This document shows positions 1 to 64,000 of a stretch of 64,000 nucleotides of DNA, in pieces. The DNA comes from Gordius albopunctatus (Eukaryota): positions 620,001-684,000 of the forward strand of contig OZ193909.1 in assembly GCA_964276515.1 (NCBI GenBank), in the 5' to 3' direction. The notes beneath the pieces are model-generated. The model was not told where the DNA came from. It made no database searches and was given only the letters and a program-made list of their open reading frames with translations. Position numbers and translations under genes: made by a program. Within the stretch, counting starts at the first letter, position 1. Each line of letters opens with the position of its first letter.

Positions 1-2787
1 TAATGAAAGCGCTAGGGCGTCCTCCTTAAAAGACGCGCATGGTAGGCGCCCGTATCATGAGAAAAGTCAACGAGGGTCACTACATCTTCCGCAAACTGAT
101 GTAGTTAAAGAAACTAGTTTGCTAAGCACGAGATTGAGAGTGGGCTCGCTAAATGTTGGAACGATGACTGCAAAATTTCCAGAAGTTGCTGACACCCTCA
201 GTAAGCGACGGGTCGATATAGTGTGTATACACGAAACAAGATGGAAAGGCGCAAAAGCAAAAATTATAGGTGAAGGCTATAAACCTTACTTCAATGGCCT
301 AGAAACGAATAAAAATGGCGTGGCAATCATAATAGCTTCACATCTTCAAGATAAAGTCATTGAGGTACAAATAAAAAGCGGGCCACTCATGATGTTGAAA
401 CTAGATCAAATGATTAATGTAGTTTCCGGAATGCTCCGCAAACAGGATTCACAGATGACGAAAAGGAGGACTTTCGGGAAGAATTATACGAAATGCTACG
501 AATGATACCCAGAGCTGAGATAGTTATAATTGGAGCGGATATGAATGGTCACGTAGGCAAAACAAGTGAAGGATTTGAACGGTACCATGGTCGAAATGGA
601 TACGGAGCGAGAAACGATGAAGGCGAAGGAAAAATTGAAAATAGCAGTATCATTTGATTTGGCCATCACAAATACCTTCTTCAAAAGAATGTAAATCACC
701 TAATAACGTACAAAAGTGGAAATCGATCTTCGCAGATTGACTTTCTCCTAATATCAAGAAAGGAATTAAAGAATGTACGAGATTGTAAGGTGATACCAGG
801 TGAGGCTATGGGAAAATCAAATGGTTCCGGCTACCAAAATTGAAAGATATTTACAATGATCAAATAGTTGAACGGCTGCAGATAGATGATCAGCAGAATG
901 CTAACAATATGTGGATTAACATAGCTAACACGGTAATATCAGTAGCGAGATGTGTTCTAGGAGAAGGTAAACCAGGTATACAAAAAGATAAGTAAACATT
1001 GTGGTGAACGAAGACGTGCAACGTCTGGTAAGTTAAAAAGAAAGCTTTACAAATTATAGTCAGGCAACAGAAATGAAGAAACGCGATTGGCATATGTGAA
1101 AGCTAAAAATGAGGCAAAACGTTGTGTAGCCAAGGCTAAAACAGAGGTCTACGAGAATTTAAATGCCAAGTTAACCAGTAAAGAAGGCGAAAGAATGATC
1201 TAAAGACCAGGGCAAGGAACTCAAAGGATGTGGTACACGTGAAAACCATAAAGAGCAAAGATGGCATTACTCTAACTCTGGACCATCAAATCATAGATCG
1301 TTGGGAAGAATACTATAAAGAATTATTAAACAGTGAAAATGGGTTTTTGGACCACTGCGAAAGCAAGAACTATGAATATGACCCAGAATTAGAAGTGACA
1401 GAAGAAGAGGTTGACCAGGTGCTTAAAAAGATGACCGTGAGTAGAGCGGTGGGACCTGATAATATACCTATGGAAGCTTTCAAAATGCTAGGACCCTTAG
1501 GTGTACATCTACTTGCAAAGCTGTTTGACAAAATACTTGCAAGTAGTATGATGCCTGATGAGTGGAGGGAAAGCTATGTTATACCTATCTATAAAATGAA
1601 GGGAGTTGTACAAGAATGCAACAACTATCGAGGGATAAAGTTAACGAGTCACGTAATGAAGGTGTGGGAAAAGGTTATAGAAACTAGACTCCGAAAAATA
1701 ATCTCAATAGATGAACGACAATTTGGTTTATGACTGGAAAGTCGACTTCAGGTGCAATACATGGTCTTAGAAGAGTTATGGAATTATATAAGGAAAATCA
1801 AAAGCATCTTCATATGTATTTCATCGATCTTGAGAAAGCTTTTGTTAAAGTGCCAAGACAGTTGATATGGGATAGCCTGAGTTCCAATAGTTTAACCGAC
1901 GTAATGTTAATAAAGATATGCATAGAAACGCAAAAACTAAAGTTCGGACATCCAGTGGTACATCAAATGGATAACGAAGGACCTGAAACGCGAATCACCT
2001 TGGGCAATGCTCTTTGCGGGTGATATCGTCCTGTGCGCAGGCTCAAACGTGGAATTAGCAGAGCAGGTAAAAGTGTGGATGGAACGAATTGAAAGCAAAG
2101 GCCTTAGGGTCAACCGAGATAAAACTGAATATATATGCTTGGAGTCGGAGAATGAATACAAAGAAACACACCTGCAAATCGATGACTGGTGTTTAAGCAG
2201 GAGGAAAGAATTCAAATATCTTGGTTCTAGAGTATATTGTGATGGAGGCGTGGAAAACGAAATTAAGGCAAGAATAAACGCAGACTGGCTAAATTTCAGG
2301 GAGTTGAGTGGTGTCCTATGTGACAAGCAAATACCACTCAAATTGAAAGGACGGTTATATAACACCGTTATTGTATCCACGGTATTTTATGGAGCGGAAA
2401 CCTGGCAATTAAGGCAAAAGAGGAGCAAAGCTTGGCTACAATGGAGATGCGAATGTTGAGATGGATCTTGGAAATAAGAAAAAATGACCATATAAGGAAT
2501 CAAGACATAAGGGATAAACTAAATGTAGTTCCGATTCAGAGAAAGTTGGTGGTAAAAAGATTGAGATGTTATGGCCGTTTGGAGAGACGGGAGGAAAGTC
2601 ACTTGGCAAATCGTATCAAGAGGTAAGCGAAAGAGAGGGAGGCCTAAACTGACATGGAAGCATAAAATAGATATGGACTTGAGAAGGTACGAGCTAAAGC
2701 GAAGCTGGTGTAAGTGCAGGAATATACGGAGAACCTATTTGAAGGAGCTGACCACTAAATGTGACAAACAGCTATTTAGAAAAAAAA
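1..2787 (+). mobile_element. RTE-clade non-LTR retrotransposon (APE + RT), degenerate; 5' end probably lies before the window
   Basis: APE motifs GSLNVGTM, CIHETRW, IGADMNGHVG, SQIDF. RT motifs GPDNIP, NNYRGIKL, FIDLEKAF, LFAGD (FADD mutated), FKYLGS, YGAETW. Broken by many frameshifts and stops. 3' stem-loop at 2746-2773 followed by an A-rich tail. Confidence 0.95.
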
Positions 2788-4609
2788 CCTGTATTTCAAC
2801 ATTTTAATTATAAAAAACGGTTTGTTTTTTTAAAATACTTTTAATAAGCTGGCATTCCAAACTCATAGTCATCCATGGACCTAAGCTTAACGGACGGCAA
2901 GATACCCAATGGCCTTATTATAATACCTAGGCTCACAGCCGAAACGCATGTTAAGACTTTGCAGCGATGGATATATATGCTAAATCAAACAGATTTCCCT
3001 ACCTTCCTCTCCTACAGAGTGAAGCTAAGTGAAAAATATAAATGTCTTAAAACTTTTATATTCGTCTAGGTAGTAGCCACGACCCTCGGTAACCTAGGAC
3101 ACGAGGGCGTCTAATTTTTCGAGTCCATTTCGGCAATCAGCTTAAAGCTGCCTTATGCAGAAAAACACTGATATATTATTAGACCCAAGACGCAATTTCG
3201 ATTTCGAGCATGAATCTTATAAATTATAGCATTGACATATGTATAGCTTTAAATTTGTAACCTATCAATTTTGTTCTTACAAAACATTTAGTAATCTATT
3301 TATTCTATGAAGCCACCATTTATAAGTGTAGACACGTCCTCAAGGTTAATAAAAAAGATGGTGTAACTATGGGCGAACGGGCATTTTATGTTAACCAGGA
3401 CATTATCGCATATAAAACAAAATTTGGATTTAAGGAGAGGAGCTTTTGCCCTTTCTTGCCTCCAGAGGCTTCCACTTGTTACGTCCTTGCTTGACTATAA
3501 CAAATTTATGTTCTAGGCTATTAAAACTTTTTCTGTTAATTGCCGCGCCAGCACTTAAATGATACTAATGTATAAGTAAGGGATTCCAAATTAGATTTAT
3601 TTTAATGCCGACACCTCTAAGTACATATTGCTTATGTATGATTTTAAATTGACTAATATATAAATAATTTAATAACAATTATCTCTAGCTATAATAATGG
3701 AAGACACATTTCTAGGTATGGGTCACAAATTAAAAGGTTTTTTTCCCCTCTCTCTCTCTCTATAAATGTATATTACATTATTTATATAATGACACGATAG
3801 CTGCTGGTCGTATATTTGCAAAAAGACACATAAAATATACGCCACACTTAAAAGGTTAGAACAACGGTTATTATCAGTAGTTATTAGTTGTTATTATCAT
3901 TTGCGAGATTTAGTTGAAAGCTTTTAAGAAAAATATAAATTATTAATCAACCCTTCTAGTGCCCACTCACTCTCAGCCGCCAATATTAACATAAAGCATC
4001 ATCAGGGATAATAGCAAAAGGTGAAGGAAGATTTTGGTATATGAAATAGTCTTTAAAGATGAATATTGCAGGGGAGTGCCATATATCTTAAAAATTAATG
4101 TACGAGGATGGAGATCGTAATGTAATGCATTTCCCCCATAAATAACTCTCTCAACACCTCCACACTCAAAAAATCTTTAGTTCCCCTCTTAACGTCTAAT
4201 TATTATTACTACTACTACCATTATTATTTAACCCCCTTATTAAATGGGTTTGGTGTGACCATTAGCATCGCGCATCTCCCCTCCCCCTTGCTCGCTCGCT
4301 CTCTCGCTCGACTTTGTCATTAATATAAAAAGCTTTTAGACACGATACGGACAATACAAGGAAACCGCTTGCTCCTCCTACCCACGTATTATTGTATCTA
4401 TTAAGATTCCCTAACCAGCCTTTCTTACCTACGAGTTGGCACGCCCATGCACCCCCGCCCTTTTTGGGATGATGCTTTAAGCGTGAAAGTCTATAAATCT
4501 TTGGGAAAACATCAACGCTAAAACACTCTTTTCGATACTTTGATTTTTGACGAGAAGTGTTTTCGAAGTGTGAGGAAATTCGCTATAAAGAGGGTAACAC
4601 ATTACCTTC

Positions 4610-7600
4610 CCTACGATTGAATTAGAGGGATGGGGGGGGGGCCAAATGAGGATTTTTCGGGAATATGCTTTAAAGTAATTCTGGATGTAGGATAGGAATG
4701 GGGGTAGATGCCCCTCTTTGCCCCTCTGACTACGTCCAGGGGCGCATAGTAAGTAGTAATTATGATAAACTAGATGGCGACGCAATTGTCACACAGCCAA
4801 CGAGGAGCTCGTCTTAAGTGCAGTGAGAGATGATTTATGAAATTAACGTTCGCGCACATCTGAAAGTATAATTAGCTCTTAAAAAGCTGGACTTTTTTGC
4901 TATTATGTCGCGGGAATTATGGCAGAAATTTGATTTAAACCATATACTGTTATAACCCTCAAAGATTTATAAGAAAATGATTAATCTCGTCCTTGCTATT
5001 AATATTATAACACAATATTGGTGGCACTCTTGTAACTCTTAAAGCGAGAACACTTGATATAAATATTGAAAAAAATCCCATTTTCTACTATATAACTAAA
5101 TATTTATGTAGAGGGGGTATAGACCAAGGTGACAAAATTTTTTGAGCTGCTTATTTTGAAAGTACTCCTTTGGATGGCGTAGCTAGTGAAAGGCAGGGAG
5201 GGGCCGCTGCCCTCCTAAATTTAGGAATTCTATAAAATTTATAAAAAGTATGGCTAAATTTCAAAAAATAATCATTTTCCAACTTCCTAAATCATCATTG
5301 CCCCTCCCCCTAATTCCAATGCTACGCTCATGTATTACTAAAGTAAACTACAAGATTGTGATTGAAAAGTGATCCCCAGACTTTAGCCATAGTATGCCAT
5401 GTCCAGCTCATGGGTCGTGCTCAGCCAAGTAAAAAAATCTATTGGTCAGGCTATAATAGACCCTAGTATTTAAACATTTGCGTGTTACCCATTATAACAA
5501 GCAATATTTCTTAATATAACATGTCAAAAAGGGGAATAAGCATAGCCAGGGGTGGCAGAGAAGGGCGGCTGCCCCCCCCTCTAAGTCCAAAAACTGTTCA
5601 ACATTTATTATAATTATGGCTAAAATACAAAAAATATCATATTAGCCTCCTAAATCATTATTGGCCCCCTCTAAATCGAATCCTGGCTACCCCCATGGGG
5701 CACCACGACAAGGAAAATGAAATGAGGCTTTTAAATATTCAATTTTAGTTAATGATTCATTATTAACGCTATGTTTTAAATTGAATTAAATAGGAGAGCT
5801 TTAATTTTAACAGATCTATCAAATTTAATTTAAGCGTATTCTATAAAAAATTATGCATCATTTTTAAATCGTTTTAAAATTGGGACTAAACATTTTAGTT
5901 TTCCAGAGAACGGGGAAAATTAGTGAGCCCTCCTGACTCCGTCTAAGCTCTAAAATATGTCCAGCTACAGCCATAAATAATAATTTTCAAATCAGGCTTA
6001 CGATATAACATTGATGAAAGGAAAAAATAAAATTTTGTATTTAAAATTAAAACTCAAAATTCCATGGCACATTAATGTCAAGTATGGAAAAATAAGCTTA
6101 AAAGGACAAGGGTGAATTGGGAAGGGGGGGGGTTACTTTACCTCCTGGATCTATAAAATTTAACCCTGAGCCCATGGGCTTAGCCAGGGGGGGGGGGGCA
6201 GAGAGGGGCGGCTGCCCCCTTATAAATCCGAAATTTTTATTTTATAAAAATTATGGCTAAAATTTGTGAAAATGTTCATTTTGCCCCTGCCTAAATTATT
6301 ATTGCCCCCCCTCTAATCGCAATGCTGGCCACACCGAAGACTGACCCCTTCTTCGTTTATCTATCGCGAAGAAAAGAGCAAAAAGTATGTAGTAAAATTA
6401 TTATCAATCGTCCTTCATTGGAAATCCATCAAACAAAAAAATTGGAAGATTTACTAGAATAAAAACAAAGGTTCATCCGCGCCTAAAACACATCATATTT
6501 TATTGATGTTAAAATCTAGCATTTTACACCAGAAGAAACATCAAACCTATCAATTTGACTATGTGTTAGGAAAATTCCAGACGCCCACCAATCAGTTTTC
6601 ATCCATTTTTTCGGTCCAAAAAGCATCATGAAGCTTGGAGATCAAACCCCATCTCTCACTTTGCTAATGAACGTGGACTGTCATAAAAATTGTAAATTCC
6701 CATCAAAGAGGTATGATGGTGACAGAAAAAAATATGATTTTTAAACCTGGCACGCGCGCTTTGTGTCAACTGGGAAACTACAAGTAAATAAGAAAGCTCC
6801 TCTATTAACCATATGTGATTAATCAAATTATAAACAAGGAGGTGGGGGTCTAATAGTAGTGTTTATATATGTATACAAAATTTTTTTGTTTGTGCTTCGA
6901 AGCATGTATAATTTGAAAAAAAACAGCTGTGCATCATTACATCGGATCTGGAGTTTCCTATTTGCCATGAAAATAATTCAGGTGGAACAAAGAAACTAAG
7001 AGCAACATTTATTATTGTCCCTTTGATTGAGCATATATATATAAAATACAAATATTAAATTTATTTAAATAAGTCAAATTTAACTTTCCTTCTAATTAAG
7101 ACCTCTAGCTAAATACAGTAAGGGAAAATAAATTATATGAAGGGGGGAGATATCATGGGCAGATGCCCCCTCTAAATCCAAATGATATAATTATCGCCAA
7201 AATTTCCAAAAAGTTTCATTTTGCCCCTTTCTAAATCACTATTGCCCCCCTCTAATTCCAATGCTGGCTAGACCCATGGATTATTATTGGTTTATCAAAT
7301 GAATAAATTAATGCTAAACACTTTAAATTATCCAAATATATACTAATATTTTGACATATTTTGGTATTTAAATATTAATAGGGTAAATGAGGTTAAAATT
7401 CGGAGCAAATTTTAGAAAATATTTATAAACTAGCAATAATCATTATTCAAATTTCTACAATTGCACCATTTTAAGTATTAATAAATTTTGCTTAAATATT
7501 AATAATTAATAAAATATATTTGTGTTGTTGCAACAATATATCATTCATTCAGTATTAATGATGTAAACAAAAATTATGAATTTTAAAGCTTGGATTATCA

Positions 7601-10600
7601 AAGTGTTATATTACTCAAATATATTACAGACAAATGGGATATTGAAAATTAAATTATTTTATTGATCGAAAGTAGGCATATTTTTATATAAATTTATTTA
7701 AAAATTAAAAATAAAATAATGTTACAAATAAAAAAAATCATTTGTCCATGGTAGCTATATAACAATGTGTAGAAAGATGGGCGTAGCCAGGGTGGGGGCA
7801 GCCGCCCCTCTCTGGCACCCCCAGGCTACACTAATGATTTTGCCCGTCCCTAAAGCATTTGTGCCCCTTATTGTTACAATCCTGGCTATTTTACCCATGT
7901 CTAGAAACAACCAACAGTAGTTACTTCAAATTCCTAAATTAATAGCTGTTTTTAACAGAAAAGAAAACAAATTGACCAAATGTCATACTCGTACACGTTT
8001 TAAATTTAATAAACTTACCATCAAAATTTCAATCATTACTAAATCATTTGAATCCACCTAGGTAGTTATGGAATCCATTGGTAGACTTTAAATATAATTT
8101 TATAATTTGTTAGTTCGCCTTACTTTTAATAACGAAGATTAAAGGAATACTACATTAATGCCAGGATTTGATTTAGAGGGGGGGCAATAGTGATTTAAGG
8201 AGGGGCAAAATGAGAATCTTAACTCATCTTAGCCATAATTTATATTAAGATTTAAAGATTTCTTGGATTTAGAGGGCTCGCTAAGCCCACGGTTTACAGT
8301 CTATAAAATCAAGATTCAAAGGGAGTGGGGGGTGGTGGTATTCTTTTGTCATTTTTATACAGTCTCAATGGGTATTAATCGTTATCAATAATAGGGTAAA
8401 TGAATAAAAAAAGTATTTCGCATAACTGGTTAGCTATATATCTATAATTAAGATCTGCTAATTCCTCAGCCGCCCTCCGCACTTCCAACCAATATCTCCT
8501 GGATATTATTCTTTAGATAACAATGAATTGGGGACTAATCTATCTGCCCCGAGATTAGATATGTAATAATTAGGTGTGTCTATGAATAGCCTATCACTCC
8601 CCTACCAAGTGTTGACAATAAAAGAGATTGTCGCGTTAAATAGTCCAACAAGATTAACAACTAGAAAATCAGTTTGGGCCAACAATTTATAATTTTTATA
8701 AGCTTTAATCGCTATAATTTAACGTACGAGCTTGGGGAGGAGAGTCAGCTAAGTGGTGATAAGGTGCATCTGATCCATGAACGTAGCCAGGGGGGGGGCA
8801 GGAGGGGCGGCTGGCCCCCTCTAAATCCAAAAATTTGTTTAAATTCATTAAAATTATGACTAAAATTTCAAATACCCTTCCCTAAATCATTATTGCCCCC
8901 TCTAATTCCAATGCTGGCTATACCCATGATCTTATCCCTTTATTTAAATTTAAAATTGTTCTTTTAATGTTTATTTAAAATATAATTTTTAGAAAAATTT
9001 TCATTTTGCCCTTCTCTTTCTGTTCCCTGACACGACTATGCCCTTGGCCCCTGCTATAAGACCAACTGGCCTCGGTCTTAACTTTAAATATTTTTTACAA
9101 TAGAATGTATGTAGATAGTAATATTAGTAAAATCATGGGCATAGCCAAGGGGAGGGGGCAAAGACAAGTGGCTGCCCCCTCTAAATTCAAAAAATGATGA
9201 TTTATTAAGATTCTTATTCAAAAAAAAGCTCTCCAAAAAAAGCTGATCAGAAAAAAGCTAAAAAACCAATAGGAAAATTTGACAATTTCGACGTATAGTG
9301 CATACAATTTAATGTAAATTTTGGAATATTTGGCAATTTCTGCGTATAGTGCAGAATAACCAATTGTTTAGATTAATCCCTGGATTTAAGATTCTTTCGC
9401 AATTTAGATTTAACCTTCTAACGGAAATTTTCCCACCATTTTTGAATATCCCATTTTTTATACCATTTTTGAATATGTATACTATTTTTAGATATCTTAT
9501 TAATAAATCTAATTATTAGATCTTATTTTTAAAAATCCTATTTTTCAATATCTAACCCATTTTTATATATTCAATATTTAAATTTTATTTTCAAATTTGC
9601 TATGCGACATACTCCTCCCTCATAAGACATCAAGTACATTTTAGGGTCTAGATTTTTTTATAGAGCTTTTTTTTTGAACAGAGACGTTTATTAAATTCAT
9701 GGCTAAAATTCAAAAAATGATGATTTTGCTTCTCCCTCAATCATTATTGCCCCTCTATTTCCAATGCTAGCTGGGCCCGTGAGCGAAATCGCAAAATATT
9801 ATCCTTTTGCCCCCATCCCCTATAATATAACATAAATATAAAGTTTTATAAACATTTTAATAAGACCGAATTTAAAATATTTATAGTTAATTTTGAAATT
9901 TTTATAATGTTCCTTAAAGCCAGAAATACTTGCTATATACACATTATACCATCATCAAGAGCGTGCGGTAGCCCCCCTTATGAATTAGAAAGGTAGGTTT
10001 AATAAATATATAGAGGGCCAAAATCGTGTTTTTTACTTTTTTTATTGGATTTGATATTTAAAGCTTTTGATAATAATTTTATTTATGTAAATCGTGGGGA
10101 AATGTAAAAAATGTTTACTAATATAAATATGAATCAAAATCAACAAAAATATTTCTATATTACCAGACTATTTAAAAAAACAATTATTGGTCATAGATCA
10201 ATCGTATCAATTTCTTATTGGAAAGTTTAATTAAAATAATCATACCCAGTGCCATGTAAAATATGGAAATTTTTTTTATCTTTTGTAAAATATTTTGAAA
10301 AATGATGCCTTTTTAAACTATAGACCAAAAAATTAAACTACTGATGAAGTAGTTTAATTGAAATTAATTTTGTTTTGTTTTTTATTATAATTGATGCAAG
10401 ATTATTTGTATTATAGTGTAAGAATAAATATTTATTTATTTTTACCAAACAAAAAATAAAATTTTATACTCTAGTCTCAACCCTGATCTTTAGCAAGTCC
10501 TCCTGCCACGGACGTAGTCAAGAATGGAATTAGAAGGGGGGCAATAATGATTCAGGGAGGGGCATAATACTATTTTTTGAATTTTACCCATAAATTATTT

Positions 10601-13600
10601 TATGGATTTAGAGGGGGCAGCGGCTCTCCCCTGCCTCCCCCTGACTAAGCCCGTGTTTTTTCCTATTTTGATATTTGCAAATTACTGCATAAAAATGCAA
10701 AAAAAGATATTCTTTAATTTAATCAATAGAAGTTCTATAAACTTAAATAAAATATAATTTCATAAATTTTAAAGAATTAATTTATATATTAAGGGGGGGG
10801 GCATTTGCCCCTACTTGCCCCCCTTGATTTTATTAATTTAATTTTGCTAACGCGCGTATTTTATTGCGTGAGCGGGAAGGGTTATTCTTTAATTGACGTC
10901 TTGCAGGATGATGATAGACGGATCTGAAAATGCCATTCGCGAGCCAAGCATATTGCAAAGATAATATTCATTTATTTTTCAATTCTCGCTTTCCATATCA
11001 AATAATTTCCAATATTTTTTGTGCTTCAAGATTTACAAGTAATACATTTGCTTATTATTTTAACATTAATTTTCTACAAGTATAATAATTTAAATATTTA
11101 CGACCATTTTAAAGCATTTTTTTATGAATTAAATAAACTTATTATATCTAATTCTTTAATTCGAACTTTTAATTAATTTCTCTGCTTTAAAAAGATATTT
11201 CCTTTAATTGTCATTTAACTCAACCTTTATATTATAAATTTATAATTTAAAATAATCATGGACGTAACCAGGATTTGGATTATAGGGGGGGGGAGGGGGG
11301 GCGCAAAACGTTTAAAAGTTGAATTTTTTAATTTTTAAAGTCTTTTGCATCGAAATTTTTTTTCCGTCACTCCCATGGAAATAATTAAAGATTTCAGAGT
11401 AGGATTAAAATGAGAATAAAAGAGGGGCAAATTAATCTGACATTTTTTTGAAAATTTAACTTTACGTTTAGTAAATTTTAGACAAACTTTTGGATGTAAG
11501 GGTGGAGGGGGCAGCTGCCCCTGCTACCTCTGGCTAGCCCATGAGGTTATATATAAATCTTATAATACATTTAACTTAGTATTAAATCGAGTTATTTGCT
11601 GTTAGTTGAATAAAGGGAATAATAAACTTTCTAAATTAAATGCTTTCTCTCACAATTATCATTAAGGTAATAAAGGTTATATTGAAGTTTACCCTTGCCT
11701 CTCCGCTACTAAAAGGGAAGTCATTTATCCAAGTGCATTTTGAGTGGATGTGGATGGGTCTATATTAAAGTAAAAGTGACAACTTCCTAAGTTGCTTAAT
11801 CATTTCCTTTGGAGAACAATGGGGCACCAGCTAAGAATTCTGCAGAGATTGGGGATCCTTAGAAATGCTTTGTTCGGTTAGACACTCTGTAAAGGGCTGA
11901 CTTTGATTTGAATGCACAAAGGGGGTAATATTAACCCTTCTGGCCCCCCCCTTCCCATCTTTTCTCTATTAGGTAATGTAAGTGTGGGAAAAAGCCTTGA
12001 ACTATTAGTCTCTTAATGAAGAGCCATTCATCAGTCTAAAATTTCCCGAAAAAAATTTATTATTTTAATCTCCCCTAATACAAGGAAATTAACTTGCTAA
12101 CCTAATATTTTTGACTAGTATATTTTAAACTTTTGTTTACTTTATAACATTTCTAAATTTTTTATTAAAAAAGCTCAGATTTTAAGACACAGTTGTTAAA
12201 TAGCATTGTTCTAAAATTTATGAAATATGAGTCTAAGACTTGGTATTACTTCAAGTTATTTTTCTAGAATTAATTTTAAGAAACTAGTTTAAGAAATTCC
12301 AAATGCCCACATAAATTCATTTCTTACAAACTTTCGACTTCCATTTTTATTTATTAAAACTTTTATTTCCCAAATTATAAAATTAGTTGATTATAATTCG
12401 ATTTATTTAATACAAAAATTCCGATAAATTCTAAGGCTATTTATTGAAAAGTAAACATTAAGGTGTTTTATAGCAAATGAAAAAAACATTTTTGTCCTTT
12501 AACTATGTGTATGAATGGAAAATTTTATCCCACAATTATGACATCATAAGTCAATATCATCTAACCCTTAATTGTTTTACATCTGTACACTAATATACTC
12601 ACAGGTGCATTAAATTATACAGGGACCATTCCATACTTAGTAAGTTCGCCTCTTCTTTCACGTATAACCATAAATTTTAAACGTTTTTTAATAAATATTT
12701 ATTAAATAATTTTAATTTTTCTTTTAATAATTTAGAAAATTTATTTTATTTTTTTAATTTATACATCCTCTTTAAAGGAATGATATAAATTGGAGGGAGA
12801 GAGGGAAGTGAGGCAAAAAGAGAGATTTGCATCACAAAAATATTGATTTAAGTACACTGAAATTCACACACTCTTTATCCAATATATAGATATGTCCAGG
12901 AGTATTAATCTTTGCTATTGAATTCTTTAATTACAACACTATTATTCCAACATTAACAAAAAAAATATTTTATAAAAATTTATAACAAAATCCACTTTAT
13001 ACATAAATATTCTGATTGGTCGAGTAAGTGAATGCATTTTTGATATCTAATTTTTTATAAAAAAAAACATTTAATTAATTATATATTATATTTGTTTTGA
13101 ATTTTATATTTGATATAAGATATGTCTGTCTGTCTACATACATTTTCCAAGCTTAATATGTATATTTTTTTAATTTTATATCCAAGGGGAAAATTGTTTT
13201 TTTAGCTAATTTTCTTTCCTCTCCGAAAAATCTAATAAAAATGTAGAATATCCTCGCTAAGGGTGTAGTAATTAAATGGCGTCCATTCCAAACCAAGCTA
13301 ATGGATAATAATTTTGTACACCTTTGACCTCAAGCAGTTATTTAAGCACCTTAATTATAATCGATGAGAATATTTTTTGGCTGCCCAGGTGCTACTTTTT
13401 ACATTAATCTCTCAAATAAGATTCACGGTCATTATAAGTCGCACGAGAGGGACATGAAGCTTGGCGTCATGTCCCCCCCATAAATTAATTTTATTTTTCC
13501 CATATTTTTTGAGGACCTATTTTTCGACATTTTACACCAACCTGCATGAGCGTAGCCAGGGGGAGGCAGGGATGGGCGGCTGCCCCCCTTTAAAATCCCA

Positions 13601-13701
13601 TTTTTTTTTAAATTTATAACAATTATGGCTAAAATTTCATAAAATTATTATTTCGCCCCTCCCTGAATCCCCTTCTAATTCCAGTGCTATCTACGGCCAT
13701 G
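4610..13701. mobile_element. Cluster of about 13 copies of a ~150-170 bp hAT-type MITE (TIR consensus CATGGGCGTAGCCAG)
   Basis: Copies at ~4610-4740, 5173-5332, 5535-5697, 6173-6339, ~7140-7278, 7776-7899, ~8152-8291, 8776-8928, 9134-9781, 10507-10655, 11257-11377, ~11393-11543 and 13545-13701. Most share the body GGCGGCTGCCCCCTCTAAATCC...TGCCCCCCTCTAATTCCAATGCTGGCTACGCCCATG. Near-perfect 8-bp TSDs: atctgatc/atcttatc, ccaacctg/ccaaccag, tgtagaaa/tctagaaa, aaaataat/gaaataat. Confidence 0.88.
9209..9686. mobile_element. 478-bp non-autonomous TIR element nested in a MITE copy
   Basis: It splits the MITE at 9134-9781. Inverted ends TTCAAAAAAAAGCTCT / AGAGCTTTTTTTTTGAA. Flanked by the direct repeat tttattaa at 9201-9208 and 9687-9694. 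Confidence 0.75.
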
Positions 13702-14483
13702 CCAACCAGTGCCATTTTTTTACGAAATTAAACGACAATTTTTTGTGCTCGAGAAATGTTTTTTTTATCAAGATATGAGATTTATTAATATTTAATCTTG
13801 AAATTGGAGGAGAAAAATTAATTTATCGCACTCAAACTTATTATCATCCGGCTACATCTTCGCAAGACCGATTCAATTAAATTAATTGTATATTGATATA
13901 TACTGTTCCACACCGTCCTAAGGTCAACTTAAAAAAGATGTAAAAAGGTTGGGGGAAATATGGCTGAAATGAATTAAAATTAACTTTATTTTACGCTTCA
14001 ATCCACTTAAAAAAGTTGATTTCATGGTACTGGGGTTCTAGACTTTCAATGAGACAAGGAATTATATTAAACAAAAAATCTCCCTTTTTAGCATTAAGGG
14101 TTTGTTAAATGCATTAAATACGAGGTAAAATTAGCATATTCTAAGTGCAAATATTAATGAGGCTTTTTTAATCAGAAAAAACGGATTTTTCTTTAAAATT
14201 AAACCTCATTGAAAGAGGTATTGAGTTCATAAAATTTAATTTAACTTTTCTCTTTCTCTGTGATTTGCTTTTTTGCGATTGTGTAGCTTACTTAATTTCA
14301 GACTGTGTCATTGAGTGGGAATTATATCGAACTAGATCAGCTTAAAAGTCAAAAGGAATTAATTTGACAAATTAATTAATTTTCTGTGCCTATATCTAAC
14401 ACACCTTCTTATCTCACTTCCTTTTCGTCCCTCCCTTCCAAGTAAACCGTTTTATTTTTATTTAAGTAGCTAAAGCCTTCACC

Positions 14484-17400
14484 ATGTCAGAGGCCATCGG
14501 ACTAACGGTCAAAAAATTGGAAAACCAACACGGACCCACCTCGTTGAGTCGTAAAATTAGAAAAAGGGTAGATGCCGGACAACCCAGGCACAACCATCAT
14601 AATCACGTGACATCCAGTCCCATCTCGGCGGATTTTCAAGATGGCGGAGAGCAGGACCAGCCCGGGCTCATGTCGTCGTCGTTTAAACTTTTGGCCGATA
14701 ATTTTGATCAGTTTTACACGGAATCTAACGCCCGGCTGGCTTGCCGCGAAGCCTGGTTTAGCTCTTACGATAATAACGAGACCGCCTATACGTTTTGGCC
14801 CAATTCGATATTGGACGTAACCTTAAGTGACGAAAATAGGAATCAAAATCAAGTGCCAGACTCCAGGGTAGATCTCGAAGAAGAGCGAGCATGTCAAATG
14901 GCTCTGGATCGAGGTAAAGTTTCCCCTACCCATGTCGGAACTCCACCTTATTGTTCTCTAAAAAGCCTTAATGAACGAGCCACTTCCGCTAATAATCACG
15001 ATACAAATGAATCGAAAGACACTCTCACCCCTTATAAACGATTGAGTTCGTCCATGGACGATCTTACCACAGAAACTAATGTAAAAAATACGGAGGAAAA
15101 TACCGTTCTCCCCAATTGTGCCGATGTGCCAGATGCCTTGACGCACGCCTTAAAATCCGAGTTATGGTCAATGATGCCCCAAATAATAGAGGATATCATA
15201 GGGAAATTTGTGCGATCCTACGGAAAATCACGTGAAGTGGGAGCCGCGGAAAAGGGTAAAAATCCTTCGGCCTTCAACATCGTTCAAAGGAATGATCACG
15301 CCAAGCTATGGAAACACGATCGACCGCCTAAAATATCAAAGGTGGGCAAGCAACCCCATTCAGATTCTTCCGGACAATATGTCCACGGTGAGTTAGACTT
15401 TGAGAGTTCGCACGTGGAAACACTAACTAAATGCGACGATGGTGACAGACAATCGAAATCCGACATCTTACCAATAACTTCTCGTTCTTGTATCGGACCA
15501 CCTATCACGGATAAAGTTTCGAGCGAATCGTGCCAATCGTATGAGGTCGAGTCAAAAGTAACGGCTGTATCGGACTTATTTAACTCCATCATTGACCTTC
15601 CAGCGGTTCGAGAAAGCAAATTGGAGATGCATGCGTCACCCAAGCCGACTTCTGAAATGGCTGAGGGCCAAAAAGGCGGTTTGCCCCATTTCCCCGGTCT
15701 CTCGGCCAAAATGGTGGTCCCTTATTTTTCCGCCAGCGAGGGCATAGTGAGGTATAAACGCAAAAAGGGGGCCTGGAACAAAAATTACTTGAACATTTAC
15801 TACAACGCCTACCTCAATAAATACAGCTATCAGATGAAAAATGGTAACGACAAAAAGGCTTACCAGACTTACGCTTCCAAAGTTAGAAAAGGAGCGAGGA
15901 AGATGCAAAAGAATAAATTGGGCGTTTCGGCTGGTTACAGGCAACATACTAAGGAGACTGGCTTAAATAAATTTCCTAAAAAAGCTCATAATATAACGGG
16001 CCTCACATATCCCAACGATTACCAGCAGCCAAATAAAATGACAAAATTGGAATTCCCAACCCACTTGCAGTTTGATCACGAGGTAAATGACTGTAATGCT
16101 AAAACCATACCCCAACCAGATGTCGGAGAAACCAAGCTTAAGACGGGGGAACTGGATCAGAGTCATGAAGAAGTCGACTACTCCACCCCTAATGTCGATA
16201 TGAACGGAGACGACGAAAGGACGGATAGTTTGGGCCGTGACAAAATGGCGACCGAATCGAGTTTATCTACCAAAATATTCGATTGGTCCCGAGCGGCTAC
16301 CGCATACAATGACGTAATGTCCGGCGCAGTTCCAAATAAACACAACACCGATCGAGATTACTTGGCAGCCTACTACAAATCCATGTTCTACAACATGCAA
16401 CGCGCAGCTCCGCCCACCAATTACTTCTGGACCTCTTACCCCAACGCCCTCAATACTTACGGGGGGTTTACGAACCCGGACATTGCTAACTGTGGGAGCG
16501 TGGAAAGGGGTCTACAGCATCCGGTATCTCTACCCCATCCTAAATATTCCTGGCAACTATGTCATCCAACACCCACTAGCGCCATCCCCTTAACACCCCA
16601 ATCATTGTATCCCGGCAATGGCACGGCAAATTTATATCCTCCATACTGGAAAAACGAATTAGGTGGATCCAGCCTAGCCCACGAAAAATCCCTGCCGCGG
16701 GGCAGTTTAATACCGAGCCTGGGAGAGAAAGTTAAGCGAGCCTACGTCACTAAGGCGACTAAAAATCATTGCGCCTTTCAAGATGGCGTCGACAAGGAAA
16801 GGAAAAAAGTGCATCCCTACCACAACTCTACTTTGAACGGTGACGGGCCCAACCCAGCCCATCATCCTCCGGCAGCCGTAAGGGATTCCAAGGCTAAACT
16901 GAAGGAAGAAATAGCTGAACTCTTCAACGGCAATACGGAAATAAGTAAATTTTATTACGAATCCCATCGCATTTAGCCTTATGAATGAAGGGCAAATCCT
17001 AGATTAGGCTTTAGGCATTTTAAATATTATTTTTAAATTTAAACACGTTAAAGGGTAAATCAGAATACTGAGATGATTTTGGAGTGTCATCCCCCCTCCT
17101 CCTTTCAAAATAGCACTTAAATTCGTTCCATTCATTTTTTAAAATGATTTTAGCTTTAGTCCTGAGTTAAATTATGGCGACTTACAAGCACATATAGGCT
17201 GTCGTTAAATAGCTTTTACCTGGTGGTGCCTTGTTTTAAAATTAGACTCAGGGAGCCAAGGGTGTCTGGTATTCCTTAAATGCGCAACTCCTTCTCCCTC
17301 GGAGATTTTAATGGATTTAAAAGGAATATTTATTATTTTAGCTTACCCCTAAATATGACTGATTAAATTCCCCATCTTAAAATGCCAACTACGTAATAAT

Positions 17401-20400
17401 GTATTTTTTATAAGCTCTTATGTATTCCCGAAATAGGAATAATGTCTTTGATATATAAATATATCATCAAATTGTAATCTATATGTAAACGACAACATTT
17501 GCAACAATCGACAACTAAGAATCGTTTCTTGGGCTTAGCCAAGGAAGGGGGGGGACAGGGAAGGGCGGCTGCCCCCCTCTAAATCAAAAAATTGCTGAAA
17601 ATTTATAAAATTATTGCTAAAATTTCAAAAAATGATCGTTTCGTCCAAGATCACTATTTCACCCCCCCCCCCCTTTTAATTCCAATGCTGGCTATGTCAA
17701 TGTTTGGTTTTTTTGAAATTTAACACATTTGAGCAGCTAACTTTGTTTGCTTATGCATCGTTGTTTTAGGTTGATTTAAAATCAGTAGAGAGATCGTTTT
17801 TCCCTTCTCATCAGGGTCTGGGTTGGGACGAGAAGATTCAGGTCGATCTCTAATATATATATTTATCAAAGGGAAATAGGAAATACGACGAGTTGAACTT
17901 TCATAAATTTAAAATAACGTGGGAACTGGGCAACGTAATTACCTCAAAAAAAACGCCGAGGTGGAAAACGTTACAGCACAGTGCAGTGCATTGGGTGGAT
18001 GAAAGAATTAATTTTTTGTCTTTCAGTAGTCACCTCCCTCACCATTGTCGCACAGTGTGATGAATGGAGATGGACACATACCAGTGAGCAAAACAAGGGA
18101 AGGGTCTTCCTCCTCTTATATTTACATAATCACGGTCTTGATTAGTTGACACGACACGACGGGACTACTGTAGTTCGTGGTCCTCATTGTTTTATAACCT
18201 ACTGCTACTAGATGGATATCTTGCCCTTAAAATAGGGATTCAAAATTGGCTAGGAAAGTCCTAGTATGACCTAAAGTGTCCATCCCCATAAAAGAGACAA
18301 ATTTGACTATGGGTTAGGGGGGGGGCGTGGCACAAATTGGCTAAACTGCGACTTTTTAATTATGAGACTGATAATAAAATTTTTCGATTTTTTGTGGGAA
18401 AAAGTTGGATCCATTTTAATTTTGCCCTTATTTTTGAAGCGCGATTGACTCCGATTCATTTGCGGAAGGCGAAGCTGATGTTCTTTTACACGAGGTACCC
18501 CAACTCTAACATTTTGAAGACCTACTTCCCCGACATCAAGTTCAACCGCAACAACATAGCCCAGTTGGTCAAATGGTTCAGCAACTTTAGGTAATTTCAA
18601 CCAAAAAAATCGCGGGCTTAGTTAGGGGGTGGGAGGTAGGAGTGGCTGCCACCCCCCTCTAAATTCAATCCTGGCGACGCCCATGAAAACATGGGTGAAA
18701 TTATTTTAGCAAGTCTCGAGGTAAGGGTATTGTTATATAGGAAATTTCCTTTCCTTTCGTTAGCAAAATAATTTCACTACATAGAGGCGGGCAGGCAGGC
18801 AGAAAACATTAATTATTATTATTATCTGATCTCAATGGTCCTTATGGAAAGATAAGAAGGCTCAGGCAAGGATGCTAGCGCATAGTGTTTGATAATGACT
18901 TTTGTGTGTTTAATTACAGAAATCGGCGTGGTCATACGTAATTTAGGTCATTTGTCCTTTTCATATTTAGGTAATCCAGTTTTAATTATGAAATAATATC
19001 ATAAGGACAACCTTTTGTGTTACAATTCTTACATATCTTACCTAATTAGAATATATTTATCTACAAATAAAATTCGCTAGATGGTCATCTTGGACTACAG
19101 TCTTTTCGGGGTTTATCCAAGAAATTTACTTTGAAATACATATATTTTATACCCTTATAGCTCACTGTGACGATAATTCAGGCTTTTATTTAAAAAAAAT
19201 TAGGGGTCGTATACTTGTTTTTATTGCAAAATACTTTTAAAATAGTAAGCCAGCCAAAAATATTTGAGGTTTTAAGGGATACGACCATAATTCTACAATA
19301 ATTCAATACGATTATAAAAAACTTGTGAAATTCGGGGGTATTTATTTCCCTTACTAAAAAGAATTTTTTCTGGCACAAACTTGTTTAAGTGCCGTTCTCA
19401 GTCAACGGCGATCATGAGCTGGACTGGAACGCGAAGGATTTATGAGAAGATGAATTTAACGCGACGACTAGGACTCCCCTGGTGGGGTGTGACTAAGCAC
19501 ACTAATTTCTTATCTGAACCTGAAAACGCAGGCCCCCCCTTGCCCCCTATCATATATCATCTTTTTACAATGGCATCAGCTCGGGTAATAGATAATGAGC
19601 ATGTAGGTCAAGTATCTTAAATAAACCAGACATCCACCACCTACCCGCTGAGAATGTGCTTGGCAGTGTCTTGCCGGACAGTTATTGTATCGCGTTACGT
19701 AAGGGGGCGTGATGATTGACGTGAAAACACTGTGATTTAAGATCTCTCAGTGTGTATAAGTCACTCAATGTTCCTCACCTCAGCAGGCGATCTCATACAC
19801 AAGAGGAAGAATGATTCTCACCTTGAAAGGGAGGGAATTAACTTCGTTTAAGAGATGGGGGGGGGGACAATCATTTAGAAGCGGAAGTTTTTATGTGGGG
19901 GAATATAAAGGTGGTATATAGCGGTGCACATAAAGCAAGTTAATCTCCTCTACACTGCCAGGACTTGCAGGAGTGTATGAGTCCTTTTATGATGTAATAA
20001 AATTAGCGAAATTTAAGTTTTTGCACGTTTTTCAATCCGAATCAAATCAACTTTCTGAGCCTTTAATGATGCCATCTACTTTTGTCCCCGTGACCTTTTA
20101 GAAAAGTATAATTACCTAGTCGTATAAGGTGATTATCATAAAAAAAATAAGTACACAGTATAAGTCTACAAAACGAAATTTAGTTAGCAAGAAAAGGCTA
20201 AAGATGATTTTGAGTGTTATGAATTTATATTCTTCATAGATATGTTTTCGGGAATTGTCGAGGGTGTTAAAAAATTATTGTAGTAAATATAATATTTCGT
20301 CCTCATAGAGGACATCGTCAGATAAGTAAAATAGATTTAAATAACTAGATTATTATTAGTTGGAGAGTAAAATTATTATGTTTTATAAATTTTTAAGAAA

Positions 20401-20862
20401 AAAAAACTTTATATCCATAGTAAAAAATATTATTTAGCCATATGATATGATAGATAATTTTATTTTTGTTATGGCAGGGAATTTTTTTACATACAAATGG
20501 AAAAATTTGCGCGTCAAGCTTTGACCGACGACGTGACCGATGCCCAAACGCTTACAGTTACGGAAGATTCCGAACTCTACCGAACACTTATCATGCATTA
20601 CAACAGGAATAATCACATTCAGGTAGTGCTCTAAAATCGTCCACTTTGTGCAAATCTAATTTACTATCTTGCCTATCCTTAGATACCCGACCATTTTCGT
20701 AAAGTGTGCGAATCAACGCTTAGAGAATTTTTCGGCGCCATTTGCAATTACAGAGATCGCGAGCCATCTTGGAAGAAAAGCATCTACAAAATCATCGCCC
20801 AACTCGATATGACAGTTCCTGAATATTTTAAAACTAATCATTTCCTCAAACAACTCGAATAA
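14484..20862 (+). CDS. pros: Prospero / Prox homeo-prospero domain transcription factor, 4 coding exons: 14484-16944, 18440-18590, 20478-20622, 20683-20862
   Basis: Spliced C-terminus [65 protein letters not shown]...[26 protein letters not shown]...[22 protein letters not shown] is a homeo-prospero domain. Exon 1 has the prospero-like motifs [10 protein letters not shown] and [15 protein letters not shown]. All three junctions are GT-AG and phase-compatible (1, 2, 0). The exon 1 donor is inferred. AATAAA at 21068. Confidence 0.95.
17528..17702 (+). mobile_element. hAT-type MITE copy in prospero intron 1
   Basis: Same TIRs and body as the CATGGGCGTAGCCAG family. Confidence 0.8.
18611..18685 (+). 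mobile_element. Internally deleted hAT-type MITE copy in prospero intron 2
   Basis: Left G-rich arm joined directly to the CTGGCGACGCCCATG right TIR. Confidence 0.7.
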
Positions 20863-21477
20863 TTAAATATCGTTTTTCGAATTCAAAACTACATGACACA
20901 TTCCAAACACTTTTCTTTTTAATTTATACCCATCTAAACGCGTATACTTGTTTATTTATGAATTTGTTTAATATTCTTATTTATATTGTATAACAACAAA
21001 TGCATCCTCCTTATGTATAATTCGGCGTTTATTATGGAATTATCGAAATCATTAGTAATTAAAAAAGAATAAAATGGCTATCTTCTTAATAATGCAATTT
21101 ACAGCGGCACCTTCAAAAGAATTTATTTAACAAGGAAATCAGCTCAGGTTATAACAACTCGAGCCTAAAACACTTTAAAGATCATAAAATTAATTTTATT
21201 ATTTTCAAGTGTTAATAATAAAACGGTAACGTGTGCCTTTTAAAACCTCATTCCTTAAAGTTCCTCAGATAGTTGATGTGGCAGAATTAAATTGGGACGG
21301 TAAAAAAGATACTTTGTTTAAAATTAGGAACGAAAATGATAATAAAAAATGGTTTAAAAGTTTAATGGATGGGGCGTTAATAGTTTTTAACAGGCGGCTT
21401 TCTCTGTCCCCTTCTTGCCCTTAAAACTGCCCAGGAAATTGGCTCATTAATTTTAACTCCTTGCTTGGTACAATAAA

Positions 21478-21646
21478 AGACAGCGTAGCCAGCATTGGAA
21501 TTAGAGGGGGGGCAAAAATGATTTAGAGGGGGGCAGAATAAACATTTTTTGAAATTTTAGCTTAATTGTTATAAATTTCTACAATTTTTTGTATTTAGAG
21601 GGGGCAGCCGCCCCACCCTGCCCCCTCCTCCTTGGCTACGCCTATG
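21478..21646 (-). mobile_element. hAT-type MITE copy downstream of prospero
   Basis: Reverse-orientation copy: GCGTAGCCAGCATTGGAATTAGAGGGG...TTGGCTACGCCTATG. Confidence 0.85.
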
Positions 21647-22077
21647 GGTAGAGGCTTTGTAATTACAAAAAAGTAGTATCGAAAATTTTAAACTCGAAAC
21701 CTGTTATTTGGTTGAATAGCAGACAAGATATATACTATAAAAAGTTTGTAAGTTGACTCGGTGATAAAAGGTGTTTAATAAAGGATTAGGAGGGCCGATC
21801 CTTATGAATTATACGAGGGTAGATGACAGTAGTGCAATTAGTAAAAAACGGTTTCCAAAACTAACACACTTTGATGGCTTAATATATATTGTCGCCAATT
21901 TCACAACACACATCTTTTGAGTCTAAAAGGCTTCCACTTTAATTAATAATAACTCTGCAGTAAATGGTTTGCTTTGTCTTTTAAAAGCCTATTATAACCA
22001 CCACCCCACAATTTCAAAGCGTAGCTCTACTATATTAAATGAATCATTTATGGTTAAACATTTAGATATGGTTATAA

Positions 22078-22079
<2 letters not shown>

Positions 22080-22137
<58 letters not shown>
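22080..22137. repeat. (AT)n microsatellite, about 29 units
   Basis: Perfect dinucleotide run. Confidence 0.98.
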
Positions 22138-22140
<3 letters not shown>

Positions 22141-25100
22141 TGTGAACTAAAAAGATTACTTCAAAATTGGATATGTGTAGGGTAAATTATTATTAGTTAG
22201 AGGTTCCTACATATATACTGATCTCTTTGAAGTTTACGAGCTCAAGTTTTATTATAACTATACTACCGATGGTTAAAGTGATAGATTTAAAATTAATATA
22301 TCTGAAAGGGGCAACAACAAGTATGTGATTAAAGGAATTTGTAGATTTTAGATAAAAAAAAGCTCCTGCTATCTTTTGAAGCATACCGAACGATACCGTT
22401 TTAATTTGTAAATATAAACTTTTTTAGATGAATTAATAATAATACAAAAGGATGCTTTATCAAAGTCCATTTTTACTTGTTTAAAATTTATTTGTATAGA
22501 GGGCAAAATTTTGCAACGTTATAAAGATATAAGGTATTATTATGGAGAGTTTATTAGAAATGTTTCACGTCTCTTGTTACAATCATATCAAATTTTGGCT
22601 ACTTTATAAAGCCTAAAGGTTTTCAAATATTTTGTACGTCTACGAAATTTAATGATTTTCAATTAAGATTTTCATTAAATTTTTACTTGAACACTTTGAT
22701 CCTTTAATAAAGTGACTGGTTTAAAGTTTTTTGCAAGTCTTGATTAATTAAAATCTAATATTGAAAAATCAAGGCAATTATATTGATTATAAATAGTAGC
22801 TAATTCCTTTTAAATATAAGAAATATAATACCAGGTTGTTCCTTAATTAAATTTAAGTAGATAACCCTTATGGTGGTTTCCTTTCCTAAGTCTTAACACG
22901 ATATCCAATTAAATAAGTAAATATTGAGATGAGTATTAACAGGGTTAATACTAAATTAGTTCAAAAAACTTGCTATACCAACAAAGTCTTATATATTGAG
23001 GTATTAATAAACTTTTTTTTAACTATAAAATTAAAGTAGATGTGTCTCGAATTTAATCAACGTGTTCGTAATTAGACACGGAAAGGGGGATATAGTTTAA
23101 AGATTAGCTGGTCAAATTTCAGAGCGCTACGCTTATTACCTTAATGAAGATTATGGATAGGTCCTACAAGACGTTTTAAAGGAAATTAAAAAGGTGGTTA
23201 TGGACTGCGTAATATAAACTCTTGTTACTTTTTAATCTAGCCTAATTAAATATGGCACAGATGTGCGCCTTTGCACATATAAACATTTTGACGACCGTAT
23301 TTAGTCTATAAAATTATAAAAATTCCATGTTAATTAAATTTAAATTACAGGAAAAACAACCGATTGCTCATAAAATGCATGACATGAATTTGAAAAAAAC
23401 TATTAATATTGTTTAAAGTTTGTTTATTACATGGAAGCTTTTTAGTAAATTACTCGTAAGCGTATATATTTTCATTGATATGATTGATTACAATAACTAA
23501 TTCATAATAAATAAGATAGCAAAAGGTCGAAAAGACATTTTTTACCAACTAAACACTTCTTATAGCCGTCTTAGTGAATTATTAAGAATTTGAACGGACA
23601 CATTCTTAAACTGCAGCAAAGTTCTACGTTTTTATCAAATTTTCTTTCCTTTAACGCTTCCCTGATAAAATTCACGTCTTAAAAGATATCAATATCATTT
23701 ATATGAAATTACTTTGAATTCCTAAACAGGCAAATGCCGTCACAAAGGAAGACAGTTTCCAAAGGCGAAAGAAATTCGTTTAACTCCAAACCCACCCGAA
23801 ACATCTTTAATGTCACAAAGAGAAAAAAGACCTATAAAGATGGAAGAGCGTTCTTCTTATCTCCGATTTTCGCAATCTTTTTGCGGCGTTTCCGCTTTGC
23901 ACCCCAGCCAAATTGGTCAAAAGAAAAATGTGGAAAGGATAAGAGACTAATCATTATTTGGGAAGAAGACCGATAGAATTTATAAGTAGCACGGCACAAA
24001 AACTAATGGCGAATTAAATATATTTAAGATCGATAATAAATAAGGATAATTTTCATCTCTCCGAGAATCTTCAAACGATGGGCAAAGGCTTTTTATAAGA
24101 AGCGACTGAAGCTACATGATGCTCGGTTGAAAATCCTTAATATCTTTAAAATGTTTCTTTGAGCTGTAGGAGTCTAGACAGGGGCGATACTTTATATATA
24201 TACAAACTTAATAACGAAGTTACCTTTTGTCAACGTCTTTAAATTGGCCCTTAGTTGTTATAATTAAAGAGCAACTTATACACTTATTATTTAACAATGT
24301 CCTATGTTATCCTCATAATTCATAAAAACAACGCCTATTTATTAGATAAGCCAAGTATGCAAAAAAAACATAATTTTTTTATTCGCTTCCAAAAGAGAAG
24401 TCCGCACTCGACATATGAATGATTGAATTTTCATAAAATACTCAAAGTTGTCGTTGTGTTGTAAATAATGCATAATCTACACGCGACGATTCAAAGACGT
24501 CCTTTTACTTCATTATTTAATTTCAATCATCAAATTAACCTATTCTTAATCTATTTGATATTACAGCGTTGTCTAATAATTTGTAAAGTTCAGACTTTTT
24601 AGAATAAAAATAACAGCTTAAATCATAAGGTGAACAATGCTAAAGTTAATTTTTTATGGCAAATGTCCACAATAAGACAAAGAGCACGCGAATCCAAGTA
24701 AATGTATAAAATAAGATTATTTATTGCCAAGAAGTATGAAGGCTTGTTTACGATTATATAACACAATTATCAATAAACAACTTATGCTGTATTACAATCT
24801 TTTGCAAGAGCTCCCAAATTTATCATCCCTCAGCGGGCACCAACGAATTACTATCTTTACTTATATAGTTAAGCCACACTCTGAAAGATGGTACAATTTA
24901 TAAAAATTTTACATTAAAATAATTAAGCATTTCTTTTGAAGTCTCACAATTGGATTTTTATGTAAATATTTTTCGGCATAAAAGATTTGCTCCGCTATCT
25001 TTCTCGCTCTCTCCCATACTGTAATTTATTATCACTAAAATAAAAATTCGGTTACACCCTTGAGATTTTCTCTGCCATAAACATTCCCTTTTTTCTACCG

Positions 25101-27403
25101 TGTAGACTACTTTTCTTCAGCAATTAAATTTATTGCTCACCATTTAATTAATGCAATACCAAGTCTTTCTCGTTTGTCTTTCATATTTATTTAGAAAACC
25201 TTAGTAAAAGAGCGAACGCGAGCCATGGTAACAACTCTCAAAATTATATGAGATAATTTACGACTTAAAAGATATTTGAATGGAGGAATAAACTTAGGTT
25301 TAAACACTAGTCAAATCCAAATGTATTAGGTGTGCATGATTTATATAAGAATCATACATAATAAATGGTATAAGGATTTGCTAAATAGCACTGGACAGGC
25401 ATTGATGAATAATAACAAAAAAAACGTTTCTTATACTACATTATAAATACAAGTCTTTTTAAGTTGTATTATATATAAAACCTGAAAAGGAGCGTAATAA
25501 ATATGATTTGTATGGACGTTTGAACATATTCCAAAACAATTTTTTAAATTAACATTAGGTATATTAACACAAATTGTTAATAGTCTTAAATTTTGATTTC
25601 GCAGTAAAGATTTTATAAATGATTAAATAAAGTGTGATCATATAAAGATTCTTGATGAATAACAAACCTTTTATAGCTATTTTGTGATAATTACTTAAGA
25701 AAAGCATTTCTTTTTTTTAAAATTGTGAATTCGTGAAAAGTATAATTATGACAACACAATATTATATCTAAACCAACTTTGGTTCATTTTAACACATAAT
25801 TTTAGAACTCGTTTTTATTGAAACGGTTTCTATTAATCTTTGACTATAATTTTAGTTCTGTAATTTAATATAAATAAATAATTGTTTAAAAGCTTAATTT
25901 AATCTATGTGTAGGTGGAGGGTTTATGTATTAGTAAATAATGTGTTTCATATAATTATATAACCTAAAATGCTTTCAATTAAGATATAAATAATTCATAG
26001 CACTATGCCATTTCGTTTAAAGCAAAAGCAAATCTTATGATTAAACACATATTAATTGAAGGTAATGTTATATGTATTTAAATAAATATGGATAAAAAAA
26101 ATTTGATTTAGACGTTAATTAAATATATTTTTGGTCCATCTTTAAAAAATTATTTATCAAGAAATCTCGACTGACACAAAATAAAATTTTGTAAAATTTA
26201 GAAACAAAGCTTTTGCAGGTTGAATTTTTTATATTTGTTATTTAAGAATTACCAATCCGCATTCAACGAGAAAATTAAATTTAAAAATAAATGTCTAAAC
26301 TGCTACATATAGGCTATATGACCTTAATATTAATTTAAAATATTTTAAAACAAGTCACAAAGTTTTAGTAAACTTTGTACACATAGCTTAAGAAGTACCT
26401 AATATTTTAAACCAACAGCAATAATGGAAGCTCTAAATTGCTACGACTGAAAGATATGGTAGATGGTATAAAGTGGAAGTTTCTGTTAAGTCTTGCATGA
26501 AATCAATGACATTAACCACATGCTTTAAAATAACATTTATGATGGTATTAAAATTTATACAAGATAAGCTATTATCTTTTTCCCCCAAATATTTTTATCC
26601 ATTAAAATAACAATTATTTGTGTTAGCCATCAACCAACGGGGTTAAAAAGGCCTGTTAGATAATATAAAGTTAATTCCACATCTCATACACAAAGAGTTA
26701 CTACTACGCGATCTTTCAAAATCTTTAAGACGCGCTAGTCAGAATGAACTAGAGAAATGTAATTTTCCAAATTTAATTAAAAAATTTATTTTACGGAAGT
26801 GAAGTTTGCAAATAATTTGGACAGTAAGGGAAAGAAATGAAAGGAGGGAAAGAGGCAGAGAGGAGAGATTAAAACGGTCTTTGATCTTATGACAAATTCC
26901 TTATTCTTGCTTGTTTTATCTTGATTTCGCTACATATTTGCCATCTTTGAAGATGACAAATTGAATTATGGTCCCTTTTATATTATGTATTTTAGTGCTA
27001 AAATCCATCTTTTTTTACAATGATCAATTTTTAAAAAATATTTTACAAAAAAGATGTGGTTGCAATCAGCAGAGTTAACTTATTTAACCAATACACTATT
27101 TTTATATTAAATTAAAAAACGACAAATCATAAAAAAAACAAATCAAATTTTTGAAGTTGAGAACCTTTAAATAATGTTTAAACTAATAATATTGTGTGAA
27201 TAAATTTATTAAAGCCACCTGATCTTCTAATATATAACATCATCATATAATAATCAATATAAGAAAATAAGTTTAAGATTAAATTTATTTTTAAATTTGT
27301 CTTAAAACAGTTCTTTGTTGCGAGGCAAGCGATTGCATTTTAGACGGTAGTAATTTTATCTTACCGCAAAACATAGCTGTTTTACCCGTTATACCTGCAT
27401 TTA

Positions 27404-27608
27404 CTAGTCATGTAAAATGGGTGAGTTTTTTTTGGTAAACCTTTAGTTTTAATCGGCTAAACATAAATAGACCAAATTTTTTCTGGGCTGATTTTCTTAG
27501 TCGGGCTCAAGGCCTAGTCTAAATTTGAAAAACACAGACCAGAGTCCAGGGTTCGGCTTAGTTGAACCAAAGGTTGCCAAACAAAATCTAGGCCTTTTTA
27601 CAACACAA
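27404..27608. mobile_element. Dispersed ~200-bp MITE-like repeat; related copies at ~40221-40420 and ~52040-52212
   Basis: Shared core TAGTCTAAATTTGAAAAA..AGACCAGAGTC...CTTAGTTGA..AAGGT..AACAAAA. Ends resemble TAGTGTTGTAAAAA / TTTTTACAACAC. Confidence 0.6.
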
Positions 27609-27664
27609 CCAATAACTTATTGATTGCTCAATCCCATTTATGCAATGTTGAAAATTATGACATC

Positions 27665-27967
27665 TGTTGGGTCCATTGCCTTAATTGATTTGGAACTTAT
27701 TTGACTCATTTACATTACCTTACTACTTCGCGACGTTAATTGACCAATCAGGCATACCTCGCGGATTCACCGCTAAATCTAATTGATTTATTTATACCTC
27801 GCGGAGGCACCACTAAATGTAATTGATTTATTCAATTAATTCACGATTATATAAATGAGTTTAAAATACTTCTTACTCACTTACTTTTCTCGCAAACGAT
27901 TTACTTTAATTGGATATACAATAAAGTAATTATTACTTTATTCTTCTGGTATTTACTTAACGAAACA
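27665..27967 (+). mobile_element. Candidate solo LTR with an internal 40-bp tandem duplication
   Basis: TGTT...AACA termini, TATAAAT near 27850, AATAAA near 27920. The pentamer acatc occurs on both sides (27660-27664 and 27965-27969); the right copy overlaps the putative AACA end. Duplication at 27754-27832. Confidence 0.45.
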
Positions 27968-28037
27968 TCCGCCTGATTAGGAAAATGCTTTTATAATGTT
28001 ATGCCTTATATATCCATTTTGATATAAGGATACAAAC

Positions 28038-28134
28038 TGTAATATATAGCGTAATTTTTAATATCAGTTTTATATATACCGTGTGGATTAAAATATATAA
28101 TTGGTTTTTGATTAAAAACATATGTGAATTAGTA
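28038..28134 (+). repeat. 5' LTR (97 bp)
   Basis: Direct repeat of 31983-32080, followed by the PBS. Confidence 0.93.
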
Positions 28135-31100
28135 TATTGGCGCGGTCGAGAAAAAACCTATTCTGAAAATGGAGACTGTGGGAATACCTAATTTTAAACA
28201 AGGTGATAATATTTCAATATACATAATAACTATCACTAATATTTTTGAGGCTACAAATGTGGCTAAAGATACTCGATGCAAAATAATATTTGGATACATG
28301 GGTCAAAAGAATATTGAAAATTTAATAAATTTCCTATACCCTCCAGATATATCCTTGCTTAAATATGAGGACTTAATAAAATGAATGAAAAAGGTATTTC
28401 AACAAAAATGTACAATTTCCCACTCTAGTCTAGATTACAATTCATGAGATGTCTTAAAAGAAATGATGAAACTCTGATTAAATATGTAACAAGATTAAAA
28501 TCATCCGCAGAAAATTGTTACTTCAAAACTAATTTAGATGAACGGCTCCGTGACCAAATCTTAAATGGGTATCAAAATCTATCATTGGAAATTGATGTCA
28601 GGACAAGATGGCCTGAAGCTTTAAAGAAAGGGGGTGAAGTGGTAACATTTAAGGATATATACAATCTAGCTGAATCAATGGAGACAGCTAATAAAGAAGT
28701 TAGCACATCACAAGATTTAAACAAAATTCAAAATTATAAACCAAATCCAACGTACTCAAATCAAAAGAATAGACAATCAATAAAACAATTTTATACAAAG
28801 AAGGATGAACATCAACAATCATTCATAAGAAATTGCTATAGATGTGGGAAGTCACATGCAATGAAGCAATGTCCAGCATTTTTAAAAGAATGTTCCATAT
28901 GTCATCATAGAGAACACTTTGCAAAAATGTGCAAAACCTCAAACAAAGTAAGCCAGATTATTAATACAATTGGAAAAATTTATGACTTAAATAATGCAAC
29001 TCACCTTAAACCATATATCCATGTAAGGATAAATCAGAAAATTTTCAAAATGTTATATGATACTGGCTCATCAGTATCCGTAATCAACAAGAATATCTAC
29101 AACATTTTAAATACACCTAAATTAACACCATGCCCCGAGATAAAAGCTTTTGGAAATAATCCAGTTCCTATATGTGGAGAAACACAAGTCTATGTAAATT
29201 TAAACAATAAAACTTTAAAATTAACAGCTATTGTAACAACTGTAGAAGAAAAACCCATATTTTGTTTAAATTGGATGCAAGCTTTTAACCTAAAACTTCC
29301 TCATCAAGTTAAGATTAATGGTATAGAAGAAAAACCTCAAAACATAGAAGAGGAATTGGTTGAAAAGTATACCAATGTGTTCAGTGATTGCACTGACTGT
29401 ATTAAAGATTATGAGGTAAATCTTTTTGTAAAAGAAGAAGCCAAAGCCATAGCATTTCCTGCACGAAGAGTTCCTTTTCCACTAAGGAAGAAAGTTGAAG
29501 AGGAAATTAAAAGATTATTGGACGAAGATATAATTGAACATGTTGATCCTGCAGCAGCACTAATAACATTCCAATAGTAAATGTATTAAAATCAAATGAT
29601 TCCATTAAAATCTGCGGCGATTTTCGAGTTACTATCAATCCCTTCCTAACTTTAAACAACCATCTACTTCCGACATTTGACGATTTAATTCTGAAGATCG
29701 CAGGAGGGCAGAAATATACAGTAATCGACTTACGTGATGCCTATCTTCAGATGAAGGTCGAAGAAAAGTCGCGACATTATCTCACTATCGCAACACATTT
29801 AGGCTATTATCGATATAAACGTCTTCCATTTGGACTTTCGATAGCACTAAATTTATTCCAACGTTAAATGGTGGAATTATTAGATGGCATTCCCCATATC
29901 GGCGAACTTCTAGACGATATCATATTTACAGGGGTAAATGAAAATGACCACTTGCAAAATCTGAACCAAGTACTAAAGAGGGTAAAGGACGCTGGTCTAA
30001 AAGCAAAGAAGTAAAGGATTAAATTTTTCCAAAATTTAGTTAAATACTTGGGACATGTGATCGATGCAACAGCGATCCACCCGACTCAAGAGCGAGTGGA
30101 AGCCATTGTTAATTTCAAAGAACCACAAAACAAAAAAGAACTACCTTCCTTTTTAGGACTAGTTAATTATCAGAAAAGGTTCATCCCAATGCTACACGAA
30201 AAATGCGCACCCTTGCATGCATTGACGGGCTCATCAATATGTTGGAAATGGACGACTAAAGAGCAGAAGATTTTTAACGATGTTAAACTGATGCTTTCAA
30301 CGTCCAATGATTTGGTACCGTATTCAACCTCATTGCCGTTTTACCTAGCGGTAGATGCTTCTGAAACTGGTGTAGGTGCTGTACTATCACACTTATATGC
30401 AGACGGGTCCGAAAGAGCTATTGCGTACGCATCCAGGACTTTAAGCGAGTACGAAAAACGATACTCTACAATTAATCGGGAAGCGCGAGCCATTGTGTTC
30501 GGTGTTCAAAAATTCGATCAATACTTACGTAGTCGAAAATTTATTCGGAAATCATCGGGATTTATCGAAATTGATCAATAATAAATTAATTCGGTGGGCT
30601 TTATTTTTAAATGGATATCAATACGACATAAAATACCGATCAGGAAAGAACAATCAATGTGCTGATCCATTGTCGAGACTGCCAGATCTAAAATATCTTG
30701 AGACGGATCAGATCAATCACGTAGGACTACTCATGTTAGATGAATTAAAGTTAGATTATGAAATGCTAAAAACATCAATTAAACAAGATCCTTCTTGTCG
30801 TGAATTAATTTTAGCGATCAACCGGGAATGGCGGTTGGATTTTAAAAAATGCCGTTTTGACATGAAAACGTACTACAATCGAAGAGAGGAACTGTCATTT
30901 GAAGATGGATTATTATTGCGTGGCAATCAGTTAATAATACGGAGGAGCTTACAAAAGTTGGTTTTAAAAATATTACACCAAGGACATCCCGGTATTACAG
31001 GAATGCTTAATTTAGCCCGATATTATGTTTAGTGGCCCGGAATGGACAAGAGTATTGATTTGTTTGTAAAGGAATTTGACGCTTGTCAAGAAGGCCGACA

Positions 31101-31982
31101 AGCCGAACAAGAAGTTATCTTATATTCTTGGTCCGTACCTGACCGTCCTTGGGATCGAGTCCACATAGATATTGCCGGACCTGTCGAAGGAAATTATTGG
31201 TTGGTTTTAATTGATGCATTATCGAAATGGGTTCGTCGATTAAAAGACCACAAATTGTGAGGAAATTACGAAATTGGTTTTGCAGGTTCGGTATTCCCTT
31301 GCAAATAGTATCAGACAATGGACCACAATTTGTCGGTGAAGAATTCGCAAAATTTTGTGACAACAACAACATTAAGCACGTAACATCAACTCCATACCAC
31401 CCCAAAACAAATGGATTAGCTGAGAGAATGATTTGAACGCTAAAATCAAGATACTGGGCAGCAAGAAAATCAGGGGAACAGAAAGAATTATGTCTACAAC
31501 AAATAATTATGACATACAAGAATACACCTCAGGCAACCACGGGTAAAGCTCCTGCGGAATCGTTGTTGTGAAGAAGAGTAAGGACAACGTTCGACCTTAT
31601 TCGACTAGATCCGAAAGAAAAGTGGAAAGAGAGATTAGCTAAACAAAAGAGCTACCATGACCGAAAAGCGCGTTATAGAGAATTTAATGTTGGAGATCCA
31701 GTATGGGTTCGGAATGAAATTAAAGCGGGCTGGTACGAAGGATTTATCATGCAACGTAAAAGCCCATATTCATATAATGTTCGCACTGATAAAGGAATTA
31801 AAAGGAAACACGCGGATCAGTTAAAATTCAGGATGCAACCCCAGTTTGTCGGAACTAACGATACTAGTCTGGAAACAAATGGTGAAAAAGTTGCAAGTCC
31901 GATTACGTTAAGACGATCGACTAGAACGTCAAAACCACCTGTACGGTTCTACGATGAATTTCACATTTAAAATAGGGAGAAA

Positions 31983-32080
31983 TGTAATATATAGCGTAAT
32001 TTGTAATATCAGTTTTATATATACCGTGTGGATTAAAAATATATAATTGGTTTTTGATTTAAAACATATGTGAATTAGTA
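31983..32080 (+). repeat. 3' LTR (98 bp)
   Basis: Direct repeat of 28038-28134, preceded by the PPT. Confidence 0.93.
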
Positions 32081-32082
32081 AA

Positions 32083-32705
32083 GCTACTGATTGTATCGTG
32101 TAAGCTATGTTATTCCACATATCGTTAGCATTCTGCTGATCATCTATTTGTAGCCATTCAATTATTTGATAATTTTAAATATCCTTCAATTTTGGTAGCC
32201 GGAACCATTTGATTTTCCCATTTAATCTCTTCGGTTTTTGTGTTTTTGCCTTGGAGATGGTATACTCCATCACAAATAGTCTATGTTGGGCTGCAATAGC
32301 CTCCCCTGGTATAAACTTTCTTGATATTAAGAGTAAATCCATCTGCGAAGACCGATTACCACTTTTGTACGTTATTAGGTTATTTACGTTCTTTTTGAAG
32401 AAGTTATTTGTGATGGCCAAATCAAATGCCACGGCTATTTTCAATATTTCGTTTCTTTCATCATTTCTCTCTCCGTATCCATTTCCACCATGGTACCGTT
32501 CAAATCCTTCTCTTGTTTTGCCTACGTGACCATTCATATCCGCTCCAATTATAAATATCTCGGCTCGGGGTATTATGTGCAGCGTTTTGTCCAATTCTTC
32601 CCGAAAGTCATCCTTTTCTTCATCTGTGCATCCTGTTTGCGAAGCATATCCGGTCACTACATTAATCATCTGACCTTCCAACGTCATGAGTCGCCCACTT
32701 TTACT
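32083..32705 (-). mobile_element. RTE APE-domain fragment, same family as the element at 1-2787
   Basis: The reverse complement closely matches ~375-947 (IGADMNGHVGKTREG, AITNNFFKK, YKSGNRSSQMD). It retains a segment deleted from the first copy near 808. Confidence 0.9.
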
Positions 32706-32709
32706 TCGT

Positions 32710-33068
32710 ACCAAAATGAATTTCTCTTGCAGATTTTGTTTAGGACACAAATAAACAAGATTCAAAAAGGAAAATCTAATGGCCCAGTTGGAATACCTAT
32801 AGTAGCATTGCACGGATTACATGAAGAAGTAGTTACCGCCTACTCGAATCTCGTTAACAAGATATTGGTTGAAGAGCAAACTCCTGATCAATGAAGAGAT
32901 GCACGATTATACCTTTATTTAAAGATAAAGGAGATCCTCAGGAATGTCGCAATTACAGAGATATCAAGCTAATTTGCGACTCCCTGAAGTTTTTGGAAAG
33001 GATCTTAGTAACAAGGCTGAAAAGCGAGGTGGAAATATCGGCTAATCAATTTGGATTCGGGGCGGGGT
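32710..33068 (+). mobile_element. RTE RT N-terminal fragment from a different family
   Basis: KGKSNGPVGIP...PDQ*KRCTIIPLFKDKGDPQECRNYRDIKL...NQFGF. Confidence 0.85.
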
Positions 33069-33276
33069 GCGCTTGGATTTTAATAAAGGTTTTAATTAAC
33101 AAATTTTATAATAATTGTATACACAAATAAATTAAAGAGATTATTTAAATTCACAATGATAAAAATCCCTTATTAAGCTGGTGTAAATTTATGGACGAGA
33201 TAGTGCTGTATTTAATTTAACAATTTCCAATGTAAAATTATCTTTAGGGTCATTAGGGATACCGGTACTGTATGCG

Positions 33277-33454
33277 AAAATTCCCTTTCAATTGGGCCTC
33301 TAGCGGTTACGAATGACTCGAAGCGATTCCGAGCAGGAATTTGGGACTCCGTGTGTTTGGGGAGGAATTACGCGATCCCAGGGGCCTCCGTCTCGACTGT
33401 AACATTATATCCCCATTCGTATCCGATCTCTGCAAACAGCCTGTCCAACCCAAT
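33277..33454 (+). mobile_element. Fragment of the CRE-like LINE family
   Basis: Aligns by eye to 43735-43918 (GCGGTTACGA..CTCGAAGC.ATTCCGAGCAGGAATTTGGGACTCC...GATCTCTGCAAACAGCC). Confidence 0.85.
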
Positions 33455-33461
33455 TTTGATT

Positions 33462-33708
33462 AAAATAACAGAAAACTACTAAGGGTATTAGAGCCTCGCT
33501 TGTGGGACTGGTATAGCCCCGGGCATTTTTTTGATTTCTAGAAAATTCTTTGTTTTAAACCTCTCTGAAATTTAAAATATGGATTGTTATAGTGTAAAAG
33601 AAATTTCTAATGACTAAAAACATTTTTATGCAATTTTAAAAAAATAGTTTTAACATTTTTGTATAGGGTGCTGTAATTTTTTATGGCCACCATAGCTCCG
33701 GTCTCCCC
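33462..33708 (-). mobile_element. Terminal fragment of the pogo-like family
   Basis: Ends in ATAGCTCCGGTCTCCCC followed by TA. Inverted match to 37426-37639 and to the left end of 61083-62904. Confidence 0.75.
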
Positions 33709-34825
33709 TACTCAGGATTCTAAATCAAGAATTTTAGTGATAAATTTCTGTGATTTTTTGAGCTTCATAAACATTTATGCTACAATTTTATCCCATTTAT
33801 AGGTAAAATATTCAATTATAAATTCACTGCTTTGCTAAATTTAATTTGTTTTAAAAGTATTGAAATATTAATAATAAATATAGTCGGTCCTTTAATTATT
33901 TCAACCTTTCGTTAGTAGGGTAAAATTAATGGTCGTTTTGTTAATCATTTTTAAAATTTCATATAATATTATTTTGTTGTTTTTAATTATATTTCAAATA
34001 TTTGTTATCAAATTTGTGGTTAGTTCATATAACCAAAATAATTTAAATTTTGAAAATAGTATTATAAAATGTTTTTAAAACAGGGTAACCTTGCACATTT
34101 CTATAATATTTACAACTTAAAAACGAATTTTTCCAAATATCAGTAGCATTTTATTTACAATTTGCGCAGAGTTTAACAAATTTAATGGATATATAATACA
34201 ATTATGACCCGTATATTAGTAATGTAATGTATTAGATTTGCTTTTAAAAACGGGAATTTTTATATTCGACAATCTCAATGGCACCGAGTAATTAGATGTT
34301 AATTGTGACACTTGCCTTGATGGGTTAGTATAAGCGTTCGGGGGTAGATTACAGCAAGTCAAAGAATTCTGCTGGAAAATAGTGAAAATTTAGAAATTTT
34401 GTTTCCATTTATTTTAATTTATTATTATATTTTTTTAAAAATTTTAAAAAACCTCTATATATTCTTCCTCAAAATCAGGTTTGGGTGGGCTACTCTGACG
34501 ATAGCACGTAGAGGTGATTAAGATCAAATTTATAAAGACAAATATTGCTGCAGAAACGTATAATGCTATCAGTCTATTCTCGCGCGATTCTACACAGTAA
34601 AAGTATGAAAAAACCACTTTATACGCTAAAACATTTGCTTTAAAAATGTAAAATTTATTTTGTTTATATATAGTTTGTGAATTTATATTTAGAATAACTA
34701 GTAACCAAATTTATATTATGACGACGGAAGTATGTTGACAATATGCGCACGTTTATACTATGATAAATAAATAGCAAACGCGACGAGATTTTTACATCTG
34801 TAAAAATTTATTTAAAATTGCAAAA

Positions 34826-37800
34826 TTACGAAAGAAAAGTTAAGAGCAAAAGGAGTAGACAAGTAATTAGGGAGTATGTACTCAATCTAACTGGAATGGC
34901 ATTGCTTCGTATCCTGGAATCTTGAAAATTTAACGAGTTGTCGACCAGCTGACAAGAATCCTCTTCGCATTTTATCACGCGCTCTAAACATCTGCATGTC
35001 ACGTTACAATTTTTGTTTACCACGCTAAATTGCGATCCGTCCTCGTAAAATTTGCCCCAACCGTAACAGCCTAGACATAAAACCATTTTGGGCGAAATTA
35101 AATTAGGTTTTTAAAACAAAATTTAATTATATTTTAAAAATATAATTTCAATAAACCTCCGTCCGTTATATCAATGGACTGAGGATCTACTTTTAAGTTT
35201 CCCAATTTTCCTTCCATAATTGCCATCATGAGCAGACCTTTGATCATAGCTAAAGTTTCAGGTCTATCGCTTGCTACAGCTACTTTAGATTGCACGATAA
35301 CTGAACCTTTCCTAATAAGATATTTAGAAAGCATTTTAGTTTTTAATATAAATTTAGTTACAAAAAAATAAAATTTCTTTGATTTTTATTAAATAACGAG
35401 ATGCTTTAAATATTTTTAAAACACATTTTTCCTGTAAAATAAGTAGGATATACTTAAATCCAGAAATCATGACTTTTTGGAACTGTGGTATTCCAGATAG
35501 AACGTTTCTAATCTTTAAATATTAATACAAATTTAAAATTCTCTAAAATATAACCAATAAAAATATTTTACTAAATATGAATTGTACCTGCATTCTAATC
35601 TCGTTGGCTAAAAGCTGTGTTTCAGGATTGCTGGGATCCATAAGATTTCCATTCCATTCATTTTGAAGCTTGAAATTAAAGTTTAATGCTGAACCAGTGT
35701 CATTGTTGTTCTCTAGATGAGTATTCGTAGGTTCGTTTATCATGACAGGACCTTGAATCCATACAGAAAATTAGCATTAAATTGTAAAATAAAAAATCAC
35801 TTGTTACTGCCATGGGCATATGGGGGCAATTATGATTTAGGGAGGGGCAAAATCATGATTTTAAGTAAATTTAGCTATAGTTATAATATTTAAAATTAAC
35901 AAAAAATGGGTTTAGAGGGGACAGCCCACCCCATGGAAACGCCCGTGGTTACTGCCTTTTATTTGCGTTTTTATAAAAATCGTTGAATTCCAAACTCGTG
36001 CAGGGTCTGATGCAAATGGGATTCGTTGTTACGATAGGAGACACTTCATGTCTATTAATCGATCCATCCTCTTGCCTAGAAAATATATTTAGAAAAATTG
36101 AAAATTCTTATTTTAAACTTAAAGATATGAATTTTTATGAGAAAATGATATAGCTTGTATTTTATTTAGTATTGAATTTCTTCCTCTCAAAATATAGAAA
36201 TTGCTATGAAATGACGACGTTAACTTCTACCGCAATTATTAAAACATTTTAACAGATGCTTTAATAGAAATTTTTCTCGAATATATAATTATGTTTGTAT
36301 GGAGACGATTTCGAATAAAAATGGATATAATTAAAAATGAAAATCTTAATATCACCTGGTAAAATATGCTAATTCCTAGTTCATGTCTTATCTTAATTTC
36401 AAAACTCCTTCAAATGACTCTTATACATTTGCAAATATATTATTTATTTTTGTATCTCCCTAAATAAATTTATATGACAAACCTGACACTTTTGACAAAT
36501 AACTACTTTTAATTATAATAATATTTAAAAAGAAATCTATAAAATTTATAAACCATTCAGCTCCAACGTATGGGAAAAATAAGTAATTGCACTCGGTATC
36601 TGAAAATTGTACATCTTGTAACATATCGCTGGTCATACGTTTCCTCTTAAATTTCAGAGTTGTGGTCATATTAACGAAAGAACCTTCTATATCATAAATG
36701 TTTTGACTTATATCTTTCACCGGTTGTCCATAACTTGATGACCAGCTGTGTTGTATATCAAAAACTATTTTTTATCAAGTTATAAAATTAAAATATTGGG
36801 TTTAAAAGATATTTTACCTCTGTTTTTTATGATGACCAGTAGATAAACACAATTATCTAAACTAATGTTTTAAACAAAAGCCGAAATTTTATGAAACAAA
36901 TTGGCAGTTTTTCGCAATTTTATAAAAAGTTTAATTATTCGTGTATAATAAAAAATTTTCAGATTCTAAATTGAATCGTTATCAGCTGACTTACGAATCA
37001 AACACTACAACTTTTTTATCAGCCGTGATCCAGCCATATACGAGGTCGGAGTTTGGCATTTTACGATTTTTAGAGAATCCAATGCCCGTCCATTTATTCA
37101 TGGAATTTTGAGCAACAATAGTAAATGCGATATCGTCAGTTGCTTGTTGAAATGTCCAAGATGCTTTATAAGAACAGTCGGGATCCTTACAGTCAGGAGG
37201 ATACCTCCATTCGCTTATATCGCAAATTGGTAAAGTCGAATTGCCACCCTCTGTTGAGTTAGTTCGGACCGGTATGGGCTTAAGTTCAGGTTTTTCTTAA
37301 TATTGCGAATAATAATATTTATCAAGTATGAAAATTTTTGTTATAAAGTTTAGTGTAAGATAAAATCATATTTGAAATTCTTTAAAATAGGAATATACTG
37401 TCAACTTTAAGCGCGACGTGTAATAAGGGAGACCTGGGCTATCGTATCCATAAAAAAGCGCCCAAGACAAAAATGTTAAAAATAGTAAAAAAAAACTCAT
37501 AAAAATATTTTTAGTCCTAAATTCTATGTTAGACAATTTTTTACATTAAAACAATCGATATTTTTAAAACCAGAGAGGTTTAAAAAATACAAATTTCTAG
37601 AAAGCAAAAAAATTCCCGGGGTTATACATATCCCATAAGTAGAGCCCTGCACAGGCCGCCCGAATACCGGCCCGAGTCCGGCCCAATCCGATCGGGCTTT
37701 GGGCCGGGCAGAATTTAATAAAACAATCTGGCGTGGAGCTCGGGTCGGGCCTGATGAGGCGCCCCGACCCAATACCCAAGCCCGGCCCGAATTGAGTAGA

Positions 37801-40800
37801 GAAAACGAATCTTTTATGAAATATGATTTGAACAAACTCAACTCGATATTAAATAATTATTATCTTTGTACACCATAACTAATATAGCTTCCAAGCTCAA
37901 TCTTTTTCCTGTGTGTATTATAATATTTTGACCTAAATTGCAAATCTCATTCTAGTATTTAAATATATTCAAAGTAGCTGTAACTTTAGAAATAAAATAA
38001 GTAAATATTTTAAGAAGTTTTTTTTGGAACTGTTAGATAAAATATCTTTTATAAAGTTTGATTTCCAGTTTTAAATTATTAGCTGAATAAATTGTGGCGA
38101 GTAATGAAAATTTTATTTCAAACTTATTCTAGTTGTAAATTATGTGTAATAACAATGTAATGCATTATTTATTAAAATAATTTTCAAAAATTTAAAATAA
38201 ATTTTCAACAATTTTTATTTTAAAAGTAGGGCTCGGGTCGGGCCAAAAATAAAAAGTCGTTCGGGCCGGGCTCGGGCAGAAAAAAAGCAGGGTTATAATA
38301 CTCTTAGTAGTTTTTTGTTATTTTATTTATGAAAACTTTCAATTATCTTTAAAACAACTATAAAAGAGCTAAAATATCACATATACTTATTGTATAAATT
38401 GTTTTTTATTATTTGTTTTCAAGGCTTATTTCAGCTTAGGGTATTATTATGGCAAGAGGTAATGTTTTTTTGACTTTTAAAAAATAATTTCGATTTTACC
38501 ATAGAAATTTAGGACTTCAGATCCTCTTTGATCCGATCGTGTTCCATGATACTTAATTTCGCCATCCTTGTAAAAATTTCTATCGCTAGCGCTACCCTAT
38601 AAATTAATTATGTGTATTTTGTTGTTATTTTATAATTTTTTATACAGTTTCTATTCCGGAGAAAGGTCGATGAAAAGGGGCTTTTATGTTTTGACCTTTG
38701 GCCCACGAAACGTGCATGGGGGCGTTTATAATACTGTGATCCGCTAGATCTGAAGCTGTTTATAAGTTTTAACGTTTAAATCTATTAAGCATGGTCATTA
38801 AGTACACCTTTTTATAACTTTAAAAATCTAAAATTCTTTAAATATTCACATAAATGATTATAGTTTCTTTAAGATAAATGATGATATTATTACACATAAT
38901 TTTTTTCCTGAAAATGAGCGTTGTTGTCCCATCTTTTTCATAGCCCAAAGCTGCGGAAATATCATTGCGCCCGCCTAAAGTTTTGTCCAATATCGGAGTT
39001 GATCTATCTCGAGAATAGTAATCGTCAATTCTGAAGTAATAGCCATTAGCGTGCCCAATCACCACATCCAAGCAATCCATGGGATGGATGGCATTTCCCT
39101 CTAAAAAATAGGGCTTTTAGTAATTTATATTGGAGGTTTTAAAAATTTTAGATCTTGATTCTCAGTTGTAGCGTTGTAAAAACGGAAGCATATCTACTCA
39201 TTAAAGGTAGGTTCTTTAGTCCGTTTTTCCTCAAACCTTTGGTCTGTGAATGTTTAGTCGATTAAACAAAACCCAGTCGTTCTTACAACAATATTTGGTT
39301 GTTTACTAGTTGCTATATCATTAAGGTCCTCCTCGGATACCGGGACCCTGGGGGAATCTCTTGGCGAGGGTTCGCTTCCAGGTGTTTTGCCAGAACCTAG
39401 GGCGGGTTGTTCAGGATTAGGAACCAAAGCAGAACTGCTTTCGTGTTGAGGAATATCTAAGCCTCCCTCCGGAGCAGGGATTTCACTCCTAGGTTCAGGA
39501 GCTATGGTGGGAGATTTTTCTGGAACTGGATTTAAAGATGAATTGCTTTCTGGCTTAGGAACAGTTCCTAAAGATTGCTCCGAGGTAGGGATCAATGAGC
39601 TTTCTGGTTGAGGAATTATTATAGAATCAGGAGCAACATTTGTTGCTCGCTCCGATATGGGGACGGGTGAAGGTTTAGTTTCAGCCTTAGCGACCACAGA
39701 TTCTGCTCCAATCGTTGGCTCTTTCAAGGGTTCACTGGAAATCTGGCTAGGGGGAGAGTTAGGTAGTGGTTGAGTCGAGGTAGAACTTTGTGTGGAGGTC
39801 GGAGCAGCAGTAACTAATTGCGAAATTTTTAGTACTTTTTTATCCCTATCGGTGCTGACTAAAGCAATAGGGGTCGTCTTTAGCCCTGGCATATCATTAG
39901 TGACTAGGGGATAATCTCCTTCGTTTCCCTGTTTAAAAGTTGCATTAAGAGCTTGCCTCTTGTTCCTTACAGTGGCGGGGGATTCTGGTTTCGGTAGTGC
40001 TTCGGCCTTGGGTTCTGGTTCCACCTCGGCAACCGGCTCATTTTTACTGACCGGTTCTTTTCGAGGAATAGTTGCTTCCTTTATATTGGCTTTTTGATCG
40101 GCTTTGGGATATAAAGGAACTCCTCCGTACTGCAGATTAATTGGAAAATGTTGACATTTCGATCGCAAATCTATACAAAATGAGCAAAGTTAGAATAATA
40201 ATTAATTTATCAATTTGAACTAGTGTTCTACAAACGCCTGGATCTTGTTTCGTCGACCTTTGGTTCAAGTTGACGAAAATTATTGAATAGACCAACAATT
40301 TTTTGGTCTGGTTTTCTTGATCGACCACAAGGCTTGGTCTAAATTTTAAAAATAGACCAGAGTCTCGGCCGTTATTCTTAGTTAGACCCAAGGTCGACCA
40401 CACAAATCCCAGCTGTTTTTAATTCAAGTTATAAGAAATTTTAAATACTGTTTGGACGCCATCCCAGCCCTAGCCAATTGGTGGTGTTGGCTCTGAGAAC
40501 CATTTCAATTTCATTTAGTTCGGGAAATAGTCTCCAGTAAAGGGTATATTCATTCCCAGGTTGAGTAGATAGGTGTCTTAGGTTATAGTAACGAGGGTCA
40601 AAATCCCAAGTATTTAAAGTTGAAACTGATAAAATTTTTGAATAAATAAATGTAATTTATTAATTTTTATAATAATTTTTTTTAAAATTATTTTTTAAAA
40701 ATTTCAAAATTTATACCCTTGGAACAATCTGTTCCCATGAATCCCCATTTACAATAACACACTTTTTGGGGAAAAGTATTAGCTTTGGTATCAATACATT

Positions 40801-43800
40801 TCCCTTGATTCATACAATCAGAGTCATTTTCACACTCGTCTAAAATTTAAACAAATTTTACAAATTTTATTAATTTTGATCGAATTTATACAATAAATAT
40901 TATTATTTTTATTTAATTTAAACCATATTTTTTTGAAATTTTTGAAAGCAGTATTAACATTGGTGTGGCCAAGGGGGGGGGACAGGGGTGGACGGATGCC
41001 CCCCTCTAAATCCTAAAATTTGTTACAATTTATTAAAATTATGGCTAAAATTTCAAAAAATGTTCATTTTGCCCCTTCCTAAATCATTATTGCCCCCTCT
41101 AATCTCAATGCTGGCTACGCCCATAAGTATTAATATTATTAACCGTGGTTCTCGCAAAATCGGCCCGTGTATTTGGGGCTACATTGGCATTTACCACCCA
41201 CAGAAATTCCATTAGGTTTGCATGGATCCAATCCTGATAAAAAAAATAAAAACAAAAAATTAATTTTAAAACATTTTTTATGAAAATTTGAAAAAAATAA
41301 AAAATCATTAAAAATTTTTAAATTGATTAAAAATTGATAACCAGGTTTAATATTGACGTCTGCACAACTCCAAAATAAGTAGCCATCTGGGCCAGCAGTC
41401 CATTCCTTAGCTTGTCGCAAAAGTCGGATAAAACAGTCTTCACACACTAGATTCGAAGGAATTGTCACAGTTTGACTTTGGGTCCTATCAAATTTTTTAT
41501 TTTGAATTATTAAATCAGAATAGCTTTAAAATTCTATTAATTTTTTAAAATAAATTGATAATTAAAAATATAAAAAATAAAATATATTTTTTAAAATTCC
41601 GTTTTTACGTATGGCCCTTGGATTGGACGTAAGTTGTGTTTGAATCCGTGGGAGCGAGCACTGATATGACTTGATTTTTTGAATTTATTAATTCGATTCG
41701 ATAACCTCCCTAAATCAATAATCAATAATCGATAATCAATCAATCATTTATTCATTCACATAAAATCTACCTGGTGGGGATATCCTAAGTGCCACGTCAC
41801 ATCAAATGTCGATCCAGGGAGTATATTAGTGGCTGGTCCCGAGGCTATTATTTAATTAAAAAAAATAAGTGATAATTTTTTTAAACTTATATATTATTAT
41901 ATTATGCGAAATTATTTATATATATTTTTTCTTCATATAAACTTGCTCCGAAATTGTCTTTAAAATATTGAAATTGGAAATAATAATTTGTAAAAAATTT
42001 AATTTTATAAATTAAATAAAATAAAAGTTTGTTTTTAGTTTTATAAAATTTTGTGATTTTTAAGAATTTAAATGGGGTCAATAAATTTTTGTTAATTATT
42101 ATGTCACGGTTGCGACAAGGATTAAAAAATTAATTAATTTTAACCTGGGGCATTAATGTAGTAGTAACAAGGTAATGTTACATTTAACCATCGATAACAA
42201 GATTTATAATTGAATAAACTAATTTTTAATCTTTCCCTCTTATCTTTTTTCCAATATTATAAATAGTTTCCACTAAAAAATAATAATTTTTTTATATATT
42301 ATAACTTAATTATATTCTATTTCTAGGATTAGAATAAATTAGGAATAATTTATGAATATATTACATAGTAAGATTTGGAAGTGAATGAGTTTTATAAAAA
42401 CCTTTGATAAAATATTAACGGACATATCTGGAAATGAGTAAATTATTTATAGAAAGGTTATTAACATAAAAATTTATTTTGGAATGTATAATTAAGTGGG
42501 GAAATAGCGTTTTTAAGGATCTAAAGCTATAGCACATAGCAACCATATGCCGCTATGTCTACTAGCACATAGTCACTTTAAGTGCTATAAGCTATAGGAG
42601 ATGGGAGGTTTGGGGCGCTAAAGCTATAGCCGATAGCACTTAAATGCGCTAGAGCTATAGCAAGGCGCTAACATTGAGAATAATTTTTTTAATTGTTTTT
42701 CTTTTTGAATCATCACCCCCCAGACAGATCTTTTAGTAAAACTAGACTTTAAAAACGCCTTTAACAGCGTAAATAAGGCGGCGTTTCTCGCACCCTTTCA
42801 GAAAGCATACCCTCAATTCTACCCATGCGCCCTCAATAGTTATGGAGCCCTATCCTTTCTACTGTTTGGGAACAAGATTATTCACTCCTCTAGTGGGATA
42901 CAGCAAGGCGATCCTCTAGGCCCAGCGCTTTTCTGCCAAGCTATACAAGGGATCATCCAGAAACTCTCTACCTTAGGAAGCTTTTCTTGCAACCTATGGT
43001 ACATGGACGACGGATTTTTGGTTGGCCCCGCGAGTGAAATACGTAAAATACAGGCGATTATTGAATCCTTTTCACATTCAATCGGCCTCGAACTCAACCA
43101 CTTAAAATGTGAAGTATACAGAAGGGATCCTTCACTAGATCCCTCAACACTCCCCTTTCCTGTCCTCACTCTCGACCAGTTCAGCCACCTAGGCGCACCG
43201 CTTGAGAGGGCCCATATCTTCCCAACGCTTTCTGGCCAAATTTTTAACTTTCATAGAGGCTGTCAAACCTACCCTACAGAAACTAACCCCACACCATGCA
43301 TTTTTTTGGCTAAAATTTCTGCTAATTCCGAAAATAAATCACGCCTTGCGTGCTTCACCTATCTTTGGCTGCCCAGAGCAATTAAATTTAATCGAACGAA
43401 ACATTCAGACTCTTTTTTAAACCTGCTTAAATATAAAGTTTACTCCAGTCCAATGGCTCCAGGCATCCCTCCCTTCTAAGAGTGGGGGAATTGGTATTCG
43501 ATCTCCGCAACAGATAGCATTAGCGGGTTTTATATCTTCACGCATGAGTACCGATCCCCTTATCTCTGCCATGACATCCCTCCCAGACCCGCACCTTCAC
43601 GAGGCTCTCCACAGGTGGGACGCCGACAAGCTCGAGTCAGCCGAACGACCACTCGGTGTGACCCAAAAGGAATGGGATCTTCCCCTAATAGCACGTTCCG
43701 TCGCTTTCCTTTCTTCGAACGAACTATCTCATGGAAAACTCCTGTTCAATTCGGCCTCTTCCAAGAGCGGTTACGAGTGGCTCGAAGCTATTCCGAGCAG

Positions 43801-46800
43801 GAATTTGGGACTCCATATGTCTGGGAAGGAGTTACGCTAAGCCATAGGCCTCCGTCTCGGATGCGACATAGTATCCCTTTTCGTATGCGATCTCTGCAAA
43901 CAGCCGGTCCAACCCAATGGTCGTCATCCCCTCCATTGCAAATACAGCAAAGGCCGCAACCCCAGGCACACGGCAATCAACAAAATCATCGACCAGTACC
44001 TCAGAAAGGCTGGCTACCCAAACACCTTAAAGCCCGTTGGCCTTAGCACCACCGATGGGAAAAGACCAGACGAGGTCACACTCATCCCATGGTCCCGTGG
44101 ACTGAATCTCACTTGGGACTTCACCACGGTCGACATATTTGCCCCATCCAACTCCTCTCCCGACCTTATAGTCAGTGCAGAGAATAGGAAGACAGCCAAA
44201 TATTTTTCCCTCGCGGGCAACCATAATTGGAAATTTAGGCGTTTAAGCTCTCGCTCTCTTGAAACAAATTGGAAGAGCGATCTCCAGCGTCTCTTTAGAT
44301 TTGAAAGAATACTTTTTTATCAGGCAAAAGATCACAATGGAAATCGTTAAATCCAATACGATTTCAATACACGGATCAATGCCATCCGTTTAGTTATAGC
44401 GCGTTTATAAAAATATTTTTAGTCGTGTATGTAATTTTTTGTATACCATTTAATAAATTTTCAATTTGTGGGGAAAAAAATGTTTATTAAATATTAAAAT
44501 ACAATAACATGAGTGAGTACGCACAAGTTCATATTATACTCTATTGTTTTCATTGAAATTATTATTATCAATGTTAGAGCCGTGCTATAGCTCTAGCACA
44601 TTTAAGTGCTATCGGCTATAGCTTTAGCGCCTCAAACCTCCCATCTCCTATAGCTTATACCACTTAAAGTGACTATGTGCTAGTAGACATAGCGTATTTA
44701 ATAGGCTATTCCCATCAGCGGGGAGGTGCTGAGCGCGCTAGTGCTAAGCGTTTTCCCATCACTACTATTTTTAAATAAAAATGATATATTTGGTTAATAT
44801 TATGAGAAAATGAATAAGTCTTGCTCATTAAAAGATTCTATTTTTCAGTAACAAATTATGTTAAAAAATAAAAACAAATTAGTAAAAAATTTTTTGTTAA
44901 ATATAATTAAAATCTTATTTCATTTAGAACGAGGCATTTTTCCTTGAATTATTTAAGAAAAAAGGCAATATTAAATTTTGTTTTTATTTTAGATATAATT
45001 TAAGTTAGAATTTATATTAATTTATTCACATTATTAGTCCAAATAGATAATTTAAAATAATGTTCCTACCAATTGTATAACTATAATATTAGACATTGTT
45101 AATTATATAAATTTTGATAGTTTTCTCAATTATGATCAAAATCTCAAAATGCTAAAATAAACAAAGATTAAATTTAAATGAGTGTGAAAAAGTTAAAAAA
45201 TGACAAACTCTTTGTCAACACATCAAATTAAACAGTAATAGTATTTAAGAAATGGCCTGTAAAATTAGGAAAGGTCAAAAAGAAAATGCATAGTTATTTT
45301 AAAAAAATTACCTATATGGAACACGAGAACTCTAAAAAGATTTTTTACAATGTCAAAATTAATATCGGGCACCTCGTTTAATTTTGAGATTTTCAAAGTT
45401 TTTTAAAACTTATTTTCGGAAGCTTTTCAAAAAAATAAATTCAAATTGTTTTAAAAATTTGTACAATAAATTCCATGTGTGCTCTCAGGGAATAGAATGA
45501 GAAGGGGGTATATTATCATTTTCTGAAATTTTTATTTTAAAAGTTTATATAAAAAATAAAATAATGCTAAAATCAATTGGAATTTAAGTCATTTTAAAGG
45601 CTGATATTTAAAGGCAATATACTAAAAATAAATAATTTTAACCTTGAAATTCAATGGCCACACTGATTAAATACAATTGAAATGCCGTTTAACCTCGTAT
45701 AAAAAATACCTGAGGCCATAAAAAGTATTTTAAAATCTCCTGTCTATTTAATCGTGGATAATTTAGCGTTATTTATTGAAAAATTTACAAAATCGAACCT
45801 TAATTTCCGAGTTATTAACTCTTATTGTAATAAAGAGTAAAAAAAATTAATTAATAATATTTCTTTTTAACGGAACTTTTTTATCTGGAACCCCTATCTA
45901 ACTTACAGTAAGGTGCTCTACATTTATTAGGGTAAACTCTATCAGAATTAGAATATGACTGCAAGGCAAAACCCTAAATAGATAGAGTTACCATAGTTTG
46001 ACTTAGATGCCATAGAATATCAATTACAGATTAGAAACTCTTCCTGTAGAATTAAAATTAATAAATTATAAATTTCTAATATTATACATCAAAAATTAAT
46101 TAAAAAGCAAGCATTTTTATTAATTATGTTCAGAAATAGAGTATAAATTATTCTTGTTTTATACTATATTTTTCATAAAATTACTTTTTGTTAATTTTAA
46201 AACTGTTTAGACTCTGTTGAAATAACATGAGGTTAAATAACAAAATAAAGGAAAATAAAAACCTAGTGCTTTAATCACTAACCTTGGATGAAGGGGGCTG
46301 GCGATCGATATCAACAAGTTACCAAAAATTTAAAAGCCAAAGCATTTTAATATCAAAAAAAGAATTATAAATTATTTTTTGACAAAATAATTAAAAATTT
46401 TATTTGTATAAATTATTTGGTATTTTATTAAAAAAATAACTTTTGACCAATGAACTCGTTAATCTAATCATTAGCCTTAAAAAGTATTTTTAAAAAGCTT
46501 AGATTTCAATCGTTAGCATCAGTCTGGCAAAAATTGGGGAAAAACTAAGCAATTTAATCAAAAATACTTGGCAAAATATCCAATATTTACCCTAAAATTT
46601 GTAGCAAAACAATCCGTTATATTATTTAAAAAAATGAAATACCTGACGGAACACCACAGGGGCCCGATGTTCTGACATTGTCTAAAAAATCAAAGGGATA
46701 CGATCTTGCAGGTGGGTAGGTTAATCGAATATGACCCAAAACTCCGTTATATTTATAAAGCGTTAGAAATATCAATAGCAATTTTTTTGCCAATCCCCTG

Positions 46801-46895
46801 GAACCAGAATTATGGCGGGAGATTTTGGCATTTTGGCGCCTTTTTTCCAGCGACCAGAAGGATTCAGGATCTGACCCACTCACCGACAATGGCAT
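34826..46895 (-). CDS. Secreted, probably GPI-anchored multidomain protein: His-brace LPMO-like domain, 2x EGF, DOMON split by a Pro/Ser/Thr/Glu-rich insert, second DOMON, SEA, Cys-rich VWC-like module, hydrophobic tail
   Basis: Exons 5' to 3': 46895-46643, 41844-41771, 41709-41609, 41484-41342, 41233-41144, 40839-40717, 40625-40449, 40170-39287, optional 39243-39198, 39100 (or 39098)-38894, 38755-38646, 38596-38500, 37295-36995, 36745-36554, 36075-35996, 35751-35588, 35512-35454, 35311-35157, 35070-34826. All are GT-AG and phase-compatible; the junctions at 39287/39100 and 35996 are less certain. Motifs: LLLIFLTL...VLG|HIRLTYPPAR, WHLGYPHQGG, FWSCADV, WLGLGWRP, HPMDC, IKYHG, WTGIGFS..KMPNSD, INRH, FKKGSVIV, SLITCLLLLLLTFLS*. 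Confidence 0.9.
35811..35947 (-). mobile_element. hAT-type MITE copy with a perfect 8-bp TSD
   Basis: gttactgc at 35803-35810 and 35948-35955. Confidence 0.9.
37426..38325. mobile_element. pogo-family terminal fragment interrupted by a GC-rich element (37640 to ~38283) with GGCCCG/CGGGC subterminal repeats
   Basis: TA followed by AGGGAGACCTGGGCTAT at 37426. The pogo-family sequence stops at cccataag (37639) and resumes near 38284. The insert shares GGAGCTCGGGTCGGGCCTGATG with ~56679-56700. Confidence 0.65.
40958..41125 (+). mobile_element. hAT-type MITE copy with a perfect 8-bp TSD
   Basis: agtattaa at 40950-40957 and 41126-41133. Confidence 0.92.
42551..44694. repeat. 134-bp inverted repeat arms (42551-42684 and 44561-44694) of a foldback/MITE-like element
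   Basis: CGCTATGTCTACTAGCACATAGTCACTTTAAGTG...AACATTGA and its reverse complement, with few mismatches. The arms are rich in GCTATAGC units. Confidence 0.9.
42711..44480 (+). mobile_element. CRE-clade non-LTR retrotransposon with restriction-like endonuclease, 5'-truncated and disrupted
   Basis: KLDFKNAFNSV, GIQQGDPLGPALF, LWYMDDG, QASLP..GGIGIRS, WLEAIP..LGL, CDLC..H..HC zinc knuckle, RH..IN, GKRPD..LIPW..G..WDFT. AATAAA at 44452 and an A-run at 44474-44480. Confidence 0.9.
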
Positions 46896-48619
46896 TGCAC
46901 TGGAGATAAATTATTTAATTTTAAAAAATGAGCAAAAAAGGTTAAGATCAATAAAATATAGCATCTACATTAATCTTTTTTACAAAAATACATTTCATTT
47001 TTATATAGTTTTAAACTCGAAAGAATAATATTATTTTATTTTAAATAAATTTTATGTTTAATCCTTAGTGGATTTTAAAATATAATACATTATTTAAATG
47101 CAAATAGGTCCCTAAATTTTGTATAAATTATTTCAGGATTGCAAATAATTTTAATCCCCATAATAGTATTAAATTTTTATTCTATAGATATAATAATGAT
47201 TACCTTGTTTCTCCAAACTCCTGGAATTATTCAATATAAATTTCCCCAATTTATTTTCAAAATATTACAAATTAGACGATGTAATTATAAGTTTTTGATT
47301 TAATTTAAATTGCGTAAATAAAGGTTAAAATGTAAAAAGTAAATCCGGTGTGTCACCTATATTATTGGCTAAGCATACCAAGTTTAAATCAAGGTTTAGA
47401 GGGCCATAACGCAAAATATAACCTTGCGTTGTCGCGCTATATAATGTAAATGTTAGTCGTTAAATTTATATACGTGAAATATTTAATCTGACACACTAGG
47501 GAATTTCAAATGGGGAGATGGGGGGGATGGAACCCCTGTTAACCCACGCATCATATTATGAAGTATACAAAATGTTTCCCATAGTTTAATGATAATTTAT
47601 CTTATTTTTTCCTGTTTTTCCAAATATAAATATATATAAAAATAGTTGGGTTTGGGATCATCTTTTTATAAATTTAAATTTCTTTAAATAAATATGTTAA
47701 AACGGCATATGATTCACTAATTTTTATTGGCAATATAAAACCTTACAAGTTTGTAACCATTTAAAATTATGATTTTCTTAAACAAAGCACGTGCAGCTAT
47801 TCATTTTATATCAAAAAAAACTTATTGCAAAATAGAGACAATTTTCTATATTTTGTCGATATTTTATGCTATAGCTGATTCTAAATCTTTTTGAATATAC
47901 CAGACCTCTATATATTAAAATTTTTATATGTTTAAATTGTTTTTTAAAAAATATCTTCATTCAGATAAGATATAAAAGTAGAGCATTTTTTCACTTTTTG
48001 ACCTACAAATTAAAAAGTTATGATTGTTCGGCTGCAAAAATGTTGGATTTTAACATATAATTATATAAAAGACGCAATTCTTACAAATCACGCTAAAAAA
48101 TTTCGAAAATAATTATATAGTTTTACACATTAAAAAGGTGAAATAACTTTTAGAAAACAAAGTAACATTGCATTTTTATTTTAAAACTAATATATATATA
48201 TAATTTTGGGCAATATTAACAAGTGGCAACTATTTTGATGTCCATTATTTTTTACCAAAATCTTCAAATTTTTGTCAAAATTCATTTTTCATTTCGTTAA
48301 TAACATTTTTATTATAGTTAGACCTAATATATAGCTATGTTTTAAAAGATTTTAGTAATAGTTTCTTAATTAATTTGGCTTTAGTTACATAATATTATGA
48401 ACTCTATATTATATCCGATCCTTAAATAATTTTATTTTCAATATTTATTTGTACGTGAAAAAAATCCCTTATATAATCTTAAAACTAAAAAGTCATGTTC
48501 GTTAATTACAAATATCTAGATCATTATCATCTAAAACAAGCTAAGAGTCGGCAAAATAGTTATATCGCACTATAAAAATTCTAAGCGTTTTATAAGTAAA
48601 AAGGACGCGGGATATCTAG

Positions 48620-50330
48620 ATTTCGGGGAAGGTTTTCCGATTTATTTGAAATATTTATGGGCTGTTTACCAAAAATACCAGAGAATGAGGCAACAACAGG
48701 GATAAAGATATTGGATGACAAGAGGGCAGAATATTAAATCGGTTTAAGCTCCTGTGCGATGTCGATAGGGTCGTGGTTAAAATCAAAAGGGGTAAAAGGG
48801 TGGATAGTAAAATTCAATTTAAGGAATAAGCCATTTTGCCAAGGGACTAGAAAGGAGCCGAGGCGCATTCCTTTCAAATCAGGATTCGGGCTTCATAATT
48901 GAGGGGACACTTGATTTCTAAGGGCAGCTTGAATTCATAAGGCCATGAGTGCCTCACATTTTTATCATTTGCGAGGTAGTGAATAGGGTCCTTGCCTTGC
49001 TATATTTATCTGCTGAGGTAGGACAATTCCGACAAGGGAATTCCTAAGTATAACTAATTTCCAACCTTGAAGCTATGGGATATGAAAGCTCAAGTCGTCA
49101 AGCAGCATTCCCAAAAATTTGCTGGGATAGGCTTCCGAAGCGAGAGAATTAAGGTTATATCGTTGGCTATTATCGCCGCCTTATAAAAGGTAATCAATGG
49201 AGCACCCTACTTGACCAGAATCCCAATGTTTCGAACTTTGAGGTTGAATGATCGCTGCTGGATATTTATATGCCATATCTCCAGAGCTTGAATTATCAGA
49301 GGGTCGGAATTTCGGGTTTTTAGTTTAGGAAACAAACCGCGACAGAATGAAGAACACATACTTGGGGAATTAGGTATCTGCCAACAGAGGCTTTTGGATA
49401 TGGAAGTATTAATGAGGAACCTCAAAGGACATATCTACTAAAAGTAGCGTCTAATAAAAGGGGGAAGCTATGAGACAATGTTTAACAATTTCGTAAAAGT
49501 TTTGAGGAATAGGGGGAATGGCATGCAATGAACGTCAAAATATCAGTAGTTGTTGTAAGGAAAGCTATTAGAATTATTCTTAAAAATTTATGTTAGCGGA
49601 TTACATAACTGCGAATGTATCAGGGAAAAAAGTGATAATAAAAAGTTTGATAACACAAAACGATAGAGATCTATCCAATTTTTGAAGATAATATGATTTA
49701 CTAAATCCCCTCCATGATGAAGTATATAGTCAGGCTGAAATTTGATTGATTAAGGATGGGATTGAAGCAAAAATGTTAACACAAGTCATCTTTATTGAAA
49801 TCCTTACTAGGTGATAACTAAATGAAATCGATTGGTGGAGTAGATCAAGAATCAGTAGAAAAGGAGTTAATCTATCGATCAGATCTCTAAAACAAACGTT
49901 GGCTTTAAAATAATTGGTCTGGAAAAGGTTTGTGCGGTCGTCGGTAATATGGCTCGGATATGCTATGCTCTTGATTTTTTAAGAAGATTGTGCATCAGTG
50001 ATGCTTAAGGCTTAACAACGGCATATGTTATTAAAGGCCTATCATGGAATATATATGAGCGGTTTAAAAATAAGATCGGATAATTAACCATAATTTTAAC
50101 GAGCATTGCTTATCGTTATAGCCCTTTAATAGAATATTTTATATAATAAGACTTGTACAGGAAGAGAGAAGCATACCTAAACACCGTCGACACCCTGGAG
50201 GAATACTTATAATATTAAGGTTAATGAATAGATTGGACAAAGTTTATCTGTGGAAAATAAAACTAGGTAATAAAAATGGAAAGGCATCCTGAAATTCTAT
50301 AGCTTTAATTTTAATTTGAATCTTTAAGCT
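48620..50330 (-). mobile_element. Highly decayed LINE-like relic (CR1/L2/Jockey group uncertain)
   Basis: Scattered minus-strand remnants in RT order: NIFASI, FFPDTF, KFLGMLLDDLSFHI. No long ORF. Confidence 0.4.
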
Positions 50331-51338
50331 TGTAGAAGACATATATGGGTCTCAATTTATGACGTCATGCACAACAATACATCTTATCATGAGTCTAGCT
50401 CTGATCTTATCAATTACCCACTATGGATTTTTGTTTAAATTTAACGTCCCTTAAAAGCCATAAACCCAATTCTAAACATGTCTATGGTTTGGTGTACCCT
50501 TGGTTTTTGTGGATCATGGTAGAGGCAGCACAATCGTCACAAAAAGCAGCACAAAATTCGGTTCGTATTTTATCGATTACTTGTTTTTCCTATCATTTAA
50601 GCTTGTTTTAACAAAGGCTGTGCATATTTTTTAGAATTTACGAAGTCATCAAGAAATGTAAAATTGTAATGCAAATTTTTCAATAACTCATAAAGTAACT
50701 TATATTTATTAATACCCATAAATTGTAAATTCAGGAATTATTATCTAAATTATATATGATCTTATTAGGAAAGGTAAAATTGAAAAATACCTGTAATCTT
50801 TTAGAGGAAATTCATTTAAAAAAGGCATTATTTCAGAAGAAACTTTCAAAGGTATTTTAGTTAATGCAGCTTAATTTTAAATTTATATTAACCCTTGCCA
50901 TTTATATTATAATGTTAAACATCCATTTAGTTATTAGTCAATCTTATATGAAAATTAGTCCATTAGCTATAAAAAATTTAATTCAGCTAAATGAATTAAA
51001 AATACAAACAAGAAATCAACACATTTTTAATCCAATAGCAAAATTTTGTAAGACTTATTTTTATCATTGAATAAAAATTTTTTCACCTATAGATGGAAAC
51101 TTTGGATAACCTTTTTGTCATATGGGACAAAGTAATTTCACAATTGGAACAAGAGAAAAAGATAATTTATTAAATATAGTTAATATTATATATGTATTAT
51201 TATAATGTATTTATATTTATTAAAAATTATTGTCATTAATGTTCATTAATAAATCAAGTGTGTTAAGAAGTAGACTTGGATACTTTAAATGTGTTAAAAT
51301 ATTTTCCTTCATAAGTTTACGCTAAATTTATTATTTTG

Positions 51339-51980
51339 TTGATCATTACAAATTATTAAATAGTTACCTACATATAGCTAAGATATATACTTTCATCATA
51401 TCAATCAGCTTTTAAAAATGTAACATACATTAACCTAGCTTTAATCCTCTATACAAATTTTTGGTTCTCATTTTATTAACTCTTTCAGTCTACAACAATT
51501 ATATATATTTATATACATATATACGATATAATTGATGATTACATATATTAAATAATTACCTACATATAGCTAAGATATATACTTTCGCCATATCAATTAG
51601 CTTTAAAAAATATAACATACATTAACCTAGCTTTAATCCTCTGTACAAATCTTTGGTTTTATTTTATTAACTCCTTCAGTCTACAACAATTATATATATT
51701 TATATACATATATACGATATAATTGATGATTACAAATTATTAACTAATTACCTACATATAGCTAAGATATATACTTTCACCATATAAATTAGCTTTAAAA
51801 AATATAACATACATTGACCTAGCTTTAATCCTCTGTACAATTTTTTGGTTCTCATTTTATTAACTCCTTTAGTCTACAACAATTATATATATTTATGTAC
51901 ATATATACGATATAATTGATGATTACAAATTATTAAATAATTACCTACATAAAGCTAAGATATATACTTTCACCATATAA
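51339..51980. repeat. Tandem repeat, ~192-bp unit, ~3.3 copies
   Basis: Units begin (GAT.ATTACA..TATTAA) at 51341, 51534, 51725 and 51918. Confidence 0.95.
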
Positions 51981-52309
51981 ATTTTTTTATGGTTTTCGTG
52001 ACGAACGTGACGAGTTTTAGCTCCCTTTTCTGTGCTGCCTGAACCAAGTCCCCTTTTTGTCGACTAACCTAAAGCAGATAAAAGTATTTTGGTCTCTGTT
52101 TTTCTCTGTTGACCTCTAAGCTTAGTCAAAATTTGAAAAATAGACCAGAGTCGACCGTTAATCTTAGTTGAAAAAAAGGTCTAAACAAAACCCAGCGGTT
52201 TTTACAACACAAGTTCGTAAAATATAGGTTTTTGATGAAACTTTACATAGTCCCGTTAAGGAGCACTCTATTATCAGCTGGCAAATTATTTAAAATTTGC
52301 AGAAATTAG

Positions 52310-55300
52310 ATGACTAACTTTTCATTAGATGAAATGCTTAAGGCTTATAAAGTTGTAAAGTCCAGTCCATACTACAATAGAACTCCATTAATACCATTTA
52401 ATAGGGTTAAATTTGATTTTTCTTTATATCTTAAATTAGAAAACATGCAGAATACAGGTATTATATGAATTTTAATAGGTGCTTAACTGATTGATTTTTT
52501 ACATTTTTGGATTAACTTTATCCTAAACAATATCTTAAAGATAAGATTATAATTACTAATTATTTTGATAAATATTAAATTAAAACCTATAAAGAATTCT
52601 ACTTTTTTACAACATCTATAATCAAAATTATTTCTGGCCTATTTAAAATTATTTTTATCACATATATAGGATCATTTAAGATTCGTGGTGTCATCAATCA
52701 AATTGAACATTTTCAAAATAGGGATCAGGGTATTGTTACCTCATCTGCTGGAAATTATGGAAAAGCTCTAGCTTATATATCTCAACAATTAAATTTGAAA
52801 TCTACCATATTTTTGCCAGATACAGCACCTAATGATAGGGTTAATCTTATTAGGGTATATATTTTTGATTTATAAAACTCTATGTTACAAATAGAATTTT
52901 TTATATAATATATTTTATTGATTATAAGTAAATCTTCTTCTTCTTTCTATGACTGCTTGTCACCAAGGCTGGTGGTCAGTCCTTTCAGCATTTGTTTCTC
53001 TTTATCTTGTGGACTTTCATATCATGCCATATTTTATGAATCTAGATTAGCTTGGGTCTTCCTCTTCTTCGTTTTCCTGCAAAATTTATCATCTCAATTT
53101 TCTTTCCTACGTAGCCATCGTCCCTTCTTTCTACATGGCCATACCATCTTAGTCTATTTGTTAGGAGCTTTGTCGCAATTGATTTAGTACCCAAAATTCT
53201 TCTTATTTCTTCATTTCGCCTATGATCCTTTTTGCTTACTCCTAGCACCCATCTTAGCATTCTCATCTCCATGGCTGCAAGACGTTGCTCTTCTTTTTTA
53301 CGTATAGCCCATGATTCCGAGCTATACAGGACTGTTGGCTGTATGATGGATTTATACAGTGCGCCTTTTAGTTTTCTCTGGATGTTTTTGTCACACAGAA
53401 CACCTGTCAGGTCCCTCCACTTGAGCCATCCGGAATTTATCCTTGTTTGGATTTCTTTATCCATTCCACCATCCGATTGAAGTGTTGATCCTAAATATTT
53501 GAAGGAATATCGCCTAAAATAAGGGATGCACTTTGCTGGTTTTCATCCGATTTAAACTTTGTTTTCATGTATTCTGTTTTCTTTCGATTTACCCTGAGAC
53601 CACTTTCTTCTATTGCATTTACCCATCTATTTACAGTGTTAGCCAATTCTTGTTCGCTTTTGGCACAGAGGATTATATCGTCTGCAAAGATCATTGCCCA
53701 AGGAACTTCCTCGCCCAAATCCTTGGTAATATTATCCATTATCATTATGAATAGGAAGGGACTAAGAGCTGAACCTTGATGAACTCCAGTGTTGATGGCA
53801 AAGCCTTTTGTAGTCCCCACCGTTGTTCTAACATACGTTCTATTTCCCTTGTACATATCTTTTATTGCTCTGACGTGAAGTTGTGGCACATTGTTTTCTT
53901 CAAGACATTTCCAAACTAAATTACGAGGAACTTTATCGAACGCTTTTTCTAGATCGATGAAACACATGTGCAAATCCTCTTCCCTTTCTTTAAACCGTTT
54001 CATTAATCTTCAAACACTGTTTAGGGCGTCTGCTGTAGACCTCTCAGGCATAAATCCGAATTGGTTATCTCGAATTTGAACCATACTCCGAAGCCTTTTT
54101 TCCATCACTTTTTCCCACACCTTGAAAGTGTGACTCATAAGCTTTATCCCTCTGTAATTGTTGCAATCCTGAATGTCCCCTTTCATCTTGTATATCGGGA
54201 TCATGTAGCTATCCCTCCACTCGTCAGGCATTTTACCCGTTTTCAAGATATTGTTGAAAAGGTTGGCGAGGAATTGTGCACCAGTATTGCCTAACGCTTT
54301 GAAGCCTTCTATCGGTATATTGTCGGTCCAAGAGCTTTTCCTGACTTTAGTTTACTCATAGCAACTTTCACTTCCGTTTCCGTGATCCAGTCCGCTGTGT
54401 TTAATTCTCCTATTGTATTTTCCTGGTTAGTGTCTTCGACTACAGGCCCCTTCTCAATTGATAAATCGCTCTAATAGTCGTACCATATTTGTAGTATATG
54501 GCTGTCGTGTGTTAGTATTTCTCCCTTTTGACCCTTAATTAGCCGGCATTCTAGGTAATCTTTAGAATTTCGGGCCCTTGACTTTGCGATTTTATAGATA
54601 AATCTTTCTCCTTCCTTTGAGTGAGTTTTACATTTATATCGTCGTACACCTTGTTTTTAGCTTTCGCTACGAATCTTTTAGCCGATCTTTTAGCTACTTG
54701 GTAAGCTTGCTTATCATTACTATCCTTGCTTTTATACCAAACTTTGTACAATCTCTTCTTTTCCTTGAAACATTTTTGCACTTCTTCATTCCACCACCAC
54801 GTCTCCTTGAGAATTCTTTTAATGGTCTTGCTTTCACCTAGTATTTGTCGTCCCGCTTTTCGCATTGTGGCAGCTATACCATTCCATTGATCCTCACATG
54901 AAGTATTTTCCTTAAATTCATCAAGTTTAATTACTTGTTCCTGAAAATGTTGAATATTATCCTTTAGATTCCTCCATTGTATAGTAGCGGCTACTCTTTG
55001 CTCTTTAAGGCCCTTTAATATAAAGTCCATCACCAACAGCTTGTGTTGGCAGGCCAATATTTCACTCGGTATTACCTTAACATTTTGAACATACTTTAAG
55101 TGCGCTCTCTTGACTAGAAGTAGAAAGAAATCTATCTGAGTGGTACGGCTGCCGCTTTTGTAAGTTATAAGATGTTCCTGTCTCTTTTTGAAGAAGGTAT
55201 TTCCTATTGCTAGGTCAAAAGCTTGAGCAATTTCTAGAATTTCCGTACCTCCTTCATTTCTTAGGCCGTAACCCCGACCACCGTGATTTCTTTCGAATCC

Positions 55301-58300
55301 TCCCCTTGATTTGCCCACGTGTCCATTGAGGTCCGCTCAGATAATTATTATTCCCTCCGTACCGAATTGGTATAGAACATCTTAAAGCTCCTTCCAAAAA
55401 CACTATTTTTCCGTCTGAGAGCATCCACTTTGAGTGGCGTATGCTGATATAACCTTTATCGTAGTAGATTTATAACAAAGCTGTATCGCCATAATTCTGT
55501 CATTGATTCTCTTAACGTCGGCGACAGTTTGCTGAAATTCTTCCGATAGCACTATACCGACGCCATTCCGGTGAGTTTCTGTAGCGTAAAAATATGATTT
55601 GTATCCGTCCCCTATGTATTTTGCTTTTTGGCCCTTCCATTTGGTCTCTTGTATACAAGCGATATCAATTTTTATCCTCCTTAGAACGTCTGCCAATTCT
55701 CTGCTCTTGCTAGTCATTGTACCAATATTCCATAACCCAAACTTTATCCTACGTAAACTAATGTCTTTAACCGCTTCCGCTTGTTGAGAGAGCGGTAGCT
55801 TTCTTTTATTTCCCACACATTCCAGGCGAAGAATGCGTGCGTCGCTTAAGTGGGGAGCCCTATGGTTTTCATTCTGCGTCTTTGTTGTAGTATACATTTT
55901 GGTTTATATGGAATGAGGGAGTATTGATATCCCGGCCTCCCAAGCCTGACGGAACTATGTTAGATTTTGGCGCTTGACTACCTAGTATTCTTTATGATGC
56001 AGTCATTTTCGTGAATTAAACTTTTCTTTAAACCACTCGTATTGATAGGCTTAATCTAGCACTTCCATTTCACAAAGTACTCCCTCAAAAAGCCCAGAAA
56101 TTTTAGTCTGACACTTCACCAAGAACCTTGCCAATAGGGTGACCCCACCAGTAACAAACATAAAAATTGTGTTTGGCTACCAAAGGTATAGCTTCTTGGA
56201 TCACGAGAGTACACAAGCTCAACCACCACTACAAGGTATTTCTGGCTCGGTTGAGATTGATTATAAGTAAATAGTTTTATAAATGATTGTGTTATTATAT
56301 ATCTATTTCAAATTAATTAACATCAGAGTTTTGGGTCAAAAGTTCAAGTAGTGCCTAATTCCATTTTACAATCCAGTGTAGATCAATTTGCTTTAGAAAA
56401 CAATGTCACATTTCTTCACCCATATGATGATTGTAATCTTATTTGTGGGCATGCCAGGTTAATCACAATCACTATATAACTTTATAAAAAAAATTTTTTC
56501 GTAATTGGAGGGCAATTAAGCAAACCCTAGTGCTTATAAAAAATATAATGTTTCTAAAAAGGTTCATAATTTAACTTTCGAAAAACAAACCACTCGTAGG
56601 GCCATACAGGGACTGCCCGAAACCCATCTTGGCCTGAGAGTTTTGGGCTAGGCTCTGCCATAACTTAATAAAATAATTGGAGCTCGGGTCGGGCCTGATG
56701 GAGCGGCCGACTTGAGGTCCGAACCCGTCACGAACCAAAACTAAGCCAACTTATTATTTATAAAATAGAATTTAAATAAATTTAATCTGTTATAAAATTA
56801 TTATCTTCGCATAGCGTACATAGTATAGCTAAACTCCAGCCCCTCCCCCCTCTTTAATATTTTTTTCTAATTTATTTCTAGTATTTTTATATATTCATCC
56901 TAGATATTTTATTTATATTAATAACATATGTAAATATTTTTAAAGACTTAATATTTGAACCATTAAAAATTTATAAGTTAGGTTTTTATGTAACTATATA
57001 ATTAGTTAAATAAATTTTAGTGATAGGGATGAGAAATTCGATTCTTTATTCAAAACTCCTTGTTTTAAATTATGAATATTATCAATTTGAAGCATTCTAT
57101 GTCAAATCGCCACGTTTTCGGCCGAACCCCTTAAGTTTTTGTGAAATTTTGTGAAAATGTAGAAACTATTAATATTATGAAATTCTGAAATTTTTAGCTC
57201 ATTTGGGCCACTACTTTTCAAGTTGTGGGGCTCAAAGGTCAAAAATCGGTCTTTTACGACTTCGGGTCATGAAGCTAAATTCGATATTTTTTTAATTCAA
57301 AATCTTGTTAAGATGACAGGTAAGACCTGTCTCAATAGAAAAAATTGTAATTTATTTTAGGTCGATTGGTCATCTAATCGGACAAAATAAAAATTTAAAA
57401 CACTGAGCTTGACACGGGCTTGCAGGTTTTGCTGAAGGTCTTAGCGTTTTACAAGTCTAATTCAAAAAGTCATTATACTTTATAAAATGGAGACCATTTG
57501 ACGATTTTGTGAAAATAACGTTATATATCATATTTTATTAAACAATTATTCATAATATTCTACTATTTAAGTTGTGGATTTGAAATCATTGAAGATAACC
57601 CAACCACCGATGTCGTAGTTGTTTGCTGTGGGGGTGGGGGCTTACTCGCCGGTGTGGCTTTAGCTATACGTGCTAAAAATCCCAATTGCGTTATTTATGG
57701 TGTGGAACCTCGAGGAGGTATTAATTTTGCTTAATGATATTTAAAACTTTATATAATATGCATCAACTTTTTCTTAATAGTTATGATATTTTTTTATGAT
57801 TTTATGCTTTTGTTTATTAGCACCCAAGATGTTCGCTAGTTTTAAAAGCGGCAAGCCAGAAACCCTAAAACACATTAGCACAATAGCTTCTGGTCTTGCA
57901 CCACCATATGCAGGTGCGGAATGTTGCAATATTTGTTTATTCAATTATTTATAAAAAAATATATATTATAGATTTACTGTCATTTTAAATTTCTGCCAAC
58001 TGATTATGGATTGAGAAATCAAAAAATATTAACTTAAATATTGTTGTACTTATATTACAATTTATATTATGGAAATGAAGACTTGTTAAAAATGTTTGTT
58101 TTTTACTTCACAAACCTTAAAATCACTTGTCTGTTTAGGCCAATTGACTTTCGAAGTTTGTTTGCGCCTTGTGGATGCTTGCGTTTTGGTGAGCGACGAA
58201 GAAATTGAAGCTGCTGTTGCCATGTGTTACGCTTCTGGATTGGTGGTTGAGACTTCTGGCGCCGCAGCTTTGGCCGCCATCTTATTTCAAAAACTTCCGC

Positions 58301-58509
58301 TAAGTGGCGCCATGCCGACCAATCGCGAAGACGTAGCCTTTTCTCGTGACCGACCTCCTCTAACCAATGGAAAGGTGATATCAAATGTCACGGTTATTAT
58401 CACTGGTGGTAACGTGACACCCGAAGCCTTAGAGAAGATGGTGGATAAATTTGAGGTCGACGGCTCACACATTAGACCCAATCCTCATTATAGTTTGTTA
58501 AATTTTTGA
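52310..58509 (+). CDS. PLP-dependent fold-type II serine/threonine dehydratase-like enzyme; exons 52310-52457, 52670-52854, 56327-56457, 57572-57717, 57821-57913, 58139-58509
   Basis: RTPL, LKLENMQNTGSFKIRG (PLP lysine), TSSAGNYG, HPYDD, CCGGGGLLAG, GVEP, TIASGLAPP, LVVETSGAAALAA, ITGGN. Junctions are GT-AG and phase-compatible. Confidence 0.93.
52934..56255 (-). mobile_element. Full-length RTE-clade LINE inserted antisense in intron 2 of the dehydratase gene
   Basis: Perfect 17-bp TSD attgattataagtaaat at 52917-52933 and 56256-56272. (GAA)n 3' tail. APE (WNIGTM, CIQETKW, TQIDF) and RT (FIDLEKAFD, GVHQGSALSP, IFADD), split by several frameshifts. Confidence 0.97.
56075..56255 (-). ncRNA. Candidate structured RNA (possible self-cleaving ribozyme) at the RTE 5' end
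   Basis: Several complementary segments: CCAGAAAT/ATTTCTGG, CCAAGAA/TTCTTGG, ACCTTG/CAAGGT, GTACTC/GAGTAC, plus an internal hairpin. Function is inferred only. Confidence 0.4.
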
Positions 58510-59674
58510 ATAAAGTTTGTGGCAAAATTTTATTCGAAAGTTTGATAACTTTCGGCTAAAGGGTTTTGACCTTTACCTCTTATAATAGCCATTTCACATT
58601 TTATATGTTAGTTTATTGTTATTTTTTAAAACTATTGTTATGGTATATCTAATCATTGTTAACATTAATATATGTGCCATTTTAAATTTCTTAATGAAAT
58701 ACGATTCATTATTAAAATAAAGTCAATGAAAAACCAAAAAGGTATTAATGTTCATCTTACTGTATGACAATATAAATAGCAGGTGCTAATGATTTTCATT
58801 TGTTTATTTTAACAAAAAACATCGAATTTTTAAGGACAAAAATTTTGAACGAGCATCAAAATCTGCGGACCATAACACGGTATTTCCATAACCGACATCT
58901 AATTGATTTATTTGATAAATAATTAAGTAAAAAATATAAGAATTTCATTTTTATTTTTAAACGCTTTTTTAAAAATCAATTTGTATACTGACCAGGGTGC
59001 TTTAAGCGAAACTGATGTTGAATGGATTATAATTGAAACCCCTAGGTCTATGGCACAAGCAGCATATCCTTTTAATATTAATTTATTTTGTTTTTTTTAA
59101 AGCAGATGGAATTTGGTCTGTTTAATTTATATAGAAAATTAATAACTTCTAATTTTAATTCTATTTAGCTATCAAAACGTTTGGTGTGATATTTTATAGA
59201 GGGGTGTACATACTATACGATATTTTTGAAGTATTTCAAGCTTAATAAATCTAATAAAAATTAAAAACTTTTTGCATGAAAGATTTATTCAGCAGCGGGG
59301 TTGCCAGACTTAGGCACATTGCTTATTTTAACCTAAACATAATTGGTAATTAATAAATAAATACCCTACTTTAGACTATCTCTAAAATATGTATGTATAT
59401 TTAAAGTAGCTTCTCTATAATATAATTTTAAGTGTCGCTATAATGGGTTTAGAAACGACTTTGATTTAAATTGTAGGTTAGATGCCGAGTAAAACAAATT
59501 AGCGATCAAATTGGCCTTTGTATAAAAAATTTAAGAATATGAAATTAATTTTTTCCAATAAAACGCTATTGATTGCTGAATTAAACACATAAACTACTAT
59601 ATTGACAGTTTTTATGGTGTACACGATTTTATGGAACTCACTTAATTTTTTTATCATACGATTTTATTTAAATT

Positions 59675-60307
59675 ATGAATATTTCAATCAGGAGAAGCCT
59701 TAAGCTTAGATGTTTAAAAACTAGATATGTATCGACCAAAAGCTTATTTAATGATGACAACGATTATGTATATATATTCGTAATTTTTTTAAAATTTTAC
59801 ATTAGTCAAATAGCCAGAATATGAAAAAATTAGTTGATGATCTATTTCACCAAACCAATATAATTAAAACAGGTAAACTTTTATAAACATCTTAGCCATT
59901 TAATAATAGGTGACTTAAAATTAAATAAGTACCATTTATCAAAGGGAAAGCTTTTAGTAAGAGATCGTATCAATTATCTCCTTGACAAGGGGTTTATTTT
60001 TCAAGTTTGATTTAAGCCTGTTATTTTCTCTAGATCTCCATTTCTAGAAACCTCTCAGATGGCAGCATATGGTATGTATGAGGAAAATATATATTCAGCT
60101 GGACTTATTACTGGAATAGGGCAAATTAATGGGTAAAATTGCATTATATTTGGTGAAAAGATTAATTTTTTCCAATCAGACTTAAATGCATGATCATTGC
60201 CAATGATGCTACAGTTAAAGGAGGTACATATTATCCTATAACGGTTAAAAAGCATTTACGTGCCCAAGAAATTGCTGAAGAAAATCAATTGCCTTGTGTA
60301 TATTTGG
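59675..60307 (+). CDS. MCCC2: 3-methylcrotonyl-CoA carboxylase beta subunit, 5' part; exons 59675-59767, 59806-59872, 59910-59991, 60034-60132, 60180-60307; continues beyond the window
   Basis: [18 protein letters not shown] (mitochondrial presequence-like), [72 protein letters not shown]. Exon 1 is the least certain. Confidence 0.93.
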
Positions 60308-60823
60308 GTAAAATAAGTTTGATTTATAAATTAAATAGTTTATAATTTTAACTTTATATTTTCTTACAGAGTTTATGTTTAAATAATATTTATTATCTTT
60401 TTGCATTTTTTAAAGCTATCATTAAAGCCACCATTTTTACACTTGCCCTGAACACAATTTAAAATTCAGAATATTGTTGGAGGGGTATTATAAATTTTAA
60501 AGGGGAGAGAAAAATGGTCATTGACCATATACATTTAGGTATTTATGTCAATCAGGCTTGGACACATAATCACTTATTTACTTTAAGGAAATGTAAAGAG
60601 TGTCTTATGAATAAGGTGATAAGACAACAAAAGTTTTTGCCAGCAAGAGTCTGAACATCTTTATATTGCAATATCACTTTGACTAATAATTTAACCAATG
60701 ATTTTGCTAAGGCTTATCTTAGTTTTTAATTCCAGTAGAGATTTATAATGTTGGAAAGCAAAAAACAACAATTTTTTTTGAATTTTTAAGGCATTGTGAA
60801 ACTCTAAATCGTGAGATTTTAAT

Positions 60824-60952
60824 CATGGGCATAGCCAGGGGGGTAGATGACAAATAATAAAAATTAAAGAAATTTATGTTTTGCCCCCCCCCCCCCAATT
60901 GAACTTTCAAACGTTTTGCCCTCCACTAATCCAAAACCTGGCTACGCCCATG
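60824..60952. mobile_element. hAT-type MITE subfamily copy (related to 11257-11377)
   Basis: CATGGGCATAGCCAGG...CCTGGCTACGCCCATG TIRs; 6/8 TSD match. Confidence 0.85.
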
Positions 60953-61320
60953 TTTTCAATTGTCAGGGTTTGAAACAAAATATCGCCATTCTTTTGGTCA
61001 GGGTGCGAGTAAATTATGAGTATATACAAGCTATAATAATAAAAATATTTATGGCAGAATTATTTTTTTTTTAAATCATGTAGGGGAGACCGGGGCTATC
61101 GTGTCCATAAAATTTCAAAGAGGCCTGGACAAAACATATTAACCTATTTTCATATACTTTTTCCAGAAAAATTTTCTTGTCAGCAGTGTTTATAAAGGGG
61201 AAAAAAATTATAGCAACACAGATAAAAGATTTTTAGTAATAACCTTTCAAAAAAAAGACAACCTGTATAAATTCGAAAAATGCCTGGGGCTATTCTTATC
61301 CCTAAGCGGGGCTATATTAT

Positions 61321-61646
61321 CCTTTGTATTATTTTGTATTTAAACTTAATAAACCTTTGATTAAAAGGAATTAAACTCCTAAATTTACAAAATTATGACC
61401 ACACACATTGTTTAAAATGCTTTTTCTATTGTTTACAATTTTGACATATAAAAAATATCATTATTGCAACAAGATCCATGTGCTTTTGTAATGTTTTGTA
61501 TTTAAACTTAATAAACCTTTGATTAAAAGATATTAAACTCCTAAATTAACAAAATTATAATCACACACATTGTTTTAAATGCTTTTTTTATTGTTTACAA
61601 TTTTGAAATATAAAAAAACATCATTATTGCAACATGATCCATGTGC
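61321..61646. repeat. Tandem duplication, ~162 bp x2, inside the pogo element
   Basis: TTTTGTATTTAAACTTAATAAACCTTTG...GATCCATGTGC occurs twice. Confidence 0.9.
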
Positions 61647-61789
61647 CCACATGGAGCAACTTCTACATGCAAGCCAATCTTTGTTCTGATGATTTTTCTT
61701 ATAGTCTTTGGCAAAAATTATGCAACTATCTTTAGATAAATCAATTCCCTTTTTAACTTTTGTAATTGATTTGTTTTAAGTAGTATATC

Positions 61790-62105
61790 AAGTATCATAT
61801 AATAATTTATAATTGCTAAGTAGTAAAGTTTATCTTTCATAACATATATAGTTTCATACAATAATTTATAATTGCTATAATATTATAAGTTTGTTTTTTA
61901 AAGCTATAAAGTTTCATATAATATTGCAAGATATTAAAAGTTTGTCTTTTCTAGCTTATAAAGTTTCATATGATAATTTATAATATTGTTAAATATTAAG
62001 TTTGCCTTTTATAGCTTATAAAGTTTCATATGATAATTTATAATATTGTTAAATATTAAGTTTGTCTTTTATAGCTTATAAAGCTTCATAAACAAATTTA
62101 TAAGG
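61790..62105. repeat. ~60-bp minisatellite inside the pogo element
   Basis: AAGTTTCATATGATAATTTATAATATTGTTAAATATTAAGTTTG.CTTTTATAGCTTATA is near-perfect at 61961-62080, with degenerate copies upstream. Confidence 0.88.
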
Positions 62106-63049
62106 TAAATGTGTTTTTACAGAGATTTTTATGTTGAAATCATTAATTTAAATGCTTTATTAATATAAAGGTGTCACATAAACTTGACAATCATGAAATG
62201 GAATTAAGATTTAAATTTATTGCATATAAATATAATATCATGTTGGTTCTAGAGTCCTTAATGAAATCAGGTCTTTGAATAAAAGATGAAAACCAATCAG
62301 CATCTGCATATTCACATTCTACCCATGAATTAGGCATTGATAAATTAAACTATACTTCCGTTTGATAAGCCAAATACCTAACCTTAACAAATTTGACCAT
62401 ATATTGATAAAATACTTATTTATTTTCATTTCATTATCTCGTACAAATTTGTTTTACATTTGTAAGTTTGCACCATTTCAAATGAATGAATGAATGAATG
62501 AATGAATTAGAGATATTATAGCCCCGCTCTCAATAGCCCCGTGGTTAAAAAAAATTTTGCGAGTTGATTTGAGATAGTCATCTTTAAAAAAATTATATAT
62601 TTTAATTTAATTATTATAGAAAAATTCACACTTTTTAACCTAAAATAAGTTTGGAACTGAAACATTATATACTTTTAAAGTTATTAGCAAAATAGAAAAA
62701 ATAAAAAAGGAGCTTTTAGCCCCCAAAAGTCTTATTTTTACTATAATTTTTTTCCACTAAATTTTTTAAATTTTTTTTTATACCTGGGATGCGTCTATAA
62801 AACGTACATATAATATATAAATTTGACTGGGTACAAATCAATAGCTTGGAAATTATTTGAGAGGATACGTATAGCTTTGGGCTACGTATAGCCCCGGTCT
62901 CCCCTAAATATTTTTGGGCATAATGGGGGTACTACATTATAATACAATCAGTAACTTTTTAAATGTAAAGCTATATTTATATATATGTGCAAAACCTCAA
63001 ATCTCTGATGTTCTTATCCCAAGAACAATGCTACGTTTTAATGTGCAGC

Positions 63050-63208
63050 CATGGGCGTAGCCAGAGAAGGGCAGCTGCCCTTCTCTAAATCCAAGAATTT
63101 GTTTAAAATGTATTGAAAAAATGATGGCTAAAACTTAAAAAAATGCTCATTTTGCCCCTCGCTAAGTCATTATTGCACCCTTTAATTCCAATACTGTCTG
63201 TGCCCATG
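63050..63208 (+). mobile_element. hAT-type MITE copy
   Basis: CATGGGCGTAGCCAG...TGCCCATG with the family body. Confidence 0.85.
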
Positions 63209-63689
63209 TCTGTAACTAACTACTTGTGTGTTATAAATAATGATGAAAAGTATCCACTCATACTATTCAGGTTTGTACAACAATATAATGGACATGAAAT
63301 GAATTGCTTGGGCACAAATTTATAATAAGGTTATAAGACTGCTAATAAAACGCTTGCCTTAAATTATTTATCTAAAGGCATTACAGCTTTTGGATTCGGG
63401 CGGAGCGAAAATGTTTTAATTTCAAGTGGGGGGAAGGGACAGAACATTAACTTTATTTTTAAGGGTTTTTATATTGAAAATAAATTTTTTTTGTCATTGA
63501 CCCTATCGGCTATGCCAATGAAAGCAACTAATGATCTCATCTTGTACAAATATCAAATGAAATGTTTATAGAGGTTTTTAATAAAAATGCTTCGCCATTT
63601 TTATTTTTTCAAATTTATATTTCTTTATAAAATAATATAAATAATTTAGGGTAAAAAATAAGATAGCATAAAAAAATTCAAAGTCGAAA

Positions 63690-63800
63690 TTTTTCGGCGA
63701 GACTGATATTTTTTAGCCGAGACGAGTTCGAGATTTTTAGAATGACGCCGGAGACGAGATGAGATTTTGCTTTCGAGACGGAAACGAAACGAGATCGATT
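63690..63800. repeat. Cluster of CGAGAC/GAGAT motifs, probably the subterminal region of a DNA transposon
   Basis: About 8 spaced GAGAC/GAGAT/GAAAC motifs. Confidence 0.4.
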
Positions 63801-64000
63801 GTTAAAGTATTTGTCCATTATAAATTTACTATTATTACATCTAAATAGCAATACTAGTGAGCAGGAATATTATTAAAATTTTCCCCAACCTTAAACTATA
63901 GATATTTTACTTAAACTTACCTCCCCGGTAAAAAAAGCTATAATTTTAAATGCAAAAAGAGTTGTAAGTGAGGAATCAATTAGCTTTGTTTCAATCGTGT

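What the first reader, a model, noticed from the sequence alone, without database searches (positions are those of the whole stretch)
34826..46895. Animal cell-surface protein fusing a histidine-brace LPMO-like copper domain to two heme-type DOMON domains: candidate self-reducing oxidative enzyme
Seen in sequence, but invisible in the ORF track because it is spread over small exons. A hydrophobic signal ends VLG, which would leave His (codon 46731-46733) as residue 1 of the mature chain: HIRLTYPPARSYPFDFLDNVRTSGPCGVP...PGSTFDVTWHLGYPHQGGYRIEL...VTIPSNLVCEDCFIRLLRQAKEWTAGPDGYLFWSCADVNI. Established knowledge: His1 followed by xxLxxPxxR, a PCG motif, a second His about 50 residues later (here His54, 41774-41776) and a terminal aromatic-x-x-CAD[VI] strand are hallmarks of LPMOs (AA10/AA11/AA15) and of the LPMO-like X325/Bim1 copper proteins. 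Both DOMONs keep the Met and His pair used by heme-b DOMONs such as the cellobiose dehydrogenase cytochrome domain, a natural LPMO reductant (Met 39078-39080 / His 38546-38548; Met 37057-37059 / His 36048-36050). Inference: one polypeptide wires a heme electron relay to a Cu site at the cell surface, for oxidative remodelling of cuticle/ECM glycans or for copper handling. I know of no functional description of this architecture in animals.
Basis: partly seen in the sequence, partly recalled or inferred. Interest (0 to 1): 0.92.

Follow-up and report, generated by a model that had tools for sequence, protein, structure and literature searches.

The report
Copper enzyme with built-in electron wire
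This animal gene encodes a cell-surface protein, with relatives from green algae to insects and sea squirts, that joins a predicted copper site on the fold of polysaccharide-cutting enzymes to two likely heme domains; several algal relatives also carry a membrane electron carrier, so the family likely pipes electrons from the cell to a copper centre that would oxidise material outside it.

Summary
Observation confirmed and extended. An 18-exon GT-AG gene (1,144 aa) encodes signal, His1 domain, two EGFs, a split DOMON, a second DOMON, SEA- and VWC-like parts and a GPI-like tail. A missed exon (34453-34589) offers a transmembrane end, as in the nearest relative, a horsehair worm protein. The gene belongs to the family NCBI names 'nahoda' in insects. 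The His1 domain has the LPMO fold (pLDDT 95.9; best match AA15, Z 13.4; X325 Z 10.9). His1 is kept in 83 of 85 relatives and His54 in 82; DOMON1 Met and His in 62 and 60 of 65. New here: the family reaches green algae and Rhodelphis, and 7 of 85 scanned relatives (all named ones green algae) end in a four-His cytochrome b561, a complete predicted wire from cytosol to copper. So the animal protein is a relay, not self-reducing. It is not AA15 or X325: by sequence alignment, Tyr replaces AA15's Ala89 and Glu182. Best reading (0.5): a b561/heme-fed copper redox enzyme acting outside the cell; main rival: copper reduction and uptake. One paper notes DOMON/EGF proteins on the LPMO tree; my ten searches found no functional study.

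The parts
46643..46895 (-). Exon 1: 54-residue leader ending Val-Leu-Gly, mature His1 (46731-46733), invariant Asp15 (46689-46691), Pro-Cys-Gly motif
41771..41844 (-). Exon 2: His49, Tyr52 (41780-41782, at the place of TdAA15A Ala89) and His54 (41774-41776), the second predicted copper ligand
41609..41709 (-). Exon 3: middle of the LPMO-fold domain
41342..41484 (-). Exon 4: end of the LPMO-fold domain with Gln113, Glu116, Trp117, Tyr124 (place of TdAA15A Glu182) and Phe126 (place of axial Tyr184)
41144..41233 (-). Exon 5: EGF-like domain 1
   Evidence: PF23106 E 2e-5
40717..40839 (-). Exon 6: EGF-like domain 2
   Evidence: PF07974 E 1.9e-5
40449..40625 (-). Exon 7: first strands of DOMON1 (profile positions 3-38)
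39307..40170 (-). Exon 8: Cys326, then a low-complexity insert inside DOMON1 with one furin-type site (39956-39967)
38894..39100 (-). Exon 9: DOMON1 resumes; predicted heme Met616 (39078-39080) and Cys618
38646..38755 (-). Exon 10: DOMON1
38500..38596 (-). Exon 11: end of DOMON1; predicted heme His731 (38546-38548)
36995..37295 (-). Exon 12: DOMON2 first half; predicted heme Met826 (37057-37059)
   Evidence: DOMON E 8e-12, CDH-cyt E 0.02
36554..36745 (-). Exon 13: DOMON2 second half
35996..36075 (-). Exon 14: end of DOMON2; predicted heme His920 (36048-36050)
35157..35751 (-). Exons 15-17 (35588-35751, 35454-35512, 35157-35311): SEA-like domain
   Evidence: no Pfam hit on exons 15 and 17 alone; SEA found after the DOMONs in relatives; exons 15 and 17 match Gordionus
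34826..35070 (-). Exon 18: VWC-like domain; read through, it ends in a hydrophobic GPI-like tail and stop; internal phase-1 donor after 34882
34453..34589 (-). Alternative exon 19: predicted transmembrane helix and start of a cytoplasmic tail
   Evidence: tblastn to Gordionus P0001 residues 1338-1387, 36% identity, E 1.3e-4; AG acceptor in phase 1
34216..34371 (-). Candidate exon 20: rest of the cytoplasmic tail to a stop (inferred from splice signals only)
   Evidence: no homology support

Best explanation
The gene encodes a membrane-anchored member of the nahoda family that likely works as a cell-surface copper redox enzyme with its own heme wire: electrons would pass from a cytochrome b561 or a small reductant through the predicted Met/His hemes of the DOMON domains to a predicted His1/His54 copper site, which would then activate O2 or H2O2 to oxidise material outside the cell. 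Shown by calls: gene structure, domain order, two alternative membrane anchors, conservation of the ligand residues, and b561 fusions in green-algal relatives. Predicted: the LPMO fold, signal cleavage before His1, copper and heme binding, furin cleavage of the DOMON1 insert with the halves held by a Cys326-Cys618 disulfide. Inferred by analogy with cellobiose dehydrogenase/LPMO and with CYBDOMs: the direction of electron flow and O2/H2O2 chemistry. In animals the donor must act in trans. The substrate is open: within this reading I put a matrix glycan at about 0.3 and a non-glycan or oxidase role (H2O2 supply, matrix cross-linking) at about 0.2.
For: Fold: pLDDT 95.9 with 85 sequences; the 22 best VIA rows are all LPMO-fold proteins, led by TdAA15A at Z 13.4, rmsd 3.1, 135 aligned, 24% identity, with X325 at Z 10.9, rmsd 2.8, 118 aligned, 11%; every Foldseek row shown is an LPMO-fold protein. 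Alignment to TdAA15A (E 5e-7) puts His54 on His91, Phe126 on axial Tyr184 and Trp117 on the surface Tyr166 that PMC5823890 links to substrate binding. Conservation in 85 rows of median identity 40%: His1 83, His54 82, Phe126 74, Trp117 68, Glu/Asp116 81, Asp15 85. DOMON1 Met 62 and His 60 of 65; DOMON2 Met 51 (11 gaps) and His 49 (10 gaps). Cytochrome b561 ends 7 of 85 Pfam-scanned relatives, four above the Pfam cut-off, all seven with four aligned His; named ones are Bryopsis, Ostreobium (two) and Mesostigma. A plant DOMON-b561 protein carries ascorbate electrons across the membrane and reduces Cu(II) (PMC10784544).
Against: At the backbone place of the Gln/Glu that PMC10472438 finds in over 96% of AA9-11 LPMOs, the family has Tyr (66 of 85; Glu in 1), and Tyr also replaces Ala89 next to the copper (64 of 85). 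Glu116, Gln113 or Asp15 may stand in, but I had no coordinates to test this. The domain is only 135 residues, near X325 in size, and X325/Bim1 show that this fold can bind copper without cutting polysaccharide (PMC7924993). None of the animal proteins scanned carries b561, so the donor in animals is unknown. Some relatives have lost ligands: His54 in 3 of 85 rows plus the Trichoplax paralogue P0033, which was not among those rows; the DOMON1 Met in some nematode proteins. Conservation counts are partly built in, since the rows are top hits of a profile that holds these columns.
Confidence: 0.5

Rival explanations
1. Copper capture and reduction for uptake. The His brace binds Cu(II) like Bim1/X325, the heme wire reduces it to Cu(I), and the ion is passed to a Ctr1-type importer: a Bim1 with its cupric reductase built in.
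For: Small domain, GPI-like anchor, weak BIM1-like Pfam match in 13 of 13 domains; invariant Asp15 could be an extra carboxylate ligand as in X325 (PMC10952591); CYBDOMs are ferric/cupric reductases (PMC10784544, PMC10691727); the usual LPMO Gln/Glu position holds Tyr; Bim1 works with Ctr1 (PMC7924993).
Against: Fold and sequence are closer to AA15 than to X325 (Z 13.4 vs 10.9, 24% vs 11%); the axial aromatic and a surface Trp are kept; the Gordionus domain scores 19.6 bits against the BIM1-like cut-off of 27; DOMON arrays of up to eight Pfam stretches and a mucin-like insert look more like a reach into the matrix than a hand-off at the membrane (inference).
Confidence: 0.27
2. Reverse flow or terminal electron sink. 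The copper site oxidises an extracellular small molecule or metal ion, or reduces O2 or a nitrogen oxide, and the hemes buffer or carry the electrons; no polymer is modified.
For: The wire's parts do not fix the direction or the substrate; two conserved Tyr and a Trp sit by sequence near the predicted copper site; members occur in organisms with very different matrices.
Against: The characterised DOMON-b561 protein sends electrons outward from ascorbate; no tested LPMO-fold protein in the papers I read works this way.
Confidence: 0.13
3. Non-redox adhesion or matrix scaffold. The LPMO-fold and DOMON domains bind glycans or partners, and the metal ligands are relics or structural.
For: EGF, SEA, VWC/TIL domains and a mucin-like insert are typical of adhesion and matrix proteins; some paralogues have lost ligands; DOMONs can bind sugars (PMC10691727).
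Against: His1, His54 and both Met/His pairs are kept together from green algae to insects; sugar-binding DOMONs lack the Met/His pair (PMC10691727); the b561 fusions keep four His.
Confidence: 0.1

Closest known systems
nahoda family (insect 'DOMON-like domain-containing protein nahoda'; Gordionus LOC135927195)
   Same: Same domain order and ligand residues; 103 of 135 identities with Gordionus and 59 of 130 with Anticarsia nahoda in the His1 domain; both nematomorph genes offer GPI-like and transmembrane ends.
   Different: Nothing essential; the family is named but, in my searches, functionally undescribed. Databases label it by DOMON/EGF only.
AA15 LPMO (TdAA15A, PDB 5MSZ)
   Same: Best structural match (Z 13.4, 135 aligned); His brace, axial aromatic and surface aromatic align; secreted, animal.
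   Different: 135 vs 195 residues; 4 Cys vs ten conserved; Tyr for Ala89 and Glu182; fused to EGF and heme-type DOMONs and membrane-anchored.
X325 / Bim1 (PF20238, PDB 6IBH)
   Same: Small LPMO-fold His-brace domain with a GPI-like anchor; Z 10.9.
   Different: 11% identity; the Gordionus domain is below the Pfam cut-off; no redox domains are described for X325/Bim1 in the passages I read.
CYBDOM proteins (plant HYP1/CRR, insect CG8399, SDR2)
   Same: Met/His DOMONs; algal members of this family end in DOMON-b561 as CYBDOMs do.
   Different: CYBDOMs as described in PMC10784544 and PMC10691727 have no His-brace domain; the animal nahoda proteins scanned have no b561.
Cellobiose dehydrogenase / PQQ sugar dehydrogenase cytochrome (AA8) plus fungal LPMO
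   Same: Heme-b DOMON-fold cytochrome that reduces an LPMO; a Trichoplax DOMON aligns to 6JT6 with Met on Met (E 0.006).
   Different: There the cytochrome is fused to the electron source and the LPMO is separate; here it is fused to the acceptor.
Bacterial SCE4755 family polysaccharide monooxygenase-like proteins (NF043005)
   Same: Best family profile for the His1 domain: 13 of 13 domains match, best E 1.7e-10.
   Different: 41 bits against a cut-off of 75; bacterial; itself a hypothetical-function family.

Membership tests
nahoda family | Domain order His1 domain, EGF x2, split DOMON, DOMON, SEA, anchor, with high similarity to named members | tested here: met
   tree. Drosophila nahoda itself was not fetched; the name comes from NCBI labels on moth proteins.
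LPMO (functional class) | Mature N-terminal His after a signal peptide | tested here: met
   His1 in 83 of 85; residue -1 A/G/S/C/T in 82 of 82; leader of 9-35 residues in 78 of 82. Sequence proxy only: SignalP not run, and the window's leader is 54 residues.
LPMO (functional class) | Second His of the brace | tested here: met
   His54 in 82 of 85, aligned to TdAA15A His91. The His1-His54 distance was not measured: the fold tool gives no coordinates.
LPMO (functional class) | LPMO beta-sandwich fold | tested here: met
LPMO (functional class) | Axial Phe/Tyr under the copper | tested here: met
   Phe126 aligns to Tyr184; Phe in 74 and Tyr in 2 of 85
LPMO (functional class) | Second-sphere Gln/Glu | tested here: inconclusive
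   Tyr124 at the usual place (66 of 85); chitin-active AA10s use another backbone place (PMC10472438), and Glu116, Gln113, Asp15 are conserved candidates
LPMO (functional class) | Copper binding and oxidative cleavage of a polysaccharide | not testable with these tools
   needs protein
AA15 | Ten conserved Cys, Ala two before the second His, about 190-residue domain | tested here: not met
   4 Cys in the domain, Tyr52, 135 residues; AA15 features from PMC5823890 and chain length
AA10 / PF03067 LPMO_10 | Pfam gathering score over the model | tested here: inconclusive
   Gordionus domain alone 27.3 bits vs cut-off 23, but only profile positions 82-183; whole protein 18.9
X325 / BIM1-like (PF20238) | Pfam gathering score | tested here: not met
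   19.6 vs 27 for the Gordionus domain; 2 of 55 relatives pass narrowly at 27.7 and 28.7
X325 / BIM1-like (PF20238) | Asp carboxylate as fourth copper ligand | not testable with these tools
   Asp15 is invariant (85 of 85) but its distance to the brace could not be read
SCE4755 family (NF043005) | NCBIfam cut-off 75 bits | tested here: not met
   41.1 bits
Heme-b DOMON | Conserved Met and His ligands | tested here: met
   criterion from PMC10691727
Heme-b DOMON | Bound heme b | not testable with these tools
   needs spectra
CYBDOM | Cytochrome b561 in the same chain | tested here: not met
   absent from the window's model and from the Gordionus protein; present in 7 relatives

The most novel reading that the evidence does not exclude
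Nahoda proteins are an undescribed, ancient eukaryotic family of His-brace copper enzymes hard-wired to their reductant: cytosolic ascorbate to cytochrome b561 to a chain of DOMON hemes to copper, in one polypeptide in green algae and split between nahoda and a separate b561 protein in animals. This would let a cell switch oxidative cutting or cross-linking of its own wall or matrix on from inside, and would identify b561/DOMON proteins as the missing electron donors of animal LPMO-type enzymes.
Probability: 0.35. Interest if true: 0.92.

Novelty: new variant of a known kind. Interest (0 to 1): 0.8.

Why it matters
How LPMO-type copper sites are reduced in animals is open: the AA15 paper only suggests unnamed dehydrogenases (PMC5823890). 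What DOMON-b561 proteins reduce outside the cell is also only partly known. This family joins both halves in one chain, so the link can be tested directly: an algal His-brace/DOMON/b561 protein in oocytes, or fly nahoda point mutants. It would add a His-brace family found in sponges, placozoans, protostomes, invertebrate deuterostomes and green algae, with an unusual Tyr-rich second sphere. A naturally wired LPMO-fold enzyme would also interest biocatalysis. Even under the copper-uptake rival it would be an unrecognised animal and algal counterpart of Bim1 with its own reductase.

Tried and rejected
Expression: no RNA holder listed; splicing was not checked against reads. No whole genome is held, so copy number and a trans-acting b561 partner could not be sought. 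Complex prediction of the His1 domain with DOMON1 plus heme (homologue P0030): no answer, score 0.23 against a mark of 0.34, alignments not used; it bears neither way. First fold with 13 sequences was poor (pLDDT 69.5) and was replaced. His49 as the second ligand: rejected, 53 of 85. Separate genes or a gene-model artefact: rejected; NCBI models join the parts, and five relatives of 901-2,184 aa lie on contigs of 3.7-6.9 kb, likely transcripts. Two algal models do carry likely artefactual fusions (GluTR in P0179, TMC in P0180), but the b561 end recurs in seven proteins, two of them on such short contigs. Transfer from an insect host: not supported; the window's protein pairs with Gordionus (support 1.0) outside the clade that holds all named arthropod proteins (0.99) in a FastTree of 50 rows and 377 columns; deeper nodes are weak, no topology test was run, and an IQ-TREE run returned nothing. 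Prokaryotic or viral close relatives: none confirmed among 61 and 25 pattern matches; these scans are insensitive. ESM Atlas hits for the domain were under 0.9, leads only; the whole-protein query returned the family's own clusters. A single DOMON2 exon found no solved relative. Ribosomal S17 hits are chance. Earlier findings of this scan: none. The fly identifier searched was recalled and returned only irrelevant papers.
Full report
1. The gene is real. Using splice signals I built an 18-exon model from 46895 to 34826: 17 of 17 introns are GT-AG, phases agree, and the product is 1,144 residues with no internal stop. A search with exon 4 returned one protein, from the horsehair worm Gordionus sp. 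(80% identity), whose cluster holds four NCBI models of LOC135927195. tblastn with it matches 17 of the 18 exons in order. The window is therefore most likely from a nematomorph (inference from this match and the tree). No RNA holder was listed, so the junctions are predicted.

2. Anatomy. Leader of 54 residues; His1 domain (mature 1-135, exons 1-4); two EGF domains; DOMON1, split after its first strands by about 280 low-complexity residues; DOMON2; SEA-like and VWC-like parts; anchor. First, there are two possible ends. Gordionus models end either in a short hydrophobic tail (P0003, P0004) or in a transmembrane helix with a cytoplasmic tail (P0001, P0002). The window has both: read-through of exon 18 gives the GPI-like tail, and a phase-1 donor after 34882 fits an exon at 34453-34589 that matches the Gordionus helix (E 1.3e-4). 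Second, the DOMON1 insert carries a furin-type R-x-K/R-R site in 21 of 40 animal-side rows, against 1.5 expected from shuffles of each insert; the 10 non-animal rows all have RR-L/M against 0.2 expected, a pattern I chose after seeing them. The Cys before and after the insert occur together in 36 of 50 rows, are both absent in 10 and unpaired in 4. I infer that the insert is cut while a disulfide holds the two halves of DOMON1.

3. The family. Residues 58-330 of the Gordionus protein found 30 proteins among 388 candidates, in chelicerates, crustaceans, insects, an annelid, molluscs and Trichoplax; NCBI names the moth members 'DOMON-like domain-containing protein nahoda'. A profile of 13 His1 domains matched 1,204 representatives at E up to 0.001, 346 at 1e-10; I saw only the best 150. 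Look-ups of 20 relatives (18 from that list, 2) named a sponge, nematodes, echinoderms, hemichordates, a tunicate, a sawfly, the green algae Bryopsis, Ostreobium, Pyramimonas, Chara and Mesostigma, and Rhodelphis; 3 had no name. In a FastTree of 50 rows the window's protein is sister to Gordionus (1.0) and outside the clade of all named arthropod proteins (0.99); the green-algal proteins group at 0.83. This fits vertical descent, with weak deep nodes.

4. The His1 domain has the LPMO fold. With 85 sequences AlphaFold2 gave pLDDT 95.9 and pTM 0.90 for the Gordionus domain, which shares 103 of 135 residues with the window's. VIA-align against 48,161 chains ranked TdAA15A first (Z 13.4, rmsd 3.1, 135 aligned, 24% identity), then AA16, AA10, AA11, AA13 and X325 at Z 11.8 to 10.9; the first non-LPMO-fold row is rank 23, Z 8.4. 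Foldseek agrees. A sequence profile finds TdAA15A alone among solved structures at E 5e-7 and aligns His54 to His91, Tyr52 to Ala89, Trp117 to Tyr166, Tyr124 to Glu182 and Phe126 to Tyr184 (the Glu182 number is counted from that alignment; the other roles are from PMC5823890 passages). In 85 rows of median identity 40%: His1 83, His54 82, His49 53, Asp15 85, Glu/Asp116 81, Phe126 74, Tyr124 66, Tyr52 64. These rows were the Gordionus domain, 74 further proteins of the 90 full-domain hits (15 left out: 13 near-duplicates, P0033 and P0048) and 10 partial or algal additions. P0033, a Trichoplax paralogue, has Asp for His54. The residue before His1 is A, G, S, C or T in 82 of 82, as signal peptidase requires (established knowledge). 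So the brace is well supported by sequence, but the second sphere is not that of AA15: Tyr sits where over 96% of AA9-11 enzymes keep Gln/Glu, although some AA10s supply it from another place (PMC10472438 passages). By profile the nearest family is the bacterial SCE4755 group (41 bits, cut-off 75). It is a separate LPMO-fold family, not AA15 or X325.

5. The DOMONs are of the heme type. Among 65 long relatives DOMON1 keeps Met in 62 and His in 60; DOMON2 keeps Met in 51 (11 gaps) and His in 49 (10 gaps). PMC10691727 (passages) states that this pair binds heme b in the cellobiose dehydrogenase cytochrome and is absent from sugar-binding DOMONs. A Trichoplax DOMON aligns Met on Met with the cytochrome domain in 6JT6 (E 0.006); that this Met is the ligand is recalled. 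Some nematode proteins have lost the DOMON1 ligands.

6. The new clue. Of 85 distinct relatives scanned with Pfam, seven end in cytochrome b561: P0100 Mesostigma (33.7 bits), P0131 Bryopsis (30.2), P0182 (28.7) and P0177 Ostreobium (28.6) pass the cut-off of 23; P0181 (21.4), P0179 (18.6) and P0178 Ostreobium (15.3) do not, but all seven keep four aligned His. The six of them that were in the tree alignment keep His54 and both DOMON pairs, and five keep His1; P0177 starts downstream of it. Of the nine algal-type proteins, six have the b561 end and three do not; Pyramimonas, Chara and Rhodelphis members also lack it, and no animal protein scanned has it (one search showed at most five families per protein at E 0.001). 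A plant DOMON-b561 protein moves electrons from cytosolic ascorbate across the membrane and reduces Fe(III) and Cu(II) (PMC10784544 passages). The algal chain His brace, EGF, DOMONs, b561 thus reads as a full wire ending on copper. The animal protein keeps the outer part and needs a donor in trans, so 'self-reducing' overstates it.

7. Mechanism. Best reading (0.5): heme-fed copper redox enzyme that activates O2 or H2O2 on extracellular material. Rivals: copper reduction and uptake in the manner of Bim1 (0.27; PMC7924993 and PMC10952591 passages); another electron-transfer role (0.13); non-redox scaffold (0.1). That the site is redox-active in some way (the first three together, 0.9) is much better supported than any substrate.

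8. What is in print. Ten searches of the held library. [quoted passage not shown] The preprint 10.1101/2025.06.05.658061 (passage; supplements closed) mentions DOMON and BIM1-like signals among unassigned candidates. 'nahoda' occurs in 12 papers, 11 listed, several unrelated; the three I opened give a gene list, egg-chamber expression citing Manning 2017 (not read) and an accessory-gland secondary-cell marker. LPMO with DOMON domain and cytochrome b561 gave 0 papers, and LPMO, DOMON, EGF, fused, AlphaFold gave 0. PMC12067858 was seen as passages. Subscription papers, including Iyer 2007 on DOMONs and the X325 paper, were not searched or read and could hold an earlier description.

9. Verdict. 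Observation confirmed; interpretation partly supported and strengthened on the electron-relay point. Each module is of a known kind, the family has a name, and its place near LPMOs was noted once in passing, so I rate it a new variant of a known kind. The wiring of a His-brace site to DOMON hemes and, in algae, to b561 is not described in what I could search, and it is directly testable. Interest 0.8.

Noticed in passing
window 42551-44694 (intron 1 of the gene): A 143-nt inverted repeat (94% complementary) brackets 1,858 nt holding broken frames of a non-LTR retrotransposon (RVT_1 E 1.5e-12 at 42709-43476): likely a retroelement fragment nested in a small DNA transposon.
   Followed up: partly
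window about 33200-33480: A diverged second copy of part of the same retroelement, seen as similar translated stretches.
   Followed up: no
window 14466-16976, + strand: An 836-codon open frame with no Pfam match at E 0.01; likely a large exon of another gene.
   Followed up: partly
window 28429-31970, + strand: A broken LTR retrotransposon with protease and RT-RNase H matches.
   Followed up: partly
window 58093-58509, + strand: Last part of a PLP-dependent enzyme gene (PALP, E 8.5e-9).
   Followed up: partly
window 1182-2459, 32175-32816 and 53042-55903: Fragments of RT/endonuclease-type LINE elements (RVT_1 E 4e-26 at 53494-54009).
   Followed up: partly
window 46829-46831, - strand: An out-of-frame ATG 64 nt downstream of the predicted start, and an AG acceptor just upstream of the start, suggesting an untranslated first exon.
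   Followed up: no
proteins P0054, P0048, P0009, P0098, P0043: Relatives with long DOMON arrays (up to 8 Pfam stretches, with 7 SEA stretches in P0054) and nematode-type members with three TIL domains.
   Followed up: no
proteins P0033, P0062, P0063, P0079, P0041, P0043: Relatives that have lost His54 or the DOMON1 ligands: natural negative controls for the copper and heme tests.
   Followed up: partly
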